Below are positions 1-64,000 of a DNA stretch of 64,000 bases, piece after piece. The DNA is taken from positions 49,427-113,426 of the forward strand of contig JABGXP010000010.1 in the NCBI GenBank assembly GCA_018675685.1. The letters are read 5' to 3'. Under the pieces are notes generated by a model. It ran no database searches. It saw only the letters and a list, made by a program, of their open reading frames with translations, and was not told the DNA's origin. Each line of letters begins with the position of its first letter. Positions within the stretch are counted from its first letter, which is position 1. The position numbers and the translations under genes are program-made. Source of the stretch: a bacterium (GTDB lineage Bacteria > Patescibacteriota > Minisyncoccia > Moranbacterales > DUUL01).

Positions 1-264
1 CCTAGAAATAGCTAGATCAGTTTCATTCGTTGGTGCAAGCACGGGATTAATATAACTTGGCTGTCCAATAACACCTTCTGTGTATTCACCTCCAATTGCT
101 GGCACTTCTTGTGTTGAAGAGATGTAGTATTTTAATGACCAAGTCAAAAGAGATCCCACAAGGATGAGAACTGCTAGATATAGAAAAAACTTTTCTTTTT
201 TAGATAGAACAGAACCAAAATTCTTCAATTGATCAGGGAAAGAAAACCGTAACTGTTTTGACAT
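1..264 (-). CDS. Partial CDS (N-terminal 88 aa; runs off the window start). Hypothetical membrane-anchored extracytoplasmic protein, possibly a family-5 solute-binding protein
   Basis: ATG at 264 on the minus strand gives MSKQLRFSFPDQLKNFGSVLSKKEKFFLYLAVLILVGSLLTWSL... followed by GVIGQPSYINPVLAPTNETDL, which resembles the N-terminus of OppA/DppA-type binding proteins. Only a fragment is present. Confidence 0.3.
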   Translation of the reverse strand, partial: MSKQLRFSFPDQLKNFGSVLSKKEKFFLYLAVLILVGSLLTWSLKYYISSTQEVPAIGGEYTEGVIGQPSYINPVLAPTNETDLAISR

Positions 265-354
265 TAGTCTTAATTAAGCTATTAAAGACATCCGGAGGTT
301 TTTATAGTTTAGTTGTCCGAAAATCCCTTTGTAAAAAAGTATTAAAGACAATAA

Positions 355-582
355 TTAACTCTTTGCTGAGATGATTATTGTTGCTAGGGCGTTGATGATG
401 AATAATGCACCAAGAATGCCAGAGAAAACAAAAAGAAATTTCTCGATCCCTCTTTTAGTGTGAAAACCACTAAAGTCTCCACCGAATGCAGCAGAAAGGC
501 CGGAGCCTCTATTCTGAAGTAAGACGGAGATTATAAGTAAAACCGAGATTATGATTTGACTGTAGGCAAAAAAATTGTCCAT
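355..582 (-). CDS. secG: Preprotein translocase subunit SecG
   Basis: 75 aa with two transmembrane segments and the motif LLQNRGSGLSAAFGG typical of SecG (LLQ..G.G...FGG). Confidence 0.7.
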   Translation of the reverse strand: MDNFFAYSQIIISVLLIISVLLQNRGSGLSAAFGGDFSGFHTKRGIEKFLFVFSGILGALFIINALATIIISAKS

Positions 583-594
583 TGTATCGTTTAT

Positions 595-948
595 TTATTT
601 ATCTGATAATGTTGCGGTGAAGTAGTTTACGATACTGATGATGAAAACTCCCCAAAGCGCAGACCAGAAACTGTTAATTGTAAAGAAATCAAAAGCACCA
701 GCAACGAAATATAGTAAGCAGATATTAATGATTACAACAAAAGTTCCTAAGGAAAGGAAAATCAGAGGTAAAGACAATAACTTTATCACTGGCTTGATTA
801 AGGAATTTACAAGACCTAATAGAGCGCCAGCTTTTACAAGGTTTAAAAAAGTCACTTCAAAGGTGATGCCTGAGATAAACCAAGCTGCAATATAGATAGC
901 AATCGCATTGCTAATAATGTGAAAACAAACCTTCTTTAAAAAAGACAT
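595..948 (-). CDS. Small 4-TM membrane protein, holin-like (YvlD/DUF360, phage_holin_4_2-like)
   Basis: 117 aa with four hydrophobic helices in the pattern of YvlD-family proteins. Assigned by sequence pattern only. Confidence 0.4.
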   Translation of the reverse strand: MSFLKKVCFHIISNAIAIYIAAWFISGITFEVTFLNLVKAGALLGLVNSLIKPVIKLLSLPLIFLSLGTFVVIINICLLYFVAGAFDFFTINSFWSALWGVFIISIVNYFTATLSDK

Positions 949-1102
949 TTAGTTCACTTTTTTAAACTATTTCTTAGTTGAATTTGACTTCAATATAAAA
1001 CATTTCTTAATAATTGAACTTTAACAAAAATGTCTCTAAAAGTCAATTGACGGAAGCCTTCTTTTATATTACAGTTAAAGGACGAAAAATCCTATATAAA
1101 CG

Positions 1103-3079
1103 ATGAAATTTGAATTAGTTTCCAATTATAAACCAGCAGGAGATCAACCAACGGCAATCAAAAAATTGTCCGATGATTTTTATGCTGGGAAAAAACACCA
1201 AACTCTTGTTGGGGTGACTGGATCAGGTAAGACTTTTACGATCGCAAATGTGATTGAGAAAATTCAAAAACCAACACTAGTAATTGCTCACAACAAGACT
1301 CTCGCTGCTCAATTAGTTAGCGAATTTCGGGAATTTTTTCCCAATAATGCAGTTGAATATTTTGTTTCTTACTATGACTATTATCAACCAGAAGCATATA
1401 TGCCAGCGCAGGACGTTTTTATCGAAAAGGATTTAGAGATTAATGAAGAAATTGATAAACTAAGACATTCTGCTACTGCATCACTTATTTCTCGTAAAGA
1501 TGTTATTGTTGTGGCTAGCGTTTCATGTATCTATGGTTTGGGATCCCCAGACTTCTATAAGCAAAAAATCCTAACTTTAGAAAAAGGGAAAAAGATCGAC
1601 CGTAAGGATATTTTGAAAAAATTGATTGATCTACAATATTCAAGAAGTGATGTTTTACTTAGAGGTAAATTTCGTTTACATGGCGAAACTTTTGAGATTA
1701 TGCGACCAGACAAGGAAGTTGTAATTCGCGTCGAGTTGAAAAACGGTGAAGTCATAAGGATGTACGAATACAATCATTTGACAGGTGAAGTTTTAGAGAA
1801 AGATATGTCGCAAGTTTTAATTTTCCCAGCTAAACATTTTGTTGCACCCGAATCAGTAATGAAAAAATCAGTAGGAAAAATTCGGCAGGAAATGAAAAAA
1901 AGAGTTAAATTCTTCGAAGACAAAGGCAATATTGTTGAAGCAGAAAGAATCAGAAGAAGAACTAATTTTGACACAGAACTCATTGAAGAAATTGGTTATT
2001 GCAGTGGAATAGAAAACTACTCTTTGTACTTAAGCGAAAGAAAGCCGGGTGAAGCACCTTATACATTGATGGATTATTTTGGTGATGATTTTTTGACGAT
2101 AATTGATGAGTCTCATGTAACAATTCCTCAAGTCAGAGCAATGTATGGTGGTGATTTTTCGCGTAAAAATAATTTGATCGATTTTGGTTTTCGCTTGCCA
2201 AGTGCCTTCGATAACCGTCCTTTGAAGTTTGAAGAATTTGAAAAAAAGCTTAAAAATGCGATCTTTATGTCAGCAACCCCTGCTGAGTACGAATTAGAAA
2301 AATGTGGCAGAAAGATTGTCGAGCAAATTGTTCGTCCAACTGGACTTATCGATCCCCCAATTAAAATTAGACCTTGCGAGAATCAGGTTCGAGATATTGT
2401 ATCGGAAATCAAACCGAGAGTCGAAAAAAATGAAAGAGTCTTAATCACAACATTGACTAAGAAAATGGCGGAAGATTTAGCAGAGCATTTAAAAGAGGAA
2501 GATGGCTTGAAATCGGAATATTTGCATAGTGGCGTTGATACACTTGATCGCATCAGAATTTTAGAAGAACTGCGATTGGGCGAAATTGATGTTTTAGTAG
2601 GAGTTAATTTGCTTCGTGAGGGGTTGGATCTTCCAGAAGTTTCTTTAGTGGCAATTTTAGATGCTGACAAAGAAGGTTTTTTGCGGAGCGCTACTTCGCT
2701 TGTCCAGACAATCGGAAGAGCAGCGAGAAATGTGAATGGAGAGGTTATTTTATATGCCGATACTATCACGAAGTCAATGAAGACAGCGATTGATGAAACT
2801 AAGAGGAGAAGAGCCAAGCAACTCATTTTCAACAAGAAACACAAAATTACACCAAAAACAATAGAAAAAGAGATCAAATCAATCATGAGTCACAAGAGGG
2901 AGGAAGATAATCAAAATACTGACCCTGTCTTGAAACTTGAGTCTCCAGAGGAGATAGGTAAATATATCAAAATGCAGGAATTAGAGATGAAACAGGCTGC
3001 AAAACAACTAGAGTTTGAAAGAGCTGCAGTTATTAGAGATGAAGTCACAAAACTCAAGAGAATGATTTTAAAAATATAA
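1103..3079 (+). CDS. uvrB: Excinuclease ABC subunit B (UvrB)
   Basis: N-terminal PAGDQP, Walker A GVTGSGKTFT, a helicase core, and a C-terminal UVR domain (LEFERAAVIRDEV). Length 658 aa. Confidence 0.95.
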   Translation: MKFELVSNYKPAGDQPTAIKKLSDDFYAGKKHQTLVGVTGSGKTFTIANVIEKIQKPTLVIAHNKTLAAQLVSEFREFFPNNAVEYFVSYYDYYQPEAYMPAQDVFIEKDLEINEEIDKLRHSATASLISRKDVIVVASVSCIYGLGSPDFYKQKILTLEKGKKIDRKDILKKLIDLQYSRSDVLLRGKFRLHGETFEIMRPDKEVVIRVELKNGEVIRMYEYNHLTGEVLEKDMSQVLIFPAKHFVAPESVMKKSVGKIRQEMKKRVKFFEDKGNIVEAERIRRRTNFDTELIEEIGYCSGIENYSLYLSERKPGEAPYTLMDYFGDDFLTIIDESHVTIPQVRAMYGGDFSRKNNLIDFGFRLPSAFDNRPLKFEEFEKKLKNAIFMSATPAEYELEKCGRKIVEQIVRPTGLIDPPIKIRPCENQVRDIVSEIKPRVEKNERVLITTLTKKMAEDLAEHLKEEDGLKSEYLHSGVDTLDRIRILEELRLGEIDVLVGVNLLREGLDLPEVSLVAILDADKEGFLRSATSLVQTIGRAARNVNGEVILYADTITKSMKTAIDETKRRRAKQLIFNKKHKITPKTIEKEIKSIMSHKREEDNQNTDPVLKLESPEEIGKYIKMQELEMKQAAKQLEFERAAVIRDEVTKLKRMILKI

Positions 3080-3156
3080 AAAGTGCCCAGCATATTTGAA
3101 ATTGAAAGTAGTAGTTTTTTAGTGTAGAATAGAAATAGAACTACAAAGAGAATTGT

Positions 3157-3702
3157 TTGCAAACACAAAAAATGAATAATATTGAGACTTTCAACTTAAT
3201 CTCATATCTTGAGCAAGGAAACGCCTTTTTAGAAAAGTCGTATCTTTTTCGTGGATTTAAATTTATATTAGCCTTCTATTTAATTCTGATGGCTGTTGCA
3301 ATGATATTAATGCTGTATCGATTGGTTAAATACGACTATTGGAAGGTATTGATGTCTGGTTCCGAGCTTCCAAATGTGAAAGGACGCATGCAATTGACTT
3401 GGGAGAAGTCAGTTGAGAGACTCGAGTCTAGTAATCCAAACAAATGGAAAGCTGCAATCTTAGAACTTTCTAGTATGTTGAATGAAATCCTGGGCATTGT
3501 TGGATATGAGGGGGTATTATTAGGAGAAAGACTTGAGCATATACAAACCCATCAATTGGAAAACATTGCTGAAGTGATAGAAGCAAATAAAGTAAAAAAC
3601 TTAATCGTACAAGATGACGAGTTTGTGCTTACAAAAGAGGAGGCAAAAAGAGTAGCGGAAGTTTTTGGAAGAGCCCTACGTTTATTGGAGGCAATTGAAT
3701 AA
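3157..3702 (+). CDS. Hypothetical membrane protein
   Basis: 181-aa ORF with one N-terminal TM helix. The true start may be the ATG at 3172. No recognisable family. Confidence 0.4.
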   Translation: MQTQKMNNIETFNLISYLEQGNAFLEKSYLFRGFKFILAFYLILMAVAMILMLYRLVKYDYWKVLMSGSELPNVKGRMQLTWEKSVERLESSNPNKWKAAILELSSMLNEILGIVGYEGVLLGERLEHIQTHQLENIAEVIEANKVKNLIVQDDEFVLTKEEAKRVAEVFGRALRLLEAIE

Positions 3703-3724
3703 TTTTCATAAAATAAGAATTTAG

Positions 3725-4924
3725 ATGGAAAAGAAATTTCCTAAGGATTTTCTTTGGGGCGTTGCACATGCATCTCATCAGGTTGAAGGGAATAGCAAAG
3801 GAAATGATTGGTGGGATTGGGAACAGCAAGGAAAAACGAAAGAATCTTCGGGTTGGGCTTGTGACAGCTGGAATCGCTATCCGATTGATAATAAATTAGC
3901 ACAAGAGCTTGGTTGTGATGCTTTTAGAATTTCTTTTGAATGGTTTCGTATTGAGCCCAAAAAAGGAAAATTTTCAAAGGATGGGATTGAGCATTACCGG
4001 AAGAATTTGCAAGACATGAAGAAGCGAGGCTTGAAAAGAGTTGTAACTTTGTGGCACTGGACCTCTCCAATGTGGTTTGTTGAAGATGGCGGTTGGCATA
4101 GCGAGCATTCAGTAGAACATTTTACGAGCTATTGCTCGAAAATCATAGAAGAACTTGGAGACGAGATTGATATGTTCATTACAATAAATGAACCAAGATT
4201 GCCATTGAACAGAGGTTATTTAAAAGGCGATTTTCCTCCAGGAAAAAGAAATCCCAAAGATTTTTTGAAAGCTAGGAAGAATATGATCAAGGCGCACCGG
4301 GAGTGCTATGATATTTGCAAGAAAAAGCAACCGAAAATTCCAGTAGGGATAACTCAGTTTTGCAATGTGTTTGAATATACAAATCCAAAATCATTTTTAT
4401 GGAGTTTTATAAAAAAAATGCAGAGAAAATACAATTGGTATTTCCAGGATCAAATCAAAGATAAACAAGATTTTGTGGGAATCAATTATTATTTTGGCAT
4501 GGACATCTCTTTACTACCTCCTTTTGCTAAAATGAAAAATGACGAAAAGAAGCTAACAGAAATGGGTTGGGGAGTGTATCCAAATGGACTTTTTGAGTTA
4601 CTCATTTCTGCCTGGGGAAGATACAAAAAGCCAGTATATATCTTTGAGAATGGAATTTCAGACGAAAAAGACACACGAAGGGCTCAATATATCAAAGTTC
4701 ACACAGAAGCTGTTCGCGATGCCATTGCTCAAGGCGCTAATGTGAAAGGATATTTCTATTGGTCGTTACTGGATAATTTTGAGTGGCTTTTAGGTTATTC
4801 TAGAAAGTTCGGTCTATGTGAAATTGACAAAGAGACCATGGATCGGATTCCGAGGAAGTCATATTTTGAGTATCAAAAATTGATTGCTGGCTATAAAGGT
4901 AAGTCCCAAAAGAAGAGAGGATAA
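3725..4924 (+). CDS. Glycoside hydrolase family 1 (beta-glucosidase-like)
   Basis: GH1 acid/base motif ITINEPR and nucleophile motif YIFENG. Also the N-terminal pattern FLWGVAHASHQVEG. Length 399 aa. Confidence 0.8.
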   Translation: MEKKFPKDFLWGVAHASHQVEGNSKGNDWWDWEQQGKTKESSGWACDSWNRYPIDNKLAQELGCDAFRISFEWFRIEPKKGKFSKDGIEHYRKNLQDMKKRGLKRVVTLWHWTSPMWFVEDGGWHSEHSVEHFTSYCSKIIEELGDEIDMFITINEPRLPLNRGYLKGDFPPGKRNPKDFLKARKNMIKAHRECYDICKKKQPKIPVGITQFCNVFEYTNPKSFLWSFIKKMQRKYNWYFQDQIKDKQDFVGINYYFGMDISLLPPFAKMKNDEKKLTEMGWGVYPNGLFELLISAWGRYKKPVYIFENGISDEKDTRRAQYIKVHTEAVRDAIAQGANVKGYFYWSLLDNFEWLLGYSRKFGLCEIDKETMDRIPRKSYFEYQKLIAGYKGKSQKKRG

Positions 4925-4943
4925 TATTAAAAACTGAAAAACG

Positions 4944-5870
4944 ATGAATTGGATTATGTTGGCAATCAGTGCCTATCTATTGCTTTCTATTGAATCAATT
5001 GCAAATAAGTTTTTGATTTCAGGAAAAGTTGGAAGTTGGCGCCTATATTTATTCTATATTGGGCTTCTTTCGTCCACCAGTTTAATGTTTGCTCCCTTTG
5101 GTTTGTACTGGCCAGGTTGGCATGTTGTGGGAATTTCCGTTGCAACAGGAGTTGTCTTTTTTGGATACCTAGCCTTTCTATTCTCTTCTCTGAAGAGTTC
5201 AACAGCCACTAGAGTTTTTGTTTTGATCGGTGCCGTTGCAACAATCACAACCTTTATTTTCTCAAAATTGTTCTTAAATGATAACCTGACTAGTAGCAGT
5301 TTATTCGGAGTGATAATGTTACTGTTGGGAGGTTTTTTTATAGCCTTTAAAGTTAAGGAAAAGAAGTTTTTTACAGATTACAAAAAAGTCCTTATTGCAG
5401 GTGTTTTATCTGGAGTTTCCCTGGGTATGTTGAAATATACTTTTGATATTTTCCAAGGACTTGGTGGAACAGATTTCGAAGTTTTTGTGAACGGGTATAT
5501 TTACACAAGAATGGGCTCCGTTTTAATGGTGATTGTTCTTATGTGTTTACCTTCGTATCGTAATCATATTTTGGCAACGTTTAAAAAGAAGAAAGGAAGG
5601 GAACATGCTTCAAATTTCCTAATTGTTGTAGGAGTGAAAACATTATCAGGGATTGCCACATTTATGATGAATTTCAGTCTTTCTATTGGCGACCCAACAA
5701 TTGTAAGTGCCCTAGCATCAGTTCAGTATCTCGGAGTTTTTATACTATCAATGTTTCTATCAAAAAGGTTTACTGCTATTTTCAAAGAGAATTTCGAGAG
5801 AAAAGACATGCTTTTTAAGGCCACAGGAGTGCTATTTGTTGTTTTGGGTATCATAGCTGTCTTTGTTTAG
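4944..5870 (+). CDS. Polytopic membrane protein (DMT/EamA-like?)
   Basis: 308 aa with about 9-10 hydrophobic helices. The family assignment is weak. Confidence 0.35.
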   Translation: MNWIMLAISAYLLLSIESIANKFLISGKVGSWRLYLFYIGLLSSTSLMFAPFGLYWPGWHVVGISVATGVVFFGYLAFLFSSLKSSTATRVFVLIGAVATITTFIFSKLFLNDNLTSSSLFGVIMLLLGGFFIAFKVKEKKFFTDYKKVLIAGVLSGVSLGMLKYTFDIFQGLGGTDFEVFVNGYIYTRMGSVLMVIVLMCLPSYRNHILATFKKKKGREHASNFLIVVGVKTLSGIATFMMNFSLSIGDPTIVSALASVQYLGVFILSMFLSKRFTAIFKENFERKDMLFKATGVLFVVLGIIAVFV

Positions 5871-5909
5871 TAACTTAAAAGTTTCTGTAATAAAAATTAA
5901 AATCTAAAA

Positions 5910-6971
5910 ATGCGAATTGTTAAACTCCTTGCAAAGTTGTTGGTGAAAATAATCATTTTTTTGGCTATCTTGATTGCCATTATTTTGGTTGCCTTTAATT
6001 GGCCAGTGCAGAGCAAAAATGAGAATATGGAATTCGGAGTTTCTTTTTCTGATGTGCAAGCTCGAGCGCTTGACATGGATTGGAAAAGTACTTATATCGA
6101 AATTCTAACAGACTTGAAGCCTAAGAAGATGAGAATTGCTGCATATTGGTCAGATATTGAAAAAGAACCAGGAGTCTATGATTTTTCAAACCTAGACTTT
6201 CAGGTTGAGCAGGCTGAAAAATATGGAACCAAATTAGTTCTAGCAATGGGAGTTAAAGTTCCTCGTTGGCCAGAGTGTTTTATCCCAGAAATGTATGCAG
6301 AGGGTGAAAATGACAAACCGCTCTCAAAAAAAGTTCTAAGAGAGGATGCAGTTTTGAAATTTGAAAAAGCACTGGTCGAGAGATATAAGGATAGGGAGAT
6401 TATCGAGATGTGGCAGGTTGAAAACGAACCCTTTTTGTCATTCGGTCATTGTATAGAAGGAGCATTAGACAAGCAAATTGTGGAACGAGAAATCGCACAA
6501 GTACACAAACTGGACAGTACTCGGAAAATCATGACGACTGATAGTGGGGAACTTAGTCTCTGGAGAGATGCCGCAAGTCGCGCTGACATCTTTGGAACGA
6601 CAATGTATCGAATTATCTACAAAGGAGCAAAATGGTATGACGGTTATGTCCATTATCCAATTGGCCCAAATTTTTTCAGAATCAAAGCAAAATTAATTGG
6701 AAAATGGATCAACTCTGAGGACATTGTGATTTCGGAGCTGCAAGGTGAGCCTTGGGGACCAGGTTGGATCAAGACTATGCCGATTGAAGAACAATACAAA
6801 TCAATGAGTCCTCAAAAGTTGGTTGATATTGCTGAATTTGCTCGCAGGACTAAATTTAAGGAGACATATGTTTGGGGAGTTGAATGGTGGTATATGCTTA
6901 AATACCAACGGGAGAACTCGGATATGATAGAAGCCGCAAAGCAAGTGATCACAAAAAGAGAAGAAAAATAA
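5910..6971 (+). CDS. Glycoside hydrolase, TIM-barrel clan GH-A (GH5-like), membrane anchored
   Basis: N-terminal TM helix, then a hydrolase domain with the characteristic WQVENEP catalytic-acid motif. Confidence 0.5.
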   Translation: MRIVKLLAKLLVKIIIFLAILIAIILVAFNWPVQSKNENMEFGVSFSDVQARALDMDWKSTYIEILTDLKPKKMRIAAYWSDIEKEPGVYDFSNLDFQVEQAEKYGTKLVLAMGVKVPRWPECFIPEMYAEGENDKPLSKKVLREDAVLKFEKALVERYKDREIIEMWQVENEPFLSFGHCIEGALDKQIVEREIAQVHKLDSTRKIMTTDSGELSLWRDAASRADIFGTTMYRIIYKGAKWYDGYVHYPIGPNFFRIKAKLIGKWINSEDIVISELQGEPWGPGWIKTMPIEEQYKSMSPQKLVDIAEFARRTKFKETYVWGVEWWYMLKYQRENSDMIEAAKQVITKREEK

Positions 6972-7051
6972 AAAACAAAAACAAAAAAAACAAAGACTCT
7001 ACACCTAATCAATTGGTGTGGAGTCTTTGTTTTCTGGGAAGTTATAAATAG

Positions 7052-8290
7052 TTACATCTCCAAGAGATTGTCTTGTGAAACGGGAATGGGTGACTTCAGT
7101 GAGCCTTTTTCTTCTAAAAAGACTTGCCCAATGAGATAACTTGTGAATACGACTAAAATAGTACTAAAAGAAGCGATATAAAAGCTTACATCAAACACAT
7201 TTACAAAAAGACACAATATTCCATAGAGTAAAACATTCGCTGACATTGAAGCGATATTTCGATATGTGGAGGCAGACAGAAGATCTCGTTTCTCGCCTTT
7301 TTCTAGAAGAGAGCTATCCAAGGGCAGACTAATAAATACCGAAAAAATACCAACTAAGAACACACTAAAGAAGTAGAAAAAGTCAGCTGTTACAAATAGC
7401 CTTAGAATCCAAACAATCGAAATTGTAATACCGCCAATAGCAATTAGTAAGGACCTTTTACTTTTGGTTGTTTTGCCGATAAAATAGGTGAAAACAATTG
7501 CTGTTATGGAAGCTATGATGGGGAGAATGGCAACTGATTCGATGCTTTCAAAGTAGGTAAAGATGAAGATTGGCCAAATAATTCCTTCCACGGAAGAGTG
7601 AATCCCGAAAAATCCAATAGAAAGAAAATCTTTAGTGATTTTCCAATTTTTAAAAAAAGCGCGAAATGATTTTTGTTTTCGAAGTGGTTTGTCTGGAATT
7701 CCTTTGATTCTAAAGAGCGGGAAAAGGGAAAGGCAAAGAAGGAAAATGCTAATAGAGATTAAAAAATCTTGATTTGATCCGATTAGAATCAGGGCTCCTA
7801 ATGCTGGAGCCATTAGTCCAGCCAAACGCCTTGCAATCGAAAGTCCGCTAGCATCGCTCGCAACATCATCTTTTTTGTTGCTGCATTTTACAAATAAATA
7901 AAGATGAGCAACCCAATAGAAGGTGTCATAAAGAGCAGCAAAACTAGCCAGTGCTAATAGTAGCATCCAACTGTTGGCGGAGAGATTGAAAAGACAAGCA
8001 AAGAAGCCAACGGAGAATAATGTCCCCAGGATAACTACGTTTCTAGCGCCAATCTTTCTAACACACCAACGAGCCAAGAAATTCAAAGGGACATCTATAA
8101 GATTGTAAAGAAAATAGTATAAAATAACCTCGTTCACAGAATAACCACTTTTAAGAAGTAGAATCGGAATGAAGATGGAAACTAATGACCTGGAAAATGT
8201 ATGGAGCCAGATTGAAAATTCAAACAACCACATTTTAGAGTGAACGAGTCGGATGAGCCTGTTTCCATGATAACTGTGAAAAAGTTGCAT
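7052..8290 (-). CDS. MFS-type transporter
   Basis: 412 aa with about 12 TM helices in an MFS-like arrangement. Confidence 0.5.
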   Translation of the reverse strand: MQLFHSYHGNRLIRLVHSKMWLFEFSIWLHTFSRSLVSIFIPILLLKSGYSVNEVILYYFLYNLIDVPLNFLARWCVRKIGARNVVILGTLFSVGFFACLFNLSANSWMLLLALASFAALYDTFYWVAHLYLFVKCSNKKDDVASDASGLSIARRLAGLMAPALGALILIGSNQDFLISISIFLLCLSLFPLFRIKGIPDKPLRKQKSFRAFFKNWKITKDFLSIGFFGIHSSVEGIIWPIFIFTYFESIESVAILPIIASITAIVFTYFIGKTTKSKRSLLIAIGGITISIVWILRLFVTADFFYFFSVFLVGIFSVFISLPLDSSLLEKGEKRDLLSASTYRNIASMSANVLLYGILCLFVNVFDVSFYIASFSTILVVFTSYLIGQVFLEEKGSLKSPIPVSQDNLLEM

Positions 8291-8359
8291 AAATTTATAT
8301 AAAACAACCTGAATGTTAAAAACAAACAGGCCAGTTTCATTGGTTATATTTGCGAGATA

Positions 8360-9490
8360 TTAGGTTTTTTCATTCATCAATTTGCTAAAGTTGATAGTCA
8401 CGTCATTGATCCATCTTCCAGCATTTGGGTCTTTGCTACAAGCTGAGCCACATTTCCATAAGACCATCTCTTGAGGGGTGTCTACATCAATTTTCACAAG
8501 TCTCTCAAGTCTGCCACCGACAGTGTCAATTGCATCTTGTGGACCATCAAAACAAGTATGTCCCCCTGTTCCCATTTTCTTTCTTATCCCGCGATATCCC
8601 CAATAGTTATAACAATTCTTCCCATTAAGAACTGGTACATGTCTTCCAAAACCACTTTCTTTCATTGCAATTCCAACAAGAAAAGCTGCTACAGTCCGAT
8701 CTTTCTTAGCGATTAGTGGAGCCATTTCTTCCATAGGGTTTCCTTTTAGAATCTCATAAATTTCACCTTCCAGCTCTTCTGTTTTTATGGTGTCAAAACG
8801 CTTCAGTGCATCTAGCACGAAAGCATCCAGTTTTTGATCAAATTGTTGTGCGATTTTTTCATCTTTCGCTCCAAGCACTTTAGTCTGAGCTTGTACAGTC
8901 GTTTCTGCTTGTTTAAGATGCAAATCAGCCAATTCTTCTGTAGTAGTGTTGTTTTTTTGGTAGCCAACAGTGAATGTAGCAACACTAGTAACAAGAATTG
9001 TTAGTACTAATGCAGTTGCAAAAGATTTTGTTCTGAGAAAAGACATTTGCCAATCAAAGCCCCAAAAAGAGACAGGAGTTTCTCTTGGGTCAAGCTCGCA
9101 CTCCAAGGGACTTTTGAAGGAGGTGTTCAAGAATGGAAGATCGCGGACATATTTCTTCGAATAGTTCAGTTGAAATTCTGGCGAGCAATCCATTTTTTCA
9201 AAATGCTTGGTAGGAGAAATTTCATCAATAAAGTTAACCTTTCTCACCTCAAGTGCTGTCCAACAACCTTTTTTGATTGCGATTCTTTTTGTTTGACTAA
9301 CATAGTTTTTGTTTACTCCATCAACAAAAAAATCTCTCTTGAATTTTGACAAGAAGATTGTTTCTCCCAGGACCCCACTTTTTAGTTGTTTGATCTTTTC
9401 TTGAGCTCTTTTTGGATCATCAAACAGAAACCTAAAGTCCGGTTTGTTATATTTGTCCGTTATGCAATATAAGGACTTTTTTACTTTCAT
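8360..9490 (-). CDS. Membrane-anchored protein with C-terminal GH73-like (glucosaminidase/lysozyme-like) 4-Cys domain, paralog 1
   Basis: C-terminal block PMEEMAPLIAKKDRTVAAFLVGIAMKESGFG...NCYNYWGYRG...GGHTCF...WKCGSAC...RWINDV is shared with ORFs 9627..10388 and 30461..31081. The ESGFG and NYWGYRG blocks resemble glucosaminidase AQAALESGWG and NNLFGIK. There is a TM helix mid-protein. Confidence 0.5.
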   Translation of the reverse strand: MKVKKSLYCITDKYNKPDFRFLFDDPKRAQEKIKQLKSGVLGETIFLSKFKRDFFVDGVNKNYVSQTKRIAIKKGCWTALEVRKVNFIDEISPTKHFEKMDCSPEFQLNYSKKYVRDLPFLNTSFKSPLECELDPRETPVSFWGFDWQMSFLRTKSFATALVLTILVTSVATFTVGYQKNNTTTEELADLHLKQAETTVQAQTKVLGAKDEKIAQQFDQKLDAFVLDALKRFDTIKTEELEGEIYEILKGNPMEEMAPLIAKKDRTVAAFLVGIAMKESGFGRHVPVLNGKNCYNYWGYRGIRKKMGTGGHTCFDGPQDAIDTVGGRLERLVKIDVDTPQEMVLWKCGSACSKDPNAGRWINDVTINFSKLMNEKT

Positions 9491-9626
9491 TTTTTATTTT
9501 CTTTTAGCGTTTTCAAGCTAAAAAACGACATTTAAAACACTAGACAAGACATGCTCTGAATAACTTGTCTTTATTGTAGATGATTAAGGATAAGTGTCAA
9601 TATTGTCAAGAATTGATTTTGATGTT

Positions 9627-10388
9627 CTAGATGTCAATTTTCATGACCTTAGCATGAAAAAGCGCAACATCAGAGATCCATTTTTGAACACTTTGCGGTG
9701 AATGGGTGGCGCAAGATGAACCACACTTCCAAACTGTCATCTGAGAAGGTCTTGTGGCACCGACTCTAGTCGTTAGTTGTTCTAGTCTTCTTCCAACTAT
9801 AGTGATTGCTTCCTTTGGATTCGAAAAACAGCTATAACCACTTCTGGTTGGACTGGTTTTCCCTTTGAAGCCCCAGTAGTTATAACAACGCTCCCCATTT
9901 TTTTTAGGAGAATAGACTCCAAATTTACTCTCTTTGAAGGCAATTCCAACAAGAAAAGCCGCTACAATCTTTTTTTGCTCAAGAATTGGCTCAATCATTT
10001 CTTCCATGGGAGTTCCCCCTAGAATTTCAAACAATTGTTCTTTCGATATCTTTTGTTTTTGTTCCAACAAAAGCTCTTCTTTGGACTTGAAGGTGTCCTC
10101 ATCACAAAAATCAGGGAAAATTTCAAGTTCCAGTTTCCGAGTATTTTTTTTCAAGAAGCTAGGGTTGCAAAGCGAGACGGTTTTTTTCTCAACATTTGAT
10201 TTTGCATAAGCAAATGGGAAAGCCCGACGGTTTTCGGGGGAGTCAAATGAAGAAAAAGACCAATAAAAAAAGCCACAAATGAGCAATGTGGACCCGATGA
10301 CTAGTTTTTTCTTTCTATTTTTCTGACTTGAAATAGCTCCCCTTATAAAGCTAACCGATTTAGCAGTTAAATCTGCACATCGTTTCAT
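9627..10388 (-). CDS. Membrane-anchored GH73-like 4-Cys domain protein, paralog 2
   Basis: N-terminal TM helix. C-terminal block TPMEEMIEPILEQKKIVAAFLVGIAFKESKFG...RCYNYWGFKG...SGYSCF...WKCGSSC...KWISDV. Confidence 0.5.
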   Translation of the reverse strand: MKRCADLTAKSVSFIRGAISSQKNRKKKLVIGSTLLICGFFYWSFSSFDSPENRRAFPFAYAKSNVEKKTVSLCNPSFLKKNTRKLELEIFPDFCDEDTFKSKEELLLEQKQKISKEQLFEILGGTPMEEMIEPILEQKKIVAAFLVGIAFKESKFGVYSPKKNGERCYNYWGFKGKTSPTRSGYSCFSNPKEAITIVGRRLEQLTTRVGATRPSQMTVWKCGSSCATHSPQSVQKWISDVALFHAKVMKIDI

Positions 10389-10571
10389 GTATTACAATCA
10401 ATGATTATCACCTTGAAAAAAGGATCTTACAAGGCAGCCTTTCAGTTGTTTACTAAGCTTTTTATGGGTAATTTATTTCTAAGAAACATTTTCTATTCTA
10501 CAAGTTTCAGAACACTTGTCAAGTGGGTAAAAATATGATAAAGTCGTTCTTGTAGTCGACAACACATTTTT

Positions 10572-10643
10572 GGCCCGTTCGTCTAGTGGTTAGGACGCCA
10601 GGTTTTCATCCTGGTAACAGGGGTTCGATTCCCCTACGGGCTA
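10572..10643 (+). tRNA. tRNA-Glu (anticodon UUC)
   Basis: Cloverleaf folded by hand. Acceptor stem GGCCCGT/ACGGGCT with a G1-U72 wobble. D-arm GTCT-AGTGGTTA-GGAC. Anticodon stem CCAGG/CCTGG with loop TTTTCAT (anticodon TTC). T-arm AGGGG-TTCGATT-CCCCT. Discriminator A. No encoded CCA. Confidence 0.85.
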
Positions 10644-10655
10644 CACAGAAAAAAA

Positions 10656-10682
10656 GGCACTTCTTCGGAAGTGTCTTTTTTG
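10656..10682 (+). terminator. Intrinsic terminator after the tRNA, with a UUCG tetraloop
   Basis: GGCACTTC-TTCG-GAAGTGTC hairpin followed by a T-run. Confidence 0.6.
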
Positions 10683-10703
10683 TAGTCCGTAGGGGAATCG
10701 AAC
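10682..10703. repeat. Inverted copy of the tRNA-Glu 3' end (T-arm plus acceptor 3' strand)
   Basis: GTAGTCCGTAGGGGAATCGAAC is the reverse complement of tRNA positions 10623..10644 (GTTCGATTCCCCTACGGGCTAC) with one mismatch. No matching 5' half is present, so it is not a complete tRNA. Confidence 0.6.
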
Positions 10704-10887
10704 GGGTAGCAATGAAGTAGCTTATTTTTAGCAAAAAATAAGTGTAGCGAATGCCGATGGATGCGATTAGCATTCAGCGCTACCCTGGACAAGGAGCGAC
10801 AGCGACGCGAGAAAATGCATGAAATTGAGATGCTGATTTTGAAAAAGCCGAAGAAAGAGAAATCGAATGAGCAGTAATAAAATAAAA

Positions 10888-11011
10888 CACCCATTTAAAT
10901 GGCTATTTAATTTTATTTAATTTTCCAAAAAAGTTCTAGCACCCTCTACTCAACGGAGCAAATACTTCTAAATGCCTTTTTGAGGGCATTTTCAGGTGGT
11001 TAACGTTGACT
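10888..11011 (+). promoter_or_regulatory. Operator-like palindrome ACCCATTTAAATGGCT plus conserved box AGGTGGTTAACGTTGACT upstream of ORF 11081, copy 1
   Basis: Near-perfect 16-bp palindrome at 10888..10904. The AGGTGGTTAACGTTGACT box at 10995..11011 contains a TTGACT -35. Both pieces recur at 11821..11860. Confidence 0.45.
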
Positions 11012-11080
11012 GATTATAAGTTTTATGCTAATTTTACCCATCAGTTATTTTACATAAATTACAACAGGAGGAAGTAAGGT

Positions 11081-11398
11081 ATGAAAATATCACAAGTTTA
11101 CAGATTGTTATTCCATGTAGGTGGAGCATTTAATTTCCTTGATAGAGATTTTTTGCCTGATCTTGCAGAAATCGACAAACAATACATTTTGGATATGACC
11201 GAAGTGGTGAAGAAAGCTGTTGGTAGCAAATATGGTGAAATCACAAATGATTCTATTTTGAAAAAGGTTTTCCCTGGGAATTTAGAACTAAAGGAAAATG
11301 CTGAGATGCTACACACCAAGTATCTTCAATGGTTAGAAACTTCAAAATATCCAGGCTTATATCGTGACATAAAAAATGACCCTGGCGTTTATGCTTAA
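11081..11398 (+). CDS. Hypothetical protein (105 aa)
   Basis: Strong SD (CAGGAGGAAG) 8 nt upstream of the ATG. No recognisable family. Confidence 0.5.
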   Translation: MKISQVYRLLFHVGGAFNFLDRDFLPDLAEIDKQYILDMTEVVKKAVGSKYGEITNDSILKKVFPGNLELKENAEMLHTKYLQWLETSKYPGLYRDIKNDPGVYA

Positions 11399-11428
11399 AG
11401 GGAAAATGACAAACAAAGGGAGAATGAA

Positions 11429-11695
11429 ATGGAATTAAAACCTTATTTTTACAAACAAAGAGTCAAGGACACTCATTCCGACTATGGAAAAGTAGCCATT
11501 AGTTTAGAGAAATGTCCTAACGGTACAGTAGAGTTGATGGGATGTGCTTGCACCTTTCATAGTTGTTGTAAAGATCACAAACCCCATATGCGCATAGTGG
11601 AAACCCCATACTGCTGGATACAATGCGAAGCTACAACAAAAATGATGGAAAGAGATCCTACTTTGGGACAAGTGGAAACATGTCGCGTAAAATAA
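11429..11695 (+). CDS. Small cysteine-rich protein (88 aa, 8 Cys)
   Basis: An SD (AAGGGAGA) precedes the ATG. Cys pattern CPNGT..GCAC..HSCC..CWIQC. Followed by an intrinsic terminator. Confidence 0.5.
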   Translation: MELKPYFYKQRVKDTHSDYGKVAISLEKCPNGTVELMGCACTFHSCCKDHKPHMRIVETPYCWIQCEATTKMMERDPTLGQVETCRVK

Positions 11696-11723
11696 AAAAC
11701 AAACCTTGGCAAAAAATTGCTGA

Positions 11724-11764
11724 ATCACCCCAGATCGTTATTCGATTCCGGGGTGATTTTTTTA
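11724..11764 (+). terminator. Intrinsic terminator
   Basis: ATCACCCC...GGGGTGAT stem followed by a T-run. Confidence 0.6.
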
Positions 11765-11820
11765 CTTTAAATTAAAACAGCGTTTCAAATATCTTCTGGC
11801 AGGGAGGATTGTAATAAAAT

Positions 11821-11883
11821 ACCCATTTAAATGGGTGTTTTTAGGCGGTTAACATTGACTTTCATTGCATTTTGAGGTAGAAT
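11821..11883 (+). promoter_or_regulatory. Copy 2 of palindrome ACCCATTTAAATGGGT plus AGGCGGTTAACATTGACT box, with promoter TTGACT-N17-TAGAAT for the GNAT gene
   Basis: Perfect 16-bp palindrome at 11821..11836. Conserved box at 11843..11860 whose TTGACT serves as the -35. -10 TAGAAT at 11878..11883. Confidence 0.5.
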
Positions 11884-11934
11884 TATCCGTTAAGTAAAAG
11901 TATTTTGACAATTATCCAAACGAGGAGAAAAGAG

Positions 11935-12666
11935 ATGGACAAAAAAGCGGTAACCTTAAAAGTTGGTGAAAATATCATTCTCAAAACCTTCACCCCCCAA
12001 GATGCACCAACAATTTTTGCTTTGATTGATTCCTGTCGAGAACACCTGAACCGAAACAATGAGAATACGGCGAAGAAATATCCTGATCTTGAATCGTTCA
12101 TTGAAAGCATCGTTTCTCCGAAAAAAACAAAGCGTTTACGTTTTGGAATTTGGGACAATGATGTTTTTGTCGGAAGTGTCAACATCGAAGGTAAGGGCAA
12201 TGGAAAAGCGGAACTGGGATACTGGGTTGGAGAGCAGTATCTAGGCAAGGGTTATGCGGGCACGGCTTCGTATAGATTGATTCAGTCCACTTTCAAGGGC
12301 GGTAGAATCAAACTTATCATTGCCAAGGTAGCCGAAACCAATGAGTACAGCTTTCGAATTATTGAAAAACTGGGCTTCTTTCTTGATGAGAAGAAAGAAG
12401 GAGAGCGTATCTACCATTTAGAAAGATGGCTTCCTTTCTATGTCAATGCCTGTCTTTTCTTCGGTGCTGTTGAGAATAGAGTTGAATGGGAGAAGGCTAA
12501 AAGCAACTATCCCAAAAATCCAAACTATCTACTCGACATGAGATTGAGCGAACTAACTTTGCAAGATGATCCCATGCCTGATTTTGGCGAAGGTGTCAGG
12601 TATACCGGCATCACGCTAAGAGACTGGATGACAATGAAAAATTTGGATCCAAACCAAGTCGACTGA
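11935..12666 (+). CDS. GNAT-family N-acetyltransferase (RimJ/RimL-like) with a ~75-aa C-terminal extension
   Basis: GNAT motif A: GYWVGEQYLGKGYAGTA. An SD (GAGGAG) precedes the ATG at 11935. The ORF track extended the start to 11905. Confidence 0.75.
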   Translation: MDKKAVTLKVGENIILKTFTPQDAPTIFALIDSCREHLNRNNENTAKKYPDLESFIESIVSPKKTKRLRFGIWDNDVFVGSVNIEGKGNGKAELGYWVGEQYLGKGYAGTASYRLIQSTFKGGRIKLIIAKVAETNEYSFRIIEKLGFFLDEKKEGERIYHLERWLPFYVNACLFFGAVENRVEWEKAKSNYPKNPNYLLDMRLSELTLQDDPMPDFGEGVRYTGITLRDWMTMKNLDPNQVD

Positions 12667-12695
12667 AACTCACTGGCAGTAAAATCTACTACTCC

Positions 12696-12733
12696 GCCCC
12701 TGCATCATCTGATGAAGGGGCAGTTTTATTTTG
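12696..12733 (+). terminator. Intrinsic terminator after the GNAT gene
   Basis: GCCCCTGCATCATCTGATGAAGGGGC hairpin plus a T-run. Confidence 0.55.
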
Positions 12734-12844
12734 TCTTCATTCTAGGACATCGTCCATTGACAAAAACAGTTTGTCATGCTATAGTCACTTATCAGTACTT
12801 AGCAACATTCATCAGCAACGAAACATCAAAAAAGAGGAGTGATT

Positions 12845-13147
12845 ATGCAAAAAATCGACAACTTCGCACAATTGACAGATGCGATTGGGGCTGGAAGTTC
12901 TGACCCAAGCAACCCAGGACCAGTCGTTGTTTCACTGAGTCTTTGGAACGGGAAACAGATAAACGGTGCTTATTACAGAGGAACAAAGGGCCCTGATATA
13001 ACAGTCCGAGAAGATGTTATTTGGGACAGCGAGATCCTAGATCCTTTTGTCCGGAAACTCTTTGCCGAAGGCACACCATTTATCACAGAGATGGGAAGTC
13101 ATGACATGGTCTGCACGCTCGAATGGAAGATTTCTAACGGCTCCTAG
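12845..13147 (+). CDS. Hypothetical protein (~100 aa)
   Basis: SD AAGAGGAG 6 nt upstream of the ATG at 12845. No recognisable family. Confidence 0.45.
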   Translation: MQKIDNFAQLTDAIGAGSSDPSNPGPVVVSLSLWNGKQINGAYYRGTKGPDITVREDVIWDSEILDPFVRKLFAEGTPFITEMGSHDMVCTLEWKISNGS

Positions 13148-13372
13148 GAAGCCACTGAAGAAAGTATCAACAAAGCGGGGAGTTCACAATGTGAATTTGC
13201 TGCTTTTTGTTTTTCTGTTACGAAACACGTCCGCTAGGGGGAGCATTAAATCAACAACCCAAACCACACCTTCAAATATTTCTAAAGAACTGTTATAATG
13301 GGTTATATATAATAATTAAAAATCAGGGGTGGTTTGAAAAGGGATGGGATATTTTTTATTAAATTTAAAACT

Positions 13373-14524
13373 ATGAAACAAAAAAAGTTTATTCTACTGA
13401 CTCTGAGCTTAATTGTACTGTTTTTTGCGAGCACTTTTTTCGCCTCGGCTGCTGAATTCAGGTTTGCCAAAGAGGGTCAAAACATTAATGTGGGGGAGGG
13501 GGAGAGAGTGGAAAATTTCTACACAGTTGGGAATATCGTTTCAATTGATGGCGATGTTAGCAATGATTTGTACACCGCAGGAAATGTGATAACCATTGAA
13601 GGCGATGTTGAGAATAATTTCGCTGGTGCTGGGAGAACTGTTATTATTAAAGGTGATGTTGGGAACAATGCTCACATTATGGGTGAAACAGTGATCATCA
13701 AAGGGACAGTGACAGAAGATTTGTTTATAGCTGGTGCAAGTGTACTGATTGAAAAATCAGCAATGATTGCGGGTGACCTTGTTATTGGTGCAGGGAAAGT
13801 TGACATCGAAGGTTCTGTTTTGGGAGATGTTTATATAGGTGGTAACGAAGTGACACTTAACGGTAGGATTATCGGAAAGACTAAGTTGGCAGTAGATACT
13901 TTGAAGATCGGCAAAAATGCTGAAATTGTTGATGATATTAAGTATACTTCTTCAAAGAAAGCTCAGATTCACGAAGATGCTAGAGTATTAGCAGGACTCG
14001 ATTTTGATAAAAAAGCTTTAAATGCTTCCAGTAAAGCTCCTGATACAGCTGGATTATTGCTTTTTCTCTTGCTACTTAAGATTGCAGCTTGTATTGTGAC
14101 CGGTTTGGTATTGGTTTATTTCTTCAACAAGAAAATAAAAGCAGTAGTAACGGGTGGTCTAAAGAATGTATGGGGAAATATTGGCGTGGGATTTGCTGTG
14201 TGTCTGCTTACTCCAGTTGTGATGATAATTTTGGCAGTTACTGTTGTGGGAATTCAACTCGCAGGTCTACTATTGGTTCTATATATCATGTTACTAGCAC
14301 TATCTTCAGTGATAGCCAGTATCGCTCTGGGAAGCTTTCTTATTAAAGTGCTGAAGAAAAAGGAGACATTTGAAGTTTCTTGGCAGGAAGTAGTGTTGGG
14401 AGTTATGATCTTGAAAATTGTCTGGTTTGTTCCTGTTATCGGTTGGTTATTATGTGCAACTTTTAGTTTGCTTACTATGGGGTCTATCTCCAAATTAGCT
14501 TATAAAAGTATTATTAAGAAATAA
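13373..14524 (+). CDS. Secreted bactofilin-like beta-helical repeat domain fused to a C-terminal polytopic membrane domain
   Basis: Signal peptide with AXA site (FFASAAEF). About eight tandem ~19-aa repeats of the bactofilin type (GNIVSIDGDVSNDLYTAGNVITIEGDV..., G.V.I.G.V pattern). Then 4-5 TM helices. The ORF track used a TTG at 13334. The ATG at 13373 is more likely the start. Confidence 0.5.
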   Translation: MKQKKFILLTLSLIVLFFASTFFASAAEFRFAKEGQNINVGEGERVENFYTVGNIVSIDGDVSNDLYTAGNVITIEGDVENNFAGAGRTVIIKGDVGNNAHIMGETVIIKGTVTEDLFIAGASVLIEKSAMIAGDLVIGAGKVDIEGSVLGDVYIGGNEVTLNGRIIGKTKLAVDTLKIGKNAEIVDDIKYTSSKKAQIHEDARVLAGLDFDKKALNASSKAPDTAGLLLFLLLLKIAACIVTGLVLVYFFNKKIKAVVTGGLKNVWGNIGVGFAVCLLTPVVMIILAVTVVGIQLAGLLLVLYIMLLALSSVIASIALGSFLIKVLKKKETFEVSWQEVVLGVMILKIVWFVPVIGWLLCATFSLLTMGSISKLAYKSIIKK

Positions 14525-14557
14525 TAACAATAGCTAATTGGCAACCAAGCCTTTAAA

Positions 14558-14588
14558 AGACCGCCCTTGCGAGGGTGGTCTTTTTTTA
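14558..14588 (+). terminator. Intrinsic terminator
   Basis: AGACCGCCC-TTGCGA-GGGTGGTCT hairpin plus seven T residues. Confidence 0.6.
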
Positions 14589-14677
14589 GACCCCTCTATA
14601 GAGTCCTCTAAAAACTAGTTCCTCAACAAAAAAAATAAACGTGCTATACTTTAGGTGATTTTTTATAAAAAATACTA

Positions 14678-15424
14678 ATGAGTTATAAAGTCGAAGGCAT
14701 TATTCTAGAAGCTAGGGAATGCCGAGAATATGACAGGATCTATACAATTCTTTCACGCGAAGAGGGAAAAGTCAGCGTGATTGGAGTTGGAACAAGAAAA
14801 CCCAAGGCTAAACTTGCTTCTGGCCTTGAGCCAATCACGAGAAGTGAGTTGTTTTTGGTTAAATGTCGTGGACTGGACAGAGTTAAAGGAGTTTTGATAG
14901 ATAGCCAGTATCCAAAAACAAAAAAGAATTATGAGAAAATAATTTTAGTGAGAAGAACCGCGAGAGTTTTGGGATTACTCTTGCCAGAGAAAGAGAAGTG
15001 CAAAGAACTTTTTGAAGCACTAGCTATTTTCTTGAATGTGGTAGAGAGCGACAAGAGCAATAAGAGGGTCCAAGAAAATCAAGAAATAGCGCTTGCCCAA
15101 CTCTCATTGTTTTGGCAGGTGATTTCTTGGTCTGGAACGACTCCTTCTTTGCACAATTGTGTGACTTGTAGGAAGAAATTGCAAAAAAATGATAAATTCA
15201 TTTTTTCTGTGCCAAACGGTTTGAAATGTCAAAATTGTTTTGAGCGTAAAGAAAAGGATGCTTTCTATATCAGTGCAGACGCTGTCAAATTGCTAAGACT
15301 CTTTTTGGAGGATCAAGACCAGGTTCTAGAAAGGATTAAAGTCCAACAAAAAACCTTAGGAGAGCTTCGAAATGTAACCAAATCAGTCCTGTCCTATATA
15401 ACAGAACGAAAAATTATATTCTAG
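14678..15424 (+). CDS. recO: DNA repair protein RecO
   Basis: N-terminal OB-fold pattern VEGIILEARECREYDRIYTILSREEGKVSVIG and a C-terminal C4 zinc finger CVTCRKK...CQNC. Length 248 aa. Confidence 0.75.
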   Translation: MSYKVEGIILEARECREYDRIYTILSREEGKVSVIGVGTRKPKAKLASGLEPITRSELFLVKCRGLDRVKGVLIDSQYPKTKKNYEKIILVRRTARVLGLLLPEKEKCKELFEALAIFLNVVESDKSNKRVQENQEIALAQLSLFWQVISWSGTTPSLHNCVTCRKKLQKNDKFIFSVPNGLKCQNCFERKEKDAFYISADAVKLLRLFLEDQDQVLERIKVQQKTLGELRNVTKSVLSYITERKIIF

Positions 15425-15469
15425 CTTTTGTGAGGAGTTTTTTTATGCTACAATATATAATAAGCGTGG

Positions 15470-15496
15470 AAATAAAATAAAATAAAATAAAATAAA
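15470..15496 (+). repeat. Pentanucleotide microsatellite (AAATA)5 directly abutting the start codon of ORF 15497
   Basis: GG-AAATA-AAATA-AAATA-AAATA-AAATA-AAATGG. A TATAAT-like -10 lies just upstream. Confidence 0.8.
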
Positions 15497-17410
15497 ATGG
15501 CCTTAGGAGATCTTTTAAAAAAATTATACAAGAAAAAAGATGAACTTAACGAGCGTGAACTAGACAAAGATGTCTATGACGCTAGTGGCGTTGAGCAAGC
15601 AGAGGATGGTTTTTCAAATATCGAAGGTGAAATTCTAAAGACCCAAGGGAATAGAGACATCACAGAAGAGCAGGAGGTTGCGCAAAAGAGCAAATTGTTT
15701 GTTTTTGGAGGAATAGTCCTCATTGTTCTGTTGCTTATCTTGGGGGTTGTTTTTGTTTATTTTAAAATTGTTGGGAGTGCTTTTCTTGAAGAGAAAGTGG
15801 AAATCTCAATCTCTGGTTCTAGCGAAGTGAGAAGTGCAGAGAACACAGCATATACTATCAGGGTTGAGAACTTTAATCGAGTTGCCTTGCAAAATGTGAA
15901 AATATCTTTGAATTATTCAGAAACCATGGTAATTCAGGATAAACCATATATTCAAAAAGAGGGTTTTAAATCTTCTAAAATTGTAGTCGGTAGTATAAAA
16001 GCGAAAGAAAAGAAGGAATATGAAGTTATTTTTAAACCATTTGGTCCTCGGGACAGGCAGGTTTTTTTGAACGCTGCAGTTCAGTATCAACCGTCTAACT
16101 TCAACAGTGAATTTGAAAAACTAGCTCAAAAAAGCATTGTCATTAAATCATCTCCAATTACGATAACACTGATCCCTGTTAAAAAGGCTGCTAGTGGAGA
16201 AAAAGTTCACTTGGATGCTATTGTGAAAAATAACAGCAATTTGGAGTTCGAAGACTTAGAGTTGAAACTTGATTATCCAGAGGGTTTTTCCTTCGAAGTA
16301 AGTAATCCAGCACCTTCTCGCGATAAGAACATTTGGAGATTTGAAAAGCTTGGTAGTAAGGCGCAGATAAAGGTTGGGATAGACGGAATTATTGAAGGAG
16401 TTCCTGATTCTTTGAAAAATTTTAAGGCTGAGCTTGGAGAGAGAAGAACGGATAATGAAATGCTCGTGTTCACTGAAAATGAGGCGGTTATGAAAATGAT
16501 CTCTAGTAGAGTGGAAATTAGGCAAGAGGTTATTTCTGACAGTATTTATGCCGGAGAGAGCACTACATATAATATTAAATTTAAAAATACTTCAGATGTT
16601 CCGTTGAGAGATTTGATTTTAATCCAATATATCGACTCAGAAGTTATCAAAAAAGAAAAAGTAAGAGTGCCACTGGGTCATTATGATAGTAAAAACAACA
16701 CGGTTATTTGGAAAGCGTCTCAGGTGCCAGCATTGAAACTGCTCATGCCTGGCGAAGAGGGGCTTGCGATCACCAACTTGCCCACCATTAATGAAGTTCC
16801 GATGAATAATGAGAATGATAAGAATTTCACCATTAATTCATATGTGGAACTTGAAAGTCTAGATATCGATTCCCCTTTATGGCAAAACAAAAGAATTAGA
16901 TCTTCACAGAAACAGGTCTCCATTAATTCAAAGATGATAGTTGAAGTGGAAGGATTGTTTCATAGTGAAGAACTGCCTAATACCGGTCCAATTCCGACTG
17001 TTATTAACGAAGAGACTACTTTCACTATCTATATGAGGATTAAGAATACATCCAATGATTTGAAGAATGTAATACTCACAACGAAATTTCCTTCAGGCAT
17101 CGTTTGGAAGAATAACTATTTCCCTCGTGATGCAGGGATGGATTTCAATGAAAGAACAAATGAGTTGAAATTGATAATTGGTTCAGTGGAGGCAGGAGCC
17201 GGGTTTATTTCACCCGAAAAAAAATATGCCTTCCAAGTTGGTGTAATTCCCTCAGAGAATCAACTCGGAGAAAGGGCTTATATCCTCAATGACTTGACTA
17301 CTACAGCTATTGATACTTTCACTGGAAATGAGGTCTCCTATGAATTCAGTGTGTTGGATGTGTCTCAAATAAAAGATGTGGAGGCAAAGCTTATTGACAC
17401 AAGACAGTAG
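15497..17410 (+). CDS. Hypothetical large surface protein with N-terminal TM anchor (637 aa)
   Basis: One TM helix at residues ~65-90, then ~540 aa of beta-rich sequence. No SD. No recognisable family. Confidence 0.5.
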   Translation: MALGDLLKKLYKKKDELNERELDKDVYDASGVEQAEDGFSNIEGEILKTQGNRDITEEQEVAQKSKLFVFGGIVLIVLLLILGVVFVYFKIVGSAFLEEKVEISISGSSEVRSAENTAYTIRVENFNRVALQNVKISLNYSETMVIQDKPYIQKEGFKSSKIVVGSIKAKEKKEYEVIFKPFGPRDRQVFLNAAVQYQPSNFNSEFEKLAQKSIVIKSSPITITLIPVKKAASGEKVHLDAIVKNNSNLEFEDLELKLDYPEGFSFEVSNPAPSRDKNIWRFEKLGSKAQIKVGIDGIIEGVPDSLKNFKAELGERRTDNEMLVFTENEAVMKMISSRVEIRQEVISDSIYAGESTTYNIKFKNTSDVPLRDLILIQYIDSEVIKKEKVRVPLGHYDSKNNTVIWKASQVPALKLLMPGEEGLAITNLPTINEVPMNNENDKNFTINSYVELESLDIDSPLWQNKRIRSSQKQVSINSKMIVEVEGLFHSEELPNTGPIPTVINEETTFTIYMRIKNTSNDLKNVILTTKFPSGIVWKNNYFPRDAGMDFNERTNELKLIIGSVEAGAGFISPEKKYAFQVGVIPSENQLGERAYILNDLTTTAIDTFTGNEVSYEFSVLDVSQIKDVEAKLIDTRQ

Positions 17411-17436
17411 AATCGCATAGAATAGAGATCTAGTAA

Positions 17437-18669
<1,233 letters not shown>

Positions 18670-18890
18670 AAAAGATTTTACAATTTACGTTTGAATATTA
18701 AAAACAAAACAAAACCCATTGTTTTGTTTTTAAAAAAGGAAAAGACACCGATATCCCAAGTTTACAAAACGTATTAAATGATATATTCTGGAAGTAAGAA
18801 AACGAATAAAAGAACAATCTCTTATTGGTTGATGGTAGTGACTTTTATTAACTTTTTAAAATTATAGACAAACAAATATAAAGTTAACTG

Positions 18891-19949
18891 ATGATGGAAT
18901 TTAAAAAGAAAAAAGTAAAATCACAAACTCTAGGTGAAAAACTAAAGCAAGTCAGGGAAAAAGCCAATGTTTCCTTGAGCGAAATAGCTAAGAATACAAA
19001 AATTAGAAAGCTTTACCTAGAGATGCTGGAATCAGGGCGTTTTGATAAATTGCCCCCAGATGTTTATGTTAAAGGTTTTCTCAATGGGTACGCTGAATAT
19101 CTAGGGATTGAACCAGCTGATGTGATGAAATTATACGAGAAAGAAAGAGGGATTCAAAGAAGTATGAAGAAAACGCGGAACGAAGATCAGTCCATTGTTA
19201 AGAAAAATAGAAAATTTGAATTGCCCGCTATTGTTTTTACCCCCAAAATTTTTACCGGAATATTCTTCGCGAGTTTGGTATTGTTGGGAGGAATTTATTT
19301 CTATAGGGAAGTTGGTGAATTTTCAAAAGCTCCACGCTTAGTTATTCTTCAGCCAACAAGCGATATCTCAATTGATGTCAGTTCCATCGAGGTTATTGGT
19401 ATCACTGACAAGGAAGGAAAAATCAGAATTAACGGACAACCAGTTTTTGTTAATGATAAAGGAGAATTCAAGGAAACTCTTAGTTTGCAAAGTGGAGTTA
19501 ATGAGATTGAAGTAAAGGCTATTAATCGTTTTTCCAACGAAGAAGCAAAACGTTTCAATGTATCAGCTAATTATGAAACTGATATTGCAAAAGAAGAAGT
19601 GGGAAGTGTAATGGGAGCTCAAGACAAACAAGAAGAGGAAACAGTTAGGTTGGAAATAAAAATCAAAGATTTTCCTACTTGGGTATTGGTTACTGTTGAT
19701 GGCAAAAATATCCAAAATGGCACAATGTTGCCAGGAGCAATCCAAATCTTTGAAGGGCAAGAAAAAATTTCTGTAACAGCCGGTAGAGCAGACCAGGTTT
19801 TCGTTAAGTTAGGAGAAAAAGATCTGGGGTCATTGAGCGAAGACCCAGTAGTTATCAGAGATATTGTCTTTACACCAGAGAGTGAGGGTATTTTATTGCA
19901 AGAAGACGAAAAAAATGAAAAACAAGAGAGCGAAGTGGACAATATTTAG
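18891..19949 (+). CDS. rodZ: RodZ-like cytoskeleton protein (HTH_25 + TM + DUF4115-like)
   Basis: N-terminal XRE-type HTH (LGEKLKQVREKANVSLSEIAKNTKIRKLYLEMLESG), a TM helix at ~125-145, and a beta-rich C-terminal domain. Confidence 0.6.
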   Translation: MMEFKKKKVKSQTLGEKLKQVREKANVSLSEIAKNTKIRKLYLEMLESGRFDKLPPDVYVKGFLNGYAEYLGIEPADVMKLYEKERGIQRSMKKTRNEDQSIVKKNRKFELPAIVFTPKIFTGIFFASLVLLGGIYFYREVGEFSKAPRLVILQPTSDISIDVSSIEVIGITDKEGKIRINGQPVFVNDKGEFKETLSLQSGVNEIEVKAINRFSNEEAKRFNVSANYETDIAKEEVGSVMGAQDKQEEETVRLEIKIKDFPTWVLVTVDGKNIQNGTMLPGAIQIFEGQEKISVTAGRADQVFVKLGEKDLGSLSEDPVVIRDIVFTPESEGILLQEDEKNEKQESEVDNI

Positions 19950-20006
19950 AATAAATATAAAGCAAATAAGTAAAAAAAGAGAAGATTAATATAATAAGAC
20001 ATAAAT

Positions 20007-21020
20007 ATGGCAAAAGAAGAGAAGAAAAAGAATGGGGGGAAAGTTATCGGGGATGTCATGAACGAGATCAAAGAAAAGTTTGGTGAGGGGTCAATTATGA
20101 GATTGGGGGAGGTTAAAAAGGTTGATATCGCAGCTATTCCAACCGGGTCACCATCACTTGATATTGCCCTTGGAATTGGAGGTGTTCCTAGAGGAAGAGT
20201 TATTGAGATCTATGGTCCAGAGTCTTCAGGGAAGACAACTTTAAGTTTGCATGTGATTGCAAATGCACAAAAGGAAGGTGGGATAGCCGCTTTTGTGGAC
20301 GCTGAACATGCGCTTGACCCTGGTTATGCTAAGAAAATTGGAGTAAATGTCGATGAATTATTAATCTCCCAACCAGACGCTGGAGAACAGGCATTGGAGA
20401 TTGTTGAAACTCTAGTTCGCTCAAATGCAGTAGATGTAATAGTTGTTGATTCTGTTGCTGCGTTGGTTCCAAGAGCTGAAATCGAAGGAGAAATGGGAGA
20501 TTCACATATGGGGCTTCAAGCAAGACTGATGTCTCAGGCACTCAGAAAACTAACCGGAATTGTTGCAAAATCAAACGTATTAGTTGTTTTTATCAATCAA
20601 ATCAGAATGAAAATAGGTGTTGTATTTGGAAACCCAGAGACCACAACAGGTGGAAATGCGCTAAAGTTCTATTCCTCTGTCAGAATTGAAGTTCGAAGAG
20701 CTGCTCAAATCAAACAAGGGGATATCATCATTGGAAATCGAGTTAAGGCTAAGATCGTGAAAAACAAAGTTGCGCCACCATTTCAAGTTGCTGAATTTGA
20801 TATCATGTACAATGAAGGAATCTCAAGGGAAGGTGATCTAGTGGATACCGGAGTTAAATATGGTGTTCTGAAAAAATCAGGGTCTTGGTATCAACTTGGT
20901 GAAGAAAAAATTGGTCAAGGAAGGGAAGCTGCAAAAAATTTCCTAAGAGAGAACAAAAAAGCAGCAAAAGATGTTTATGCAAAAATAAAAAAGAATATTA
21001 AAGAAGAGGAGGCTAACTAA
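20007..21020 (+). CDS. recA: Recombinase RecA
   Basis: Walker [10 protein letters not shown], and the L1/L2 regions. Length 337 aa. Confidence 0.95.
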
Positions 21021-21026
21021 AACAAT

Positions 21027-21812
21027 ATGTCTGTATCCTATAACATTGTTTTCTTTGCCGCTATAATGGGTATTCTGCCCGTTACTTGGTGGTTTTGGAT
21101 TATCATCAAAGAAAACCATTTTGGGAAAAGTAGTTTTAATTTACTAGTTGAAGTTTTTTTCTGGGGCGTGCTAACAGCCATTCCAGCTAGTATTATTGAA
21201 ATGATTATAGCAGATACAGGTGGCGGTAGTCAGATTGTTACATGGATGCAAAAAATCTGGCTATTTGGTGAAGTACCCTTCAAATTCACAGCGTTTTTAT
21301 CAGCAGGGCTAATTGCTACGATTGAAGAGCTATCGAAATTGATCGGAATCATCATTATCTTAGGAAAGAGGAATTTCAAGAATGTAAATGAAGGTTTGAT
21401 ATTTGGTTTAGTAGTGGGGCTTGCTTTCGCAGTGACTGAGAACGGAGTTTATTTTTCGACAGCTGTTCAGTCCAGGGAAGTAATAGATTTCGGCAGTGTC
21501 ATTGTATTGAGATTTGTTCTTTCGACTTCTGCACATGTTATCTATTCAGGTATAGCAGGGTTATTTTTTGCCAAGGCAATAGCAGCGAAAGGAGTTCAAA
21601 AAGCGCAGTTTTTTCTGTTATCAATTTGCTTTCCAATCTTGACTCACGCAATCTTCAATTTTCTCTTAGGAGGTCCAAGAGGTATTAACAGCGCAATTTT
21701 AGCAATTATTATGAGCATTGGGTTGTTGATGCTATGGAACGAGTACCAAGAAAATATGGGAAAGCATGCATTTAAAAATAAAAAGAAAATCAAAAAAAAT
21801 GCAAAAAAGTAA
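21027..21812 (+). CDS. PrsW-family intramembrane protease
   Basis: Polytopic membrane protein with the EExxK motif (IEELSKL), FAVTEN, and a conserved His (SAHVIYSG). Confidence 0.6.
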   Translation: MSVSYNIVFFAAIMGILPVTWWFWIIIKENHFGKSSFNLLVEVFFWGVLTAIPASIIEMIIADTGGGSQIVTWMQKIWLFGEVPFKFTAFLSAGLIATIEELSKLIGIIIILGKRNFKNVNEGLIFGLVVGLAFAVTENGVYFSTAVQSREVIDFGSVIVLRFVLSTSAHVIYSGIAGLFFAKAIAAKGVQKAQFFLLSICFPILTHAIFNFLLGGPRGINSAILAIIMSIGLLMLWNEYQENMGKHAFKNKKKIKKNAKK

Positions 21813-22746
21813 ATATCAAAAAATAAACAATCTCCTCGTGGTACTAGCGGGCTTGTTTTTGGTTTTATTCATTGGACTGAGAATACTTTATCCAAAGGAC
21901 CATTTTGATTCTACTAAAAATAATATGACAGTTGTGGCTGCAAAATTTGAAACTGAGCAAAAACAAAGAGGATATTTAGCCGTTGCACCTCAAATCGAAC
22001 ATAATTTCTATTCGGCAAAAATAGAAATAGTTTCAGAAAAAGACTTGAAGTTTGATGATGAAGCTATTGCATTCAAGGGTTTCATGGCTCAGCTTTATCC
22101 ACTTGGGGAAGAAATCGTTACAGCTGAAGAATTAAGAGAATTTATTTTTTCAAACGATGAAGAAATTCCGAATGGAACTTTGATTTCAACAAAAGGCGCT
22201 GTGTATATATATTCACGTGGTAAATGGAGACCTTTTTTAGGAGCACAAATTTTTGAAAATTTAAAATTTGATTGGAGTAGAGTAACTGCTCTGAAACATG
22301 ACGCTGTTGGGGGTTTCCAGGAGGGAGAAAGAATAATTTTCAGAACCCCACACCCGGATGGTACAATATTCAAAACAAAAGATGACAATTTTTTCTTATC
22401 GTGGGAGGAAAAGTTATTACCCATAAAAAGCGAGGAAATAATCAAAAGTGTTTGGGAAGATTATTATTCTGTTACGATTGAACAAAGAAGTCCGATGAAA
22501 ATTGGAGAATGTAAAAAATCTAGCATTAGTAATAATTTGAAATGTTTTTTCCCAAAAGAATATCGCACTCGAGAAATCTCTGGTAATATGTTTATTTTTT
22601 CTTTAGGTGAGGAATTAGACAAAATCACAAAATCAAAAGTTACGCTAGGAACATTTAATGTTTTCGATTTGGAAAACCCTAAAATAACGCTAAGTGTGAA
22701 CAAGAAAAGAATGATTGAAAAGTACAGTCAAGAAATTTTAAAATAA
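21766..22746 (+). CDS. Hypothetical membrane-anchored protein
   Basis: N-terminal TM helix. The start may be the ATG at 21799. No recognisable family. Confidence 0.4.
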   Translation: MHLKIKRKSKKMQKSKYQKINNLLVVLAGLFLVLFIGLRILYPKDHFDSTKNNMTVVAAKFETEQKQRGYLAVAPQIEHNFYSAKIEIVSEKDLKFDDEAIAFKGFMAQLYPLGEEIVTAEELREFIFSNDEEIPNGTLISTKGAVYIYSRGKWRPFLGAQIFENLKFDWSRVTALKHDAVGGFQEGERIIFRTPHPDGTIFKTKDDNFFLSWEEKLLPIKSEEIIKSVWEDYYSVTIEQRSPMKIGECKKSSISNNLKCFFPKEYRTREISGNMFIFSLGEELDKITKSKVTLGTFNVFDLENPKITLSVNKKRMIEKYSQEILK

Positions 22747-22750
22747 ACTT

Positions 22751-23128
22751 ATGCTTAGAATTAAGAAATTTTTTTACAAAAATAAAGCACTGGCTGACCT
22801 AGTCAGGAAAAGCACAGTGGTTTTAGTAGTTTTTTATTTAGGTTGTTTTGCTGTTGAATCAATCCTTCCAGGAGTTGTCATGGAAGCTTTCAACTTTAAT
22901 ATATTATTGTTTTTGATTGTGGCAATGATAGCAAGTATAACTTTCTCAGAAAAGGAAAGCGATGTTATAGTGTTTAAAAAAACACAAAAATATCTTTTTG
23001 TGTTCCTACTAATTTTATTTTTAGGCACTCTCTTTATTGTTTTGTATAGAGTTTCTTTGGTAGAAGCAATGGTCTACTTGGTGGCTTGTTTTGTGCTCTT
23101 TGGACCTTTAAAAAAACTATTTGAATAG
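22751..23128 (+). CDS. Hypothetical small membrane protein
   Basis: 125 aa with 3-4 TM helices. Confidence 0.35.
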   Translation: MLRIKKFFYKNKALADLVRKSTVVLVVFYLGCFAVESILPGVVMEAFNFNILLFLIVAMIASITFSEKESDVIVFKKTQKYLFVFLLILFLGTLFIVLYRVSLVEAMVYLVACFVLFGPLKKLFE

Positions 23129-23201
23129 CTACCTGTTAGCATTGTTGAAAAATTCAAAGAAAAGGCTTGACAAGAAAAATAGTTTAGGGTAGACTATCAT
23201 A

Positions 23202-23302
23202 ATATTTTATTTTCAAATGTTAGCACTACACCGCTTATGATCTTGGCAAGGTAACTCCCTCCTATCCCTTGCCAATGATTCATTAGCGGTGTAGTGTTTT
23301 TT
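23202..23302 (+). ncRNA. Candidate small structured RNA, or an unusually long nested terminator
   Basis: Promoter-like TTGACA (23166..23171) - N17 - TAGACT. Then a 12-bp outer stem CACTACACCGCT/AGCGGTGTAGTG (23223..23295) enclosing an inner stem TTGGCAAGG/CCTTGCCAA with the loop UAACUCCCUCCUAUC. Then six T residues. Confidence 0.3.
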
Positions 23303-23323
23303 ATTTGAAAGAATATTTTGTGC

Positions 23324-23905
23324 TCAATTAAAATTGCTCATTGTTTTTTCTAGCCCATCTTCCAAGAAACTTTCGATACATTCACGAGCGGAGGCGATTA
23401 CTTTTTCCAACTCAACTGTTTCTTCTGAGGAAAACTTTCCAAGTACAAATTTTTCAGTCGGGATTTTTTGTCTTGAAAGCCCTGTTGAAATTCCAATTCT
23501 CAATCTTGTAAAATCTTTAGAGTGTAGATGTTCGATGATCGAACCAATCCCATTATGTCCACCAGAGGTAGAGTTTTTAGATAAACGAATTTGTCCAAAA
23601 GGTAAATCAATATCATCATGAACAACAAGCAGATCATCTGCTTGTATATTCAGATATTTCATTGCAGCCACGGTTGGTTCCCCAGAGAGATTCATGAAGG
23701 ACATTGGTTTCATGAGGTGAATTTTTTCTTCCACTAAAATTGTTGCAAGTTCACCATTTATTTTTTTGTTGAAAGCAAAAGGAGTAACAGAGGGCAAGTT
23801 TAGATTTTCCAGCAATGAGTCTAACACCATAAACCCAATATTATGTCTGGTTTTTTTGTATTTATCACCTGGATTGCCGAGGCCTATAATTAGAAAGTTT
23901 TTCAT
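23324..23905 (-). CDS. pth: Peptidyl-tRNA hydrolase
   Basis: LIIGLGNPGDKYKKTRHNIGF and the catalytic His region. Length 193 aa. Confidence 0.95.
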   Translation of the reverse strand: MKNFLIIGLGNPGDKYKKTRHNIGFMVLDSLLENLNLPSVTPFAFNKKINGELATILVEEKIHLMKPMSFMNLSGEPTVAAMKYLNIQADDLLVVHDDIDLPFGQIRLSKNSTSGGHNGIGSIIEHLHSKDFTRLRIGISTGLSRQKIPTEKFVLGKFSSEETVELEKVIASARECIESFLEDGLEKTMSNFN

Positions 23906-23920
23906 TATTATTTGTGTTAA

Positions 23921-25447
23921 CTATTCTTTTTTAAATAAAACATTTCCGTCTTCATTAATAATACTCCTGTCACGTATTTCTTTTGGGCTATCCTCTTCTT
24001 TCTCATTTTGCATTTCAAAATATGTTAAAATATCGTTAGATAGACAGGCTACTATATCAAATTTTTGCAATTGGCTTGTTTCCATGGGAGCTTCGGAGCT
24101 GTCTTCTTCGGGGGAACGGTATTCTATTTTTGCATTTAATTTAGCGGCAAGATCATCGAGTGTGAAGATTTTTCTTTCTTTAGAGATGTTCAAAATAGTA
24201 TTTTCTTTTGGACAAACAGGAAGATCTTCACCTGTTGGATTAATTGTAGTATGGTATCCAAAGTTATTTAATGCAACTTTTATTTTATGATAATCCTTTT
24301 TGTTCTCTAAGACAACTGCAATTTTGGCATCCTCTTTTTTAATTGCAGTTTCTTTTCTTTTTATTTTCTCTAAATCGAAAATATTTTCTGATAATTCGTG
24401 GATTTGTTTGTAATTATTCGCTTTTGGGACAAGAACGTAAGCCATAACTCCGCCCATTTCAACATGAGTTGATCCAAGTAGCGAATCAGAGCTCCAGGCA
24501 TCTAAAACCTTGGAAGTCATTTGATAGACATTAACTTTGCGAGCCAAGTCAATAAAAGATGGTATCTCGGCTAGTTGAATATCGGTTTTAATATGATCAC
24601 CAAGCGTGTCGATTAGGGAACTTATCTTCACTGGGTTTACAATTGTTTCTAGTGAGAATGCTTTCTTCTTTGCTGCTGCCAAGACCTCTTGTTGTCTTGA
24701 AGCTCTTCCAAAATCACCTCCTTTAATGTGACGAACTCGAGCATACTTCAAAGCAGTCTCCGAATCAAGATGTTGAAACCCCTTTTTAAGCTCAAAGGTT
24801 TCATATGAATAATTGGGCCCTGGATAACTACTATCATAAATATCATTTTTAACCTCAACATCAACACCCCCCAATTCTTTGATTATATTTTTGAACCCCA
24901 TAAAGTCCAAAGTAAGGTAATAATGTATCTCTTGTCCAGTAATATTTTCCATAACAGTCTTTATGTTGCTCATAGACTCGCTACTAGAGAGGGACTTATT
25001 CTTTATTGAAAAAGTGTAGATAGCATTGATCTTGGTGTGAAGACCGTTTGTTTTTGGAATTTTTGTGTATAAATCACGAGGAACAGAAAGCATCGCTGAT
25101 TTATAGTTATTTGTGTTAACAGAGACCATCATGATCGTGTCAGTAAGGTGCTGGGATTTATAGCCCTCACCACTCATGCCTAATAATAAAATATTTGTTC
25201 TTCCGTCATCATCTCCCCGAAGAGGAATTCTGTTGTTTGTGATTAAAGTTTTTGCAGTTTCGATAAAACCCCTTGTTTCGATTGAATCACCTGCATCATT
25301 TTGTGCTATTTCAACTATTTTGCCCTCCATCTTGTATAGTTTATATCCAATAAAACCTCCGTAAGCAAGAGTCAAAATGAAAAGGAATAGAAAAATTCTT
25401 AAGATAAAACTTTTCCAGATGATTTTTAGTTTAGTCTTTTTTGTCAT
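23921..25447 (-). CDS. LCP-family (LytR-CpsA-Psr) cell-envelope polymer transferase
   Basis: N-terminal TM helix. LCP core RTNILLLGMSGEGYKSQHLTDTIMMVSVN...LSVPRD, plus a C-terminal LytR_C-like extension. Confidence 0.8.
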   Translation of the reverse strand: MTKKTKLKIIWKSFILRIFLFLFILTLAYGGFIGYKLYKMEGKIVEIAQNDAGDSIETRGFIETAKTLITNNRIPLRGDDDGRTNILLLGMSGEGYKSQHLTDTIMMVSVNTNNYKSAMLSVPRDLYTKIPKTNGLHTKINAIYTFSIKNKSLSSSESMSNIKTVMENITGQEIHYYLTLDFMGFKNIIKELGGVDVEVKNDIYDSSYPGPNYSYETFELKKGFQHLDSETALKYARVRHIKGGDFGRASRQQEVLAAAKKKAFSLETIVNPVKISSLIDTLGDHIKTDIQLAEIPSFIDLARKVNVYQMTSKVLDAWSSDSLLGSTHVEMGGVMAYVLVPKANNYKQIHELSENIFDLEKIKRKETAIKKEDAKIAVVLENKKDYHKIKVALNNFGYHTTINPTGEDLPVCPKENTILNISKERKIFTLDDLAAKLNAKIEYRSPEEDSSEAPMETSQLQKFDIVACLSNDILTYFEMQNEKEEDSPKEIRDRSIINEDGNVLFKKE

Positions 25448-25538
25448 TAAGTGCGTAAAACTCTGGATTATGAATCATTTGTATTTTAGCACAAATGATC
25501 GTTAAAACTAAAAGGCAGATCTTAGAACCAAACAAAGA

Positions 25539-26699
25539 CTAGATAAAGAAGACGAATAAGAAATTAATCCCAGTAATAATAAAAGCCAGGTTTATCTTAG
25601 ATAAAAAGAGGGTAGAAATAAGTAAGAGGGAAACCTTACCAATAGTGATAGGGATTTCACGAAATATGATAAATTCATCAATGTCATGTTCTTTTTTCGC
25701 AAGTGCATAAGTTTCAGCTGTGTGGGGCACTGAGAACATAATCACAAAAAATCCAGAAGCCACTGAGAGAGCATATATTACAATTGATGATTCAGCAAAA
25801 AATTTGCTGATCCAAACAATCGCCAACATCAACGCTGCAATTTTCACAATCTTCGATCGATTGGCCTGATTAGCCTTATTGCCCATTAGAAGAGAGAAGA
25901 AAACCGTTCCAACCCCGAGTAACGTCCCAATAACTCCAACTGAAAATTCATTCTTTAAAACTAGAAAAACAAAAAGAGGCCAAAGAACTGATTCAGTTGT
26001 CCCCCCAATAATCTCCGAACAAGTCAGATAATAATGGCGTTTATATTTTTTCAACAATTTAAATCCTCGACGAAAGCTAAAATTAATATGAGGTTTTATT
26101 TCTGGTGTGTAAAGCAGGAGGCCAATTGGAATTAAGAGAAGAATTATTGCTATGATAAATAAAATTTCAAAGCTATAAAACAAGGTGATTGTACCACCGA
26201 GTAGGGGTGCAAGCATACTAGCAATGTGTTGAAAAGAAATTAATTTCCCCACCTGGGAACTCCTACTTCCTGTTTTAGTTGATCGTGCAAAAAGGGAATG
26301 CATGGGGACCCAATAAAGCGCTGCTTGGGCACCACTAACAATCGCTAACCCATAGAAAAGGTATAGATTAGGAAAAGAGTCTAGCACTGGGAGTAAAAGA
26401 AGGTAAATTAAAGACAATGGGAGGCTAATCAACATCGTGTGTTTCAAACCCAACCTGTTAGCTATCATGCCAACAAAGAAGTTGGTTGAAAGAATTGCTA
26501 ATTGTCTAACAACAAAGAAAAACAAAACCATGCTAATAGAGAAGCCCAAGGTTAGAAGATAGATGGGGATGAAAATTCCAAAGAGCGAAAAGACGAAACC
26601 TCTAATAGAGTGAATAATATAAATACCATTTATATCCTTTTTAAGAGACTCTAGGCAATGTGGAATATGTAAATGAGTTTGGTGGTGAAACGCGTGCAT
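25539..26699 (-). CDS. MFS-type transporter
   Basis: 386 aa with ~11-12 TM helices. Confidence 0.5.
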   Translation of the reverse strand: MHAFHHQTHLHIPHCLESLKKDINGIYIIHSIRGFVFSLFGIFIPIYLLTLGFSISMVLFFFVVRQLAILSTNFFVGMIANRLGLKHTMLISLPLSLIYLLLLPVLDSFPNLYLFYGLAIVSGAQAALYWVPMHSLFARSTKTGSRSSQVGKLISFQHIASMLAPLLGGTITLFYSFEILFIIAIILLLIPIGLLLYTPEIKPHINFSFRRGFKLLKKYKRHYYLTCSEIIGGTTESVLWPLFVFLVLKNEFSVGVIGTLLGVGTVFFSLLMGNKANQANRSKIVKIAALMLAIVWISKFFAESSIVIYALSVASGFFVIMFSVPHTAETYALAKKEHDIDEFIIFREIPITIGKVSLLLISTLFLSKINLAFIITGINFLFVFFI

Positions 26700-26863
26700 T
26701 TTTATTTTTGAAAAGTGGTTAACTAGAACTAGTATAACATGAAAATTTGCATAGTTTAAAAATGCTCTTTAGGGCTATAGCACAGCGTAATTGTTTAAAG
26801 TTTTTTTTGATGTTATAATTTCAATATATCAAAAAGCAAAAATAAACATAAATAAAAGCGAAT

Positions 26864-29317
26864 ATGGGCTTCTTTCTTTGGTACTGGACAAAAGGCATAA
26901 AGGGATATTTTGTTGTTTGGAACAACTTCCTTTCTCATTTTTGGAAATTTTTTAGTGTTAAGCATCTTTTTGCTACGCTTTTCTCGGCTTGGAGAAAAGA
27001 TTTAACACCAAAGGATTGGATAGGACTCCATCCTATCTTAGAGGCTCAGCGATTTGTGGTGAACTTGATTTTTAGATTTTTTGGAGCGATCGTTCGTTTC
27101 ATTGTTGCATCATTTGGGATCTTAGTTGTATCTGTGGTATTCATTATCGGATTTTTATTTATGATAGTCTGGGGATTGGCTCCTGTGGTGCTTATTTTTT
27201 CAATTATTGGTATAACGCTAGGAGAAAGATTGTATGGTTTTTCATTGTTTGCGATTATTCTATTTTTCATCGCTGCTATGCTGATGTATTTAGAGGACAA
27301 AAAAATTCCATACAGTGAACTTCCAGTTGAAAAAATGCCAAGATTCGCTTGGTTTAAGAGAATTGCTCAGAGGATTGGGATGGCTCCGAGTGAGTTAACG
27401 GCTGGACTACTAGCTGATAAGGAGAAGTTAACAGATGTCTTGAAGAAGTATGATGTGTCTATTGATGAGTTTAATTTAATTCTAAAATGGGAAATGGATT
27501 TGCAAGTAGCCAAAGAAAAGGAAGGGAAGTTTTGGTTGATGGAGAATTTACGAAAATCAGTTCCAATCGGGAAAGGCTGGGAGTATGGATACACAGTAAC
27601 AATTGACCGTCATGCTCTGGAATTATCTAGCTATGACCCAACCGAATATCGATTAGTGCTACCAATTGGATATGACGAGGAAATTGAAATGTCAAAATTA
27701 GTTTTGGCGAAAGAAGAGCAAAACAATGTTCTTTTGATGGGGGATTCAGGAGTTGGTAAAAAAGCAATCATGCATCATATTGCTAAACAAGTTATGCAAG
27801 GGAAAGCTGGTCAGAATCTTAATGAAAAAAGGTTTATGTTGGTTGACCTCGGTAGCACAATTTCAGCAGTTGTGAATGAAGGTGGGGACCCAGAGCATGC
27901 ACTCCATTCTCTTTTTCAAGAAGCTGCTCTTGCCGGGAATATTATTTTAGCCATTGATGAAATTGGAAAATATCTTGATCCTGGGAAAAAATCTTCTATA
28001 AATGTTGCAGCAGTGATTGATAGATATTTAATGTTGCCGAATTTTCAAGTTATAGCAACGACAACACGGAAGAATTACCATTCTCTTGTTGAAAAACAAG
28101 AAGGAATTATTAAGAATTTTGATATTATTGAAATTGAAGAGCCAAGCGACAATGAAGCTATTAGAATTTTATTGCAAAAGTTTAGTGAACTCGAGCATGA
28201 TCAAGTCATTTTTACTTTTCAGGCTATTCGAGAAATTGTTCGTCGTTCTTCTCAGCTTGGAAAAATAATGCCATTACCAGGAAGAGCGATCGGATTTGCG
28301 AATAATGTACTTTTATATTGGGAAAAGAACCATGCTAATGAAGGAAAGAGAATTGGAGTAGAGGATGTTTTTCGTGTGATGAGTATTAAGACTGGCGTCA
28401 AACATGGTGAGATTTCTGAGGAAGAAAAGGACAAATTAATGAGCATGGAGAAACTTTTACACTCAAGAGTAATTGGTCAAGATGGAGCTGTAACTCAAAT
28501 TGCAAACTCTATTCGTAAAATGCGTGCAGGAATAAGGAATATTAAAAAACCAGTGGGTAGTTTTTTGTTTCTTGGACCAACTGGAGTTGGAAAGACTGAA
28601 ACTGCAAAAGCTCTTGCGGAAGTTCATTTTGGAGATGAAGAAAGAATGATCAGAATAGATATGAGTGAATATAAAACGCAAAATTCAATTGGCAGATTAA
28701 TAGGTTCACCGGCTACTGGAGAAGTAGGAATTTTAACAACAAAAGCAAAGGATTCTCCATTTTCGTTGATTCTCTTAGATGAAATTGAAAAAGCTCATAG
28801 CGATATATTGGACTTATTTTTGCAAGTTTTAGATGAGGGTTATATCACAGATGGTTTTGGTGAGAAAATTAGCTTTCGAGGAAGTATTATAATTGCCACT
28901 TCAAATGCTGGAGCACCACTGATAAAAACATTAGTTGAACAAAAAGTGGAAGCTGAAGAACTCAGAAAAAGACTAGTTGACCATATCGTTAATGAAGGAA
29001 TGTTCAGAGTAGAATTTTTGAATCGTTTCGATGCAGTAGTATTTTTCCGTGCACTGAAAAATGAGCAAATGAAAGAAGTTATTTCATTGATGCTTCAAAA
29101 ATTTGCTGTTCGAGTAGAAAGAGAAAAAAATATTTCAGTAAAATTTGGAGACAAGGTAGTGGAATGTGTGATTGAAAAAGGTTACGATCCGGTGTTTGGA
29201 GCTCGTTCAATTAATCGCTATATTTCTGATAAAATAGAAGATACAATTGCTACAAAGATTATTGCACATGACGTTGAACGGGGTGGAGAAGTCTTGCTAA
29301 CCACTGACGATTTTTAA
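26864..29317 (+). CDS. Membrane-anchored ClpA/ClpB-like double AAA+ ATPase (D1 P-loop degenerate, D2 canonical)
   Basis: About 200 aa with 3-4 TM helices come first. D1 motifs: LLMGDSGVGKKAIMHH (GxxGxGKK: Lys in place of Thr/Ser) and the Walker B-like IILAIDEIGKYL. D2 motifs: FLFLGPTGVGKTETAKALA, LILLDEIEKAH, TSNAG, GARSINRYI. The ClpB_D2-small region is present. Confidence 0.75.
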   Translation: MGFFLWYWTKGIKGYFVVWNNFLSHFWKFFSVKHLFATLFSAWRKDLTPKDWIGLHPILEAQRFVVNLIFRFFGAIVRFIVASFGILVVSVVFIIGFLFMIVWGLAPVVLIFSIIGITLGERLYGFSLFAIILFFIAAMLMYLEDKKIPYSELPVEKMPRFAWFKRIAQRIGMAPSELTAGLLADKEKLTDVLKKYDVSIDEFNLILKWEMDLQVAKEKEGKFWLMENLRKSVPIGKGWEYGYTVTIDRHALELSSYDPTEYRLVLPIGYDEEIEMSKLVLAKEEQNNVLLMGDSGVGKKAIMHHIAKQVMQGKAGQNLNEKRFMLVDLGSTISAVVNEGGDPEHALHSLFQEAALAGNIILAIDEIGKYLDPGKKSSINVAAVIDRYLMLPNFQVIATTTRKNYHSLVEKQEGIIKNFDIIEIEEPSDNEAIRILLQKFSELEHDQVIFTFQAIREIVRRSSQLGKIMPLPGRAIGFANNVLLYWEKNHANEGKRIGVEDVFRVMSIKTGVKHGEISEEEKDKLMSMEKLLHSRVIGQDGAVTQIANSIRKMRAGIRNIKKPVGSFLFLGPTGVGKTETAKALAEVHFGDEERMIRIDMSEYKTQNSIGRLIGSPATGEVGILTTKAKDSPFSLILLDEIEKAHSDILDLFLQVLDEGYITDGFGEKISFRGSIIIATSNAGAPLIKTLVEQKVEAEELRKRLVDHIVNEGMFRVEFLNRFDAVVFFRALKNEQMKEVISLMLQKFAVRVEREKNISVKFGDKVVECVIEKGYDPVFGARSINRYISDKIEDTIATKIIAHDVERGGEVLLTTDDF

Positions 29318-29418
29318 AGATAAGCTATACTTGTGTCAATAAAAAATCCTGGAATTCCAGGATTTTTTATTGACAGTAGATATTTACAAACTAAAACAGT
29401 TTAAAATGTGATTAAAGG

Positions 29419-30420
29419 CTACCTCTTTTTACAAATTGGATCTATTGAACTTTTCCCATTTCCTTCAAAAACATTATCACTTGAAATTTCTACCATTTTT
29501 GTGAAATAAGGAGATTTAATTGGAGCATGAAGAGCACATCTAATTCCAAAGTCAACGTTTTTAGCTATGAGATTATTTGAAATTTGCACAATTGAATTGC
29601 CTTCAAACGTTTGAAGATTGATTCCACTTGCTCCATTTTGAAGAAATATAGAATTCTCAATCACTAAATCTATATTTCCGATTTCTGTTTCTAAACCACC
29701 TTCTCCGTTTCCAATCACCTCTATATTGCTAATATATGTTTTCATTCCTGCATGCAGATCAACACCTTCTTCCCCGTTCTCTTTTAAGTAGGAATCTTTA
29801 ATAGTAACAGTGCTTTTCTGAAGATAGACACCCTGTCTTCGATTCTTGGTAATATGAGTTTTAACTATATCTAGTGTTGGTTTTGATGTGGAGTGTATTT
29901 CATTGAATATCCCCCATTTTGTTGCTTTTGAAATTTTGCAATTTGAAATTAAAATCCCGGTTTTATCTTGGGGTATGTAAACATTATACTTTCCATTTTC
30001 AACTGAAATATTCAGCAACTTGGTATGATTGTTTGCAAAAATAACCTTTCCTTTGTCGAGCAAGTCCAATGGTTGGATTATGGTCAGTATATTATTTTTA
30101 TAGTCAGTTTCTCCAGATAGAATAATATTTTCTGGTAATATTAAGTTTTCCTCGTAGATTCCTTTCTTAATTTTTATAATTTTCAAAGAAGTTTCTTTTT
30201 CTATGGACTCCAGAGCTGAGGAGATCTTTTTAAAAGGGTATTCAACAGAACCATTTTCAAGATTATTTTTCGATGATTGGTTAACAAAAACAATTCCCTT
30301 TTGGGGAATCAGCAGTTCATTTATGACATAGTCACTTATTCTTAGGTGAATTTGCTTATTAACAAGAAAAATAAAGCCAAAAAGAATTAGATATATAAAA
30401 AGATTCTTGAGTAGAGGCAT
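29419..30420 (-). CDS. Secreted right-handed parallel beta-helix (PbH1 / pectate-lyase-fold) protein
   Basis: Signal/TM N-terminus. Repeated G..G.I/V..N..I.N...GI stretches, e.g. NGEEGVDLHAGMKTYISNIEVIGNGEGGLETEIGNIDLVIENSIFLQNGASGINLQ. Confidence 0.55.
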   Translation of the reverse strand: MPLLKNLFIYLILFGFIFLVNKQIHLRISDYVINELLIPQKGIVFVNQSSKNNLENGSVEYPFKKISSALESIEKETSLKIIKIKKGIYEENLILPENIILSGETDYKNNILTIIQPLDLLDKGKVIFANNHTKLLNISVENGKYNVYIPQDKTGILISNCKISKATKWGIFNEIHSTSKPTLDIVKTHITKNRRQGVYLQKSTVTIKDSYLKENGEEGVDLHAGMKTYISNIEVIGNGEGGLETEIGNIDLVIENSIFLQNGASGINLQTFEGNSIVQISNNLIAKNVDFGIRCALHAPIKSPYFTKMVEISSDNVFEGNGKSSIDPICKKR

Positions 30421-30460
30421 ATTTATATTTTTTTAAAAAGGGTCTAAAAGATATCCTAAA

Positions 30461-31081
30461 CTATTTTGATAGTTTTTGAAAGTATAAATCGACATCACTA
30501 ATCCATTTTCTTACACTATAAGAGCTGTGGGTTCTACAAGAGGAACCACACTTCCAAACAATCATCTCCTTGGGAGTGTCTATTCCTTGTTTTACTAAAT
30601 AAGTTATTCGTTTAGCTACAATAGCTACAGCTTCTTCCCGTGAAGCAAAACAAGAATGCCCTCCGCTTCCAAGTGTGTTTGGTCCGCGATATCCCCAGTA
30701 ATTGAAACATTCCTTACCTTTGTATTTAGGAGTTCTTTTACCCCAATTACTTTCCTTCTTTGCGATACTCACGAGAAAAATTGAAACAATTTGATCATGC
30801 TCCATAATATAAGGAATCATTTCTTCAATCGGGTGCCCAGCAACCATTTCTCTTATTCTTTGTTCAAGCTCTATTTTTTCAATATTCTCAATATGAGAAC
30901 TCTTGCTTAAAGAAATATCTTCCTTGAGGTATATAAAATTATACCAAAGGCAAATAAATGTAAATAATAAAAGTACTAAAAAATATATCAAAAAATGACG
31001 AGATTTCTTCAGTGGAATAAAATCTTTTTTTAGTTTGTACAGAGATTTCTTTTTTGTTGCTTTTTCTTTTTTCATTTTCAA
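30461..31081 (-). CDS. Membrane-anchored GH73-like 4-Cys domain protein, paralog 3
   Basis: N-terminal TM helix. C-terminal block HPIEEMIPYIMEHDQIVSIFLVSIAKKESNWG...ECFNYWGYRG...GGHSCF...WKCGSSC...KWISDV. It lies directly upstream of, and on the same strand as, the beta-helix gene. Confidence 0.5.
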   Translation of the reverse strand: MKMKKEKATKKKSLYKLKKDFIPLKKSRHFLIYFLVLLLFTFICLWYNFIYLKEDISLSKSSHIENIEKIELEQRIREMVAGHPIEEMIPYIMEHDQIVSIFLVSIAKKESNWGKRTPKYKGKECFNYWGYRGPNTLGSGGHSCFASREEAVAIVAKRITYLVKQGIDTPKEMIVWKCGSSCRTHSSYSVRKWISDVDLYFQKLSK

Positions 31082-31145
31082 AGTCTTGTCACGTCTATCT
31101 TAATCATAACACAGAAAAGAATAGTCCTCAAAAAATCAACAAGTT

Positions 31146-31616
31146 TTAATAATGATATTGTTTTTTGTTGAGAATGCTAATTGCCCGATAGATTTGTTCG
31201 AATAACAATAATCTTGCTATTTCGTGAGGGAATGTCATCTGAGAAAGTGAAATTTTTTGTAGTTGTAACTTTTTGATTTCATCGCTAAACCCAAGAGTTC
31301 CAGCAACAATGAACGTGATACGCCCTGAAACTTTTTCAAGTTTTTTTGAAAAGTCGACTGAGGAGCACTCTTTGCCGTTTTCGTCTAATAGGAAAAAGTT
31401 TTCTGTATCATTTTTCATTATATATGTAAGGATTTTTTCACCTTCCTTTTTCTTGGACTTCAATTTATCACTTTCACGTAAGAATGGAATTGCTGACAAT
31501 TCAAGTATTTCTAATTTGCAAAAAGGACTAAGTCGTTTTTGATATTCTTTAACTAAAGAGAGAATTTCTTGATTTTTAATTTTTCCAACTGCAACAATTT
31601 TTATATCTAAAAACAT
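31146..31616 (-). CDS. rlmH: 23S rRNA (pseudouridine1915-N3)-methyltransferase RlmH
   Basis: SPOUT fold of ~155 aa. C-terminal FIVAGTLGFSDEI...SLSQMTFPHEIARLLLFEQIYRA is the RlmH signature. Confidence 0.8.
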   Translation of the reverse strand: MFLDIKIVAVGKIKNQEILSLVKEYQKRLSPFCKLEILELSAIPFLRESDKLKSKKKEGEKILTYIMKNDTENFFLLDENGKECSSVDFSKKLEKVSGRITFIVAGTLGFSDEIKKLQLQKISLSQMTFPHEIARLLLFEQIYRAISILNKKQYHY

Positions 31617-31734
31617 AAAAGGTTATTATTTTATTATTAATGATTTATTTTTGAAATGAAAAATGCACTACCTCGTCAATACGCGGTAGTCCATTTCTGG
31701 TCGCTCCTCGGCGACGATCTAAGAAAGTATCCGA

Positions 31735-31854
31735 CTAATTGGCTTTTTGGACGTGGCCGTTACCTGTTGCATAGGCATTCATATCGGCATTAAATGTGTC
31801 CTGTGTACCTGCAGCTGCTGTAGCTGTAATTGGTGGTCCGTAGCGCATCTTCAT
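31735..31854 (-). CDS. Small ORF, 39 aa (MKMRYGPPITATAAAGTQDTFNADMNAYATGNGHVQKAN), not in the ORF track
   Basis: SD GGGAGGT 6-7 nt upstream. Its own promoter TTGACA-N18-TATAAT is at 31989..31960 on the minus strand. A ~100-nt leader precedes it. GC-richer codons than the background. A hairpin plus T-run terminator follows at ~31700..31660. Confidence 0.35.
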   Translation of the reverse strand: MKMRYGPPITATAAAGTQDTFNADMNAYATGNGHVQKAN

Positions 31855-31959
31855 GGGTAACCTCCCGTGGGTTAATTTGAATTTTGGCTAAAAGCCGTCG
31901 ATAAATTATGTAGACCAATCAAGCGTGAAAAGCTCGATAAGCCTAGGGAACTGTTTAGT

Positions 31960-31989
31960 ATTATAAAACAAGGGAATCGCTATTGTCAA
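31960..31989 (-). promoter_or_regulatory. Canonical sigma70-type promoter (TTGACA-N18-TATAAT) for the 39-aa ORF
   Basis: Read on the minus strand: TTGACA ATAGCGATTCCCTTGTTT TATAAT. Confidence 0.5.
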
Positions 31990-32016
31990 ATATTAATTTA
32001 ATTTTTGGTTATTTTT

Positions 32017-32056
32017 AATAAAAAAGCAGGCCCAGCTCGAAAATTCGAGTTGGGCC
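32017..32056 (-). terminator. Intrinsic terminator for the 60-aa ORF
   Basis: Hairpin GGCCCAGCTCG-AAAATT-CGAGTTGGGCC (one G-U pair) followed on the minus strand by a T-run. A second small hairpin GGGGTCCTTTACCCC sits at 32068..32082. Confidence 0.6.
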
Positions 32057-32094
32057 TGACATTTTGTGGGGTCCTTTACCCCAAAGCCGGCTTG

Positions 32095-32277
32095 TTATCC
32101 ACAAATCATGATTCCCATTGCACCGTCTGCTGAGACATCGTCCGCAACCATAGTAGAATGGCTGACAATGCAGGTGGTCACCACATTTCCGAGATCATCT
32201 GATTTTCCTGTGGCTGTGCCCAGTGAGCTGTAAGTGGCATTGATATTGCCAGAGTTAAGGTTGGTAAACTTGTTCAT
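32095..32277 (-). CDS. Small ORF, 60 aa (MNKFTNLNSGNINATYSSLGTATGKSDDLGNVVTTCIVSHSTMVADDVSADGAMGIMICG)
   Basis: Strong SD TAGGAGGAAGGAGC 4-6 nt upstream of the ATG at 32277. A promoter TTGACA-N18-TAAAAT is at 32428..32399 (minus). A ~125-nt leader precedes it. GC-richer than background. The ORF track's 97-aa version starts upstream with no SD. Confidence 0.4.
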   Translation of the reverse strand: MNKFTNLNSGNINATYSSLGTATGKSDDLGNVVTTCIVSHSTMVADDVSADGAMGIMICG

Positions 32278-32398
32278 AAGCTCCTTCCTCCTACTGTGAG
32301 TGAAATACATGTGGTTTTTAGGCCACGGCTTTAGTAAAGTACTGCTTTGTCGGGTTTTTCCGATGCTACGAATGCGCTTTTGACGCAAGATTACTCTT

Positions 32399-32428
32399 AT
32401 TTTAAAACAAGTAGGGCATGCTTGTCAA
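32399..32428 (-). promoter_or_regulatory. Sigma70-type promoter (TTGACA-N18-TAAAAT) for the 60-aa ORF
   Basis: Read on the minus strand: TTGACA AGCATGCCCTACTTGTTT TAAAAT. Confidence 0.45.
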
Positions 32429-32534
32429 ATATCCAAACAACCCAAGGCATCATTTTGTTAATAGTAACCTTACTTTTCTCAAGGAAGTTTGTTATAATTG
32501 AAATGTAATTTTTCAAATAATAAAAACAAGGAGA

Positions 32535-33212
32535 ATGAATAGTATCAACATGGTTCTAACAGTTATCATGTTTGCTCTTTTCGCTGTAGCAGGACTTTTA
32601 GTTAAATTCCCTGACAAGGGGGATGATTTGATGGTGCAGCTAGCTAAGGGGCAGTTGTTTTCTGAAGAAGGAATTTACACTGGAAAAGTTGTCTTTGTGG
32701 AAGGTGACTTAGAGCAGAGAGTGCCTAAAGGTGGGGGATGGAAAAAGTTGGCGCAAGGAGAACAATTTCTTCCGGGGATGGAAATTAGAACGCTAGCAGA
32801 TTCAAAAGCAATCATTGAGTTTGATGAGAGAACAGCTCTATTAATGTCAGAAGTAACCCAAATAACTTTTGAAAATAAGCTATATCAAATTGACGTAGAG
32901 CTCGTTAATGGCTTTATTTTTAATAAAATTGATCTTGTTGCTTCTCGAAAATATAATATCAACGTAAACGATTACAGAATCGAAGCTACAAATGCTAATT
33001 TTGCTGTTAGAAAAGAATTCCAAGGCAATCCAGAAGTGTTAGTTTTGAGAGAAAAAATAGATCTATTTATAGACAAAGAGAAAAAGAACACATTTAACAA
33101 GGGGAGAAAGGTCGGTTTAAGAGTCGAAGAAATAGAAGAAATGGAAATCTCAGCCGATGATTACGCAAGGGAAGAAATGATATGGGGTTTAAAAGAGAGT
33201 GAAAAAAAATAG
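32535..33212 (+). CDS. Hypothetical membrane-anchored protein (FecR-like domain?)
   Basis: N-terminal TM helix then a beta-rich domain. The family assignment is weak. Confidence 0.35.
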   Translation: MNSINMVLTVIMFALFAVAGLLVKFPDKGDDLMVQLAKGQLFSEEGIYTGKVVFVEGDLEQRVPKGGGWKKLAQGEQFLPGMEIRTLADSKAIIEFDERTALLMSEVTQITFENKLYQIDVELVNGFIFNKIDLVASRKYNINVNDYRIEATNANFAVRKEFQGNPEVLVLREKIDLFIDKEKKNTFNKGRKVGLRVEEIEEMEISADDYAREEMIWGLKESEKK

Positions 33213-33314
33213 TGTCAACGCAACGTGTAGTAAAAGTTCATGCAACTATACAACTAGAATATAAATAAAAAATCACTGGTATTATACTAGTGATTTTTTA
33301 TTTATAGAAAGAGC

Positions 33315-34967
33315 CTAATTCTTAGGTGTCCAGATTTTTTCTTGATATTCGTTTACAAGCCTGTGAGTGTTGAAATGCCCAACCAAGGAAATCGCATTTT
33401 TCATTCTTTCAGCCCATTCATCTGTTCGATTATAATAACAATCGATTAAATCCTCCAATTGAACTAGGAGTGCTTTTGAATCATGTGCATCTTGATCTTC
33501 CCCTTCTGAGAAAGCTTCATTTCCAAATGCCCAACCAGCTTTTTTATTCATATTATACCCTTCAATCCACCAACCATCAAGAATTGAAAGGTTCAGGCCT
33601 CCATTTAATGCTGCTTTCATCCCACTTGTTCCGCTGGCTTCCCTTGGTGGAATTGGATTGTTCAACCAAACATCACAACCAGTAATTAACTTCTTGGCAA
33701 CTTCTATATTGTATTCTGTTAGAATCGCAACGCGGATTTGTCCACGAAGCATGTGGGAGTATCGCTCAACTTCTTGTTTTATTTGGTTGCAAAAAGAGTC
33801 TCCTTCATGACAATTTCCTGCAAAGATAAGTTGAATTTTTCTGTAACCCATATTCCGAAGTCGCTCCATGTCCTTAAAAATCAAAGTATGTCTTTTGTAG
33901 GGGACATAGCGACGTGCAAAGCCAATCGTGAGAGTTTTGACTCCGAACGAATCATCATCCTCAATCTTTTCAAAGGGAAATAATTCCTTTCTGGAATTTA
34001 ACCAATCAACTAATTCATGTTTTTGCTTTTTATGCGCTGCTACAATTGCCTGGGAATCAATTTTTTCAGTAGTGTCTTTTAGTAGTTCAGGTTTTTCTTC
34101 CCAGCCGGCAAAGGCCTCATCTAAGAGAGTTTTAATCTCGCCTCCAACCCAACGAGGATGATAGATTCCGTTAGTAACATTCTCAAAGTCATGTCGAGGA
34201 AACATTCCTTCGCAAACCTCACGATGTTTAGCGGAAACGCTATTAGAGACACGACTTAGATTTAACGCTAAATCAGTCGTGCTCAGATCTTCGTAGGTCG
34301 CATATTCTTTAATTTCGAGCGGCAGAGCTTTGTGTATTGTGCTGTAGGCTAATTTATACTCAAAATGATCATGTCCAGCTGGGACTGGTGTGTGAGTTGT
34401 GAAAGTACAAAGATCCCTTACTTTTTTTGCATCGTGATTGTGTTTTTTCAGTAGTTCTAATGTTAGGAGGGATGAATGACCTTCATTCATATGGTAAGTA
34501 TCAAGCTTATTGTAGCCAAGGATTTCAAGCGCACGAACACCGGCAATTCCCAAGATCAACTCTTGTCCCAAGCGAGTGTAGCGATCAGCAGCATATAGAT
34601 ATTTCGTAAGATCCCTATCCCATTTTTTATTATCTGGATGATTACTGCTTAAAAAAATGATCGGAATTGATTTTTCACTTCGTCCTTTCAGAGCAAGCTC
34701 CCAGAGCATAATTTTCACATTTCGTCCTTCAATTTCGACTTCAACTATCTCGTCATGCAAGGTCAGAAACTCTTCTGCATTAAACATCTTACCCTCTTCT
34801 TCACTTTGATGATAGATAAGCGAAACACCAACAACATCGCTACCAAGATCGGCGCAAGAATGTAAAGTGTCACCGGCAAGAATTCCAAGACCTCCAGCAT
34901 AGTTTGGAATTGCATCTTGCAAGGCAATCTCCATCGAGAAATAAGCAGTAGTTTGTAGTTTTTCCAC
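33315..34967 (-). CDS. glgP: Alpha-glucan (glycogen/maltodextrin) phosphorylase, short GT35 type
   Basis: YFSMEIALQDAIPNYAGGLGILAGD, and the pyridoxal-phosphate lysine region ASGTSGMKAALNGGLNLSILDGWW. The start is probably GTG at 34967. Confidence 0.9.
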   Translation of the reverse strand: MEKLQTTAYFSMEIALQDAIPNYAGGLGILAGDTLHSCADLGSDVVGVSLIYHQSEEEGKMFNAEEFLTLHDEIVEVEIEGRNVKIMLWELALKGRSEKSIPIIFLSSNHPDNKKWDRDLTKYLYAADRYTRLGQELILGIAGVRALEILGYNKLDTYHMNEGHSSLLTLELLKKHNHDAKKVRDLCTFTTHTPVPAGHDHFEYKLAYSTIHKALPLEIKEYATYEDLSTTDLALNLSRVSNSVSAKHREVCEGMFPRHDFENVTNGIYHPRWVGGEIKTLLDEAFAGWEEKPELLKDTTEKIDSQAIVAAHKKQKHELVDWLNSRKELFPFEKIEDDDSFGVKTLTIGFARRYVPYKRHTLIFKDMERLRNMGYRKIQLIFAGNCHEGDSFCNQIKQEVERYSHMLRGQIRVAILTEYNIEVAKKLITGCDVWLNNPIPPREASGTSGMKAALNGGLNLSILDGWWIEGYNMNKKAGWAFGNEAFSEGEDQDAHDSKALLVQLEDLIDCYYNRTDEWAERMKNAISLVGHFNTHRLVNEYQEKIWTPKN

Positions 34968-35127
34968 AGTAAATATAACTTTCTTTCAAATACGCCACAA
35001 GACAAAAGCTTATCTGAAGATAGATTTTTATTTTTATTATTTTTTTATTAAGTAATATAACTATAACATATACAGGAGATTTTCAGAAGACATTTATTTT
35101 TTAAAACATTGCTTTTTGTGGGTAGGT

Positions 35128-35190
35128 ATGAGATATTTGTTGGAAGGCTAAAAAATATAGTCTTTTGTAGTACGTTGAAATCTATTGTGA
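35128..35190 (+). promoter_or_regulatory. Conserved ~60-bp leader element, copy A (upstream of purL)
   Basis: ATGAGATATTTGTTGGAAGGCTAAAAAATATAGTCTTTTGTAGTACGTTGAAATC is about 75% identical to 38737..38795. Confidence 0.5.
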
Positions 35191-35262
35191 AAAATTTATA
35201 GTTAGAATATGGAAATATTCTATTAACCTAAGTATAACTCAAACCTGCAAGGAGGTTACAAG

Positions 35263-38001
35263 ATGATCTATTCGATCGCTGTACGGCCTAAAGAAAAAAA
35301 TGGGTCGGTTATCAAGGTCTATTATCTGGAAATTTCTAAGGAAAATCCGGACATTGATCTTCTGGCTAACACTTTGTTCCATAATCCGTTGACTGAGGAG
35401 CTGGTACCGGAACTGCCACAAGAAAACATCACAATTGTGATGCGCAACAATGCAGTTTTGGATTCTGCTCAGAAGTCAATCATCGACGGTTGTCGAAGGC
35501 TCGGTGTGGAAGTGGAAGCAGCCAAAGTAGCTCATTGCTACATTGGCGAAGTACCCGCTTCAGTTTTTATTAACCCTTTGATTCATGTGAAATATCATGA
35601 AGTGCCTCAACTGGAAACCCTGAAACCACGCGGTTCCAAGGTTCCCATGGAAGTTGTTGATTTGCGTGAGTATGACGATAAAGGACTTATGCAGATGAGC
35701 GAAGATCGGGATTTGAGTCTATCTTTGAAACAGATGAGAGAGTTGGTTTTGATTCAGATGGATTTGGAACAAGGCCCGGTTTCAGATGTATTCCTGGATA
35801 TTTTCGCGGCCCGCTGGTCAGATCACTGTTGTCACACTACTTGGCTATCCTGTGGATTGCTAAATATGCTCAAGAGAGCAACTGAAGTCATTGCCAATCC
35901 CAATCTCGTATCAGCCTATTATGATAATGCTGGTGGTTGGGCTTTCTATGACAATCTAGTGCTCTGTATTTCAATCGAAACTCATAACAGTCCGACAGGA
36001 AAAGAACCTTATGGCGGACAAATCACTAAACTACTCGGGAATATCCGTGATATTTTCGAATTTGCCTTAGGTGCCAAGCCGATTGGCTCCCTGGAATTGA
36101 CAGTTCTGGGTGAATTAGCCCGGAAAAAATTTCCTGAAATTGCTGGATTCACTCTTGATGCTGATATTGTTGCAAGGGAAACTATTCGGGCTATTGCTGA
36201 TGCCGGAGACCCCATGGGGATTCCGATGATGCTGGCCTCGATGGATTCCCATCCTGGTTATTCCGGAAAACCCTTCGCTTTGGGCGGAAATGTCGGAATT
36301 ACAAGGAAGGAAGTGGCTCAAAAAGGAGTTCCAAGAATTGGCGATTGGGCTGTAGTCCTTAACTGGACTGGTAATGATGGCTATCACGGTGCGACAGTTA
36401 GTTCTGGTGGTTTAACCGAAAAGACTGACACTGGCGATGCCAACCATGTTCAGATGGGGGATACCTTTCCACAACAGAAGTTGATGAGAGCTCGACTGGA
36501 ACTTCGTGATAATGACTGTTTGAGTGCCGGGAATGATTTCGGTGCCGCCGGATTTACTTCCTTTATGGAAATAGCCGAAGCCACTAAGCGTGGAGTCGGA
36601 TATGCTGGCGGGGTCAAACTGAATTTTGGCTGGGTTCCGACGAAATGTGTCGGTATTCCTGACAAAATTATTGCTGTTGGCGAAAGTCAGGAACGTTTCG
36701 GACACGTTGTGAAACCGGAGAAATTGGAAGAAGCCATGGCCATCTACGAAAAATATGAATTGATGGCGACTGTGGTTGGAATTTTCACTGGTAATAATCG
36801 GGTTCAGATTTTTAATGATCCCGATGCTACTAAACTAACTGTAGAGTCACCATTAACGGGGGTTGTCTCTTTTGACGTCCCCTACGAAATGTTTGATCGT
36901 TGTCCTTTGCCGACTGCTAAGCCGGTAGCTCCTCCGACGCTTTCTCCTCAGATTGTATTTCCTAAAATTGAGAAAAAGAACGTGGAAGAGTTAGCCATTC
37001 AGGTTGTAGGCAGTTTTGCCTTGGCTAATCAAGCTTGGGCTACCACCCAGTATGATTCAACAGTTCAGGGTATTACTAAACAAGGTCCGTTATACGGGAA
37101 GAATTACAATATCCCGAGTTCCTTGGCAGTACTTAAGCCAGTTGAAGATAAGAACTGGGGTGTGACTTTCAGTTCCAGTTTTGCTCCTTGGCAGTTTGAT
37201 GTTGATCCTGTTGCGGCAGCTTTCAATGCCGTAGCAGACGCTGTAATAAAACAGATTGTGGCCGGTGTAAGCATGGAAGACATTTGTCTGGCCGATAATT
37301 TTTACACCCCAGATAAAGACCCTTATGCTTTATGGTATCTATGTGAGCAGGTTAAACTGCTAGCAGAAACATCCGTTGCATTTGGGGCTCCCTTTATTAC
37401 CGGTAAGGATAGTTCTCATGGCTCAGGTGAATATAATGGCACCATTGTCAATGTTCCTCCTGGGGTCTGTGTCTCAGCGCTAGGGAAGGTTCCTGATTTT
37501 CATAAAATCACACCTCATCTCTGGAGCTCTCCTGGTAACAAATTGTATTCCATTGGTTATCAAACTAAAACCCTTAAGGGTTCGATTCTGGCTTCTGAGC
37601 TAGACTTGATCGAACGAGATCAGATTGACACTATGACAATTGGTCAGGGGGCTCGATTTTTGAAAGAGCTCGAAGTTTTTACGCAGGCTGGGCATTTTGC
37701 TTCAGCTGTGCCGGTTAACCGTGGTGGTTTGATCCAGAAATTGTTTGAAGGAGTCCAAGCTTCCGGATTTGGTGTGAAAACCGATCTAGTGGAAGAACTT
37801 TTTCCGGAAAGCTTTGGTTCAGTGCTGGTGGAAGTTTCACCCAAGATTTCAGGATTAGTGGAAGGTTATTTCAACGGCGAAATAGAATTGGTCGGTGAAA
37901 TTACCGCTACACCTGAAATAGCAGTGCAAGGAACAAACCTTGATATGAATAAACTCTTCAATGCCTGGAATAGTGGCTTTACAAGAAAGGTGGTGGTTTA
38001 A
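35263..38001 (+). CDS. purL: Phosphoribosylformylglycinamidine synthase PurL with an N-terminal PurS-like extension
   Basis: ETHNSPTGKEPYGGQITKLLGNIRDIFEFALGAKPIG matches the PurL ETHNHP...EPY..A.TG.GG.IRD pattern. Two PurM-like halves. 912 aa. Strong SD AAGGAGG. Confidence 0.85.
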   Translation: MIYSIAVRPKEKNGSVIKVYYLEISKENPDIDLLANTLFHNPLTEELVPELPQENITIVMRNNAVLDSAQKSIIDGCRRLGVEVEAAKVAHCYIGEVPASVFINPLIHVKYHEVPQLETLKPRGSKVPMEVVDLREYDDKGLMQMSEDRDLSLSLKQMRELVLIQMDLEQGPVSDVFLDIFAARWSDHCCHTTWLSCGLLNMLKRATEVIANPNLVSAYYDNAGGWAFYDNLVLCISIETHNSPTGKEPYGGQITKLLGNIRDIFEFALGAKPIGSLELTVLGELARKKFPEIAGFTLDADIVARETIRAIADAGDPMGIPMMLASMDSHPGYSGKPFALGGNVGITRKEVAQKGVPRIGDWAVVLNWTGNDGYHGATVSSGGLTEKTDTGDANHVQMGDTFPQQKLMRARLELRDNDCLSAGNDFGAAGFTSFMEIAEATKRGVGYAGGVKLNFGWVPTKCVGIPDKIIAVGESQERFGHVVKPEKLEEAMAIYEKYELMATVVGIFTGNNRVQIFNDPDATKLTVESPLTGVVSFDVPYEMFDRCPLPTAKPVAPPTLSPQIVFPKIEKKNVEELAIQVVGSFALANQAWATTQYDSTVQGITKQGPLYGKNYNIPSSLAVLKPVEDKNWGVTFSSSFAPWQFDVDPVAAAFNAVADAVIKQIVAGVSMEDICLADNFYTPDKDPYALWYLCEQVKLLAETSVAFGAPFITGKDSSHGSGEYNGTIVNVPPGVCVSALGKVPDFHKITPHLWSSPGNKLYSIGYQTKTLKGSILASELDLIERDQIDTMTIGQGARFLKELEVFTQAGHFASAVPVNRGGLIQKLFEGVQASGFGVKTDLVEELFPESFGSVLVEVSPKISGLVEGYFNGEIELVGEITATPEIAVQGTNLDMNKLFNAWNSGFTRKVVV

Positions 38002-38640
38002 ATGAAAAAAGTATTTGTCATTTATTGGCCGGGAATCAATTGTGAGGAAGAAACAATGGCCGCTTTTCGGGCTGTTGGTGCTGATCCTCAGTTGGTTTTT
38101 GTTCGGGATTTGATCTCCGGAAAAATCAAGATCACTGACTGTGATTTGATTTGTTTCCCAGGTGGATTTTCTTATGGTGATCACATTGACACTGGGATCG
38201 TTGCAGCTGTAATGATTCAGGAATTTATTCAGGCGCTCCTAGAGGCCAAAATCCCAGGGATTTTTATTTGCAATGGTTTCCAAATCGCAGTCAGAGCGGG
38301 AATCTTTGGTAATAACAACTTAGCCTTGGTTCAGAATGATTCAGGAGTTTTCTGTAGTCGTCCAGCCAAGCATTTTGTTGAGAAAAGTAACTGTCTTTGG
38401 ACAGCAGGATTGGAAGGAAGAACTCTTAAATTCCCTGCTGCTCATCATGCCGGTAAAGTCACCACTTTCGGCCATGTTAATCGTGTGATGCGCTATGAAG
38501 GGCTCTCTCCTAATGGAGGAGAAATAGCTGCTGTCACAAATCCGAATGGCACGCTCTTGGGCATTATGGACCATCCGGAGAGGCCGATAGGGAACAAGGA
38601 CGGTCTTGAGATTTTTCGCAACGGAATAAAAGCAGTTTGA
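38002..38640 (+). CDS. purQ: Phosphoribosylformylglycinamidine synthase glutamine amidotransferase subunit PurQ
   Basis: KVFVIYWPGINCEEE...CFPGGFSYGDHID, with the catalytic Cys in the ICNGFQ context. Start overlaps the purL stop. Confidence 0.85.
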   Translation: MKKVFVIYWPGINCEEETMAAFRAVGADPQLVFVRDLISGKIKITDCDLICFPGGFSYGDHIDTGIVAAVMIQEFIQALLEAKIPGIFICNGFQIAVRAGIFGNNNLALVQNDSGVFCSRPAKHFVEKSNCLWTAGLEGRTLKFPAAHHAGKVTTFGHVNRVMRYEGLSPNGGEIAAVTNPNGTLLGIMDHPERPIGNKDGLEIFRNGIKAV

Positions 38641-38659
38641 AAGGACTGCACGATACATA

Positions 38660-38700
38660 AAGGTATCTTTGGAAATTTTTCCAAAGATACCTTTTCTTTT
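38660..38700 (+). terminator. Intrinsic terminator after purQ
   Basis: AAGGTATCTTTGG-AAATTTTT-CCAAAGATACCTT plus a T-rich tail. Confidence 0.6.
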
Positions 38701-38736
38701 TAAGAATATTAAAATTGTTGCTTTTAGCTTTTAGAT

Positions 38737-38795
38737 ATGAGATATTAGTTGGAAGACTAAGAGTATTTTTTAGTAGTACATTACAATTAGAAACT
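38737..38795 (+). promoter_or_regulatory. Conserved ~60-bp leader element, copy B (upstream of the cdsA-like gene)
   Basis: ATGAGATATTAGTTGGAAGACTAAGAGTATTTTTTAGTAGTACATTACAATTAGAAACTG is similar to copy A. Confidence 0.5.
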
Positions 38796-38849
38796 GATTT
38801 TTAAAGGAAGATCAATAAAGACATCAATAGACTTTGAAAGGAGGAGTTT

Positions 38850-39503
38850 ATGGAAATTGCAACAAACAATCGTTTGAAGGGGGCAATTGGCAGATGGAAA
38901 TTGGCAATTTGGTTGCCAGTCATTTTGTTTTGTTATTATTATGAGCTTATGCCAATCTTTCTGTTTGTGGTTATTGTAGCAGGAATGTATGAGATTAGAA
39001 TTCGGAGCGTGTTTGTTACGAATTGGTCAGTCATAGCATATTTTCATCTTGCTGGATTGTGCTGGCTCTTTATTATGCCGGAAAAAGAAATCTGGTTTAT
39101 TGTTATGGTTGTTATTATCAACGATGCTTTCGCGTATTATGGGGGAAGTTTTCTGAACTTCGCGCGGTTTATGCGAATGAAGATTTCTACTGTAAGCCCA
39201 AATAAAACTCTAGGGGGACTGATATACGGAGTTTTTGGCGGTATTTTAATGGCAATTTTACTTTTCAAATTCTATGATTATCCACCAAGATATATCTGGT
39301 TTGCCTTTCTCTTGTGTTTGGCAGGTGATGTGGGAGATTTATTGGAAAGCGGATTTAAAAGATTCTGTGGTATTAAGGATTCTGGTGATGGTCTGTTTAC
39401 AAAAAGATTACTTTGTGGACATGGTGGCGTCTATGACAGGTTCGATGCCTTGGCGTTCGTATGCCACTACTGGATGATAATAACTCTTTTGAAGTTCAAC
39501 TAA
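38850..39503 (+). CDS. CdsA-family cytidylyltransferase (phosphatidate cytidylyltransferase-like), short form
   Basis: C-terminal signature SGFKRFCGIKDSGDGLFTKRLLCGHGGVYDRFDA matches the CdsA family pattern (S..KR....KD.G...P.HGG..DR.D). Strong SD GGAGGAG. Confidence 0.65.
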   Translation: MEIATNNRLKGAIGRWKLAIWLPVILFCYYYELMPIFLFVVIVAGMYEIRIRSVFVTNWSVIAYFHLAGLCWLFIMPEKEIWFIVMVVIINDAFAYYGGSFLNFARFMRMKISTVSPNKTLGGLIYGVFGGILMAILLFKFYDYPPRYIWFAFLLCLAGDVGDLLESGFKRFCGIKDSGDGLFTKRLLCGHGGVYDRFDALAFVCHYWMIITLLKFN

Positions 39504-39525
39504 ACAAACCTATGGAGGTGAGAAA

Positions 39526-40578
39526 ATGACAAAGAAAAAAGAAACGACCTACAAGGATGCTGGTGTGGATATTGACAAAGGAGATGAATTTGTCGATCTA
39601 ATCAAGGGAAAATTGGCCACAACATTTCCACTTCTTTCAACAGGAGAAGTTATCACAGAGCTTGGAGGTTTCAGCTCCTTAGTAGAATTGCCAGATGGTA
39701 GAATCATTGCTCTCACAACTGATGGTGTGGGAACAAAATTGATGATTGCAATTCTTTTGGATAGACACAACACTGTTGGTATTGATCTTGTCGCAATGTG
39801 CGTCAATGATTTAATCGTAGGCGGAGTTATGCCAGGTGTCTTTATTGACTATATGGCTTTAGGGAAGTTGTTTGTGGATAAAGCGGTTTCATTGGTTGAC
39901 GGCATGGTCGAGGGCTGTCGTCAGTCGCAATGCGCTATGATTGGTGGTGAAACAGCTGAATGTCCTGGACTGTATGGTCCTGAAGAATATGACCTAGCTG
40001 GATTTGCTGTTGGATTTGCCGATTCTCGCAAGAAATTGATTATGGGAGATAAAGTACGTCCAGGGATGCATGTCTATGGGCTTCCGTCTTCAGGCTTACA
40101 TTCCAATGCCTTCAGTCTAGTACGGAAGATTTTCGGTATTAACCTGGATACTCCAGTTGCCTCAATCAAAGCTTTAAATGAAGTGATTCCAGCACTGGGG
40201 CATAACATTACATTGGGAGAGGAGCTTCTTCGACCAACCAGAATCTATGTCCAAGAAGTTGCAAAATTGATGCAAAAATATACTATTGCTGGCATGGTGA
40301 ACGTCACAGGCGGTGGGTTGAAAGAAAATCCTCCACGCATAATGCCAGAGGATTGCTCAATGAATATTTATCTTGACACTTGGAAGCCACAGCCCATTTT
40401 CTCTTTGATTCAGAAACTGGGAAATGTTTCCCAAGCAGAAATGCTCAAGGCAACCAACTACGGCATCGGATATATGATTATTTCACCAGATGAAATAACT
40501 GATAGTGACATTGTCAAAATAGGTGAGATTGTCGAGTATGATGGTAAAAATGTTTTTTTTAAAGACAAAAAAGATTAA
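39526..40578 (+). CDS. purM: Phosphoribosylformylglycinamidine cyclo-ligase (AIR synthetase) PurM
   Basis: YKDAGVDIDKGDEFVDLIKG...TDGVGTKLMIAILLDRHNTVGIDLVAMCVNDLIVGG. SD GGAGGTGAG. Confidence 0.9.
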   Translation: MTKKKETTYKDAGVDIDKGDEFVDLIKGKLATTFPLLSTGEVITELGGFSSLVELPDGRIIALTTDGVGTKLMIAILLDRHNTVGIDLVAMCVNDLIVGGVMPGVFIDYMALGKLFVDKAVSLVDGMVEGCRQSQCAMIGGETAECPGLYGPEEYDLAGFAVGFADSRKKLIMGDKVRPGMHVYGLPSSGLHSNAFSLVRKIFGINLDTPVASIKALNEVIPALGHNITLGEELLRPTRIYVQEVAKLMQKYTIAGMVNVTGGGLKENPPRIMPEDCSMNIYLDTWKPQPIFSLIQKLGNVSQAEMLKATNYGIGYMIISPDEITDSDIVKIGEIVEYDGKNVFFKDKKD

Positions 40579-40601
40579 AGTTGGTGTTCTTCTAACAGAA
40601 A

Positions 40602-40632
40602 CCTCCGTAGCTCGAAATTCGAGTTACGGAGG
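40602..40632. terminator. Bidirectional terminator hairpin sharing a core with the 32029..32056 hairpin
   Basis: CCTCCGTAGCTCG-AAATT-CGAGTTACGGAGG. Same inner AGCTCG/CGAGTT with the same G-U wobble position as the hairpin at 32029..32056, different outer stem. Confidence 0.55.
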
Positions 40633-40664
40633 CTTTACTTTGCTTGTGAGAAAATATCCAAAGT

Positions 40665-40865
40665 TTATTCAGAAAGTTCTTCGTATTTTCCCTCTAAATT
40701 GAAAGTCAGGACCTCAAGTGCTTTTTCGTCAGCCCCAATTGCTTCAATTAGAAGTGTTGCAGTTTCGTCATCAACTTCACTCACTGCATTTCCCCAGATA
40801 TTTTTTTGCTCCTTTGTGAGCGTTGAATTATTTATGATTTCTAAAAGCTCAGCTTCCTTTTTCAT
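40665..40865 (-). CDS. Hypothetical small acidic protein (66 aa)
   Basis: ORF only. No recognisable family. Confidence 0.35.
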   Translation of the reverse strand: MKKEAELLEIINNSTLTKEQKNIWGNAVSEVDDETATLLIEAIGADEKALEVLTFNLEGKYEELSE

Positions 40866-41020
40866 AAGAATAAAAGTTAGATTTTTTAGTACTCCTTTTA
40901 TAGCATATCAGGATTATTTAACAAGATTGAAATTTGCCAAAATAAAGGAGTCACTATAAAGACAAAAAAATGACAAACTTTTCAAGAGTTTGTCATTTTT
41001 AACCATTATGAATCAAAGGT

Positions 41021-41209
41021 CTATTCATCTTCCCGGGTAACTGATATTGCTCCAACTGGGCAACCAACAGCAGCCTTCATTGTACAAGGGAATTCTTTTT
41101 GTGAAATTGGTGACGACTTCCCTTCATCATTTGTTTGAAATGATTCTGGACAATTTGCTACACAAGTTTGACATCCAATGCAAAGATCTTGGTTTACTTC
41201 AATTTTCAT
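41021..41209 (-). CDS. fdx: 4Fe-4S ferredoxin (single cluster)
   Basis: CIGCQTCVANCP ... CPVGAI. Four-Cys ligand set. 62 aa. Confidence 0.8.
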   Translation of the reverse strand: MKIEVNQDLCIGCQTCVANCPESFQTNDEGKSSPISQKEFPCTMKAAVGCPVGAISVTREDE

Positions 41210-41362
41210 TTTGATAGTTTAAAAAATTATCAATCCTATATTCTTTATTATATAGAACTATTCTTTTAATTCCAAGTTTGTGACAAAAACAAAAGATTGA
41301 GTTAATATGTTATAGTGATAGAGAAAAAAGCAAAATAACATAGAATTTAAAAATAAAGACAG

Positions 41363-43615
41363 ATGTCAAAATTGATTGATGGATTGAATGAGAAACAAAA
41401 AGAGGCTGTTCTTCAGACTGAAGGGCCTGTACTTATTCTTGCTGGTGCAGGGTCTGGAAAGACCAGAGCTCTGACTTTTCGTGTTGCATATTTAATTAAA
41501 GAAAAAGGAATACACCCTAAAAATGTCCTAGCCGTGACTTTTACAAATAAGGCAGCAGGCGAAATGCTGTTGCGAGTCAAAGAACTTTTAGAGTTACCAG
41601 CGGAAGCTACAATTTTTTCTTCAAAAGTTCCACATGTGGGAACTTTTCATTCTATTTGTGTGAGAATTTTGCGACGTGAGATTGAGCGCCTTGGTTTTGA
41701 GTCTAAATTTGTGATTTATGATGATCAAGATCAACTAGCACTAATGAAGCGCGTAATGCGTGAAACAGGGGTTTCACAAGAACAAATAAAACCAAAGGCA
41801 ATCCTAGGGGCAATTTCAAATGCAAAAAACAAACTTATTGATGCTAAGCTTTTTGAGGAGCAACAAGGAAGCTATTTTGAAGAAACTGTTGCCAAATGCT
41901 TTTTGAGATATGCGAAGGAACTGAAGCAAGCAAGCGCCTTAGATTTTGACGACATTATCCTCTTTACAGTCAAATTGATGCAAGAGAACCCTGATATATT
42001 GAAAAAATATCAGACGATGTTTCGTTATATCATGGTGGATGAATATCAGGATACAAATCATGCTCAATATACCTTGCTCAAGATGCTAGCAAAGGGCCAC
42101 AATAATCTTTGTGTTGTTGGTGATGATTGGCAGTCAATCTATGGTTGGAGGGGAGCGGATGTTCAAAATATTTTGGATTTCGAGAAGGACTATCCTGATG
42201 CAAAAATTGTTTTATTGGAACAAAATTATCGAAGTACACAAAACATTTTGGATGCAGCGCACCAAGTGATTTCCAAAAATGTGAACAGGAAAGAAAAGAA
42301 CATGTGGACAGAGAATGATAATGGAAACTTACTAACGCTTTTCGAGGCTAAAAATGAAAAGAGTGAAGCCAATTTTGTTACAGAGGAGATATTGAAACTC
42401 AAAAAAGAACTAAAGCATAAATTTGATGATTTTGCAGTACTGTATCGAACAAATGCACAATCACGAGCAATGGAGGAGGCTTTTATGAAAGCTGGGATCC
42501 CATATAAAATTATCGGTGGAATGAAGTTCTACCAGAGAAAAGAAGTGAAAGATGTTCTGGCGTATCTGTTTTTTGTACACAATACAAAAAATAAAATTGG
42601 CTTTTCAAGAATTATCAATACTCCAGGGAGAGGAATTGGTGATAAGACAGTAGAAAAAATTATTTCCTTAGGAGAAAAAATGGAAGGCGATCTACTACTT
42701 GCGATTGAAAAAATTGCAAAAGCAACTGACTCTCGTGAATTTGGGATTCCGCCTTCAAAAGCCAAGGAATTACAGAAATTCTATGAGTTAATGGGAGAGT
42801 CTTTAGTCGCGTCTCATTCAAAAACCGTAGCAGAGTTGATTGAAAAAATTTATAGGGATAGTGGCTATGAAAAAATGTTAGCAAAGGAAGGAGAGGAAGG
42901 GCAAGTGCGGCACGAAAATGTACAAGAACTCCTAACTGTAGCTAGAAAATTTGATAAACACGAGAATGGTCTAGAGGCGTTTTTAGAGGAGGTTACCTTA
43001 GTCTCTCAAACTGACAATGACTTGGGAATAACTGAAGTTGTTCCTTTTATGACACTTCATAGTGCCAAGGGGTTGGAGTATGAATCTGTTTTTATCGTTG
43101 GAATGGAGGAGGGTCTCTTGCCACACTCCAGAGCAACAATGAATGAGAGCGAGATGGAAGAGGAGAGAAGACTTTGTTATGTGGGAATCACAAGAGCAAA
43201 ACAAAAAGCTCATCTTGTTTATACAATGACAAGAAATATTTATGGCTCTACTCAAATTTCAGTGAAGTCCCGATTCATTGATGAAATTGAACCCGAATTA
43301 TTTGAACAGCGATATGATGAAGAGGTGGCTGACGATGATTTTTTTCGAAGTGAAGCTGTAATTGATCAAGGAATCAACGACTACTTTGGAGTAAAGCAAG
43401 GATTTATAAAGAGACCGACTAGTTTCGCTTATAAGCCCAAAAAGAAAAAGCAGGAAAAAAAGAGGTCAGATTTCAGCGATGGAGAAAGTGTGAAACATTC
43501 AGAATTTGGAACGGGAATGATCGTCTCACAAGACAAAAAAACTTTTAGTGTTGTTTTTCCAACGGCAGGTTTGAAAAAATTGGCAAAAGGAGTGGCTCCA
43601 TTGGAAAAGGTCTAA
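41363..43615 (+). CDS. pcrA: ATP-dependent DNA helicase PcrA/UvrD
   Basis: LNEKQKEAV, Walker A AGAGSGKTRAL, and the UvrD helicase motifs through motif VI. Length 750 aa. Confidence 0.95.
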   Translation: MSKLIDGLNEKQKEAVLQTEGPVLILAGAGSGKTRALTFRVAYLIKEKGIHPKNVLAVTFTNKAAGEMLLRVKELLELPAEATIFSSKVPHVGTFHSICVRILRREIERLGFESKFVIYDDQDQLALMKRVMRETGVSQEQIKPKAILGAISNAKNKLIDAKLFEEQQGSYFEETVAKCFLRYAKELKQASALDFDDIILFTVKLMQENPDILKKYQTMFRYIMVDEYQDTNHAQYTLLKMLAKGHNNLCVVGDDWQSIYGWRGADVQNILDFEKDYPDAKIVLLEQNYRSTQNILDAAHQVISKNVNRKEKNMWTENDNGNLLTLFEAKNEKSEANFVTEEILKLKKELKHKFDDFAVLYRTNAQSRAMEEAFMKAGIPYKIIGGMKFYQRKEVKDVLAYLFFVHNTKNKIGFSRIINTPGRGIGDKTVEKIISLGEKMEGDLLLAIEKIAKATDSREFGIPPSKAKELQKFYELMGESLVASHSKTVAELIEKIYRDSGYEKMLAKEGEEGQVRHENVQELLTVARKFDKHENGLEAFLEEVTLVSQTDNDLGITEVVPFMTLHSAKGLEYESVFIVGMEEGLLPHSRATMNESEMEEERRLCYVGITRAKQKAHLVYTMTRNIYGSTQISVKSRFIDEIEPELFEQRYDEEVADDDFFRSEAVIDQGINDYFGVKQGFIKRPTSFAYKPKKKKQEKKRSDFSDGESVKHSEFGTGMIVSQDKKTFSVVFPTAGLKKLAKGVAPLEKV

Positions 43616-43782
43616 TTTATAAATTAGCTGAGTTGGGCAGAAAAACCTTGAGTTTTTTTGCCTTTTTGTTAAGATAACTGGAAGCATTTGCTTCATCGTG
43701 TGTTCTTTGAACAATCTAACGTTTTGCCAGTATAAATTTTTCAGAACTTTTTTCTTTTTTAATACTAAGGAGGGTAGATATT

Positions 43783-44448
43783 ATGGATAATATCCTGGCT
43801 GTTGTTACGACTATTTTGTGTTGGCTATTTGTTTTTGCAGTAGAAAGAAAGGTAAAAGACAATGGAAAGAGTCTAAGACAATTGATTCTACGTTATAAAT
43901 ACGTGCTACATCCCAATGCAATTACCATAGGAGCTCTTATTTTAGCCTTGATTTCAATGCGTTTGTATCATTTGCAATTTCCACGTTTGGCAATCATCCT
44001 TTTTTTAATTGCAGCTTTCGCTGATGCAATTGATGGAGTTATTGCTCGTGGAACGGGACTTGTGACTTCGCTGGGAAAGGAGATAGACCCTCTTTGTGAC
44101 AAAATTAAATATTTCATCCCCTTGATTTATTTTGCTTATCAAGGCTTATTGTCGAAAGAATTGGTTATTATACTTTTCTTGATTGATGTAACTGGTCAAT
44201 TACTAAGAAGAAGTGTTTCGTGCATCAATAAGAATTTTAAACTTAAATTCAAAATTGCCTCGAATGGTTTCGGAAAGATTAAAACAATTCTAGCATTGTT
44301 ACTAGTAGTTTATTGTTGCTTATTACAACAACGAAGTGGTGTACCGGATTTTGCTAACCACATACTATTTATTGTTTTGATCTTAGCCACTCTTTCTGTC
44401 GTTTTCAAATTTGTGAAAAATAAAGCGACGAAAGAAAGACTTGTATAG
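43783..44448 (+). CDS. CDP-alcohol phosphatidyltransferase (PgsA-like)
   Basis: DAIDGVIARGTGLVTSLGKEIDPLCDKI matches D-G-x2-A-R-x8-G-x3-D-x3-D. Confidence 0.75.
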   Translation: MDNILAVVTTILCWLFVFAVERKVKDNGKSLRQLILRYKYVLHPNAITIGALILALISMRLYHLQFPRLAIILFLIAAFADAIDGVIARGTGLVTSLGKEIDPLCDKIKYFIPLIYFAYQGLLSKELVIILFLIDVTGQLLRRSVSCINKNFKLKFKIASNGFGKIKTILALLLVVYCCLLQQRSGVPDFANHILFIVLILATLSVVFKFVKNKATKERLV

Positions 44449-44615
44449 TAGACAAAGTTAATAAGAAAGGCTTTTGAGAAGCATTAAAAAGGATTGGAGA
44501 AAAAACTTCAGTCCTTTTTTACTAGATATTTTTTAGAGTAATAATTCAAAAATTAAATGAGATATTTTTTCTAGTAAAAGCATTAAGGGTTTCTATTCAC
44601 CATATGCTTATAAGT

Positions 44616-44664
44616 AAAAAATAAGAGTGCCGAACTTGAAACTTCAAGTTCGGCACTTTATTAG
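44616..44664. terminator. Bidirectional intrinsic terminator
   Basis: Perfect 14-bp stem GTGCCGAACTTGAA-AC-TTCAAGTTCGGCAC flanked by A-run and T-run. Confidence 0.7.
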
Positions 44665-44696
44665 ATAGGGAAGGAGAAGGCCCTATCCAGACTGTC

Positions 44697-45359
44697 TTAG
44701 TCACAGCAGACGCGATTACGTCCACATTTTTTTGCTTTGTACAAATTTTCATCTGCTTCACTCATAAGGGCAGGTAGCGACTGCTCTTTATCGCGCAGAG
44801 TCGCCACACCTAAACTCAGAGTTAAAATTTCGGAAGCATCAGAATTGGAATGGGGAATTTCAAGTTTTTCAATGGCTAAGCGAGCTCTTTCTGCCATAAC
44901 TTGAGCACCTGCTTCATCAGTGTTGGCAAGAATAAAGACAAATTCCTCCCCTCCATATCTTGATAAGGAGTCAGCAGGACGATGCAAGGTGTCTTTGAGC
45001 GCCATCGCAACATTTTCGAGCGCCTCATCTCCTTTTTGATGTCCGTAAAGATCGTTATATTTCTTAAAATAATCAATATCGATCATTACAATAGACAGGG
45101 GTTCATTCCGCCGTAAAGATTCACGGAATTCTCGTTTTGACTCTTGATCAAAGAATCTCCTATTTGAAACACCCGTTAGTCCATCAATCGTTACGAGAGA
45201 CTCAAGTCTTTTGTTTTCCTCCTCTAGCTGGATTATATAGGCCAGTGATCCATCTAACCGCTTTTCTGTCTTGGCTAGTTTTTTTGCAAAGGATTTAATG
45301 ATCTTTCGCAATTTCTCTACTAATAAGTCGACATGTGGTAATCTTGACTCCTTTGCCAT
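44697..45359 (-). CDS. Diguanylate cyclase (GGDEF domain) with N-terminal coiled coil
   Basis: GLTGVSNRRFFD, the GGEEF active site (RYGGEEFVFIL), and an I-site-like RPAD motif. SD AAGGAG. GC-richer than background. Confidence 0.9.
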   Translation of the reverse strand: MAKESRLPHVDLLVEKLRKIIKSFAKKLAKTEKRLDGSLAYIIQLEEENKRLESLVTIDGLTGVSNRRFFDQESKREFRESLRRNEPLSIVMIDIDYFKKYNDLYGHQKGDEALENVAMALKDTLHRPADSLSRYGGEEFVFILANTDEAGAQVMAERARLAIEKLEIPHSNSDASEILTLSLGVATLRDKEQSLPALMSEADENLYKAKKCGRNRVCCD

Positions 45360-45569
45360 AGTAAGCTCCTTTAGTGAAGGTGTTTTCTGATTTGTACAAA
45401 TAAATAAAATGAACTGGTATGCTTTTAATCATAGCATGTTTAAAGATATTTGTCAATAGTTATATGCAAATAAAAATCACTAGAAAGCTCATTTGTTTGA
45501 CTAAGGATTAGACTCTAAAAAAGTGTTTTAAAGCATTGTTTTTTAGGAATTATTTGTGATATACTTTCA

Positions 45570-46556
45570 TTGATGAAAATGAAAAGACTGGTATGGATTA
45601 TTGTATTTATTTTGATTGGATGGCTGATTTGGAATGGATCAGTGGCTTTATTTAATGAAAAACGTAAAATTTCTTTTTTTGGAGAAAAACTAATTACTGT
45701 GAATGATGATGGTTTGGTTTACCAAATTTTGTCTGATGCTAAAAATATCGCTGAATTTGAAAAAAAACATAAACTTAGATCGAGCGAAAACGATTTAATT
45801 TACCCAAATAAAAGCGAGAGACTCTTGCCAGGTATGATTGTGGAAGTTTGGCGCAATAGAAAAGTGAAAATTGAGGTTGACGGAAAAGAGATTGAAAAAA
45901 ACACTTTTGCTAAAACTGTCGAGGAAGCTCTTGCTGATGCAGACATCTTTGTGGGACGTTTGGATGTAGTAGAGCCATCTAAGTTGGAAACAATAGATAA
46001 CAGTAAGGAGATCGTTGTGACTAGAATTAATGTTGAAAACATAACCATTGCAAAAAAAGTTGACTTTGAAACAATTGAAAAGAATGACAAAAAACTGCAA
46101 TGGATGAAAAATAAAATTGAACAAGCGGGCGAAAAAGGTGAGAGAGTTGTTGAATATCAAGTAACCTATAAAAACGGTAAGGAGGTTTCAAGGAAAACTC
46201 TTTCCTCTGAAATTACAAAAAAACCAGTAACTGAAATTGTTAGAATTGGAACAAAGATCAACTTTGGAAAATCTCACACTGGATGGGGAACATGGTATGA
46301 CCAGGGACCCCATCCGAAACTTAGAGCAAGATATCCATTTAAAGGAGATATGTTTGCTGCAAGCCCTTGGTTGCCGCTTGGGAGTTATGCTAAGATCACG
46401 AACAAAGCCAATGGAAAGGCTATTATTGTTAGGATAAATGACCGTGGACCCTTTGGAGAAAATAGAATCATTGATCTACATAAACCTGCATTTACGGCAA
46501 TAGCCTCCCTGGGAGCAGGAGTACTAGAAGTAAAAGTGGAAGAAATTTTGCAATAA
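45570..46556 (+). CDS. RlpA-like lytic transglycosylase family protein (TM + G5-like + DPBB domain)
   Basis: C-terminal GWGTWYDQGP...AIIVRINDRGPFGENRIIDLHKPAF is the RlpA double-psi beta-barrel signature. A middle G5-like beta domain. Confidence 0.7.
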   Translation: MMKMKRLVWIIVFILIGWLIWNGSVALFNEKRKISFFGEKLITVNDDGLVYQILSDAKNIAEFEKKHKLRSSENDLIYPNKSERLLPGMIVEVWRNRKVKIEVDGKEIEKNTFAKTVEEALADADIFVGRLDVVEPSKLETIDNSKEIVVTRINVENITIAKKVDFETIEKNDKKLQWMKNKIEQAGEKGERVVEYQVTYKNGKEVSRKTLSSEITKKPVTEIVRIGTKINFGKSHTGWGTWYDQGPHPKLRARYPFKGDMFAASPWLPLGSYAKITNKANGKAIIVRINDRGPFGENRIIDLHKPAFTAIASLGAGVLEVKVEEILQ

Positions 46557-46637
46557 ATTTAATAACGAGTAATTTCCCATGCTTAAGAAGAAAATGATAT
46601 ATTCCTTGAGCGCATTTAAGAATTTAAAAACCCCAGA

Positions 46638-47525
46638 ATGATAACGAGAAAGGAAAAGAGGAGAGAATTCAAAAACAAGAACCAAAAAGATAAGTTTTCT
46701 CAGAACTTTCCCCAAGCCAAAAAATCCTTGGGGCAGAATTTTTTAAATGATGAGAAATTTCTTAACTTAATTGTTGAAACAGCAAATTTAAAAAAAACCG
46801 ATAATGTTCTGGAAGTTGGACCAGGAACAGGACTTTTAACTGATAAACTGGAAAGAGCTCCCAAAAAAGTAATTTGTATTGAAAAAGATCGAAGAATGGT
46901 TAAATATTTAGTTGCAAAGTATGGATTGAATAAGGAAAAACAAAAAGAGCAAAAAATTGAAATTATAGAAGGTGATATCTTAGAAATAGACTTGCCTAAA
47001 TTTTTGAAGGAAAGAAACTTTGGTGACTATAAAGTTGTCGCTAATATTCCCTATTATATAACAGGAAAGCTTTTACGTTTATTGTTGGAAACAGAAGTTC
47101 GGGCAAAGTCAATCGTTCTTTTAATTCAAAAGGAAGTCGCTGAGCGAGTTTGTAGCGAGTCTGGCTCCATGAACATCCTTGCAGTGTCAGTTCAGTATTA
47201 TGCAGACATTCGATTAGTTGCAGTTGTTCCAAGAGAGGTGTTTAGTCCGATACCGAAAGTTGATTCAGCCATCATTCATGCGACACCTTTTTTGAAAGAA
47301 AGAGAGAGTGTAGAGCTTGAAAAAGGATTTTTCAAGGTTGTGAAGAGTGGATTTTCTAGTCCGAGAAAAAAATTGTTGAATAATTTGGCTTCTGGATTAA
47401 AACTAGAGAAGGACAAGTTAACCTTTATTTTCTCTGAATTTGGATGGGATGAAAATGTGCGAGCCCAAAATCTGTCTATTAAACAATGGAAGGAGTTAAG
47501 AGATAAAATTTCAAAAAATTTCTAG
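46638..47525 (+). CDS. rsmA: 16S rRNA (adenine1518/1519-N6)-dimethyltransferase RsmA/KsgA
   Basis: KKSLGQNFLNDEKFLNLI, SAM motif VLEVGPGTGLLT, and NIPYYIT. Confidence 0.9.
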   Translation: MITRKEKRREFKNKNQKDKFSQNFPQAKKSLGQNFLNDEKFLNLIVETANLKKTDNVLEVGPGTGLLTDKLERAPKKVICIEKDRRMVKYLVAKYGLNKEKQKEQKIEIIEGDILEIDLPKFLKERNFGDYKVVANIPYYITGKLLRLLLETEVRAKSIVLLIQKEVAERVCSESGSMNILAVSVQYYADIRLVAVVPREVFSPIPKVDSAIIHATPFLKERESVELEKGFFKVVKSGFSSPRKKLLNNLASGLKLEKDKLTFIFSEFGWDENVRAQNLSIKQWKELRDKISKNF

Positions 47526-47633
47526 ACGTAGAATCAATCACAGAGAAGAGGCCCAGCCAATTTTTAATTTACCCAATAATCTTCCATTATGCTATAATGG
47601 AAGCATAAAAAAATACATAAAATTGATCTAGTC

Positions 47634-50600
47634 ATGAGCGAAGAAGAAAAACAAAAACAAAATGAAGAAAACTCTGATGATGCTCAAAAGGCTAGTCAGA
47701 CAAATGTGAATGACGACGAAGAAAGAGTTGTGTACGAAGAAGATGAATCGCCGGAAGAAAAAGAGCGCCGTCATCTTGAGGCACGAGACAAGAGGCGAGC
47801 AGAAAGAAAAGCCTTAGAAGAAAAGGAGAAAAGGGATGTAAAGGAAAGAAAGAAGAAGAAAAAGGAAGAAATGAACTTTGCTAGAAAAGGGAAGGTTCAA
47901 AAAACCCTAACACACTTGAAAAAGGGTTCCGAGGAAGAAGAGGCTTCAAAACTGGCAAACACACTTCATATCCCGTATCTTGATCTTAATATTTTTCCGA
48001 TTGACCAGGAAAATGTTAAATTTATAGAAGAGGATATTGCGAAAGAGTTAGGAATAGCAGTTGTTCATAAACTAGAAAGATCAATAAAGTTAGTCACGAC
48101 AAACCCTGAAGAGGGAAAAGTCAGGGATTTCATCGCAGAACTAGAAGATGATGGGATGAAAGTCGAACTTTTTATAGTTTCGCAATCATCCATAGAGAGA
48201 GCCTGGGACGAGTATGGAAAGGAAAACTTAGTAGAAATCCTAGATACATTACGAGCGGGGTTAACAGGTGAAGAGTTAGCAGCTTTCGAAAATGATACGA
48301 AAGGTGTTTTGGATATGGATACAAAAATTCGTGACCTTCCAGTAACAAAAGTCTTGAACATGGTTCTGGCTGGAGCTATTAAGTTAGAATCATCGGATAT
48401 TCATTTCGAGCCACAACAAACAAGTAAGGTCCGTTTGAGATTTCGTATAGACGGTGTATTGCAAACAGTAGCATCTTTCCCTGTTCATATATATCCAACG
48501 GTTGTTGCTAGAGTGAAGGTGCTTGGAAAAATGATGATTAATGTGCGAGATATTGCACAAGACGGTCGTTTTTCTGTTGAAAGAGAGGGTCAAGCCCCAA
48601 TGGATTTGCGTGTTTCGATTCTACCAGGTAATTTTGGTGAAAATATTGTGGTTCGTTTGCTTAGTCAAAACATCGATGACTTGTCTTTAGATAAAATGGG
48701 ATTAGAAGGGCTGAATTACGAATGGCTTATTAATGAATCTGAAAAAAAACAGGGTGCTATTATTAATTCTGGACCAACAGGAAGCGGAAAAACAACAACA
48801 TTATATGCGCTTATTAATCGTTTAAATTCCGTTGACAAGAAAATCATTAGTATCGAAAACCCGATTGAATATCAAGTCCCTGGTGTTAGTCAAACCCAAA
48901 TTGAAGAAAGAAAGGGATACACATTTGAAAGTGGCCTGCGGGCAATTATGCGTCAGGACCCAGACATTATCTTGGTCGGTGAGATTCGGGATGAAGCTAC
49001 TGCAGAGATAGCCATTCATGCCTCATTGACTGGTCATCTTGTGCTTTCAACAACTCATGCAAATAGTGCGACGGGGGTGATTGGACGTTTCGTTGATCTT
49101 GGAATTAAACCAAACTTAATAGCCCCTGCAATCAATGCTTTTGTTGCACAACGTCTTCTGAGACGTCTATGCCCACATTGCAAAGAGGAATACAAACCAG
49201 CAAGTGAGACAATTGATATGATTAAGAAAATGTTGGCGCTTATTTCTCCTAAGGCTGATATTTCCATACCTAAGCATATTGAAAAACTTTGGAGACCAAA
49301 GGGTTGTCATAAATGTCATGGACTTGGGTATAAAGGAAGAGTGGGAATTTTTGAGATCCTTGTTATTTCAGAAGAAATCAAAGATGAAATCGAGAGAATG
49401 TCGCCAGAGGATGAAATTAGGAGTGTGGCATTGGAAAATGGAATGATTACTTTGGAGCAGGACGGAATTTTAAAATCTGTTATTGGTACTACCTCAATCG
49501 AGGAATTGCAAAGAGTCGTTGGAAAGGGTGAATACTTGATTGATTTATATGAAAAAATAGTTGTACAATCTTTGGCACGTGGAATTTTTGTTAAAGATGA
49601 AGTTTTGCAGGCTGTTGATAAAATCAGGGATGATTATGAGGCATTCGAAGAACTGTATCGGAAACTTCCGCCAAAGGAATTAATCAAATACATTCTAATT
49701 GGAGCAATATACACAGGAACTGGAGACATTCATATTGAACCAGGGATGAAGCAATTTAAGATTCGATATCGAATTGACGGTGCTTTGCATGATATCGCAC
49801 TTTTGGCAATGAATGATTATTTGACTGTCTTAAATGAGATTAAGAATTTAATGGGAGTTAAAACCGGAAAGCGAGAAGGAGTGATTGATGGGAGATTTAA
49901 AATTATGTATACCAATAAAGACAAGGAGTCAGGAGAGGAGAGTATTGACGTTCGTGTTTCTATTATACTTGGTGGCTTTGGCGATGTAATCGTGATGAGA
50001 CTTTTAAGTCAAAGCGTCCAAGTTGCTAGCTTGGAAAAGTTAAATATAAATGAGTATAATCTTGAGAAAATAAAGAGAAATGTTGCCCGTCCCAATGGGA
50101 TTATTATGGATACAGGACCGACTGGGAGTGGAAAAACTACTACATTGTACAGTCTTTTGAATTATCTTAAGGACCCTAAATTAAAATTAATCACAATTGA
50201 AGATCCAATTGAATATCAAATGGAAGGAGTTTTGCAAACTCAAGTAAAAGAGGAAGAAGATTATACCTTCACGACAGCGATGAGGGTTATTTTACGACAA
50301 GACCCTGATATTGTAATGGTTGGAGAAATAAGAGACTCAGAGAGCGCCAATGCTGCCTATAGAGTAGCTTTAACAGGGCATTTAATCCTAACCACACTAC
50401 ATGCAAACAGTGCAGCAGGAGCTGTGCAAAGACTTTTGAATATGGGTATATCGATGTCGGATCTATCAACTGGTACGAATTGTTTTATTGCACAACGTTT
50501 AGTCAGAGTACTTTGTCCTCATTGCAAAAAAGAAAAAACAGTTGATTCGGAAGAAAAAAAGATAATTGAAAAAGTTTTAAAGGGTGTTTCTCCGAAAGTG

Positions 50601-50945
50601 ACCCTAGATATTCCTGAAAAAGTTGAAAAAATTTGGGAAGCAGTTGGTTGTGAAGAATGCCATAACATTGGTTTCAAGGGAAGAGTTGCAATTACGGAGG
50701 TCTTGGAGATTGATAGAGTAATGCAAAAATTTCTAACCATGAATCCAATCACAGTTGAAATTAGAGAGAAGGCGATTGAAGAGGGAATGTTGACGATGGG
50801 ACAAGAAGGAATCTTGCGTGTTGTAAGAGGGGAAACAACAATCGAAGAGATTTCCCATGTAATTAAAGAGATAGATTTTGTCAAAGTTGAAAAACAAATT
50901 GAGTTAAAGGAAGAAGAATCCGCAACCGAAGAGGTTGTGGTGTGA
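47634..50945 (+). CDS. Tandem-fused double PilB/GspE-family secretion ATPase (two complete ATPase modules in one 1103-aa polypeptide)
   Basis: Module 1: GspE N-terminal domain, Walker A SGPTGSGKTTTLYAL, Asp box DPDIILVGEIRD, His box LTGHLVLSTTHANSA, tetra-Cys CPHCKEE...CHKCHGLGYKGR. Module 2: TGPTGSGKTTTLYSL, DPDIVMVGEIRD, LTGHLILTTLHANSA, CPHCKKE...CEECHNIGFKGR. A ~90-aa charged low-complexity N-terminus. Confidence 0.85.
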   Translation: MSEEEKQKQNEENSDDAQKASQTNVNDDEERVVYEEDESPEEKERRHLEARDKRRAERKALEEKEKRDVKERKKKKKEEMNFARKGKVQKTLTHLKKGSEEEEASKLANTLHIPYLDLNIFPIDQENVKFIEEDIAKELGIAVVHKLERSIKLVTTNPEEGKVRDFIAELEDDGMKVELFIVSQSSIERAWDEYGKENLVEILDTLRAGLTGEELAAFENDTKGVLDMDTKIRDLPVTKVLNMVLAGAIKLESSDIHFEPQQTSKVRLRFRIDGVLQTVASFPVHIYPTVVARVKVLGKMMINVRDIAQDGRFSVEREGQAPMDLRVSILPGNFGENIVVRLLSQNIDDLSLDKMGLEGLNYEWLINESEKKQGAIINSGPTGSGKTTTLYALINRLNSVDKKIISIENPIEYQVPGVSQTQIEERKGYTFESGLRAIMRQDPDIILVGEIRDEATAEIAIHASLTGHLVLSTTHANSATGVIGRFVDLGIKPNLIAPAINAFVAQRLLRRLCPHCKEEYKPASETIDMIKKMLALISPKADISIPKHIEKLWRPKGCHKCHGLGYKGRVGIFEILVISEEIKDEIERMSPEDEIRSVALENGMITLEQDGILKSVIGTTSIEELQRVVGKGEYLIDLYEKIVVQSLARGIFVKDEVLQAVDKIRDDYEAFEELYRKLPPKELIKYILIGAIYTGTGDIHIEPGMKQFKIRYRIDGALHDIALLAMNDYLTVLNEIKNLMGVKTGKREGVIDGRFKIMYTNKDKESGEESIDVRVSIILGGFGDVIVMRLLSQSVQVASLEKLNINEYNLEKIKRNVARPNGIIMDTGPTGSGKTTTLYSLLNYLKDPKLKLITIEDPIEYQMEGVLQTQVKEEEDYTFTTAMRVILRQDPDIVMVGEIRDSESANAAYRVALTGHLILTTLHANSAAGAVQRLLNMGISMSDLSTGTNCFIAQRLVRVLCPHCKKEKTVDSEEKKIIEKVLKGVSPKVTLDIPEKVEKIWEAVGCEECHNIGFKGRVAITEVLEIDRVMQKFLTMNPITVEIREKAIEEGMLTMGQEGILRVVRGETTIEEISHVIKEIDFVKVEKQIELKEEESATEEVVV

Positions 50946-51006
50946 TAAAAAAATACAATAAAAAAACTGCCACTTGGGCAGTTTCAAGGCGCATTTCTAA
51001 GATTAA

Positions 51007-51134
51007 TCTGTAGACAATAAAAGCTTACACGACAAGGTGTAAGGCAGGAATAGAACCGAGGATAGCACAGTCGAAACCACACTAACCTATACTAAGAAAA
51101 ATCCCCTGGGAGTTCAGAGCACCCTTGTCTACAG
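51007..51134. repeat. 128-bp GC-richer element closed by an 11-bp inverted repeat (CTGTAGACAA...TTGTCTACAG); structured RNA or MITE-like
   Basis: Terminal inverted repeats at 51007..51016 and 51125..51134. An internal hairpin CTTACAC-GACAAG-GTGTAAG. Sits between the pilB-fusion terminator and the ruvB promoter. Confidence 0.4.
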
Positions 51135-51317
51135 GTTAACACTAAAAATGTAAAAAAACTCTGACAAAATTCTTAATCCACGTTAAGACATCCTAGCATA
51201 AAGCAAAAAATTTGTCAAGAGATGTTATTGTTTTTATCTTCGAAGAATATTTTTGTGTTGGAAAATTGAAAAAAATGATAGAATGAAAGGGTATGTAAAG
51301 AAAGTAATTCACAGACA

Positions 51318-52322
51318 ATGATTGAAACAAACAAACAAGATGATATAGATGAGCAATTAGATACTACATTGCGCCCTCAGTCGCTAGATGAATATGTTGG
51401 CCAGGAAATTATCAAGAAAAACCTTCATATTTTGATGGGTGCAGCTAAAAAAAGGAAAGAAGCTCTTGATCATATTTTGTTATTCGGACCCCCCGGACTC
51501 GGTAAGACTACTTTAGCTCACATTATTTCAAGAGAAATGGGCGCCGGAATCAAAACAACATCAGGACCTGCGATCGAAAGAGTTGGTGACCTTGGCTCCA
51601 TTTTGACTAACTTAAACGACGGAGATGTTCTGTTTATAGATGAAATTCACAGATTGAGTAAGGTTGTAGAGGAAGTTCTGTACCCTGCTATGGAGGATGG
51701 GAAGCTGGATATTATAGTTGGCAAAGGTCCGTCTGCAAGGACAATTCAATTGGAACTGCCAAATTTTACACTTATTGGAGCTACCACAAGAATGGGAATG
51801 TTATCGGCACCACTTAGAAACAGGTTCGGGGTGATTAACAAACTCGAGTTTTATTCAGAAGAAGAGATGTGTCAAATTATTGAAAGAAATGGCAAAATTC
51901 TTGGAGTAAAAACAGATCCTCAAGGAAGAGTAAGAATTGCAAAATGTGCCAGAAAAACACCAAGAATTGTGAATAGATTGCTTAAGAGGGTGAGGGATTA
52001 TGCACAAATGAATGATCATTCAATTATCTCCAATAACACAGTTGCTGCTACTTTTGAAATCCTAGATATAGATCATTTGGGACTAGAATCATCAGACAGA
52101 GAAGTTTTAAGTATTATGATTGATAAATTTTCTGGAGGACCAGTTGGTGTTCAAACCATAGCTGCAGCTTTCTCTGAGGATGTTCAAACGATAGAAGAAG
52201 TATATGAACCGTTCTTAATGCAACTTGGGTTCGTTGAAAGAACTCCACGAGGGCGACGTGTAACAGATGCAGCATATAAACATTTAGGAGTGAAAATTCC
52301 TGAAAACAGAGAACAGATCTAA
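51318..52322 (+). CDS. ruvB: Holliday junction branch-migration helicase RuvB
   Basis: [13 protein letters not shown], Walker [12 protein letters not shown], Walker B DEIHRL, sensor motifs. 334 aa. Confidence 0.95.
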
Positions 52323-52344
52323 TATGTAACAATTTTTTGATTAA

Positions 52345-52605
52345 ATGATAAACCTACTCTTAATTGCATACTTTATTTTTCTCCTATTCTTTTTTGGTGG
52401 AAGTTTGGCTGTTGTTTATCATCTCAAAGTGAATAAACTAAACGAAAAAGTATCGACGATTACAACACTTTTTTTTATTGTTGGATGTTTACTTGTTCTA
52501 ACTTTTAATATTTCAAATGCGATTCAAGTTGACTGGAAATTACTTTCTTTCGATCTCGGAGAGATTCCAGTGAGCTTAGAGCTAGAAGATTCTTCATATG
52601 AATAA
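52345..52605 (+). CDS. Hypothetical small membrane protein (2 TM)
   Basis: 86 aa. Stop overlaps the start of the next gene (ATGAATAA). Confidence 0.35.
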   Translation: MINLLLIAYFIFLLFFFGGSLAVVYHLKVNKLNEKVSTITTLFFIVGCLLVLTFNISNAIQVDWKLLSFDLGEIPVSLELEDSSYE

Positions 52606-53194
52606 ACCAAAAGGTAACTACCAACACAGATTTCTAGACTATCATTTCAAAGGAAAAAGAGATGGTGAGGAAATCATTTTGATCCTAAGGAGACATTGGT
52701 TGATTTTAGTCGCGAAATTGATACCATTTGGATTTTTTTCAATTGGTCTTATCGCAATTTTTTTTCTCGCACCAATTTTAACAGAATTTCTCCCTATTGT
52801 GATTGATAACAATGTTTTTAATGTAGTAATGAGCTTCTTTTTTATGGGTTTTTGGTTAAGCCTTTTTGTGATGTGGATTGATTTTTATTACGATGTTTGG
52901 ATCGTCACAGATCAGAGGATTATTAGTATTGAACAGTTGGGCTTGTTTCGACGTGAAATAAGCGAACTAGAACATGGGAAAATTCAGGATGTGACAACGG
53001 AAATTCATGGGATAGTCCCAACTTTACTGAAGTTCGGCCAAGTGTATATCCAAACTGCTGGAGAAAAAGCTCGCTTCACTTTTAAGCAAGTGGAGAATCC
53101 TGTTATGATTAGATCAGTGGTCATGGCATTGCAGAAAAATGCGATAAAACAACAAAAAAGAGAAGAGGGTGCGATAATGAGAGGTAAAGTTTAA
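52598..53194 (+). CDS. Bacterial PH-domain (bPH_2/DUF304-like) membrane protein
   Basis: Two TM helices then YDVWIVTDQRIISIE...GLFRREI...IQDV pattern typical of YdbS/YdbT bPH_2 domains. Confidence 0.45.
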   Translation: MNKPKGNYQHRFLDYHFKGKRDGEEIILILRRHWLILVAKLIPFGFFSIGLIAIFFLAPILTEFLPIVIDNNVFNVVMSFFFMGFWLSLFVMWIDFYYDVWIVTDQRIISIEQLGLFRREISELEHGKIQDVTTEIHGIVPTLLKFGQVYIQTAGEKARFTFKQVENPVMIRSVVMALQKNAIKQQKREEGAIMRGKV

Positions 53195-53277
53195 GGGGAA
53201 TAAAAATAATCTTAAGGTAATTTTTTAGTATGCTTATAGGAGCTAGTTTTATTAGAAAATAATATCTACATATCAAA

Positions 53278-54069
53278 ATGAAAAAGAAACCTCAAAAAAG
53301 TTTCATGTTGTGGCAAAAAATAGGACTTCTCACATTGGCTACTTTTGTGATTGGCTACATAGCAATTCTAGTTTTTCCTCAAAAAGGAAAGACCATTTCA
53401 AGACTTAGCACAAAAGAACATTCTCTCAAAATAAACCTGGATAAGAGTATGTATAAAACTGAAGAGATAATGGAAGTAAGGATTGTGAATATTTCAGAAC
53501 AACTGGTTTACTTTCAAAAACCATGTGACGATTTGCCCGAAATTTTATTTTATGACAAAGAAAATAGCTGGACAACGGTCAAGAACTACAGCTCCAAGAT
53601 GTGTGATTTGGAGTTTGCGAAACTAGCCCCAAACGAAAAGCTAAAAATCACAGTTCGCCCAGAAGTATATAAACTTTTAGAAGGACAACATACTTATAGA
53701 TTCTCCTTACGGTATACCCAAGAAGAAGTCAAAGAAGAGAAAGATTTATCTCGGAAGGTATTGTCTAAGATGCCAACAGTTTATTCTCAAAAAATAACAA
53801 TCAATAATTTACTAGGAGTTGATCAAAAAAAAGAGTGCAGCACTGATAATGATTGCGAAGTGCGCTTTTCCCAGTGTGATTGTGGCTCCCATTGTGTAAA
53901 AAAGAACAAAGAGTGGAAAGATTGTGCTAAGGTCTGTAGCGATGATATTGTCCAAGGGGAGTTAGTTGAGTGTGGCTGTACAAACGGTCTATGCTCAGAG
54001 AATAAGCCAGAACTAGAACTGAACGAGAAGGAATCTTCAAAAGTGAAAATATTTAATACTACCTCATGA
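53278..54069 (+). CDS. Hypothetical membrane-anchored/secreted protein with Cys-rich C-terminus
   Basis: N-terminal TM helix. C-terminal ~60 aa contain about 10 Cys (CSTDNDCEVRFSQCDCGSHCVKK...CAKVCSDD...CGCTNGLCSEN). Confidence 0.4.
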   Translation: MKKKPQKSFMLWQKIGLLTLATFVIGYIAILVFPQKGKTISRLSTKEHSLKINLDKSMYKTEEIMEVRIVNISEQLVYFQKPCDDLPEILFYDKENSWTTVKNYSSKMCDLEFAKLAPNEKLKITVRPEVYKLLEGQHTYRFSLRYTQEEVKEEKDLSRKVLSKMPTVYSQKITINNLLGVDQKKECSTDNDCEVRFSQCDCGSHCVKKNKEWKDCAKVCSDDIVQGELVECGCTNGLCSENKPELELNEKESSKVKIFNTTS

Positions 54070-55097
54070 ACGTGAAGAATCATAGAATGGTATATAGTTT
54101 AATCTCAGGGAGTTTAATTCTCTTTTCTTTGGGTTGGTTTTGTCTCTATAATGCTTTCTATGTAAATAATTACAATGGTTTAATATTGCCCATCTTCCTC
54201 TTCCTTTTTGCCTTCGCACTCTTTTACTTTTTAGTCGTTATCGAACATAATCTCAAAGTCCTATATATTGTTTGCTCTCTTGGAATGCTAGGAGCTGTTT
54301 CTTTAGGAAGGGAGTATTTAATAAGTTCCTTCTTAGTTTGGATTTTGACCTCCATCTCATGTATCTTAGCAATCAAAAGAATAAAAACAGAGCAATATAA
54401 TAGAATAAAAATCAGCGTCTATAGAACCTTGAAAAGAGGGATTCCAATCATAGGAACAGTTTTCTGTCTTTTAATTGCAGTCGGTTTTTATTTCTCGATA
54501 GCTAACTTCCAAAACCTTGGAAATATCCCAAGATTCAAAGTCAAGCTCCCCATCGAAACAACCAAACTAGCCTTTGGAGTTATGAATGCATTTATGCCGA
54601 ATGAGGAAATTTCTTGGATTGTGGAAGGTGTGACAGTAGACGAATATTTCCAGAAAATTTTGCGCTCGCAGGACATTTCACTAGAAGGTACAGTTCTGCA
54701 GGAGATTAAAAATGAAGTTGATGAGGATACAAAAAAACAGATGGCAGCTGGAATAGAACGAGAAATATGGGAAAAAGAACGAACAGTGATTGTGAAGAAT
54801 AGAGAAATGTTGCAGGATAAATTAGGAATAGAACTTGAAGGAAATGAACGGATTGACGAAGTGTTGCATGGTTTAATCAATAAAAGATTGAATGATTTCA
54901 TTAATGGAAGGGTAGTTTCATCAGACGTTTTGCCCGTTGGGGGAGCATTTGCATTATTTATAACACTAAGGTCTATTGTGTGGGTTTCCAATATGATTTT
55001 GTTCTGGACAGTTTCGGTAATCTTCTCTATACTTGTTAGACTGGGTAAGATTAAGATTAAGAAAGAGAATCAAGAAGTTGAAGTTATCGAAATCTAA
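54066..55097 (+). CDS. Hypothetical polytopic membrane protein
   Basis: 343 aa. Start overlaps the previous stop (ATGA). About six N-terminal TM helices, a soluble middle, and C-terminal TM helices. Confidence 0.4.
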   Translation: MNVKNHRMVYSLISGSLILFSLGWFCLYNAFYVNNYNGLILPIFLFLFAFALFYFLVVIEHNLKVLYIVCSLGMLGAVSLGREYLISSFLVWILTSISCILAIKRIKTEQYNRIKISVYRTLKRGIPIIGTVFCLLIAVGFYFSIANFQNLGNIPRFKVKLPIETTKLAFGVMNAFMPNEEISWIVEGVTVDEYFQKILRSQDISLEGTVLQEIKNEVDEDTKKQMAAGIEREIWEKERTVIVKNREMLQDKLGIELEGNERIDEVLHGLINKRLNDFINGRVVSSDVLPVGGAFALFITLRSIVWVSNMILFWTVSVIFSILVRLGKIKIKKENQEVEVIEI

Positions 55098-55138
55098 ATT
55101 TCCTAGTAGAATAATAAAAAATTAGCGATTTATATAAA

Positions 55139-56227
55139 ATGAGTAAGGATCTTTATTCTATTTTGGGCGTCGATAAGAACGCCTCAGACGATGAGATAAA
55201 AAAAGCATATAGAAAACTCGCGCACAAACATCACCCAGACAAAAAGGGTGGAGATGAGGCCAAGTTTAAAGAAATCAATGGAGCTTACCAAACACTTTCC
55301 GATAAGCAAAAGCGTGGACAATACGACCAATTCGGTCAAACATTCGAAGGTGCAAGTAATGGAGCTGGCGGAGGTGCTGCTGGCGGAGGTTTTGATTTTA
55401 ACTTTGGGCAGGCTAGCGGAAATGCTGGCGGAGGTTTTGAGGATTTATTCTCAGATCTATTTTCGCAAACAGGTTTTGGTGGAGCATCTGCTCCAGGGGA
55501 AAAAGTCGGCTCTGATATTGCAGTTGATATAGAAATTACTTTTAAAGAGATGGCGCTTGGTGTTGAAAAAGAAGTGGAATTATATAAGAAAATTCTGTGT
55601 AAGCATTGTGATGGGACTGGTGCAAAAAACAAAAACACAAAAACATGTAATGCTTGTGGTGGTGCTGGAAAAGTCCATAAAACAATGAGATCAATGTTTG
55701 GTGCAATTCAACAAGTTGTAGTTTGTGAAAAATGTCATGGGAAGGGGCAGATTCCAAAAGATAAATGTGATAAATGCGGAGGAGATGGAGTAGTCAGAGA
55801 TTACCAAAAAGTTAATATCAAGATTCCAGCAGGAATTGAAAGCGGGCAAACAATCAGAGCGACTGGTCACGGGGAAATGCCAGCAGGAGGAGGACACGCC
55901 GGAAATCTTTTCATTACAATTCATGTAAAATCAGAACCAGGCTTCGAAAGAAGCAACGATGATATTGTTTCAAGAGCAGAAATTTCTTTTTCACAAGCCT
56001 CTCTTGGTGATAAAATAGATGTTAAAACAATAGAAGGTGTTATGAGGATGAAAGTCAGCGCTGGAACTCAGTCTGGCGATATTTTCAAGATTAAAAATAA
56101 GGGAATTAATCGCGAAGATAGATTTGGAAGAGGAAGTCATTTAGTGAAAATTGCAGTGAAGACCCCAAAGAGTCTGACAAGAGACCAAAGAAGATTAGTG
56201 AAGAAACTGCAAGAAGAAGGATTGTAA
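55139..56227 (+). CDS. dnaJ: Chaperone DnaJ
   Basis: J-domain with HPD (AHKHHPDKK), a G/F region, and four CxxCxGxG zinc-finger repeats. Confidence 0.95.
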
Positions 56228-56427
56228 TCTTAGAGTATGATTCGAAAACATGGAGATGACCTATTTTTTATTGGGTCATCTTTTATTTTAGGGTAGAAAG
56301 ATGAAATATCGTTAATTGCGATGAAGAGATATGGGAAGCAGAAATAATTCACCAAGATTAATTGTCTTGGGTGTACCCATTATATTTAAAGGTGATTTGA
56401 TATCAAAGCTGTTGATTATTTTTTTCC

Positions 56428-56456
56428 TTGCAAAAAACTTCCTGCTCTAATACAAT
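56428..56456 (+). promoter_or_regulatory. Promoter TTGCAA-N17-TACAAT for murA; spacer conserved with the promoter at 60509..60537
   Basis: TTGCAAAAAACTTCCTGCTCTAATACAATG versus TTGCCAAAACAACCCAGCTTTAATACAATG. Confidence 0.5.
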
Positions 56457-56492
56457 GTATGTAGCACTTAAACGCTTAAATTAAGATAAAAA

Positions 56493-57794
56493 ATGCAAAA
56501 TTTTGAAATAAACGGAGGGAAAAAACTCCACGGAGAGATTGAGGTAAATGGTTCAAAGAATGCAACTGTGGCTATTTTGGCTGCCTCCGTTTTAAATGAA
56601 GGAATAACGACCTTAAGAAATGTTCCACAAATTGAAGAAGTAAATCGTTGGGTTGAAGTCTTGGAGAGTATCGGAATGCAAATTAAACGCAAGGGAAAAA
56701 CTTTGACTTTGAAAGCGCCGAAAACTATTGAGATTAAGAAGATAAACAGGGAAGCTGCAGAAAAAACTCGTAGCGCGATAATGTTAATGAGTTCTTTAGC
56801 TGGAAAATTTAGAAAATATTCCATCCCCCAAGCTGGTGGCTGTAAACTCGGAGCTCGAACTGTGAAGCCCCACCTTTTTGTATTGGAAAATTTTGGGATT
56901 AAAATTAAAGCAAAAGAAGACTGCTTTGAAGTTGACGCTGGAAAATTTAATAAAGCAGGCAAGGTAGTGCTTTACGAATCTGGCGATACCGTAACTGAAT
57001 CGGCCCTTATGGCGGCAGCTCAAATTCCAGAGGAAACAACAATTAAGATGGCAACCTCAAATTACATGGTTCAAGATCTTTGTTTTTTCTTAGAGAAATT
57101 GGGTGTTAAGATCAGTGGTATTGGTGGAACAACCTTAAAAGTAGAGGGTCTGAAAAAGATAAACAAAAATATTGTTTATGAGATTAGTGAAGATCCGATT
57201 GAGGCAATGTTTTTTATCTCTTTGGCTATTACAACAAAAAGCAAACTACTTGTTAAAAGGTGCCCGTTGGAATTTTTAGAGCTTGAATTGTTGAAATTAG
57301 AAAAGATGGGTCAGAAATATGTTGTTAAACAAGAGTATAAAGCTAAAAATGGGCATACTGATTTAGTGGATCTTGAAATCATTCCTTCTAAGCTAATAGC
57401 GTTAGAAGAAAAATTGCATGGACTACCTTTCCCTGGACTTAATATGGACAATCTTCCTTTTTTTGTTCCAATAGCAATGGTGGCTAAGGGAAAAACTTTA
57501 ATTCATGATTGGGTTTATGAGAACAGAGCTGTTTATTTTACTGAACTTAATAGGCTTGGTGCGAATATATCCCTCTTGGATCCGCATCGAGTTTATGTTG
57601 AAGGCCCGACCACTATTAGAAATGCCGAAATGATGTCACCACCAGCGCTCCGTCCAGCAGCAATAATTCTTGTTGCGATGTTAGCAGCAAAAGGAAGGTC
57701 AGTTTTAAGAGATGTGTATTCAATTAATCGTGGGTATGAAAATTTAGAAGAGAGACTGCAAAGCATAGGAGCTGATATCAAGAGTGTAATATAG
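56493..57794 (+). CDS. murA: UDP-N-acetylglucosamine 1-carboxyvinyltransferase MurA
   Basis: FEINGGKKLHGEIEVNGSKNATVAILAASVL. Two-domain EPT fold. 433 aa. Confidence 0.9.
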   Translation: MQNFEINGGKKLHGEIEVNGSKNATVAILAASVLNEGITTLRNVPQIEEVNRWVEVLESIGMQIKRKGKTLTLKAPKTIEIKKINREAAEKTRSAIMLMSSLAGKFRKYSIPQAGGCKLGARTVKPHLFVLENFGIKIKAKEDCFEVDAGKFNKAGKVVLYESGDTVTESALMAAAQIPEETTIKMATSNYMVQDLCFFLEKLGVKISGIGGTTLKVEGLKKINKNIVYEISEDPIEAMFFISLAITTKSKLLVKRCPLEFLELELLKLEKMGQKYVVKQEYKAKNGHTDLVDLEIIPSKLIALEEKLHGLPFPGLNMDNLPFFVPIAMVAKGKTLIHDWVYENRAVYFTELNRLGANISLLDPHRVYVEGPTTIRNAEMMSPPALRPAAIILVAMLAAKGRSVLRDVYSINRGYENLEERLQSIGADIKSVI

Positions 57795-57798
57795 CCAA

Positions 57799-58122
57799 AT
57801 GAAAAAATACTACAAAGCAATTTCTGATTTTCACAAAAAATTTAAGATGAAAAACACAAATAATGAAGAGATGACGTTTCGTTTAAATTTGATGACTGAA
57901 GAATTAGGGGAATTAGCACAGGCCGTGACCAAAGGGAAGGGGAGGGAAGCAATCATAGAGGAAAATATCGATTTGTTGAATTTGGTTATTGGAAATTTTG
58001 TAAGTCTTGGGATCTCAGTCAAGGAAGTGGATGAAGCATTTTGGAAAAAGCATGGAGAAATTATGGGCAGGAAAAAGAGGTTAATAAGCGGAGAAAATTT
58101 TAGAATTTCAGATTTTAAATAA
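57799..58122 (+). CDS. MazG-like nucleotide pyrophosphohydrolase (small all-alpha NTP-PPase)
   Basis: RLNLMTEELGELAQAV ... EENIDLLNLVI, the EExxE/EExxD metal-binding helices of the MazG family. Confidence 0.6.
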   Translation: MKKYYKAISDFHKKFKMKNTNNEEMTFRLNLMTEELGELAQAVTKGKGREAIIEENIDLLNLVIGNFVSLGISVKEVDEAFWKKHGEIMGRKKRLISGENFRISDFK

Positions 58123-58135
58123 CACAAGAAAGTAA

Positions 58136-58570
58136 ATGAAGATTGGAAAAGACTATATCGGGGTTGGAGGAGGAATCCTTATTTTCAATGAGAAGGACGA
58201 GATTTTGCTCTTAAAAAGAGGGATTAAATCTAAAAATGAAATTGGTTTTTGGCAAAAACCAGGAGGAGAGGTTGATTATGGCGAAAAAGTGAGCAGGTCA
58301 ATGAAAAGAGAGGTTAAAGAGGAAACTGGCCTAACGGTTGAAATTTGGGGATATTTGCCTCACACTGATCATATTATCGAAAAAGACCAACAACATTGGG
58401 TGGCTTTCAATTATCTCGGAAGAGTAGTTTCAGGTGTTGCCAGAATTATGGAGCCTCAAAAGTGTGAAGAATTGAATTGGTTCTCCTTGGAAAATTTGCC
58501 AAAAGGAACTCAGCAAACAACAAGAGAGTCAGTTGAAAATTTTCTTAAAGGAAAGTATATTGAAATCTAG
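58136..58570 (+). CDS. NUDIX hydrolase
   Basis: Nudix box GGEVDYGEKVSRSMKREVKEETGL. Confidence 0.85.
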   Translation: MKIGKDYIGVGGGILIFNEKDEILLLKRGIKSKNEIGFWQKPGGEVDYGEKVSRSMKREVKEETGLTVEIWGYLPHTDHIIEKDQQHWVAFNYLGRVVSGVARIMEPQKCEELNWFSLENLPKGTQQTTRESVENFLKGKYIEI

Positions 58571-58765
58571 AGTTATTTTTTGTAACAAAATTCGTTGGAT
58601 TATTTAGTAGATTCTTCCACTTTCTATATGTTAGTGTTTGGTCATCTAAGAATATAGTAAATAACTTAATGAAATCAAGTATACTTTTTCGTTTAATGCA
58701 TAATGCGTTTTCCGAGTAAACTTGAATAGAGAGAATTTAATTTGTTTGAATATTTTCCACAATAT

Positions 58766-59770
58766 ATGTTTTTCAAGAGAATCGGAATCGACCTTGGAAC
58801 AGCCAATACTTTGGTCTTTGTTCCAAAAAAAGGAATTGTAGTAAATGAACCCTCAGTCGTAGCTGTTACAATGGACAATAACAGAGTGATTGCTGTTGGA
58901 AATGAAGCAAAAGAAATGATTGGAAGAACTCCGGATATTATAACAGCGTATCGCCCTTTGAAAAATGGTGTAATCGCTGATTATCGTGTAACAGAAGCGA
59001 TGCTTAAATATTTTATTGCGAAAGTTAGCCCAAAAATTAGATTTTCAAAGCCTGACGTGATGGTTTCAATTCCAGCTGGTGTAACTTCCACAGAAAGGCG
59101 TGCTGTTGTGGAGGCGACAATTAAAGCTGGCGCAAAAAATGCATATATAGTAAAAGAACCAATCTTAGCTGCAATCGGAGCGGGTATACCAATTAATAGT
59201 GCGAGTGGAAATATGATTATTGATATTGGTGGTGGAACATCTGAAGTCGCAGTAATTTCTCTAGGAGGAATTGTTTCTGCTCACAGTGCACGAGTCGGAG
59301 GTGATCGAATCGATGCTGCAATCGCTCAGTATATCAAGAAGAAGCACGGACTTGCGATTGGTGAACGGACAGCAGAAGAAGTAAAAATAGAAATAGGTAG
59401 CGCCTTGCCTCAAGTAAAAGAGGAATATGTTGAGGTCCGTGGACGAGACTTGATGGGTGGTTTGCCAAAAACAATCAGAATTTCAACAAATGAAATTACC
59501 GAAGCAATTCAAGATGAACTTAGGGAGATTATCAATGCTGCAAAAAAAGTGATGCAAGAAACACCACCAGAATTAGCCGCTGATATTATGGACAAAGGAA
59601 TAGTGCTGTCTGGAGGAGGAGCATTATTAAGAAACCTCGATCGACTTATTACAAAGGTAACAGGGGTCCCCTGTTATGTTGCAGATGATGCACTGCTTTG
59701 TGTCGCAAAAGGGACCGGAGCCGCATTAGATAACTTGGATATCTACAAAAGAACAATATCAATTAAATAA
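58766..59770 (+). CDS. mreB: Rod shape-determining protein MreB
   Basis: RIGIDLGTANTLVFV, the actin-fold phosphate loops, and DIGGGTSEVAVISLGG. The ORF track began at a TTG at 58742. The ATG at 58766 is more likely the start. Confidence 0.9.
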   Translation: MFFKRIGIDLGTANTLVFVPKKGIVVNEPSVVAVTMDNNRVIAVGNEAKEMIGRTPDIITAYRPLKNGVIADYRVTEAMLKYFIAKVSPKIRFSKPDVMVSIPAGVTSTERRAVVEATIKAGAKNAYIVKEPILAAIGAGIPINSASGNMIIDIGGGTSEVAVISLGGIVSAHSARVGGDRIDAAIAQYIKKKHGLAIGERTAEEVKIEIGSALPQVKEEYVEVRGRDLMGGLPKTIRISTNEITEAIQDELREIINAAKKVMQETPPELAADIMDKGIVLSGGGALLRNLDRLITKVTGVPCYVADDALLCVAKGTGAALDNLDIYKRTISIK

Positions 59771-59941
59771 ATTTGGAATAACTTTCTGAAATAAAAACAG
59801 GCAAAAACCTGTTTTTTTAGGTGCAACAAAAACAACCAGATATTGACAAAAAAAGAAAAACAATGTATAAACAAGATAGTAACTTTTGAGTCATTCTAAT
59901 TTTTATACAACTTAGCAACTTTTTAACAAAAGGAGAACAGG

Positions 59942-60439
59942 ATGTACAAAAAAACCAGCAGTTTATTGGCGATCGTTTTTTTTGGAATTATCTTTTGTGG
60001 ACTAGCATCCGCCGCGGATAAAGAGATAATAGGAAAAAGGGAGATAATAATCAAAACTTCTTTTGCTGACTCTGAATTACCTGAGCGATACCAGGAGGAT
60101 TCTGCAAGGGAGAAAGTTGAAAAGGAATTAAAAGCAGCGGTGATTGCAGAGAAAGTTCAACATGTTGACTATGTTGGTGGTGAGTTGATTGTATACTCTT
60201 CGGGAACTTTGGTTGATTGGAATTTAATGAAAGAATATATTACTATTGAATATGATTCCGTTGGTAAGTTCGCGAAAGGAACACTCACTGTCCCCCGGGA
60301 CTTCTTTCTGAAATATCTGGAAGACAATGTTTATCCAGGGGCAATCCCAGCTTATTACCTTGATAACTATGGGAATGACGGAAACTTTGAATCAGGGGAA
60401 GCCCAAAATGGTTATGGGGTAAAAAAAGGATTTGAATAA
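59942..60439 (+). CDS. Hypothetical secreted protein
   Basis: Signal peptide (LLAIVFFGIIFCGLASAADKE). SD AAAGGAGAA. No recognisable family. Confidence 0.4.
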   Translation: MYKKTSSLLAIVFFGIIFCGLASAADKEIIGKREIIIKTSFADSELPERYQEDSAREKVEKELKAAVIAEKVQHVDYVGGELIVYSSGTLVDWNLMKEYITIEYDSVGKFAKGTLTVPRDFFLKYLEDNVYPGAIPAYYLDNYGNDGNFESGEAQNGYGVKKGFE

Positions 60440-60508
60440 TATTTGAGAACTATAAAAAAGGAGATAAAGCTCTTTCTGCAGATTGTGTGGAAGGAGTTTT
60501 TATTTTTT

Positions 60509-60537
60509 CTTGCCAAAACAACCCAGCTTTAATACAA
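60509..60537 (+). promoter_or_regulatory. Promoter TTGCCA-N17-TACAAT for the first GT4 gene
   Basis: Spacer conserved with the murA promoter at 56428..56456. Confidence 0.5.
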
Positions 60538-60584
60538 TGAAGCTAGCTTGTAAATAAACAGAGGATTTTAAAAAAGGAAAATAG

Positions 60585-61664
60585 ATGAAAATTGGGATTG
60601 ATGCATCACGTGCATTAATAAAGCAAAGAACTGGAATTGAAGAGTATGCATATCAAACGATTAAGAATCTTCGGGAACCTCTTGGGGGCCATGAAGTCTT
60701 TTTATATATAAAGGAAAAAGATCAAAAGAATCTTGATTTTAAACTTCCAGTAAACTGGACGTTGAAAGTTGTTCCATTTAATTATTTTTGGACACAACTG
60801 GGACTTTCTTGGGAGATGTTAATGAGACCAACTGATATTCTTTTTATACCTGCTCACACTGTTCCTTTTGTATACCCAAGAAAAACAGTTGTTACGGTTC
60901 ATGGACTCGAATACGAGCATTGTCCAGAAGGATATTCCCTGTACTCAAGGTGGTTTCATCATTTTTTTATAACTAGAAGTTGTCGCTGGGCGAAAAAAAT
61001 TATAGCAGTTTCTCAGAATACAAAAAAAGATCTAAAAAAAATATACAAGATTCCAAAAGAAAAAATTTCAGTCGTATATAATGGCTTTGAATTGAGCGGT
61101 GGTAGTAATGAGATGGTAACTGAAAAAGAAGAGGTTAACTACATTTTATATATTGGAAGAATCGAAGAGCGAAAAAATATTAAGAATATCGTTAAAGCAT
61201 TTGAAATCCTTAAGAAGAAATATGGGTATAAAGGAGAACTGTTATTAGCCGGAAAGTCTGGATATGGGCATGAGAAAATTAAAGAGACAATAAAAAAGAG
61301 CGAATTTAAAAAAGACATTAAATGTCTAGGGTTTATTTCGGATAAAGAAAAACAGGAGTTATTAACTGATGCAGATTTGTTTCTTTTCCCTTCCTTGTGC
61401 GAAGGTTTTGGAATTCCAATTCTTGAGGCACAAAGCGTGGGGACGCCAGTTGTAACTTCAAATTTTGGTCCAATGGATGAAGTTGCTGGGAATAATGAAA
61501 TCTTAGCAATTCCAACTCATCCGAAACATATTGCAGATGTCGCGCAAAGAATTATATCAGATGAAAAGAAATGTAAAGAAGTTGTTAAAAAAGGTTTTGA
61601 GAATACAAAAAGATTCTCTTGGAAAAAATGTGGTGAAGGCGTAGCTAAAGTTTTATTAAATTAG
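60585..61664 (+). CDS. Glycosyltransferase family 4 (GT4)
   Basis: GT-B C-terminal motif EGFGIPILEAQSVGTPVV (E-x7-E). Confidence 0.85.
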   Translation: MKIGIDASRALIKQRTGIEEYAYQTIKNLREPLGGHEVFLYIKEKDQKNLDFKLPVNWTLKVVPFNYFWTQLGLSWEMLMRPTDILFIPAHTVPFVYPRKTVVTVHGLEYEHCPEGYSLYSRWFHHFFITRSCRWAKKIIAVSQNTKKDLKKIYKIPKEKISVVYNGFELSGGSNEMVTEKEEVNYILYIGRIEERKNIKNIVKAFEILKKKYGYKGELLLAGKSGYGHEKIKETIKKSEFKKDIKCLGFISDKEKQELLTDADLFLFPSLCEGFGIPILEAQSVGTPVVTSNFGPMDEVAGNNEILAIPTHPKHIADVAQRIISDEKKCKEVVKKGFENTKRFSWKKCGEGVAKVLLN

Positions 61665-61744
61665 TTTTATTGCGACCAGGGTTTCTTGAGATGACAATAG
61701 AAAGAGATAATAGCGAGTATCATTAATGATTAGCGACAATAAAA

Positions 61745-62845
61745 ATGAAAAATATTGCCTTCGTGCACGACTTTCTTTTATATCATGGAGGAGCTGAGAG
61801 CACGCTAAGCGTGATGAGTGAGATCTTTCCAAAAGCTCCTATTTTTACATTGCTCCAAAACAAGGAGTTTGTGAAAAATAATTTTTCACAACAAAAAGTC
61901 GAGAGTTCATTCTTGCAAAAAGCTCCAAAGTTTTTCTTGAAAAGACATCGAATCTTGTCGCCAATGATGCCAACTGCAATCGAAACTTTCAACTTAAGGG
62001 ATTTTGATATAGTCATTTCCTCTTCTTCGGCCTTTGCGAAGGGGATTGTTGTGAAACCAAAAACAAAGCATTTTTGTTACATGCATGCTCCCATGAGATA
62101 TGTTTGGGATTGGAGCCATGAATACCTTGAGGAACAAAAATTAAAAGGAAAAACAAAGTTACTCACTAGATTTCTACTTAGTTATTTGAGGATGTGGGAT
62201 AGAGCGAGTGCAGAGAGAGTCGATAAGTTTATTGCAAACTCTAAGTATACAGCGAGGAGGATTAAGAAATATTACCGAAAAGAATCGGAAGTTATTTACC
62301 CACCTGTTGATATTGAGAAATTTTGCCCACAAAAAAAACATGATGACTACTTTTTGACAGTCGGTAGGCTTTCTCCGTACAAGAGAACGAAGTTGATTGC
62401 CGATGCTTTTATAAAACTAAAACTCCCACTCGTAATTGTGGGTGATGGTCAGGAAAGAGAACTGCTGGAGAATGTCGCAAAGGAAAATAAGAATATTAAA
62501 GTTCTGGGATGGGTTGATGAGCAAGAAATAACAAAACTATATCAAAATGCAAGAGCTTTTGTTTGTGCTTCTGAGGATGATTTTAATATTACCGTTATTG
62601 AGGCTATGGCAGCAGGAAAACCAGCAATTGTTCTGCGAAAAGGCGGTACAGCAGAAACTGTGATAGAAGGGAAGACAGGAGAATTTTTTGATGTTCCGCA
62701 ATTGGAAATTCTAGCAGACGGAGTAAGGAGGTTTATTGAAAATGAACATAAGTATAACCATCTGGATATTCGCAAGCATGCGGAGCAATTTTCCAAGGAG
62801 GTATTCAAGAGAAAATTAACAGAGTTTATTGAAAAAAACTCATAG
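61745..62845 (+). CDS. Glycosyltransferase family 4 (GT4)
   Basis: EDDFNITVIEAMAAGKPAIVLRKGGTAETV. Confidence 0.85.
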   Translation: MKNIAFVHDFLLYHGGAESTLSVMSEIFPKAPIFTLLQNKEFVKNNFSQQKVESSFLQKAPKFFLKRHRILSPMMPTAIETFNLRDFDIVISSSSAFAKGIVVKPKTKHFCYMHAPMRYVWDWSHEYLEEQKLKGKTKLLTRFLLSYLRMWDRASAERVDKFIANSKYTARRIKKYYRKESEVIYPPVDIEKFCPQKKHDDYFLTVGRLSPYKRTKLIADAFIKLKLPLVIVGDGQERELLENVAKENKNIKVLGWVDEQEITKLYQNARAFVCASEDDFNITVIEAMAAGKPAIVLRKGGTAETVIEGKTGEFFDVPQLEILADGVRRFIENEHKYNHLDIRKHAEQFSKEVFKRKLTEFIEKNS

Positions 62846-63770
62846 TAAAAAAGCAATGGAAACCATTAATCAAAAGCAGTGGAATTTTCTTGAAAAGACA
62901 GAAAAAAATAATTCACTTGTTAGTGTTTATCTTTTTTGTGGTCCTTCAAAAATTGGTAAAAATACCATGGCTTTTGATTTCGTGCGGAAAATCAATAATC
63001 TTGAGGAAAAAACGAATATTGAAGATGGTGCAAATCCAGACGTGATAGTTGTTGCACCAAAAACAGAAGAAAAAGCTAAGAAAAAAAGAAAAAAAGATAT
63101 TTCAATTGAGCAGGTAAAGGAAGCCATAAAGAGTGTTGGGTACTATCCGTATAAAGCTAAATATAAAGTTTTAATAATCAAGGAGGCGGACAGAATGACT
63201 GCTTCAGCAGCGAATAGTTTGTTGAAAATTATGGAAGAACCAACCTCTGATACGATTATTATTTTAGTGAGCGACAATGACCTGCGACTTCTTTCTACAA
63301 TTCGCTCCAGGTGTCAAATTATTAGATTCGGACTCGCAAGTAAAGCTGTGATATCAAAACAACTTCAATATGAAAATGTTGAATTTGAGGAAGAAGAATT
63401 AGAAGAAGTGGTAGAATTTTCACAAGGAAAAATTGTTAAAGCTCGAGAATTTTTGACCAACCCTGATAAGCTTAAATTGACAAAGGACAATTTAAAAAAT
63501 TTCAGAAGTGCTCTCAAAAAAGGAGTACTCGAGGGCTTTATGCTCTCAGATGAGCTAGCTAATGACAAGGAGCAGCTCAGAGAGTCATTGGAAGAGATCA
63601 CTTGGTATTTACGTGAACTTATTAAAAAACAAATAGATATCGGTGCAGACATGCGTGTTGCTAATAAAATTTCTCTTATAATAGAAAAATTAATCAAATT
63701 ACGTAAGGAACTTCTAACTAGCAATGTCAATCAAAGGTTGCAATTGGAAAATTTTTTTGTGCAGCTATAG
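62829..63770 (+). CDS. holB: DNA polymerase III subunit delta-prime (HolB)
   Basis: P-loop-like GPSKIGKNTMA, KVLIIKEADRMT, and the SRC motif STIRSRCQIIRF. The start may be the ATG at 62856. Confidence 0.8.
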   Translation: MKKTHSKKAMETINQKQWNFLEKTEKNNSLVSVYLFCGPSKIGKNTMAFDFVRKINNLEEKTNIEDGANPDVIVVAPKTEEKAKKKRKKDISIEQVKEAIKSVGYYPYKAKYKVLIIKEADRMTASAANSLLKIMEEPTSDTIIILVSDNDLRLLSTIRSRCQIIRFGLASKAVISKQLQYENVEFEEEELEEVVEFSQGKIVKAREFLTNPDKLKLTKDNLKNFRSALKKGVLEGFMLSDELANDKEQLRESLEEITWYLRELIKKQIDIGADMRVANKISLIIEKLIKLRKELLTSNVNQRLQLENFFVQL

Positions 63771-63887
63771 CTCAAAGAGACCAAGCTTTAAAGAAGTTTT
63801 TTTATTTTGGAATATTTGGAGGCAATTTCTTTACTGTGCTACAATTGAGAATAGTTCGCGGATACTTTTTATAAAAATAAAAATAAA

Positions 63888-64000
63888 ATGAGTTTATTTG
63901 ACAAGGACGAGCAAGGAGAGCAAAACATTTCTTTTCTAGGAAATCTTTTCCATGGAGCCACCTTCTATGTTTTTATGGTACTTCTTGTTGCGGGAGTTAT
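63888..64000 (+). CDS. Partial CDS (N-terminus only; runs off the window end), hypothetical membrane protein
   Basis: ATG at 63888: MSLFDKDEQGEQNISFLGNLFHGATFYVFMVLLVAGV... Confidence 0.3.
   Translation, partial: MSLFDKDEQGEQNISFLGNLFHGATFYVFMVLLVAGV

Follow-up and report, generated by a model that had tools for sequence, protein, structure and literature searches.

The closest described systems are the GH73 domains of peptidoglycan glycosidases such as FlgJ, in which a Glu has a catalytic role (PMC4752226; PDB entry 3k3t is the E185A mutant). A second catalytic carboxylate, placed on a mobile beta-hairpin, is found in FlgJ/Auto/TM0633-type enzymes only and is not universal in GH73. Neither LytB nor AtlWM has an essential second carboxylate, and for LytB substrate-assisted catalysis has been inferred (PMC4633669). 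No relevant paper linking CPR/Patescibacteria to GH73 or glucosaminidases was found in the literature.

Three open reading frames noted in the first-pass annotation as a paralogous family are present in the window, which is the whole 64-kb stretch of Moranbacteria (Patescibacteria) DNA that was analysed, and all three lie on the minus strand. They are referred to here as copies A, B and C, and their features are as follows.

8360..9490, minus strand: copy A, long class, 376 aa (open reading frame list, architecture and nearest relatives)
8363..8788, minus strand: GH73-like domain of copy A, aa 235-376 (alignment; pLDDT >90 in the full-length model)
8657-8659, minus strand: codon of E278, putative general acid of copy A; Cys at 293, 313, 347 and 351
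8747..8941, minus strand: predicted extracytoplasmic helical stalk of copy A, aa 184-248 (AF2 helices 184-202 and 211-248)
8966..9022, minus strand: predicted transmembrane segment of copy A, aa 157-175 (Kyte-Doolittle maximum 2.07; AF2 helix 157-176)
9573..9600, minus strand: promoter-like site upstream of copy A (11/12 consensus match only)
9627..10388, minus strand: copy B, mid class, 253 aa (open reading frame list, topology and class assignment)
9630..10061, minus strand: GH73-like domain of copy B, aa 110-253 (alignment)
9930-9932, minus strand: codon of E153, putative general acid of copy B; Cys at 168, 187, 222 and 226
10248..10304, minus strand: predicted transmembrane segment of copy B, aa 29-47 (Kyte-Doolittle maximum 1.51; 6 K/R in the preceding 15 aa)
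10495..10522, minus strand: promoter-like site between a divergent tRNA-Glu gene and copy B, upstream of the latter (11/12 consensus match only)
30461..31081, minus strand: copy C, short class, 206 aa (open reading frame list, topology and class assignment)
30464..30883, minus strand: GH73-like domain of copy C, aa 67-206 (the sequence used for modelling)
30752-30754, minus strand: codon of E110, putative general acid of copy C; Cys at 125, 144, 178 and 182
30932..30988, minus strand: predicted transmembrane segment of copy C, aa 32-50 (Kyte-Doolittle maximum 2.25; 5 K/R in the preceding 15 aa)

Copy A consists, in order, of a cytoplasmic N-terminus of ~156 aa, a transmembrane helix, a helical stalk and the GH73-like domain. 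Copies B and C each begin with a short basic N-terminus and a transmembrane helix, which are followed by a linker of ~79 aa in B and ~33 aa in C and then by the GH73-like domain. The start codon of copy C is TTG, with an in-frame ATG two codons downstream. The N-termini of A, B and C do not align with one another, in agreement with their earlier description as unrelated. Each N-terminal region does, however, hold one hydrophobic segment directly after a K/R-rich stretch, which indicates a membrane anchor with the GH73-like domain outside, as the first-pass annotation had supposed. All three are predicted to be type II (N-in/C-out) proteins with a single transmembrane anchor and an extracytoplasmic C-terminal domain. 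In the full-length AF2 model of copy A the first stalk helix (184-202) is of low confidence, while pLDDT climbs along the second (211-248); the cytoplasmic N-terminus has a pLDDT mostly <50, and thus no function can be assigned to it from the model.

The C-terminal domains match one another in pairwise tblastn at E = 1e-35 to 1e-41, with 45-49% identity over ~130-145 aa. The common block described earlier is therefore real and far above chance, and its consensus string agrees with the alignment of the three copies, yet it extends over ~130-145 aa rather than the ~110 aa originally given. The window holds no fourth copy: beyond these three, the best tblastn match has E > 0.1.

A plain HMMER/Pfam search, as had been suggested for placing this domain, is unsuccessful here: none of the three proteins gave a match for the domain in Pfam or NCBIfam, and PF01832 was absent even at E<=10. 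Among their relatives PF01832 is the only recurrent Pfam family, found in 8/77 and 54/141 members, all below threshold (best E 4.4e-5). When the 77- and 141-sequence alignments were used as profile HMMs against PDB sequences, no meaningful match emerged; influenza HA2 (E 0.3) and KinD (E 1.1) were discarded as chance matches. In PHROGs, copy C weakly matches the ‘endolysin’ phrog_25820 (E 0.004). Rz-like spanin matches of copy A in the same database (E~0.1) cover the transmembrane segment and stalk only and are not meaningful. Searching representatives exhaustively with the family profile in HMMER yielded only 332, and canonical GH73 was therefore not reached; the best 150 of the 332 are all family members (E<=5e-59), with no bridging sequence to GH73 among the matches listed.

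Profile-profile comparison gave a clearer result. Against a single FlgJ sequence, hhalign returned a probability of 17.6% and then 68.5%, which is suggestive only, and for this reason a GH73 profile of 71 sequences was built, comprising 3 FlgJ and 68 viral GH73 sequences from viral contigs. In local mode the family aligned to this profile over 100 columns with a probability of 95.3% (E 2.2e-8), and in global mode over 119 columns with 93.2%; a reversed-alignment control gave 0.1%. The alignment pairs KES.[WF]G with ALESGWG and NYWGYRG with NLFGIK, the same pairings that had been proposed by eye. The resemblance to FlgJ/LytD-type GH73 enzymes thus extends to profile-profile homology, with support that comes from remote-homology methods only.

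The predicted structure points the same way. The model of the copy C domain (pLDDT 94.7, pTM 0.90) has a lysozyme-like alpha+beta fold that is closest to solved GH73 structures: the top five Foldseek matches in the PDB are all GH73, at scores that are weak (E 0.01-0.15, TM 0.5-0.6), and the top matches in BFVD are GH73 as well. Together, predicted fold and remote homology indicate that the domain belongs to the GH73-type lysozyme fold, as a compact and strongly diverged member. No non-hydrolase family was found in any of these searches.

Conservation across the family was read from a motif-independent, HMM-derived alignment of 141 diverse representatives (A3). The candidate general acid, E44 of the domain (E278, E153 and E110 of A, B and C), is conserved in 141/141 and sits close to the C-terminus of helix three (31-45) in the model. 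In the alignment it falls on the catalytic-motif Glu, AQAALE[ST]GWG (Salmonella FlgJ E184; Sphingomonas FlgJ E185, the residue replaced in 3k3t). Equally invariant are the ES.xG context of this residue and, in the substrate-groove motif NYWG, N61, W63 and G64. Two other GH73 features are altered. An ~18-residue hairpin segment including the conserved T-x-E is deleted in the family according to hhalign; since LytB and AtlWM dispense with the second carboxylate, this loss is compatible with GH73 membership. The Y-A-T-D-P-x-Y motif, whose Tyr lines the active site and which reaches at least 85% conservation in the 71-sequence GH73 profile, has WKCG[S/Y]SC as its counterpart, with Ser in the three window copies; over the 141 members the Tyr position is occupied by Tyr in 45/141 and by Ser in 62/141.

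The four Cys that had been reported as invariant are present in all three copies, and in the 141 representatives three of them are conserved in 141/141 and one in 140/141. A Cys4 metal site and two disulfides are equally compatible with this pattern. The window showed neither a Dsb nor a VKOR gene. In either form the four Cys may lend rigidity to the active-site loop and to a beta-lobe that is shortened.

The family comprises 332 clusters at 50% identity and >1,500 at 90%; species-representative genomes contain 530 of its loci, and its members are annotated almost entirely as ‘hypothetical protein’. As far as sampled, it is confined to Moranbacteria/Patescibacteria. No member was found on IMG/VR viral contigs, and an origin or carriage as a phage lysin is therefore unsupported. 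Three architecture classes (long, mid and short) can be distinguished by cytoplasmic tail and stalk length, the linker or stalk being ~33 residues in the short class versus ~75 in the long and mid classes, of which the length in copy A is typical; the long class also carries a conserved cytoplasmic tail of ~130 aa. These classes behave as clades. The nearest neighbour in another genome is of the same class in 110/121 comparisons, and a tandem partner is the nearest relative in 0/39. Copy A has its closest relatives in the long class of other genomes (L040, L036, L023), and copy C has syntenic orthologues in L002, L003 and L005 with 79-84% identity that adjoin rlmH and a ClpB-like gene. Sequence comparison thus indicates that the three paralogue classes are ancient and lineage-wide. 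The family had earlier been described as expanded, and the window does hold three copies; however, because they come from three old classes, there has been no recent local expansion.

The window also encodes MurA-family, MreB, RodZ-like and LCP proteins, a gene content that indicates a cell with a peptidoglycan wall. Taking this together with the preceding results, we consider it probable that the three proteins are anchored, divergent GH73-type peptidoglycan glycosidases which use the conserved Glu as general acid and remodel the wall of their own cell. The domain would cleave the glycan strands of peptidoglycan with this single Glu, and the substrate's N-acetyl group would serve as nucleophile, in a substrate-assisted mechanism like that inferred for LytB, with which the one-Glu, short-beta-lobe design is shared. 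Remodelling could serve growth, septum splitting or the opening of space for machines that span the envelope. The three classes may act at different places or depths, and the long class may be controlled via its cytoplasmic tail. Own-wall remodelling is the most likely role as judged from membrane tether and conservation pattern only. Such a family does not amount to a new class of enzyme, nor does it call for new biology.

The same fold and Glu could support a different chemistry, that of a GH23-like lytic transglycosylase or muramidase cutting the MurNAc-GlcNAc bond rather than that of an N-acetylglucosaminidase, and we regard this as unlikely, though worth keeping in mind. SLT/GH23 was rejected as the best match: the structural scores of the lytic transglycosylases Cj0843c (7lam), Slt70 (1qsa) and MltF (5aa1) are below those of the best GH73 matches, Pfam scans of the 141 members gave no recurrent SLT signal, and the motifs align to GH73.

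A more elaborate version of own-wall remodelling, to which we give little credence, is a lineage-specific Moranbacteria autolysin system, in which a Cys4-locked domain on class-specific stalks would cut the wall at defined depths and the long class would be controlled via its cytoplasmic tail. In addition, the Cys4 cluster could then work as a switch, redox- or metal-based. If this were true, long-class proteins would be activated or positioned from inside via the ~130-aa tail, as in a divisome- or elongasome-coupled control of glycosidases, and such transmembrane control would be without a described counterpart.

Many Patescibacteria are obligate epibionts, and the first-pass annotation had raised as an alternative that the proteins act on the peptidoglycan of a host. 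They would then be weapons or docking tools that thin or breach the wall of a host bacterium at the contact site. Three wall-hydrolase paralogues are notable in a small genome, and the ~75-residue stalks of the long and mid classes could in principle carry the domain past the cell's own wall. However, every copy has an uncleaved-looking N-terminal anchor and not a secretion signal or toxin-delivery domain; the neighbours are housekeeping genes (rlmH, clpB-like and transporters), and neither an immunity gene nor a secretion system lies beside the copies; all three classes are old, and their conservation is vertical; and the material examined gives no known host association for Moranbacteria. 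Because the copies are membrane-tethered and the family is ancient and housekeeping-like, the own wall is favoured as the target, which makes host attack very improbable. That the domain is an inactive peptidoglycan- or glycan-binding pseudo-enzyme, sensor or scaffold can practically be set aside: the hairpin carboxylate and the YATD Tyr, both important in many GH73 enzymes, are lost and the conserved long-class tail could signal, but the invariance of the Glu, its ES.xG context, N61, W63 and G64 in 141/141 is typical of an active enzyme, and in LytB the same minimal set goes with activity.

Remodelling of the own wall by GH73-type glycosidases would give a probable function to a ‘hypothetical’ family in a poorly understood, uncultured lineage. 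Moranbacteria would have at least three dedicated membrane-tethered putative glycan-strand hydrolases beside MurA, MreB, RodZ and LCP, with a bearing on the growth and division of ultra-small CPR cells. GH73-type sequence space would be widened to a minimal version that has a single Glu, lacks the hairpin and carries a Cys motif where YATD would be, which could inform the unsettled GH73 mechanism.

Among known systems, the C-terminal GH73 domain of FlgJ (Salmonella 5dn4/5dn5, Sphingomonas 2zyc/3vwo/3k3t; PMC4752226) provided the top Foldseek matches in the PDB. FlgJ and the family have the same motifs in the same order, A.ALESGWG corresponding to IAKKES.WG (general acid), N.FGIK to NYWGYRG, F..Y..S.eEa to CF.S.eEAV and GYATDP to CG[SY]SC. 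Unlike the family, FlgJ retains the ~20-residue mobile beta-hairpin with its second catalytic Glu, E223, and it is built as a fusion with a flagellar rod cap, its export running through the flagellar type III system; no flagellar genes were seen in the window. The glucosaminidase domain of Ecd09610, a C. difficile prophage endolysin (PDB 8yxk; PMC9405191), has 11% identity to the family domain, and this enzyme is phage-derived, fused to an NlpC/P60 endopeptidase and without a membrane anchor, whereas the family is absent from viral contigs. The GH73 domain of LytB from Streptococcus pneumoniae (PDB 7pj3; PMC4633669) has 18% identity to the family domain in structural alignment. LytB is a secreted enzyme that choline-binding repeats direct to its target, where the present proteins have a transmembrane anchor, and its domain is recognised by PF01832 and lacks the Cys4 cluster; nevertheless LytB, with one essential Glu and a short beta-lobe, offers a precedent for the design seen here.

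Three open reading frames in the window, which has a G+C content of 36.6%, encode proteins with a common C-terminal domain. Their coordinates and lengths are as the first-pass annotation described them:

8360-9490, minus strand: copy A, a 376 aa ORF
9627-10388, minus strand: copy B, a 253 aa ORF, directly upstream of copy A in the direction of transcription
30461-31081, minus strand: copy C, a 206 aa ORF with a TTG start

In pairwise tblastn comparisons the C-terminal ~130-145 residues of the three are 45-49% identical (E 1e-35 to 1e-41), and the same comparison gave no alignment between their N-terminal parts, so that both the shared block and the unrelated N-termini of that annotation were recovered. 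Searching the 64-kb window by tblastn for a fourth copy gave no other match better than E~0.2, and the window therefore holds exactly three. A single strongly hydrophobic segment of 19 residues occurs in each protein (A 157-175, B 29-47, C 32-50), preceded by a K/R-rich stretch. By the positive-inside rule the proteins are predicted to be anchored as type II (N-in/C-out), which places the conserved domain outside the cell. Modelled at full length, copy A is predicted with confidence only from the transmembrane helix (157-176) onward, through stalk helices (184-248) and into the domain.

The domain has no Pfam or NCBIfam match even at E<=10, so the Pfam comparison proposed with the first-pass annotation did not by itself place it. 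Nor did profile HMMs of 77 and of 141 family members find a genuine match among PDB sequences. When 1.84 billion cluster representatives were searched exhaustively with HMMER, only 332 proteins came back at E<=1e-3, 239 of them at E<=1e-30, and the family was joined to no larger group; at the HMMER level it is sharply bounded. Annotation calls nearly all members hypothetical; one, P0071, carries the NCBI name 'glucosaminidase domain-containing protein'.

Three more sensitive lines agree on GH73, the family that had been named from sequence motifs. When members were scanned one by one, PF01832 (Glucosaminidase, GH73) was the sole recurrent Pfam family, with matches in 8 of the 77 close relatives and 54 of the 141 diverse ones, all below threshold (best E 4.4e-5); the runner-up had 4 matches. 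A GH73 profile was built from the FlgJ proteins of E. coli, Salmonella and Sphingomonas and 68 non-identical GH73 domains from viral contigs. Against it, the domain-only family profile aligned in hhalign with 95.3% probability locally (E 2.2e-8, 100 columns) and 93.2% globally (119 columns), compared with 0.1% for the reversed family alignment. AlphaFold2 modelled the copy C domain with very high confidence (pLDDT 94.7, pTM 0.90), and the top five Foldseek matches of this model in the PDB are all GH73. GH73 proteins also head the list of viral structures. The domain of Ecd09610, a C. difficile prophage endolysin, belongs to PF01832/GH73 and is lytic by itself (PMC9405191).

The hhalign alignment pairs IAKKES.WG of the family with AQAALE[ST]GWG of GH73, C.NYWGYRG with ..N.FGIK, CF.S.eEAV with F..Y.S.eEs, and WKCG[S/Y]SC..H with aGYATDP.Y. 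In the first of these motifs the Glu aligns with the GH73 general acid (E184 in Salmonella FlgJ, E185 in Sphingomonas FlgJ; PMC4752226), the position substituted in the E185A mutant of PDB 3k3t. It is conserved in all 141 diverse members, lies at residue 44 in the third helix (31-45) of the copy C domain model, and corresponds to E278 (A), E153 (B) and E110 (C), the putative general acids. In the same alignment the family lacks the ~18-residue beta-hairpin that bears the second carboxylate (E223 in FlgJ), and the YATD Tyr position is Ser in all three copies (family-wide Tyr 45/141, Ser 62/141). Neither loss disqualifies GH73 kinship: GH73 enzymes without an essential second carboxylate have been described. 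In LytB of Streptococcus pneumoniae a single Glu is essential and a short segment stands where the hairpin would be; the authors of that work infer that catalysis is substrate-assisted, via the GlcNAc acetamido group. The four invariant Cys noted at first reading hold across diverse members (140-141/141; domain positions 59, 78, 112 and 116). Two flank the shortened beta-lobe and two lie in the loop replacing YATD. The four may pair as disulfides or make up a Cys4 metal site.

All three copies have their closest relatives in Moraniibacteriota (Moranbacteria) and other Patescibacteria MAGs, and no member was found in IMG/VR viral contigs. A pattern scan over one genome per species gave 530 loci, of which the best 80 are all from Moraniibacteriota or other Patescibacteria. 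These include MAGs from binchicken co-assemblies titled 'uncultured Bdellovibrionales bacterium' (L012, L014, L017, L018, L021 and ~30 more), yet they carry the family at 57-62% identity with EamA/GH42-like synteny as in Moraniibacteriota, and the titles probably misstate the taxonomy. Copies A, B and C represent one member each of three architecture classes:

long (A): ~350 aa, ~128-aa cytoplasmic tail with weak common motifs, ~75-aa linker
mid (B): ~250-280 aa, short tail, 60-80-aa linker
short (C): ~200 aa, short tail, ~33-aa linker

Outside its own genome a protein has its nearest relative within its own class in 110 of 121 cases, and among 39 tandem loci the tandem neighbour is never the closest relative. 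The classes are thus phylogenetically coherent and the paralogues old; the expansion proposed earlier is not a recent one.

Long and mid copies are in tandem in 44 of the best 80 loci, usually followed by EamA and GH42/GH35-like genes, as in the window (4944-6971, plus strand: an EamA-family transporter and a weakly GH42/GH35-like TIM-barrel protein). This pair lies beside the tandem in ~41 of the 80, about 1-3 kb downstream in loci L007-L079; it could reflect a functional link to envelope-glycan processing or mere within-order synteny. Most genomes have the order long then mid, whereas the window (8360-10388, minus strand) has mid then long. In L023, L036, L040, L061 and L063, which hold the closest relatives of copy A, the locus retrieved contains just the one copy. 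A and B each have their own strong promoter-like site, by consensus match only. Divergent from copy B and upstream of it is the only tRNA or Rfam match in the window:

10572-10644, plus strand: tRNA-Glu (UUC)

An 88-aa ORF with 9 Cys (11429-11695, plus strand; …CPNGTVELMGCACTFHSCCKDH…) has no tblastn counterpart among the 80 related loci and may not be a real gene. Around copy C (rlmH, beta-helix protein, ClpB-like, MFS, LCP) synteny extends to the closest relatives of this copy. Directly downstream of copy C, and kept there in L004, L005, L006 and L008, is a 333-aa right-handed beta-helix protein (29419-30420, minus strand; Beta_helix/NosD, weak pectinesterase match, hydrophobic N-terminus), possibly a partner that acts on wall polysaccharides.

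Also encoded in the window are a MurA-family enzyme, MreB, a RodZ-like protein, an LCP ligase, PrsW and a YabE/RpfB-like DPBB hydrolase, a set indicating that the organism makes and remodels a peptidoglycan wall. The last, of DUF348-G5-DPBB_1 architecture (45570-46556, plus strand), is a second kind of wall hydrolase. The RodZ-like protein (18891-19949, plus strand; HTH_25 + RodZ_C) has a Glucodextran_B-like domain inserted in its extracytoplasmic part (E 6e-14). Beside uvrB lies a 117-aa membrane protein matching Phage_holin_4_2 (595-948, minus strand; E 5e-22), with no other phage genes noted nearby. In a 1103-aa protein (47634-50945, plus strand), an unusual double-ATPase fusion, a complete secretion ATPase of PilB/GspE type (residues ~60-630, exceeding the TIGR02538/TIGR02533 cut-offs) is joined to a second stretch of T2SSE-type ATPase (~790-945), whose best partial matches are TraJ/DotB/VirB11/PilT-like.

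The best-supported prediction is that the three proteins are membrane-tethered, outward-facing peptidoglycan glycosidases of GH73 lineage. The invariant Glu would act as general acid, and the LytB-like architecture points to substrate-assisted catalysis. Lytic-transglycosylase or muramidase chemistry is a plausible alternative, since GH23 enzymes, the next-best structural matches, likewise use one Glu. For such glycosidases the target would most plausibly be the producer's own wall, because the anchor sits in its own membrane; this tether and the genomic context disfavour a host-directed role. The differing stalk lengths and the long-class cytoplasmic tail suggest division of labour among the classes. 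A non-catalytic binding role is unlikely given the invariant catalytic motif.

The initial observation is thus confirmed and its GH73 interpretation supported. Within the literature library searched, no paper links CPR bacteria with GH73 or glucosaminidases. There are precedents for the fold, the catalytic Glu and the single-Glu, short-lobe design. New with respect to these are a lineage-restricted subfamily lying under curated HMM thresholds, a predicted obligatory membrane anchor, a conserved paralogue set of three classes, and a Cys4 motif where YATD stands in GH73.

What the first reader, a model, noticed from the sequence alone, without database searches (positions are those of the whole stretch)
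26864..29317. Membrane-anchored ClpA/ClpB-like double AAA+ protein with a degenerate first P-loop (GDSGVGKK)
The 817-aa protein begins with ~200 aa containing 3-4 TM helices instead of a soluble Clp N-domain. Two AAA+ modules follow. D1 has GDSGVGKKAIMHH, where the canonical P-loop Thr/Ser is Lys, though a DE-containing Walker B (AIDEIG) is retained. D2 is fully canonical (GPTGVGKTETAKALA, LLDEIEKAH, GARSINRYI) and has the ClpB-D2-small region. I see no coiled-coil M-domain and no obvious ClpP-docking IGF/IGL loop. A membrane-tethered unfoldase or disaggregase with a probably non-hydrolysing D1 is unusual. The only familiar membrane-anchored AAA+ unfoldase is FtsH, which has a single AAA module.
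Basis: seen in the sequence. Interest (0 to 1): 0.5.

Follow-up and report, generated by a model that had tools for sequence, protein, structure and literature searches.

The report
Membrane-anchored Clp-like ATPase lacking pore tyrosines
This gene encodes a relative of the Clp/Hsp100 protein-unfolding motors that is built into the cell membrane, has one dead and one live ATPase ring and has lost the "gripping" tyrosines of both rings; it belongs to an undescribed family common in the tiny Patescibacteria, so it probably does something other than classical protein unfolding.

Summary
The 817-aa ORF at 26864-29317 (+) is real and intact, and an identical protein is encoded on many independent contigs. 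Two things were missed. (1) D2 is not fully canonical. Its catalytic motifs are intact, but the GYVG pore loop is deleted. D1 also lacks its KYRG pore loop and both arginine fingers. All this holds in 30/30 membrane-anchored relatives, while soluble ClpA/B/C controls keep every element, including a canonical paralogue next door in one Patescibacteria locus. (2) The anchor is not generic. Residues 1-121 are a conserved module with no Pfam or NCBIfam match. In other Patescibacteria it is a separate ~128-aa gene lying 3-6 bp upstream of, or overlapping, a TM-anchored Clp-like ATPase gene (5 of 6 loci; one gene intervenes in the sixth). The window protein is therefore a gene fusion of that pair. 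Best reading: a D2-driven, non-proteolytic Hsp100 derivative that is independent of ClpP and lacks ClpB's M-domain, acts at the membrane with its small partner, and probably does not thread substrates. Substrate and membrane topology are unresolved. I found no literature on the family. It is a new variant of a known kind.

The parts
26864..29317 (+). Complete ORF, 817 aa plus stop: membrane-anchored Hsp100/Clp-like double AAA+ protein
26864..27226 (+). aa 1-121: conserved small-membrane-protein module. It comprises an aromatic-rich helix 2-29, the TLFSAWRKD motif at 38-46, the N67/R71/G74/R78 helix, and a hydrophobic helix with W103..P107. It is homologous to stand-alone ~128-aa proteins of other Patescibacteria.
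   Evidence: module profile hits window aa 3-115, E 1e-30; no Pfam or NCBIfam family
27227..27301 (+). aa 122-146: short polar turn (within GERLYG, aa 120-125) plus one further hydrophobic helix (123/124-146) that is absent from the stand-alone module
27302..27658 (+). aa 147-265: helical linker between the membrane region and D1. No Clp_N domain is detectable. It ends in the conserved W-x-YGYT-x-x-D pre-D1 motif (aa 239-248), which corresponds to TPxLD of ClpC.
27659..28333 (+). aa 266-490: D1, an AAA+ fold with degenerate catalytic and pore elements. Walker A GDSGVGKK (27740-27778); pore-loop position NEGGDPEH (within 27854-27901); Walker B IILAIDEIG (27941-27967); sensor-1 QVIATTT (28046-28066); Arg-finger position IKNF (within 28103-28123).
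28334..29053 (+). aa 491-730: D2, a catalytically complete AAA+ module. Walker A 28574-28618; Walker B 28766-28798; sensor-1 28886-28915; Arg finger 29012-29032. Its primary pore loop is shortened and has no aromatic residue (RLIGSPATGEVGILT, 28694-28738). It has no ClpP-docking tripeptide (28916-28969).
29054..29314 (+). aa 731-817: ClpB_D2-small lid domain with sensor-2 GARSINRYI (29198-29224)

Best explanation
The gene encodes a Patescibacteria-specific paralogue of the Hsp100/Clp ATPases that is permanently integrated in the cytoplasmic membrane. Shown: (i) Residues 1-121 are a conserved small-membrane-protein module. In other Patescibacteria this module is a separate ~128-aa gene immediately upstream of, and apparently co-transcribed with, a TM-anchored Clp-like ATPase gene; here the two are fused. 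(ii) D1 keeps the AAA+ fold but has lost the Walker A Thr, both arginine fingers and the pore-loop tyrosine. (iii) D2 keeps Walker A, Walker B, sensor-1, the Arg finger and sensor-2, but has lost the GYVG pore loop. (iv) There is no M-domain, no ClpP-docking loop and no detectable Clp_N domain. Inferred: D1 is a non-hydrolysing ring that scaffolds the hexamer and links it to the membrane part, and D2 is the only motor. The membrane region sits on the D1 (entry) face. The machine cannot feed ClpP and lacks the M-domain, which in ClpB is the Hsp70/DnaK docking site. Because neither ring has a substrate-gripping aromatic residue, it most likely does not thread polypeptides processively. Instead, the D2 ATP cycle is probably used to remodel or actuate a membrane-embedded partner or complex formed with the small-protein module. 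That would be a non-threading mode analogous to Torsin with its TM cofactor, or to Bcs1. The physiological target is unknown; recurrent peptidoglycan and morphogenesis neighbours make cell-envelope assembly the leading guess.
For: The ORF is intact and the identical protein recurs on many contigs. Motif table: all 30 membrane-anchored relatives lack D1 KYRG, the D1 ERRF arginines and D2 GYVG. 29 of 30 have K, R or Q in place of the Walker A Thr. All 30 keep every D2 catalytic motif. Soluble ClpA/B/C controls in the same alignment keep everything (residue-level alignment to B. subtilis ClpC). Of 49 diverse full-length representatives (50%-identity clusters), none has a canonical GYVG in the D2 pore-loop segment where that segment could be located (46 of 49). 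The ClpP tripeptide [ILVM]G[FLM] is found in 0/29 and 0/40 family members against 10/14 controls. The whole-protein AlphaFold model (pLDDT 83) superposes on ClpC, ClpB and ClpA protomers at TM ~0.8 over ~580 columns, so D1 is still folded as an AAA+ module. The module occurs as many stand-alone 126-135-aa proteins. In 6 of 6 loci examined, the stand-alone gene precedes a TM-anchored Clp-like ATPase gene, with spacings of 3, 6, 3, -4 and -4 bp and one locus with a gene in between. Intermediate-length hits checked were mostly truncated copies of the same architecture. A fully canonical Hsp100 (GKT, KFRG, DE, ERRF, GYIG, IGF, long M-domain) sits next to the membrane-anchored paralogue in L019, so the degeneracy is specific to the paralogue. 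Envelope genes lie nearby: MurI/MurD, MreB/MreC, PBP and amidase, PBP, LytR-CpsA-Psr. The Torsin precedent for a Clp-like AAA+ at a membrane without aromatic pore loops is in PMC5425593.
Against: There are no experimental data for any family member. Loss of the aromatic pore residue argues against threading but does not prove it; the window protein still has Val-Gly (GEVG) at the loop tip, although relatives have QPG, SPG or ETG. In this protein D1 keeps the Walker A Lys and a DE Walker B, so it may still bind nucleotide and could have residual or regulatory activity; one ~79%-identical relative (P0008) even has GKT. The envelope link rests on gene neighbourhood in small genomes where such genes are common, and it is not conserved across all loci. 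Membrane topology is unresolved: window-type and P0023-type fusions differ by one hydrophobic helix, so the module could even be monotopic. Hexamer formation and the module-ATPase contact are inferred, not modelled.
Confidence: 0.55

Rival explanations
1. It is a classical membrane-tethered unfoldase, disaggregase or dislocase. It would extract or unfold membrane or aggregated proteins by threading them through the axial pore, like FtsH without the protease or like Msp1.
For: It has the Hsp100 double-ring fold with a fully competent D2 ATPase. The membrane anchor is on the N-terminal (entry) side, as in FtsH and Msp1. The window protein's D2 loop tip still reads Val-Gly.
Against: Aromatic pore-loop residues are absent from both rings in 30/30 relatives, and 46 further representatives lack a canonical GYVG. 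The residues replacing them are not conserved as hydrophobic (QPG, SPG, ETG, ENG). There is no M-domain for Hsp70 coupling and no ClpP loop. A canonical Hsp100 coexists in at least one such genome.
Confidence: 0.2
2. It is a ClpC/ClpA-type regulatory subunit of the ClpP protease, as automatic annotations state ('ATP-dependent Clp protease ATP-binding subunit ClpC').
For: Source names given. The best PDB sequence and fold matches are ClpC.
Against: No [ILVM]G[FLM] docking tripeptide in 0/69 family members, against 10/14 controls. The loop region is shortened. NCBIfam ClpA and ClpB scores are about one third of the family cutoffs. No Clp_N domain for adaptors.
Confidence: 0.03
3. It is a decaying or non-functional gene, or an artefactual fusion of two genes caused by a sequencing error or frameshift.
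For: D1 motifs are degenerate. In other lineages the N-terminal module really is a separate gene.
Against: The identical 817-aa protein occurs on many independent contigs. Fused full-length homologues go down to ~25-40% identity and form 48 clusters of 761-900 aa among the top 150 representatives. D2 motifs and module residues are invariant. Homologues confirm the N-terminal start MGFF/MNFF.
Confidence: 0.02
4. It is an anti-phage defence or other accessory ATPase (for example Dodola DolB-like or PDC-M37-like), with the small membrane protein as effector.
For: PADLOC hits to PDC-M37B and DolB over the D2 region (E 1e-36 to 1e-32). The layout of a two-gene cassette with a small TM protein resembles some defence systems.
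Against: The PADLOC scores (~110-125 bits) are far below the ClpB score (409 bits) and cover only the generic D2 fold. The small module has no PADLOC hit. The gene is widespread among Parcubacteria-group Patescibacteria and sits among housekeeping genes (serS, dus, pth, murD, mreB), not in defence islands.
Confidence: 0.03

Closest known systems
ClpC / ClpA (class I Hsp100 unfoldases, ClpP partners)
   Same: Two AAA+ modules in tandem, plus a ClpB_D2-small lid. These are the best sequence and fold matches: B. subtilis and S. aureus ClpC at 30-36% identity, TM ~0.8 over D1+D2. Like ClpA, there is no long M-domain. D2 Walker A, Walker B, sensor-1, Arg finger and sensor-2 are identical in type.
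   Different: A membrane module replaces Clp_N. D1 Walker A is GKK. The D1 arginine fingers and KYRG pore loop are lost. The D2 GYVG loop is deleted. There is no IGF/LGF ClpP loop. NCBIfam scores are far below cutoff.
ClpB / Hsp104 disaggregase
   Same: Highest NCBIfam score (409 bits, D2 region). No ClpP loop. ClpB_D2-small domain present.
   Different: No coiled-coil M-domain, which is the Hsp70 docking site. No pore tyrosines. D1 is inactive, whereas both ClpB rings are active. The protein is membrane-integrated.
Torsin ATPases with LAP1/LULL1 cofactors (eukaryotic ER and nuclear envelope)
   Same: A functional analogy: a Clp/Hsp100-related AAA+ at a membrane that lacks aromatic pore loops and works with a transmembrane partner carrying a degenerate, non-nucleotide-binding AAA+ fold (PMC5425593). 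Here a TM anchor plus a degenerate AAA+ domain (D1) is joined in cis to an active D2.
   Different: Torsins have a single AAA+ module, lack their own arginine finger and sit in the ER lumen. Here D2 has its own Arg finger and sensor-2, and the protein is bacterial and cytoplasmic. No Pfam Torsin hit at E<=0.01. No homology beyond the shared Clp-D2 ancestry is claimed.
FtsH, Msp1/ATAD1, Bcs1 (membrane-anchored AAA+ machines)
   Same: An N-terminal membrane anchor places the ring's entry face toward the bilayer. From general knowledge, Bcs1 also works without canonical aromatic pore loops.
   Different: Those proteins have a single AAA module. FtsH carries a protease domain and an aromatic (FVG) pore loop, and Msp1 has aromatic pore loops. 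They belong to the classical AAA clade, not the Hsp100 clade.
Type II AAA+ proteins with one degenerate ring (NSF D2, PEX1/PEX6 D1)
   Same: One ring serves as a non-hydrolysing assembly scaffold and the other is the motor (general knowledge).
   Different: The family, the substrates and the ring that is inactive all differ, and none of these is an integral membrane protein.

Membership tests
Hsp100/Clp class I (ClpA/ClpB/ClpC) | Two tandem AAA+ modules with the Hsp100-type D2 (AAA_2) and the ClpB_D2-small lid | tested here: met
   Pfam AAA_2 4.6e-45 and ClpB_D2-small 4e-20. The ClpA model aligns 267-812. Fold TM ~0.8 to ClpC, ClpB and ClpA protomers.
Hsp100/Clp class I (ClpA/ClpB/ClpC) | Curated family score thresholds (NCBIfam ClpA, ClpB, ClpV equivalogs) | tested here: not met
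   ClpB 409 vs 1232 bits; ClpA 377 vs 993; ClpV 341 vs 885.
Hsp100/Clp class I (ClpA/ClpB/ClpC) | Catalytically competent D1: Walker A GK[TS], Walker B DE, trans-acting arginine fingers (ERRF) | tested here: not met
   GDSGVGKK in place of GxxGVGKT. IKNF in place of ERRF. DE is present here but is DN, DD, EN or PR in orthologues.
Hsp100/Clp class I (ClpA/ClpB/ClpC) | Aromatic pore loops: D1 K[YF]RG and D2 G[YF][VI]G | tested here: not met
   D1 has NEGGDPEH. D2 has GSPATGEVG with a 4-aa deletion. Absent in 30/30 clade members and present in the soluble ClpA/B/C controls.
Hsp100/Clp class I (ClpA/ClpB/ClpC) | Catalytically competent D2: Walker A, Walker B, sensor-1 Asn, Arg finger, sensor-2 GAR | tested here: met
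   GPTGVGKT, LLDEIEKA, TSNAG, FLNRFD and GARSINR are canonical in 30/30.
Hsp100/Clp class I (ClpA/ClpB/ClpC) | N-terminal Clp_N (Clp repeat) domain | tested here: not met
   No Pfam Clp_N hit. hhalign of the linker against canonical N-domains matches only the pre-D1 TPxLD motif. More distant TM-anchored relatives P0028 and P0029 still carry Clp_N.
ClpB/Hsp104 | Coiled-coil middle (M) domain inserted in the D1 small subdomain | tested here: not met
   ClpC residues ~395-458 have no counterpart: query 478 is followed directly by 485. The D1-D2 junction is ClpA-like.
ClpA/ClpC/ClpX (ClpP partners) | [ILVM]G[FL] ClpP-docking loop in the last AAA+ module | tested here: not met
   0/29 and 0/40 family members against 10/14 controls. 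There is a deletion at the ClpC VGF position.
FtsH | A single AAA module followed by an M41 zinc-protease domain | tested here: not met
   Two AAA+ modules and no peptidase domain in Pfam.
Torsin | A single Clp-D2-like AAA+ module without its own arginine finger; Pfam Torsin family | tested here: not met
   No Torsin hit at E<=0.01. The D2 Arg finger is present. Only the lack of aromatic pore loops and the membrane association are shared.
New family: Patescibacteria membrane-anchored Clp-like ATPase plus small membrane module | N-terminal or adjacent-gene module with W6, F30/S31, T38-L-F, N67, R71, G74, R78, W103, P107 | tested here: met
   Alignments A4 and A5. The profile hits window aa 3-115 at E 1e-30.
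New family: Patescibacteria membrane-anchored Clp-like ATPase plus small membrane module | Hexameric assembly, membrane topology, and physical contact between module and ATPase | not testable with these tools
   No multimer modelling, no TM-topology predictor and no model coordinates were available. The parity of membrane helices is unresolved.

The most novel reading that the evidence does not exclude
The fused protein, and the two-gene cassette elsewhere, is a previously unrecognised type of AAA+ membrane machine specific to Patescibacteria. In this reading, a ring of small-protein modules in the bilayer is mechanically driven by a pore-loop-less Hsp100 D2 ring through a dead D1 ring. It would work as a non-threading actuator, gate or translocase (Torsin/LAP1-like or Bcs1-like) in cell-envelope biogenesis, division or exchange with the host, rather than in protein quality control.
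Probability: 0.3. Interest if true: 0.8.

Novelty: new variant of a known kind. Interest (0 to 1): 0.62.

Why it matters
Hsp100/Clp proteins are textbook threading motors whose action depends on pore-loop tyrosines. Here a large, conserved family keeps an intact D2 ATPase but has discarded the tyrosines of both rings. It has also inactivated D1, dropped the ClpP and Hsp70 interfaces, and become wedded to a dedicated small membrane protein. That implies a different use of the Hsp100 engine. It would give a bacterial, recombinantly tractable counterpart to the poorly understood Torsin-type "pore-loop-less" AAA+ proteins. It also assigns a partner and a context to two abundant groups of Patescibacteria "hypothetical" or mis-annotated "ClpC" proteins. 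These organisms' membrane and envelope biology (lipid scavenging, episymbiosis) is largely unknown. In practical terms, the automatic "ClpC" annotation of these genes is misleading.

Tried and rejected
(1) Clp_N remnant in aa 147-265. The MAFFT alignment suggested it, but hhalign against canonical N-domains matched only the 16-residue pre-D1 motif (probability 15%), and Pfam found nothing. Rejected as unsupported.
(3) Membrane topology. Hydropathy, the positive-inside rule, comparison of fusion types and two AlphaFold runs give inconsistent helix counts of 2, 3 or 4. Left unresolved.
(4) The ~290-aa single-TM neighbour in L016, L018 and L021 as FtsQ. POTRA_1 scored only E=0.23, with nothing in PDB or NCBIfam, and it is absent from the window and the other loci. 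Not claimed.
(5) Promoter and terminator scans around the gene were no better than shuffled sequence.
(6) Defence-system membership. PADLOC hits are generic D2 similarity only.
(7) Literature. Eight full-text searches (Patescibacteria or Parcubacteria with ClpB or ClpC, membrane-anchored Hsp100, pore-loop-less Hsp100, and similar) found no description of this family. The library is incomplete, so absence is not proof.
(8) A genome scan with the broad N-terminal alignment A2 failed for lack of a conserved stretch. The narrower A3 recovered only 9 loci.
(9) One contig look-up duplicated earlier information.
Full report
OBSERVATION. The window (36.6% GC) contains one uninterrupted ORF at 26864-29317 on the + strand: ATG start, 817 codons plus stop. 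The opposite strand is full of stops. The identical 817-aa protein is indexed in 57 blocks of the public collection. 23 contigs were read, including NCBI GCA_018648465.1 and independent ENA, JGI and Logan assemblies, all with the same neighbours. The N-terminal hydrophobic region is therefore not a separate gene joined by a sequencing error in this organism. Homologues begin with the same MGFF/MNFF...WY sequence, which confirms the start codon.

DOMAINS. Pfam finds AAA_2 (aa 562-724, 4.6e-45) and ClpB_D2-small (731-810). Over the first ATPase module it gives only weak generic P-loop hits, and there is no Clp_N and no AAA_lid_9. NCBIfam models for ClpB, ClpA, ClpV, ClpG and ClpK all match, but at about one third of their curated cutoffs. 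The ClpA model aligns end to end with aa 267-812, so the architecture is D1+D2 without a middle domain. An AlphaFold model built on 21 homologues (pLDDT 83, pTM 0.74) superposes on ClpC, ClpB and ClpA protomers from cryo-EM hexamers, with target-normalised TM about 0.8 over about 580 columns. D1 is therefore still a folded AAA+ module.

MOTIFS. I compared residue by residue with B. subtilis ClpC. I also built a motif table over the 45 homologues returned by the first database search. That set contains an internal control group of soluble ClpC-, ClpB- and ClpA-like proteins (P0031-P0042).

In D1 of the window protein:
- Walker A is GDSGVGKK, against GEPGVGKT in ClpC, so the Mg-coordinating Thr is Lys.
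- The pore loop K-Y-R-G-E-F-E is N-E-G-G-D-P-E.
- Walker B is ILAIDEIG, so DE is present.
- Sensor-1 Thr is kept.
- The arginine-finger pair ERRF is IKNF.

Across the 30 membrane-anchored relatives (P0001-P0030):
- 29 have K, R or Q at the Walker A Thr position. The single exception is P0008, which has GKT.
- None has the aromatic D1 pore loop.
- None has the two arginines.
- The Walker B Glu is kept only in the four closest sequences. Orthologues at about 80% identity already read DN or DD, and others read EN, EH, PR or AN.

This relaxed and divergent decay of several independent catalytic elements marks D1 as a pseudo-ATPase. In split-type relatives the D1 P-loop is gone altogether (GQTNEDRL, GPAGESKM).

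D2 is different. Walker A GPTGVGKT, Walker B LLDEIEKA, sensor-1 TSNAG, Arg finger FLNRFD and sensor-2 GAR are canonical in all 30 sequences. The primary D2 pore loop, GAPPGYVGYEEGG in the controls, is GSPATGEVG here. It has a four-residue deletion and no aromatic residue, and the same holds in 30 of 30 relatives, where the tip reads QPG, SPG, ETG or ENG. I then examined 49 diverse full-length representatives from an exhaustive HMMER search. The D2 pore-loop segment could be located in 46 of them, and none has a canonical GYVG there. D1 Walker A, where recognisable, ends in K, R, Q, H, M, S, D, L or occasionally T.

The ClpP-docking tripeptide [ILVM]G[FLM] between D2 sensor-1 and the Arg finger is absent in 0/29 and 0/40 family members. 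It is present in 10/14 controls, and the ClpB-type control correctly lacks it. ClpC residues ~395-458 (the M-domain) have no counterpart.

In locus L019 a fully canonical 875-aa Hsp100 sits next to a membrane-anchored paralogue. The canonical protein has GKT, KFRG, DE, ERRF, GYIG, IGF and a long coiled-coil M-domain. The losses are therefore specific to the paralogue and are not a quirk of the lineage.

THE ANCHOR IS A SPECIFIC MODULE. Hydropathy shows a continuous hydrophobic block at aa 63-146. I searched aa 1-265 against 1.84 billion cluster representatives and found 356 proteins at E<=1e-3. Among the best 150, 48 are proteins of 761-900 aa with the same architecture, and 81 are small proteins. 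Many of the small ones are 126-135 aa long and match query residues 3-117. Of the intermediate-length hits I checked, most proved to be truncated copies of the same fused architecture, and none showed a different domain.

The small proteins align over their whole length with aa 1-121 of the window protein. Invariant or near-invariant positions are W6, F30, S31, L35, T38, F40, N67, R71, G74, R78, W103 and P107. Neither Pfam nor NCBIfam has a model for the module. A profile search found 464 such proteins at 90% clustering. All are named 'hypothetical', and they come from Paceibacterota, Nomurabacteria, Nealsonbacteria, Parcubacteria and similar groups.

I looked up six loci that carry either the small gene or a non-fused TM-anchored ATPase. 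In every one the small gene lies directly upstream of a Clp-like double-AAA+ gene on the same strand. The spacings are 3, 6 and 3 bp or 4-bp overlaps in L016, L018, L019, L020 and L021. In L017 one 381-aa TM/coiled-coil gene lies between them. A profile built from the small proteins hits all of these. The L019 copy is only a weak hit, at E about 1e-3. The profile hits window aa 3-115 at E 1e-30, and it does not hit the split ATPases themselves, which have their own pair of TM helices. The window protein is thus a Rosetta-stone fusion of a conserved two-gene cassette, and the fused form is itself widespread. Close relatives come from Candidatus Moraniibacteriota and other members of the Patescibacteria group.

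WHAT COULD NOT BE SETTLED. The helical linker (aa 147-265) shows no detectable Clp_N similarity. Only the W-x-YGYT-x-x-D motif corresponds to ClpC's TPxLD. The module's predicted structure (pLDDT 88 with a 116-sequence alignment) has helices 2-29, 32-37, a continuous 57-118 and 124-146. It has no specific match among solved structures.

Topology is unresolved. The positive-inside rule places the Lys/Arg-rich head and the ATPase in the cytoplasm, which requires an even number of crossings. AlphaFold's single long helix plus one return helix would give two. However, the invariant W103..P107 looks like a hairpin turn, which would give three. In addition, P0023-type fusions have one hydrophobic helix fewer than the window type, although both must keep the ATPase inside (note).

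Gene context is not conserved at depth. The window gene stands alone between divergent and convergent neighbours: MFS transporter, LytR-CpsA-Psr and Pth upstream, and a beta-helix protein downstream. Peptidoglycan or morphogenesis genes nevertheless recur next to family members: MurI/MurD, MreB/MreC, and PBP and amidase. I treat this as a hint only.

INTERPRETATION. Shown:
- The protein is membrane-integrated and has an Hsp100 fold.
- D1 is degenerate in catalysis and in substrate contact.
- D2 is catalytically complete but has no pore loop.
- There is no M-domain, no ClpP loop and no Clp_N.
- The N-terminus is a fused dedicated membrane partner.

Inferred: D1 acts as a non-hydrolysing scaffold ring, as in other type II AAA+ proteins with one dead ring, and D2 is the sole motor. 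The machine is not a ClpP activator and not a ClpB-type partner of DnaK. Without gripping aromatic residues in either ring it probably does not thread polypeptides. Its ATP cycle would instead act on, or through, the membrane module.

The nearest functional precedent is Torsin. Torsin is a Clp/Hsp100-like AAA+ at a membrane that lacks aromatic pore loops and is partnered with TM cofactors bearing a degenerate AAA+ fold (PMC5425593). Torsins differ in being single-module and in lacking their own arginine finger, so this is an analogy, not membership.

The classical tethered-unfoldase reading remains possible, at about 0.2. The ClpP-partner, pseudogene or artefact, and defence-system readings are each unlikely.

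NOVELTY. Eight full-text searches found no description of a TM-anchored, pore-loop-less Hsp100 or of the small module. Databases call these proteins 'ClpC', 'AAA family ATPase' or 'hypothetical'. I class it as a new variant of a known kind, namely the Hsp100/Clp superfamily. Several family-defining functional features were tested and not met, and it has a previously unrecognised obligate membrane partner.

Noticed in passing
window 47634-50945 (+): A 1103-aa ORF has two separate matches to the T2SSE (GspE/PilB) ATPase family (699 bits in total) plus an MshEN N-domain. It looks like a tandem-duplicated type IV pilus or type II secretion ATPase in one polypeptide.
   Followed up: no
L019 3868-6495 (-) and 6629-9640 (+): In one Patescibacteria contig a fully canonical ClpB/ClpC-type Hsp100 (875 aa, with all motifs, an IGF loop and an M-domain) is encoded divergently, right next to the small-module gene and the membrane-anchored paralogue, which there still carries a Clp_N domain behind two TM helices.
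   Followed up: partly
P0008 (795 aa, ~79% identical to the window protein): This is the only member of the membrane-anchored clade with a canonical D1 Walker A (GEAGVGKT) and DE Walker B. Either it is a reversion or the T->K change is recent and variable in this sub-lineage. It still lacks the Arg fingers and pore loops.
   Followed up: no
L017 6394-7539 (+): In one locus a 381-aa protein with several TM helices and a C-terminal coiled coil is inserted between the small-module gene and the ATPase gene. It may be a third component of the cassette in that lineage.
   Followed up: no
L016 5101-5967, L021 6090-6980, L018 8798-9655: A conserved ~290-aa single-TM protein with C-terminal motif DLRF..KVFY flanks the cassette in three related loci, upstream in two and downstream in one. 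The only hit is a non-significant FtsQ-type POTRA match (E 0.23). It is absent from the window.
   Followed up: partly
L013 and L014 (genome contigs): Two full-length fused homologues (~30% identity in the N-terminal region; L013 is ~48% GC and has MreB/MreC downstream) come from MAGs labelled 'uncultured Bdellovibrionales'. Either the bins are mislabelled or the family extends beyond Patescibacteria.
   Followed up: partly
P0043 (745 aa, 'Spirochaetota bacterium'): A soluble, distant double-AAA+ relative keeps a D1 KYFG pore loop but also lacks the D2 GYVG loop and the D1 arginine fingers. Loss of pore loops in Hsp100-like proteins may occur outside the membrane-anchored clade.
   Followed up: no
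window 44697-45359 (-), 45570-46556 (+), 21027-21812 (+): A stand-alone 220-aa GGDEF diguanylate cyclase, an RpfB-like G5+DPBB lytic transglycosylase and a PrsW-family membrane protease are encoded in this small-genome window.
   Followed up: no
window 35263-38001 (+) and L003: The 912-aa AIRS/AIRS_C (PurL-like) gene is called as 912 aa in two assemblies but as 714 aa in the NCBI record for the same sequence, so the start-site annotation is inconsistent.
   Followed up: no

Follow-up and report, generated by a model that had tools for sequence, protein, structure and literature searches.

A 918-bp interval at positions 31617–32534 of the DNA analyzed here (a stretch of 64,000 nucleotides, called the window below) carries two small-gene cassettes on the minus strand, and the question that it raises is whether these encode proteins or are RNAs whose open reading frames are incidental. 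The interval separates two divergent genes that serve as synteny anchors, rlmH (31146..31616, minus strand; PF02590, E 1e-44) and a gene for a FecR-domain membrane protein (32535..33212, plus strand). Each cassette consists of a near-consensus sigma-70 promoter, a leader of ~100–115 nt, a strong Shine-Dalgarno (SD) sequence, an ORF of 60 (unit 1) or 39 (unit 2) codons, a short GC hairpin, and a terminator.

Anatomy and composition of the cassettes

The first-pass annotation had described two independent minus-strand mini-genes with textbook promoters, and a scan of the window bears this out. The unit 1 promoter, TTGACA-N18-TAAAAT (32399..32428, minus strand), matches the consensus at 11 of 12 positions, and the unit 2 promoter, TTGACA-N18-TATAAT (31960..31989, minus strand), at all 12. 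These are the only matches to TTGACA-N16-18-TAWAAT in the 64 kb; shuffled sequences are expected to contain 0.33, and two matches were reached in 6 of 100 shuffles. An equivalent TTGACA promoter lies upstream of the unit 1 orthologue in the relative L059. Transcription start sites are placed from the -10 boxes at ~32392 for unit 1 and ~31953 for unit 2. For rlmH itself, the scan yields a weak candidate promoter, TTCAAA-N16-TAAAAT (31628..31655, minus strand), with a 9/12 match. Homogenization of the cassette promoters within a genome was considered and rejected; promoter pairs are 60–70% identical both within and between genomes, and thus carry no such signal.

From sequence and fold, the unit 1 leader spans ~115 nt (32278..32392, minus strand, counted from the predicted start site). 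It contains a conserved 30-nt block (32350–32321) and a small hairpin, GUGG/CCAC, at 32326–32311, which in L059 is GUGAC/GUCAC through compensatory changes. An extended SD tract, AGGAGGAAGGAG, is read directly at 32281..32292 on the same strand and precedes an ORF of 60 amino acids (MNKFTNLNSG...IMICG; 32095..32277, minus strand, stop included) with its ATG at 32277. The most conserved block of the unit, GGAAATGTGGTGACCACCTGCATTGTCAGC (LGNVVTTCIVS), lies within the ORF at 32190–32161. Downstream on the minus strand are a first 3' hairpin, GGGGU-AAAGG-ACCCC (32068..32082), and an intrinsic terminator found by scan (32021..32058), which is formed by a 14-bp hairpin at 32058–32027 and the T-run CTTTTTTATT. 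The terminator is kept in L059. The first hairpin has a counterpart at the same position in L059 and L075, and also in L063, where its sequence is different.

Unit 2 has a leader of ~99 nt (31855..31953, minus strand; sequence and fold, predicted start site), in which a 5-bp hairpin, UAACC/GGUUA, takes up part of the SD sequence GGGAGGT at 31866–31860. The 39-amino acid ORF, MKMRYGPPITAT...VQKAN, occupies 31735..31854 on the minus strand, stop included, with its ATG at 31854. The first 3' hairpin, GUCGC-CGAGGA-GCGAC (31700..31715, minus strand), reads GUUGC-CGGAAA-GCAAC in L059, a compensatory change from C-G to U-A. A terminator-like hairpin at 31696–31667, followed by the T-rich tail GCATTTTTCATTTC (31653..31696 overall, minus strand), is present in the minimum free energy (MFE) fold; the scan missed it because its loop exceeds 8 nt. 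The 39-amino acid ORF and several homologues are absent from the gene calls in public records.

As had been noted from the sequence at first pass, the interval is GC-richer than its surroundings, at 40.1% versus 36.6% for the window and 23–37% for most other intergenic gaps. The transcribed units reach ~46% and their untranslated regions 43–44%. The interval is the GC-richest gap in the window and ranks in the top 9.5% of 918-bp windows. The foreign origin that had been read from this composition does not follow; the most GC-rich native genes are at the same level, and relatives throughout the clade carry cassettes at this very locus. The remark that housekeeping genes here lack an SD was broadly right, with a strong SD in 8 of 53 long ORFs. 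Against the ~85% of genes in the genome that have no SD, the strong SDs of the cassettes stand out.

Occurrence at the same locus in relatives

The order of the FecR-like gene and rlmH is kept in relatives whose RlmH is 70–83% identical, and the gap between the two genes, 918 bp in the window, measures 1017, 1148, 668, 564, 369, 160, 145, and 142 bp in these genomes. Scans of genome and metagenome contig collections with RlmH returned only relatives at most 45% identical; in L003, a 23S rRNA gene occupies the region upstream of rlmH. L059 is the sole relative with orthologues of both cassettes, at 69% nucleotide identity over 349 nt. Cassettes of the unit 1 type, with the core N-[MV]-V-T-T-x-I-V, occur in four genomes (the window, L059, L063 with 50 amino acids, and L075 with 42), and those of the unit 2 type, with the motif RYGP, in three (the window, L059, and L057 with 54 amino acids). 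The cassettes of L063, L075, and L057 each have their own TTGAC promoter and two 3' hairpins. Three relatives have an empty site.

No flanking direct repeats were found when empty and occupied sites were compared, and no paralogues of the cassettes in the window or at any relative locus examined. A mobile-element origin was discarded, given the missing repeats and the lack of any match of the core motifs in IMG/VR, phages, or plasmids. The nine same-species contigs are 99.9–100% identical, and therefore offer no usable polymorphism. In L068, a 55-amino acid MazE/AbrB-like gene upstream of rlmH shares the start MxKFTNxN with unit 1; kinship between the two was rejected, as BLASTP finds nothing. 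Judged from the genomes compared, the cassettes are restricted to genomes of a narrow marine clade, probably of Patescibacteria, and are present or absent between relatives, a pattern that marks the locus as accessory.

Evidence for coding

The ORFs are under selection to remain intact together with their SD and ATG. All seven cassettes (two each in the window and L059, and one each in L063, L075, and L057) retain an ATG with GGAG or GGAGG 6–11 nt upstream, the spacing of GGAG being 9–11 nt in all four of the unit 1 type and ~6 nt in the unit 2 type. Within the ORFs, the window and L059 differ by indels of 3 and 9 nt in unit 1 and of 3 nt in unit 2, and none of the changes introduces a stop. 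When the observed substitutions were placed at random, the frame stayed open and the ATG intact in 10% of simulations for unit 1 and 8% for unit 2; with the in-frame indels added, the chance of a preserved frame falls to ~0.01–0.03 per unit. The conserved unit 1 block lies in the same frame relative to the SD-led ATG in all four genomes. In the RYGP motif, the codons of the three genomes differ at third positions only (CGC/CGT/CGA, GGA/GGC/GGT, and CCA/CCC/CCA), and it is in this motif alone that purely synonymous variation is seen. Antisense coding of unit 1 was also considered; the antisense frame is open, but in L063 and L075 it has no start codon.

The pattern of substitution between the window and L059 counts against protein coding, in that amino acid replacements look almost random. 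Differences are spread evenly over the codon positions (16, 18, and 18 in unit 1; 15, 13, and 15 in unit 2). The dN/dS values of units 1 and 2 are 0.77 and 0.63 on a nucleotide alignment and 0.5 and 0.3 on a protein-guided one, compared with 0.10–0.16 for the three neighboring genes; rlmH has a value of 0.11. An RNAcode-like permutation test gives p values of 0.58 and 0.15 for the units and <0.002 for rlmH. At synonymous sites, unit 1 has diverged less than its neighbors (pS 0.36–0.44 versus 0.63–0.67), which points either to constraint at the nucleotide level or to an island whose common ancestor is more recent. Stop-free runs of at least 50 codons are common in the GC-richer DNA of the island, being found in 13 of 24 frames. 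With homologue sets as small as four (unit 1 type) and three (unit 2 type), the SD and ATG in every homologue, the in-frame indels, and the synonymous-only variation in RYGP nevertheless suggest that the ORFs are probably translated.

The peptides belong to no known family. No match was found in Pfam, NCBIfam, PHROG, PADLOC, or the PDB. A word-index search, run with the peptide and also with a three-sequence profile, and an exhaustive HMMER profile search of 1.84 billion representatives both recovered nothing beyond the window peptide and its orthologue in L059. Fish Kelch proteins in the 90% cluster of the 39-amino acid peptide are a spurious result of low-complexity clustering. The weak resemblance between the two peptides that was suggested at first pass is not real; BLASTP gives no alignment at E≤100. 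The peptides have no hydrophobic segment, contain 39–61% Gly, Ala, Ser, Thr, and Asn, and have GRAVY values of -0.86 to +0.18; the AlphaFold pLDDT is 37.6. Detection of the predicted peptide sequences FTNLNSGNINATYSSLGTATGK, SDDLGNVVTTCIVSHSTMVADDVSADGAMGIMICG, and YGPPITATAAAGTQDTFNADMNAYATGNGHVQK would prove translation.

We put at roughly 0.58 the probability that the stretch holds real, fast-evolving, soluble small-protein genes in a lineage-restricted variable intergenic hotspot. Under this interpretation, two independent monocistronic cassettes, each with a strong sigma-70 promoter and a strong SD, would be transcribed and translated, and the 3' hairpins would stabilize the mRNAs. The products would most likely be soluble, Gly/Ala/Ser/Thr/Asn-rich, and probably disordered cytoplasmic peptides. 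Each peptide conserves only one short motif (unit 1, N-[MV]-V-T-T-x-I-V; unit 2, R-Y-G-P), through which it may act on some cellular partner, and the rest of its sequence evolves almost freely.

Alternative readings and significance

A tentative alternative, to which we give a minor though real share of belief, is that the cassettes produce small RNAs with a regulatory or dual function, selected mainly on their nucleotides (seed-like blocks, hairpins, and 5'-3' pairing), with ORFs that are incidental or secondarily translated. Replacements that are random with respect to codon position, the low synonymous divergence of unit 1 relative to its neighbors, and the GC content of the untranslated regions all fit this alternative, as do a 26-nt block, ATGGTGACCACCnnnATTGTC, nearly invariant in three genomes without synonymous change, and compensatory changes at three places, namely the leader hairpin, the 3' hairpin of unit 2, and the predicted 5'-3' pairing AAAGCC/GGCUUU. 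It is opposed by the SD and ATG of all seven cassettes and the in-frame indels, and by the RNA searches. Rfam finds no known noncoding RNA over the region, even at E≤10; between 31500 and 32650 the best scores are 10–28 bits against thresholds of 34–440, mostly on the terminator, and the sole match in the 64 kb is a tRNA-Glu at 10572–10643. ARAGORN finds no tmRNA. Two likenesses were noticed by eye, one with RNase P P4/CR-V (AAAGCC...GCCGGCUU) and the other with SRP domain IV (GGAAGGAGC); both were discarded, since the sequences concerned are not preserved in the L059 orthologue. Whole units show excess fold stability (z -1.9 to -5.2), but the 5' untranslated region and ORF body are no more stable than shuffled sequences (mean z -0.63), so the excess comes from the 3' hairpins, which weakens the first-pass suggestion of a structured regulatory RNA. 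The consensus fold of the window and L059 reaches -49 kcal/mol, less than half of the single-sequence MFE of -111, and a complementary target of at least 12 nt is absent from the 64 kb. Dual-function small RNAs such as Bacillus subtilis SR1/SR1P (39 amino acids; reviewed in PMC12310071) resemble the cassettes in several respects, namely a transcript predicted here at 300–380 nt that has a promoter of its own and ends at an intrinsic terminator, an SD-led ORF (39–60 codons here), a lineage-restricted peptide, and some nucleotide conservation beyond the ORF. The cassettes differ in that they show no sequence homology to SR1/SR1P, no pairing target or seed in the 64 kb, and no unusually structured body. 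Another precedent is rreB/rreR, alpha-proteobacterial small mRNAs with an extended Shine-Dalgarno sequence (PMC5711450). Like the predicted cassette transcripts, they are conserved small monocistronic mRNAs whose SD tract is unusually long and rich in purines (in unit 1, AGGAGGAAGGAG) and whose peptide product is unstructured; by analogy, the interaction of the cassette mRNA with the ribosome may matter as much as the peptide. Unlike the 14–18 codons of rreB/rreR, the ORFs here have 39–60 codons and start with ATG, and they belong to a different phylum; the purine tract is 12 nt in unit 1 and 7–8 nt in unit 2, below the minimum of 16 nt and compared with 16–17 nt of continuous 16S complementarity in rreB/rreR. 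In a related proposal, the ORFs are kept open and loadable by ribosomes, with the peptide sequence nearly irrelevant, so that translation or SD binding would itself be the function; unit 2 would be a translation-status sensor gating the 23S rRNA methyltransferase gene rlmH, and unit 1 an SD-rich ribosome- or 30S-binding RNA. We think this unlikely.

Leader-peptide attenuators such as thrL and ermCL, the latter upstream of an rRNA methyltransferase, offer a more specific model for unit 2. It would be a translated leader (upstream ORF, hairpin, and terminator) that gates read-through into rlmH, with a stall-prone N-terminal MKMRYGPP sensing ribosome status in the manner of erm leaders. Here too, a short ORF directly precedes an rRNA methyltransferase gene, rlmH, with a hairpin and the terminator between them, and its peptide contains a Thr/Ala-rich stretch as well as a proline pair. 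Moreover, in all three genomes with a cassette of the RYGP type, that cassette is the one next to rlmH, on its upstream side and oriented the same way; these genomes lack the TTGTGT-N17-TAAAAT rlmH promoter found at empty sites, and peptide conservation is limited to the N-terminal motif. We nevertheless regard an rlmH leader as quite unlikely. Unlike thrL and ermCL, unit 2 has its own 99-nt leader, a long ORF (39–54 codons) with the conserved motif far from the terminator, and no convincing antiterminator, the best by eye being a 5-bp UAGUC/GACUA that is not conserved in L059. A weak rlmH promoter candidate lies downstream of the terminator, L057 has RYGPT instead of RYGPP, and five relatives with intact rlmH, taken as expressed there, have no such unit. 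The peptides themselves had been proposed as bacteriocin-like secreted products or small toxins. They are small, Thr/Ser/Gly-rich, and fast-evolving, with their own strong promoters and a patchy occurrence in a variable locus, which would suit signaling peptides or precursors from which antimicrobial peptides (RiPP or class II bacteriocin) are secreted. Such precursors, however, have features missing here; the peptides carry no signal peptide, no double-glycine leader or conserved GG/GA cleavage motif in their alignment, and no conserved Cys (0–2 each, not aligned), their N terminus is no more conserved than the putative core, and no Pfam or NCBIfam precursor family matches at E≤1–10. The first-pass statement that no modification enzyme or transporter gene lies within a few kb holds for modification enzymes and dedicated exporters among ~50 window genes scanned with Pfam, which cover only housekeeping functions and MFS/EamA transporters. 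Neither an ABC exporter with a peptidase domain nor an immunity gene was found among them, and nothing supports such a system; the nearby MFS gene is also found in relatives that lack the island. We consider an antimicrobial or signaling role very improbable. Scarcely credible is a type I toxin-antitoxin-like locus, in which a small toxic peptide is encoded on a stable, folded mRNA. Small ORFs, each behind a long leader on a monocistronic mRNA, the predicted 5'-3' pairing, and the tandem, patchy intergenic distribution would suit it, but the peptides are polar, and a maximum 15-residue Kyte-Doolittle mean of ≤1.14 leaves no membrane helix; antisense (plus-strand) promoter-like sites match at only 9 of 12 positions and are not conserved in L059.

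The two cassettes otherwise leave current understanding standing. They carry a caution for annotation, in that an intact SD-led frame combined with near-random replacements would be dismissed by standard coding-potential tests and flagged by GC-based screens for noncoding RNA. Flanked by two conserved genes, the locus is a well-defined hotspot of presence and absence that could be tracked across populations. If the peptides are real, they would add two orphan small-protein families to uncultured marine bacteria with reduced genomes, in which small genes are largely unannotated.

Architecture of the two cassettes

The island, a 918-bp gap (31617-32534) between a FecR-domain gene (32535-33212, plus strand) and rlmH (31146-31616, minus strand; PF02590, E 1e-44), contains two cassettes, both on the minus strand. 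Unit 1 consists of the promoter TTGACA-N18-TAAAAT (32428-32399), a 115-nt leader with a putative transcription start near 32392, the purine tract AGGAGGAAGGAG (32292-32281), and an ORF of 60 codons (32277-32095). This ORF is followed by a first 3' hairpin, GGGGU-AAAGG-ACCCC (32082-32068), and by a terminator made of a 14-bp hairpin (32058-32027) and CTTTTTTATT. Unit 2 has the promoter TTGACA-N18-TATAAT (31989-31960), a 99-nt leader, the Shine-Dalgarno (SD) sequence GGGAGGT (31866-31860), an ORF of 39 codons (31854-31735), a first 3' hairpin GUCGC-CGAGGA-GCGAC (31715-31700), and a terminator-like hairpin with a T-rich tail (31696-31653). In the 64 kb, TTGACA-N16-18-TAWAAT matches only these two promoters; 0.33 matches are expected from shuffles, and two were reached in 6 of 100.

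The GC content is 40.1% for the island, about 46% for its transcribed parts, and 36.6% for the window. The island is the intergenic gap with the highest GC in the window, and it does not exceed the GC-richest genes (up to 0.47). The first-pass annotation described the two cassettes and the rarity of SD sequences accurately. The mutual resemblance it saw in the two peptides is spurious.

The genes of the window are of two kinds. In about 85%, an SD is lacking and the upstream region is short and AT-rich, and a strong SD precedes 8 of the 53 long ORFs; examples lie at 35263-38001, 38850-39503, 39526-40578, 43783-44448, and 44697-45359. The strong-SD set includes the GC-richest genes (purL, purM, a cdsA-like gene, a CDP-alcohol phosphatidyltransferase, and a GGDEF gene), which may point to horizontal acquisition or to a different mode of translation. 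At 10389-13333, a tRNA-Glu (10572-10644) is followed by a run of small GC-richer ORFs: a 105-aa ORF (11081-11398; SD AGGAGGAAG), an 88-aa Cys-rich ORF (11429-11695; SD GGGAG), and a 102-aa ORF (12839-13147) whose GC of 0.466 is the window's maximum. The 105-aa and 102-aa ORFs have no Pfam match. The purM-uvrD gap (40579-41362, 784 bp) has no ORF of at least 90 aa, no SD-led small ORF, and no Rfam match. A 1103-aa protein (47634-50945) with two T2SSE/PilB-type ATPase stretches is apparently a tandem fusion of secretion/pilus ATPases.

Distribution among relatives

The species of the window is found in many marine assemblies, and all copies are essentially identical. Relatives were reached through RlmH homologues of 70-83% identity; in them the FecR-like/rlmH synteny holds, with a highly variable spacing (142-1148 bp). 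Locus L059 (1017 bp) has orthologues of both units, and unit 1 is 69% identical to that of the window over 349 nt. L063 (1148 bp) has a unit-1-type cassette (50 aa, containing NMVTTDIV) and an unrelated 37-aa cassette; L075 (564 bp) has a unit-1 type (42 aa, containing VAVTIVSN), and L057 (668 bp) a unit-2 type (54 aa, N terminus MATETRYGPT). Each of the relatives' cassettes has a TTGAC-type promoter, GGAG ahead of the ATG, and, on the 3' side, a short hairpin and then a terminator. No ORF is present in L061 (369 bp). The empty sites L066 (160 bp), L067 (145 bp), and L064 (142 bp) contain nothing beyond the FecR-side promoter region and the rlmH promoter TTGTGT-N17-TAAAAT. The locus is thus an accessory hotspot, and the unit-1 type (four genomes) and the unit-2 type (three genomes) are small families limited to the clade.

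The third cassette of L063 (4478-4920), at the same island position, has a TTGACA-like promoter, the SD AAAGGAGAG, several long hairpins, and an SD-led ORF for an acidic 37-aa peptide, MTNYLSLQLEEEEWVSPPLPENEILNYINLNCRRSAH. In the more distant L068 (RlmH 54% identical), rlmH is immediately preceded by a 55-aa MazE/AbrB-like gene (3198-3365; PF04014, E 8e-4). The N terminus of its product, MKKFTNDN, is similar to MNKFTNLN of unit 1, but kinship was rejected, as BLASTP gave no alignment. In L061, L063, and L064, a giant gene of ~2,460-2,495 aa with Kelch/beta-propeller Pfam matches (positions 1-3980) adjoins the FecR-like gene; its place is taken by glucan phosphorylase and purine-synthesis genes in the window and L057, and synteny therefore ends just past the island.

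Coding potential and RNA structure

Several observations favour translation. The SD and ATG are retained in all seven cassettes. The block ATGGTGACCACCnnnATTGTC keeps the same frame relative to the SD-led ATG in 4/4 unit-1-type genes, with upstream lengths that differ by multiples of three. Inside the ORFs, the window and L059 differ by indels of 3 and 9 nt in unit 1 and of 3 nt in unit 2, and the RYGP codons vary only at third positions in three genomes. When the observed substitutions were placed at random, an open frame with an intact ATG resulted in 10% (unit 1) and 8% (unit 2) of trials. The antisense frame is open, yet two genomes have no start codon for it. An open frame on its own is weak evidence here, because long stop-free stretches are frequent in this GC-richer DNA (13 of 24 frames). 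Other observations speak against typical coding. Window/L059 differences are spread evenly across codon positions. The dN/dS values are 0.77 and 0.63 by nucleotide alignment, or 0.5 and 0.3 by protein-guided alignment, compared with 0.10-0.16 for rlmH, the FecR-like gene, and the gene after it. An RNAcode-like permutation gave p values of 0.58 (unit 1) and 0.15 (unit 2); for rlmH the score is 230 and the null 16 +/- 28.

The main rival is that the cassettes function at the RNA level, or dually. At synonymous sites unit 1 is less diverged than the neighbour genes, which reflects either nucleotide-level constraint or an island whose copies share a more recent ancestor. Whole units are more stable than dinucleotide shuffles in all seven cassettes (z -1.9 to -5.2; ten coding controls, -0.02 +/- 1.4), and removing the 3' UTR abolishes the excess (mean z -0.63, range +1.3 to -2.0). 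Three local helices are conserved through compensatory changes: the leader hairpin (GUGG/CCAC in the window, GUGAC/GUCAC in L059), the unit-2 3' hairpin (GUCGC/GCGAC, GUUGC/GCAAC), and a predicted 5'-3' pairing, AAAGCC/GGCUUU. The consensus fold energy of the window and L059 is less than half of the single-sequence energy. We take the structure to be that of an ordinary mRNA whose hairpins stabilise and terminate it, and not that of a globally structured riboregulator. The Rfam check proposed in the first-pass annotation was run on the region: there is no match at gathering thresholds, and at E<=10 the matches are sub-threshold only, mostly over the terminator hairpin, with no known RNA family. 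ARAGORN finds no tmRNA.

As a minor possibility, unit 2 may serve rlmH as a translated leader: wherever the RYGP cassette occurs, rlmH is the next gene downstream and its canonical promoter has been lost. This promoter, TCTTTGTGTCA...TAAAAT, is kept at the empty sites and in L061 and L063; it is lost in the window, L057, L059, and L075, where rlmH has only weak promoter candidates downstream of the last cassette's terminator (31628-31655 in the window).

Peptides and proposed mechanism

The peptides have no match among Pfam, NCBIfam, PHROGs, PADLOC, or PDB profiles, nor among viral contigs, phage records, or plasmids. Protein searches (a word index with the peptide, a word index with a three-sequence profile, and exhaustive HMMER on 1.84 billion representatives) returned for the window peptide only itself and one orthologue (P0131). 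In public 90%-identity clustering, the 39-aa peptide falls into a cluster (P0004-P0007) whose representative is a 411-aa fish Kelch-like protein and whose members include a Coryphaenoides rupestris protein. We reject this kinship as spurious low-complexity clustering, which could misguide automated annotation.

The peptides are 37-60 aa long with a net charge of -4 to +2, and G/A/S/T/N make up 39-61% of the seven peptides in the two families. Hydrophobic segments are absent (15-residue hydropathy peaks at <=1.14), as are conserved cysteines, signal peptides, and double-glycine leaders, and AlphaFold gives a pLDDT of 37.6. The scanned genes of the 64-kb window are housekeeping genes (UvrB, Tgt, RecA, Pth, ClpB-like, PurL/Q/M, UvrD, KsgA, PilB-type ATPase, RuvB, DnaJ, and others), with no RiPP enzyme or peptidase-ABC exporter among them. 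These polar, leaderless peptides and the gene content of the window oppose bacteriocin/RiPP and type I toxin readings. The first-pass interpretation is partly right: its two independent small cassettes are supported, and its bacteriocin-like and small-toxin readings are not.

The island carries two orphan genes for small proteins and lies in a variable intergenic hotspot. Anatomy, distribution, and frame conservation of the cassettes are direct observations; expression, translation, and mode of action are inferred. Most likely, the units would yield two monocistronic, strongly transcribed small mRNAs protected by their 3' hairpins. Their strong SDs would give privileged ribosome loading, most mRNAs of the genome being without an SD. 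The products would be soluble, disordered peptides, each constrained in one short linear motif, the beta-strand-like VVTTxIV or RYGP. The limitation of constraint to a short motif suggests that the peptides may dock on a conserved partner.

Follow-up and report, generated by a model that had tools for sequence, protein, structure and literature searches.

A duplicated ~80-bp cassette upstream of two purine-biosynthesis units in an uncultured Moranbacteria-like bacterium

Known control elements and the two pur units

Purine regulons of the PurR type place one cis element at the promoters of separate purine units, either overlapping the promoter or next to it, so that the units respond jointly; the described operators are the 16-bp palindrome of Escherichia coli PurR and the PurBox of Bacillus subtilis and Lactococcus. 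Purine, ZTP (pfl), and PRPP riboswitches occupy the 5′ leaders of de novo purine genes. Promoter-proximal attenuators without an upstream aptamer include the reiterative-transcription attenuator of B. subtilis pyrG and the PyrR-controlled pyr leaders, and 5′ mRNA stabilizers include the 5′ hairpin of E. coli ompA and the STAB-SD of Bacillus thuringiensis cryIIIA. To our knowledge, next to nothing is known about gene regulation in Patescibacteria. De novo nucleotide synthesis is thought to be absent from most members of this group (PMC11665869). The source genome of the DNA analyzed here, from an uncultured, Moranbacteria-like member of the Patescibacteria, carries two purine-biosynthesis units, each headed by a near-identical cassette of ~80 bp (elements A and B). 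In position, the elements resemble both PurR-type operators, being one sequence at the promoters of separate purine units, and the riboswitches, lying as they do in the 5′ leader position of de novo purine genes.

The window, that is, the whole stretch of DNA analyzed, covers 64 kb, and the features described below lie on its forward strand. The first unit comprises a PurL-like gene (35263..38001; 912 aa; Pfam AIRS/AIRS_C; 292 bits to NCBIfam PurL against a cut-off of 648) and a purQ-like glutamine amidotransferase gene (38002..38640; GATase_5 E 5e-31; 121 bits to NCBIfam PurQ against a cut-off of 178). The PurL-like protein has an additional N-terminal region of ~160 residues, and its named homologues are mostly from Patescibacteria/Moranbacteria; translation starts at the ATG at 35263, behind the Shine-Dalgarno sequence AAGGAGG (35249-35255). 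An intrinsic terminator lies 3′ of purQ (38659..38694), with 17-nt arms that are 100% complementary, followed by TCTTTTT (–21.2 kcal/mol). The second unit comprises a gene for a CdsA-like membrane protein (38850..39503; 217 aa; CTP_transf_1, Pfam E 8e-25; 51 bits to NCBIfam CdsA, far under the cut-off of 385) and, following it, purM (39526..40578; 339 bits to TIGR00878 against a cut-off of 236), with a terminator whose 14-bp stem contains 8 G-C pairs (40602..40632). We found no candidate regulator gene near the pur units. An earlier note on this DNA had called the locus an island, a label that we consider weak because the neighboring genes (pth, ksgA, ruvB, pcrA, and clpB) have ordinary housekeeping roles and the sole unusual hint is that G+C is higher in purL (0.45; window average ~0.36).

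A duplicated sequence upstream of both units

Gapped alignment of element A, upstream of the PurL-like gene (35100..35182), with element B, upstream of the cdsA-like gene and purM (38709..38788), gave 59 identical columns out of 83 with one 3-nt gap, and contained an ungapped 52-nt repeat of 77% identity (35100-35151 and 38709-38760). The local-alignment score was 51, against 22.8 ± 3.4 for shuffled sequences (z 8.3; none of 300 shuffles scored as high), and the pair ranked first among 1482 intergenic-versus-intergenic comparisons in the window (mean 18.5, SD 3.7). When up to three mismatches were allowed, TATGAGATATTNGTTGGAAGNCTAA occurred at two sites only in 64 kb, A and B, and in none of 100 shuffles. 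The duplicated element proposed in the earlier note is therefore real, and its placement was described correctly: A lies 81-135 nt upstream of the ATG of the PurL-like gene, which has a strong Shine-Dalgarno sequence, and B lies 55-113 nt upstream of the ATG of the cdsA-like gene (38850), downstream of the purQ terminator. The starts quoted there for the two strings (35128 and 38737) were right, but the A string ends at ~35182 rather than 35190, and the likeness begins ~28-30 nt further upstream, taking in the octamer TTGCTTTT, which had been missed. The likeness ends ~45 nt past the predicted transcription start, so the repeat is bounded like a regulatory cassette. With two copies only, the clustering of matches is statistically indistinguishable from a uniform identity of 75%, and the longest exact run (11) is about as expected by our own estimate.

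Searches for known families were negative for both elements. Rfam in gathering mode returned only a tRNA in the whole window; at E ≤ 10, the two intergenic regions gave one weak opposite-strand match to FsrA over B (10 bits, E 9.8), the other permissive matches lying either in the purQ terminator or upstream of element A, and gathering and permissive searches of the window together with eight related loci yielded nothing relevant. The E. coli PurR palindrome (ACGCAAACGTTTGCGT, 16 bp) had no match in the window at up to three mismatches, and the PurBox (AWWWCCGAACWWT, up to one mismatch) had 5 matches against 4.3 expected, all in coding DNA and none in A or B. These results agree with the earlier statement that the elements fit neither the purine or ZTP riboswitches nor the PurR consensus. 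Unlike PurR-type operators, A and B have no consensus match, no dyad symmetry in their conserved block, no candidate regulator gene, and no conservation in relatives; unlike the purine, ZTP, and PRPP riboswitches, they have no covariance match at E ≤ 10, a conserved transcript of ~40 nt, and no conserved or stable fold. A palindrome, TTGGAA-N-TTCCAA, present in the window's purQ terminator, a leader of locus L017, and a terminator of locus L020, was rejected as a common operator because a tolerant search matched everywhere.

A sequence-only covariance model of the two copies (79.4 bits for A and 65.2 bits for B) detected no other copy at E ≤ 10 in 200 kb (the window plus 12 related loci), and a scan of a metagenome collection with the 20-base core GAGATATTNGTTGGAAGNCTAA gave one match, inside a coding gene of locus L012, which we ascribe to chance. 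The idea of a motif travelling with an island is thus not borne out in the window, the 12 related loci, or the metagenome scan. A lack of further copies and of conservation had been named in advance as evidence against the proposal, and this we observed, whereas an identity no higher than background, named likewise, we did not (z 8.3).

Predicted promoter anatomy and the start of the transcript

Both copies carry a predicted sigma-70-type promoter with an extended –10 element (TTGCTT-N17-TGnGATATT). In A, the –35-like hexamer TTGCTT (35109..35114) lies inside TTGCTTTT, and the –10 with its extension, TGaGATATT (35129..35137), follows at a spacing of 17 nt; in B, sequence and spacing are the same (TTGCTT at 38718..38723 and TGaGATATT at 38738..38746), and no other promoter-like match fits entirely into the interval from the terminator hairpin to the start of the cdsA-like gene. 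Agreement with the consensus is 3 of 6 positions at –35 and 4 of 6 at –10, and the sequence has the features of an extended –10 sigma-70 promoter: a –35-like hexamer, a spacer of 16-18 nt, TGn, and a –10 with A2 and T6. The module appears to hold the promoter half of the promoter-operator pair that the earlier note had envisaged. TTAAAA, an A/T-rich sequence, precedes TTGCTT in both copies, and between the –35 and the TG, 5 of 14 positions are identical. We rejected an ECF or sigma-54 promoter in which the two conserved blocks would serve as –35 and –10, because the spacing between these blocks differs by 3 nt in A and B. Nor is TTG[ACG][CT]TTTT a pur-specific –35 signature: it has 91 matches where 65 are expected, and most of them are in coding DNA.

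Conservation is strongest over the –10 and the start site. In A, the block GTTGGAAGgCTAA (35139..35151) spans the predicted start (~35143-35145) and the first transcribed bases, agrees with B at 12 of 13 positions, and has two matches in the window; its counterpart in B, GTTGGAAGaCTAA (38748..38760), spans the start predicted at ~38752-38754. A conserved 29-nt block, TAGnTATGAGATATTnGTTGGAAGnCTAA, extends from the –10 to about +10, which is longer than RNA polymerase requires. Within the first ~40 nt downstream of the predicted start, the conserved transcribed stretch runs from GTTGGAAGnCTAA to TTTnGTAGTACnTT and includes a second block, TTTTGTAGTACGTT in A (35163..35176) and TTTTAGTAGTACATT in B (38768..38782), by alignment.

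We hold, with moderate confidence, that A and B are paralogous copies of one promoter and initial-leader cassette, a shared cis module heading both pur units. Each copy would supply an extended –10 sigma-70-type promoter and the first ~40 nt of transcript (GGAAGRCUAA ... UUUNGUAGUACNUU), and purL-purQ and cdsA-like-purM would then be driven by equivalent promoters and have mRNAs that share 5′ sequence. Because promoter and 5′ end would be the same, whatever acts there would act alike on both units. On the model of PurR-type control at pur promoters, the block TAGnTATGAGATATTnGTTGGAAGnCTAA may be an operator for a putative repressor, overlapping the start site; GTTGGAAGNCTAA is the sequence concerned in this part of the proposal. 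We infer that the promoter is active, where transcription starts, and that a regulator exists, and regard it as most likely that the duplication provides both units with a common promoter and control site and is not a new riboswitch. Together with the recurrent pairing in relatives described below, the duplicated cassettes on the purLQ and purM units offer a handle on promoter structure and regulon organization, and they are short, defined DNA fragments open to testing.

The earlier note had offered an RNA leader as the alternative to a promoter-operator pair, and folding gives little encouragement to it. In A, GGAAGGCUA and UAGUCUUUU form a weak 9-bp hairpin with three G-U pairs, followed by G (35142..35166; –6.8 kcal/mol, z –1.0), and in B a marginal 7-bp hairpin of A-U and G-U pairs is predicted (38756..38774; –5.5 kcal/mol and z 0.04 for the whole 53-nt segment), so that neither is more stable than shuffled sequence. 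The two hairpins are out of register, occupying different alignment columns, the conserved transcribed stretch spans only ~40 nt, and the only U-tract is a UUUU by the A hairpin, partly within the stem.

Related loci and alternative readings

The cassette is ordinary in kind and lineage-specific, its duplication is confined to the source genome, and other Moranbacteria fill the role with different sequences. In the closest relatives (loci L004, L005, L009, L011, and L020, with PurL 81-83% identical), the sequence upstream of purL or purN is unrelated, and local alignment of A and B with 15 leaders from relatives showed no significant likeness; scores above z 3 arose only between the B region and L004 (4.4) or L017 (3.4), from its purQ-terminator part, outside the element. 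A by-eye homology of A with the L004 and L005 purL leaders (hairpin, TTTTGT, TTGAAA, and TGTG) was likewise rejected on alignment (z 1.0 and –0.5). A, B, and these two leaders carry the octamer TTGCTTTT without variation, and in L004 and L005 (PurL 82-83% identical) it also stands 17 nt before a –10-like hexamer, so the promoter is probably orthologous within the genus. The theme of duplication recurs with different sequences: in L017, purL and a purM-like unit are preceded by near-duplicate sequences of ~200 nt (z 38), and in L014, ~95 nt are shared by the regions upstream of purN and purD (z 5.8).

Most pur units of the relatives have a stable hairpin and a U-run right behind the promoter. 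The hairpins begin 4-24 nt past a promoter-like –10, and 13 of 15 leaders fold better than shuffles at z ≤ –2.2 (full range –1.6 to –4.4). In L009, L013, and L016, the hairpin before purM follows a distinct purQ terminator and stands only 32-37 nt ahead of the start codon, so it must be inside the transcript. The pattern GGAGG-N3-8-T5+ has seven intergenic sites in 200 kb, six of which are purN/purL leaders; the window's pur leaders have no such box, and their likeness to the relatives' leaders is positional only. MAFFT/RNAalifold yielded no consensus structure for the relatives' hairpins, as their 5′ arms fail to align. Two further candidates were discarded: leader peptides starting in the U-runs, which show no conservation of start codon or peptide, and pairing of the CU-rich loop of a hairpin at 23.2 kb with the GGAGG boxes, a speculation with no counterpart in the relatives' loci.

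The second promoter match in A (TTGAAA-N16-TATAGT; 35175..35202) bears on two alternatives. It agrees with the consensus at 10 of 12 positions, lies downstream of the element, and has no counterpart in B; being the better match, it means that the A element could lie upstream of the working promoter. The ~80 bp might then be a neutral remnant of a recent segmental duplication or gene conversion, with the likeness due to youth and purL transcribed from TTGAAA-N16-TATAGT. A spread of mismatches indistinguishable from uniform, the absence of the element from relatives with 81-83% PurL identity, and several other look-alike promoter regions in the window, which suggest that such duplications are common there, speak for this reading, and the duplication may indeed be recent and carry no special operator. 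As a full account we nevertheless judge it quite improbable: no alternative promoter follows the strong terminator that precedes B, so a function is probable for B at least; the cassette boundaries coincide with promoter and leader limits; and L017 and L014 independently acquired a pairing of pur upstream regions, which would be unlikely for a functionless pairing. The elements might also be upstream activator sites or UP-like modules serving promoters further downstream, as the location of A at ~–35 to –105 from the start predicted for TTGAAA-N16-TATAGT and the A/T-rich TTAAAA of both copies would allow; given that no acceptable promoter follows the element in B and that the distance from element to start codon differs (81 nt in A and 55 nt in B), this is very improbable. 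A small mobile or repetitive element (MITE- or REP-like) would account for a dispersed direct repeat in intergenic DNA, but it is scarcely credible for two copies in 64 kb that share one orientation, each stand right before a pur unit, have no terminal inverted repeats or target duplications, and recur neither in 137 kb of related loci nor in the metagenome scan.

Against the shared promoter cassette that we favor stands, finally, control at the RNA level, in which the transcribed half would be a degenerate local form of a Moranbacteria promoter-proximal stem-loop/U-tract pur leader (an attenuator, a terminator-embedded small aptamer, a protein-binding hairpin, or a 5′-terminal stabilizer) and would set read-through or mRNA stability of both units. 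This is possible but unlikely. The relatives' leaders, with their stability, promoter-proximal hairpins, U-runs, transcribed purM hairpins, and GGAGG boxes, argue for it, as does the 9-bp hairpin of A, which occupies the same relative position. The relatives' leaders, and weakly A, also resemble the pyrG and PyrR-type attenuators in having a hairpin ~5-25 nt from the predicted start, then a U-run, a placement that leaves no room for a conventional aptamer. A and B differ from those attenuators in their weak hairpins, the missing U-run in B, and the lack of a PyrR-site (RF00515) or other Rfam match, and the peak of conservation over the –10 and start site rather than the stem argues against RNA-level control, as do the absence of significant similarity to the relatives' leaders and of a GGAGG box. 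The resemblance to the ompA hairpin and STAB-SD, a hairpin at the very 5′ end with purine-rich, SD-like sequence (GGAAGG in the window and GGAGG in the relatives), is positional only, and the conservation of A and B, unlike that of a stabilizer, reaches into untranscribed promoter DNA. On a broader and clearly unlikely proposal, the Moranbacteria pur units (purN/purL-purQ, purM, and purD) would share an undescribed leader class, a GGAGG hairpin and U-run within ~25 nt of the start, to which some genomes would add a conserved CCGGTCCCTGT hairpin before purM. The class would act as a purine-responsive attenuator (through a terminator-embedded aptamer or a protein- or 30S-subunit site) and evolve in concert within each genome; in A and B, as a diverged member, control would have moved to the promoter/start-site block. 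Should the relatives' leader hairpins prove regulatory, the group would have its first described purine-control element; should they not, what we describe is an ordinary promoter duplication.

Duplicated promoter-like sequence ahead of two pur units

To define the duplication, we aligned the DNA ahead of the PurL-like gene (element A, 35100-35182, + strand) with that ahead of the cdsA-like gene and purM (element B, 38709-38788, +). Both strings quoted in an earlier note were found at the positions it gave, and the duplication it described is present, although larger in extent than it had stated. Without gaps, 35100-35151 and 38709-38760 are 77% identical, and a gapped alignment of the two elements gives 59 identical columns out of 83 with one 3-nt gap. 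The local alignment score was 51 (22.8 ± 3.4 for shuffled sequence), the pair ranks first among the 1482 pairwise comparisons of the window's intergenic regions, and a 25-mer core allowed up to three mismatches matched only the A and B sites in the window and nothing in 100 shuffles. The similarity is non-random and far over background in this AT-rich window (G+C ~36%). Element B follows purQ and a perfect 17-bp-stem terminator (38659-38694), and strong Shine-Dalgarno sequences lie downstream of both copies.

The conserved features fall in the same order in A and B: an A/T-rich stretch, a -35-like TTGCTTTT, a spacer that has mostly diverged (identical at only 5 of 14 positions before the TG), and an extended -10, TGaGATATT, placed in both copies exactly 17 nt 3' of TTGCTT. 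Beyond the -10 come nGTTGGAAGnCTAA, some 10-13 poorly conserved bases, and TTTnGTAGTACnTT, after which the similarity stops. From this order and this end point, we predict that the element comprises a promoter-like region and roughly the first 40 transcribed nucleotides. Reading it as a sigma-70 promoter appears reasonable because other promoters in the window are of canonical TTGACA-N17-TAnAAT types. For B, no other promoter-like match falls entirely within the interval from the purQ terminator hairpin to the cdsA-like start; the one other match nearby starts inside the 3' arm of that terminator. For A, a better consensus match lies just downstream (TTGAAA-N16-TATAGT, 35175-35202). The octamer TTGCTTTT, 17 nt from a -10-like hexamer, also occurs 5' of purL in two relatives (L004 and L005).

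The pur genes and their leaders in relatives

The genes downstream of these elements lie within 35263-40578. The PurL-like protein (35263-38001, 912 aa) has an extra N-terminal region of ~160 residues and AIRS/AIRS_C domains, and at 292 bits it falls far under the cut-off of 648 for the NCBIfam PurL model; its gene has a G+C content of ~0.45 compared with ~0.36 for the window. It is followed by a PurQ-like amidotransferase, a CTP_transf_1/CdsA-like membrane protein of 217 aa, and a bona fide PurM (339 bits, cut-off 236). The PurL-like homologues form a clade of ~910-aa proteins, the nearest 81-83% identical and the bulk 45-53%; named members are mostly Patescibacteria or Candidatus Moranbacteria, and the record of one close locus bears the title "Patescibacteria group bacterium". 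The surrounding genes in the window are unremarkable chromosomal ones (clpB, a SPOUT methyltransferase gene, glucan phosphorylase, pcrA/uvrD, pgsA-like, pth, ksgA, and ruvB). Genes flanking the PurL-like gene differ in every relative examined, and thus the purLQ cassette is not syntenic. In one relative (L016) the N-terminus of the PurL-like protein gives a faint PurS match. Two relatives encode an ECF-type sigma factor (Sigma70_r2/r4_2) no farther than ~2 kb from purM (L014, 10110-10730; L016, 10973-11611); no such gene was seen near the window pur genes.

In relatives, purN-purL-purQ is usually separated by 180-270 nt from a following purM or divergent PurM-like gene. In most of their pur units a promoter-like -10 is succeeded, after 4-24 nt, by a stable hairpin and then a U-run; z ≤ -2.2 was obtained for the folds of 13 of 15 leaders (full range -1.6 to -4.4). 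Many leaders contain an SD-like GGAGG box, and across 200 kb GGAGG-N3-8-T5+ matched seven intergenic sites, six of them in purN or purL leaders. In L009, L013, and L016, purQ has its own terminator, and the hairpin ahead of purM comes after it, just 32-37 nt short of the start codon, which places it inside the transcript. Exact non-coding strings are common to L011, L014, and L020, namely GGAGGGTTTGTTTTT and the CCGGTCCCTGT hairpin before purM. This hairpin, with the conserved stem AACCGGTCCCTGT ... ACAGGGRCC (L011 4508-4545, L014 8468-8505, and L020 3673-3710), sits directly 5' of the purM Shine-Dalgarno sequence and in L014 and L020 is the sole hairpin of the purQ-purM gap; L014 is a much more distant lineage (PurL identity to the window protein ~52%) than L011 and L020 (both 81%). 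None of these leader features matched Rfam.

Likeness between the upstream regions of different pur units recurs within genomes. In L017, a further Moranbacteria genome, 4790-5003 (5' of purL) and 8430-8636 (5' of a 73-aa ORF and the PurM-like gene) are near-duplicates over ~200 nt (z 38); the purN and purD upstream regions of L014 are alike over ~95 nt (z 5.8), and the purN and purM-like leader hairpins of L009 resemble each other at z 2.9. The L017 stretch holds a long inverted repeat of the ACATTCTCACATTC ... GAATGTGAGAATG type, a TTGCCT-N17-TGaTAATAT promoter, a start-site hairpin, and an SD. In L004, ~2.5 tandem copies of GTTGAAAAATGTCGCGATTAATG lie 5' of purM (12130-12260, -); the copies are themselves promoter-like TTGAAA-N17-TACAAT units containing a TCGCGA palindrome. 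This wider pur-leader architecture of Moranbacteria is a more interesting lead than the A/B pair.

Interpretation of the A/B pair

The best-supported reading is a duplicated promoter and initial-leader cassette that gives purLQ (35263-38640) and cdsA-like-purM (38850-40578) the same promoter. Additional conserved positions, running from the -10 element to ~+10 and reappearing at ~+25 to +35, suggest that both units have a control site in common; we favor a candidate operator that would overlap the start site. A 5' element acting at the RNA level, as a degenerate version of the relatives' leader hairpin, is unlikely, if the foremost of the alternatives: A and B occupy the same position as those leaders but lack both the GGAGG/U-run signature and a stable stem. 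A can form a 9-bp hairpin from the predicted start (GGAAGGCUA/UAGUCUUUU, -6.8 kcal/mol) and B one of 7 bp, all A-U/G-U, with no U-run after it; the two occupy different alignment columns, and their stability does not exceed that of shuffled sequence (z -1.0 and 0.0), nor does that of the complete 5' UTRs (z -0.8 and -0.9). Rfam returned nothing relevant, either for the window at gathering thresholds or, at E ≤ 10, for the two intergenic stretches; PurR and PurBox consensus sequences were missing or occurred no more often than expected by chance. With just two copies, and no relative that is closer, a site acting as DNA and one acting as RNA cannot be told apart from sequence alone; the A/B mismatches show no significant clustering.

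A neutral duplication of recent date is less probable again. We consider an upstream activator or UP-like site improbable. A mobile repeat is very improbable: a sequence-only covariance model of A and B recovered only those two copies (window and 12 related loci, 200 kb, E ≤ 10), and scanning a metagenome collection with a 20-base core gave a single match, within a coding gene. The purL/purN upstream DNA of the five closest relatives (L004, L005, L009, L011, and L020) is unrelated sequence, and neither element resembles any of 15 pur leaders of relatives significantly. The only scores above z 3 (4.4 against L004, 3.4 against L017) came from the purQ-terminator part of the region upstream of the cdsA-like gene, outside the element. 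The specific motif is thus confined to the window's genome; the only other record carrying it, L008, matches the window exactly in its PurL-like protein and in the region upstream of that gene.

The proposal of a shared cis-regulatory module is right in outline; the riboswitch-like or island-borne conserved-motif reading found no support. The A/B pair is an ordinary regulon-style promoter duplication in kind, its sequence undescribed and genome-specific. Look-alike promoter pairs elsewhere in the window (10.9/11.8 kb, 31.96/32.42 kb, and 56.4/60.5 kb) make the pur pair less special.

Other features of the window

The first of these pairs amounts to another duplicated terminator/promoter module. 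Both of its members (10880-11010 and 11812-11880) contain the palindrome AAAAYACCCATTTAAATGGSTRTTT and, after it, GGTTAACRTTGACT and a -10; the genes at 11081 and 11905 lie downstream. The regions 56416-56466 and 60500-60548, followed by genes at 56493 and 60585, are likewise mutually similar promoter regions (CTTGC-AAAA-AAC..GCT.TAATACAATG..TAGC). A very stable long hairpin (23167-23315, +; ~30 pairs, -49.9 kcal/mol, z -11) separates two convergent genes, 22751-23128 (+) and pth (23324-23905, -), with TTGACA-N17-TAGACT before it, a U-run after it, and a 15-nt loop, UAACUCCCUCCUAUC, resembling an anti-Shine-Dalgarno sequence. The hairpin had no Rfam match; it may represent a small RNA or else a terminator working in both directions. 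Finally, 31617-32534 (-) comprises 918 nt free of large ORFs. Within it are two short ORFs on the minus strand (39 and 60 aa), which may encode small secreted or precursor peptides; each has a strong SD and a similar promoter, ATATTTGACA..CTTGTTTTAWAATA, ahead of it.
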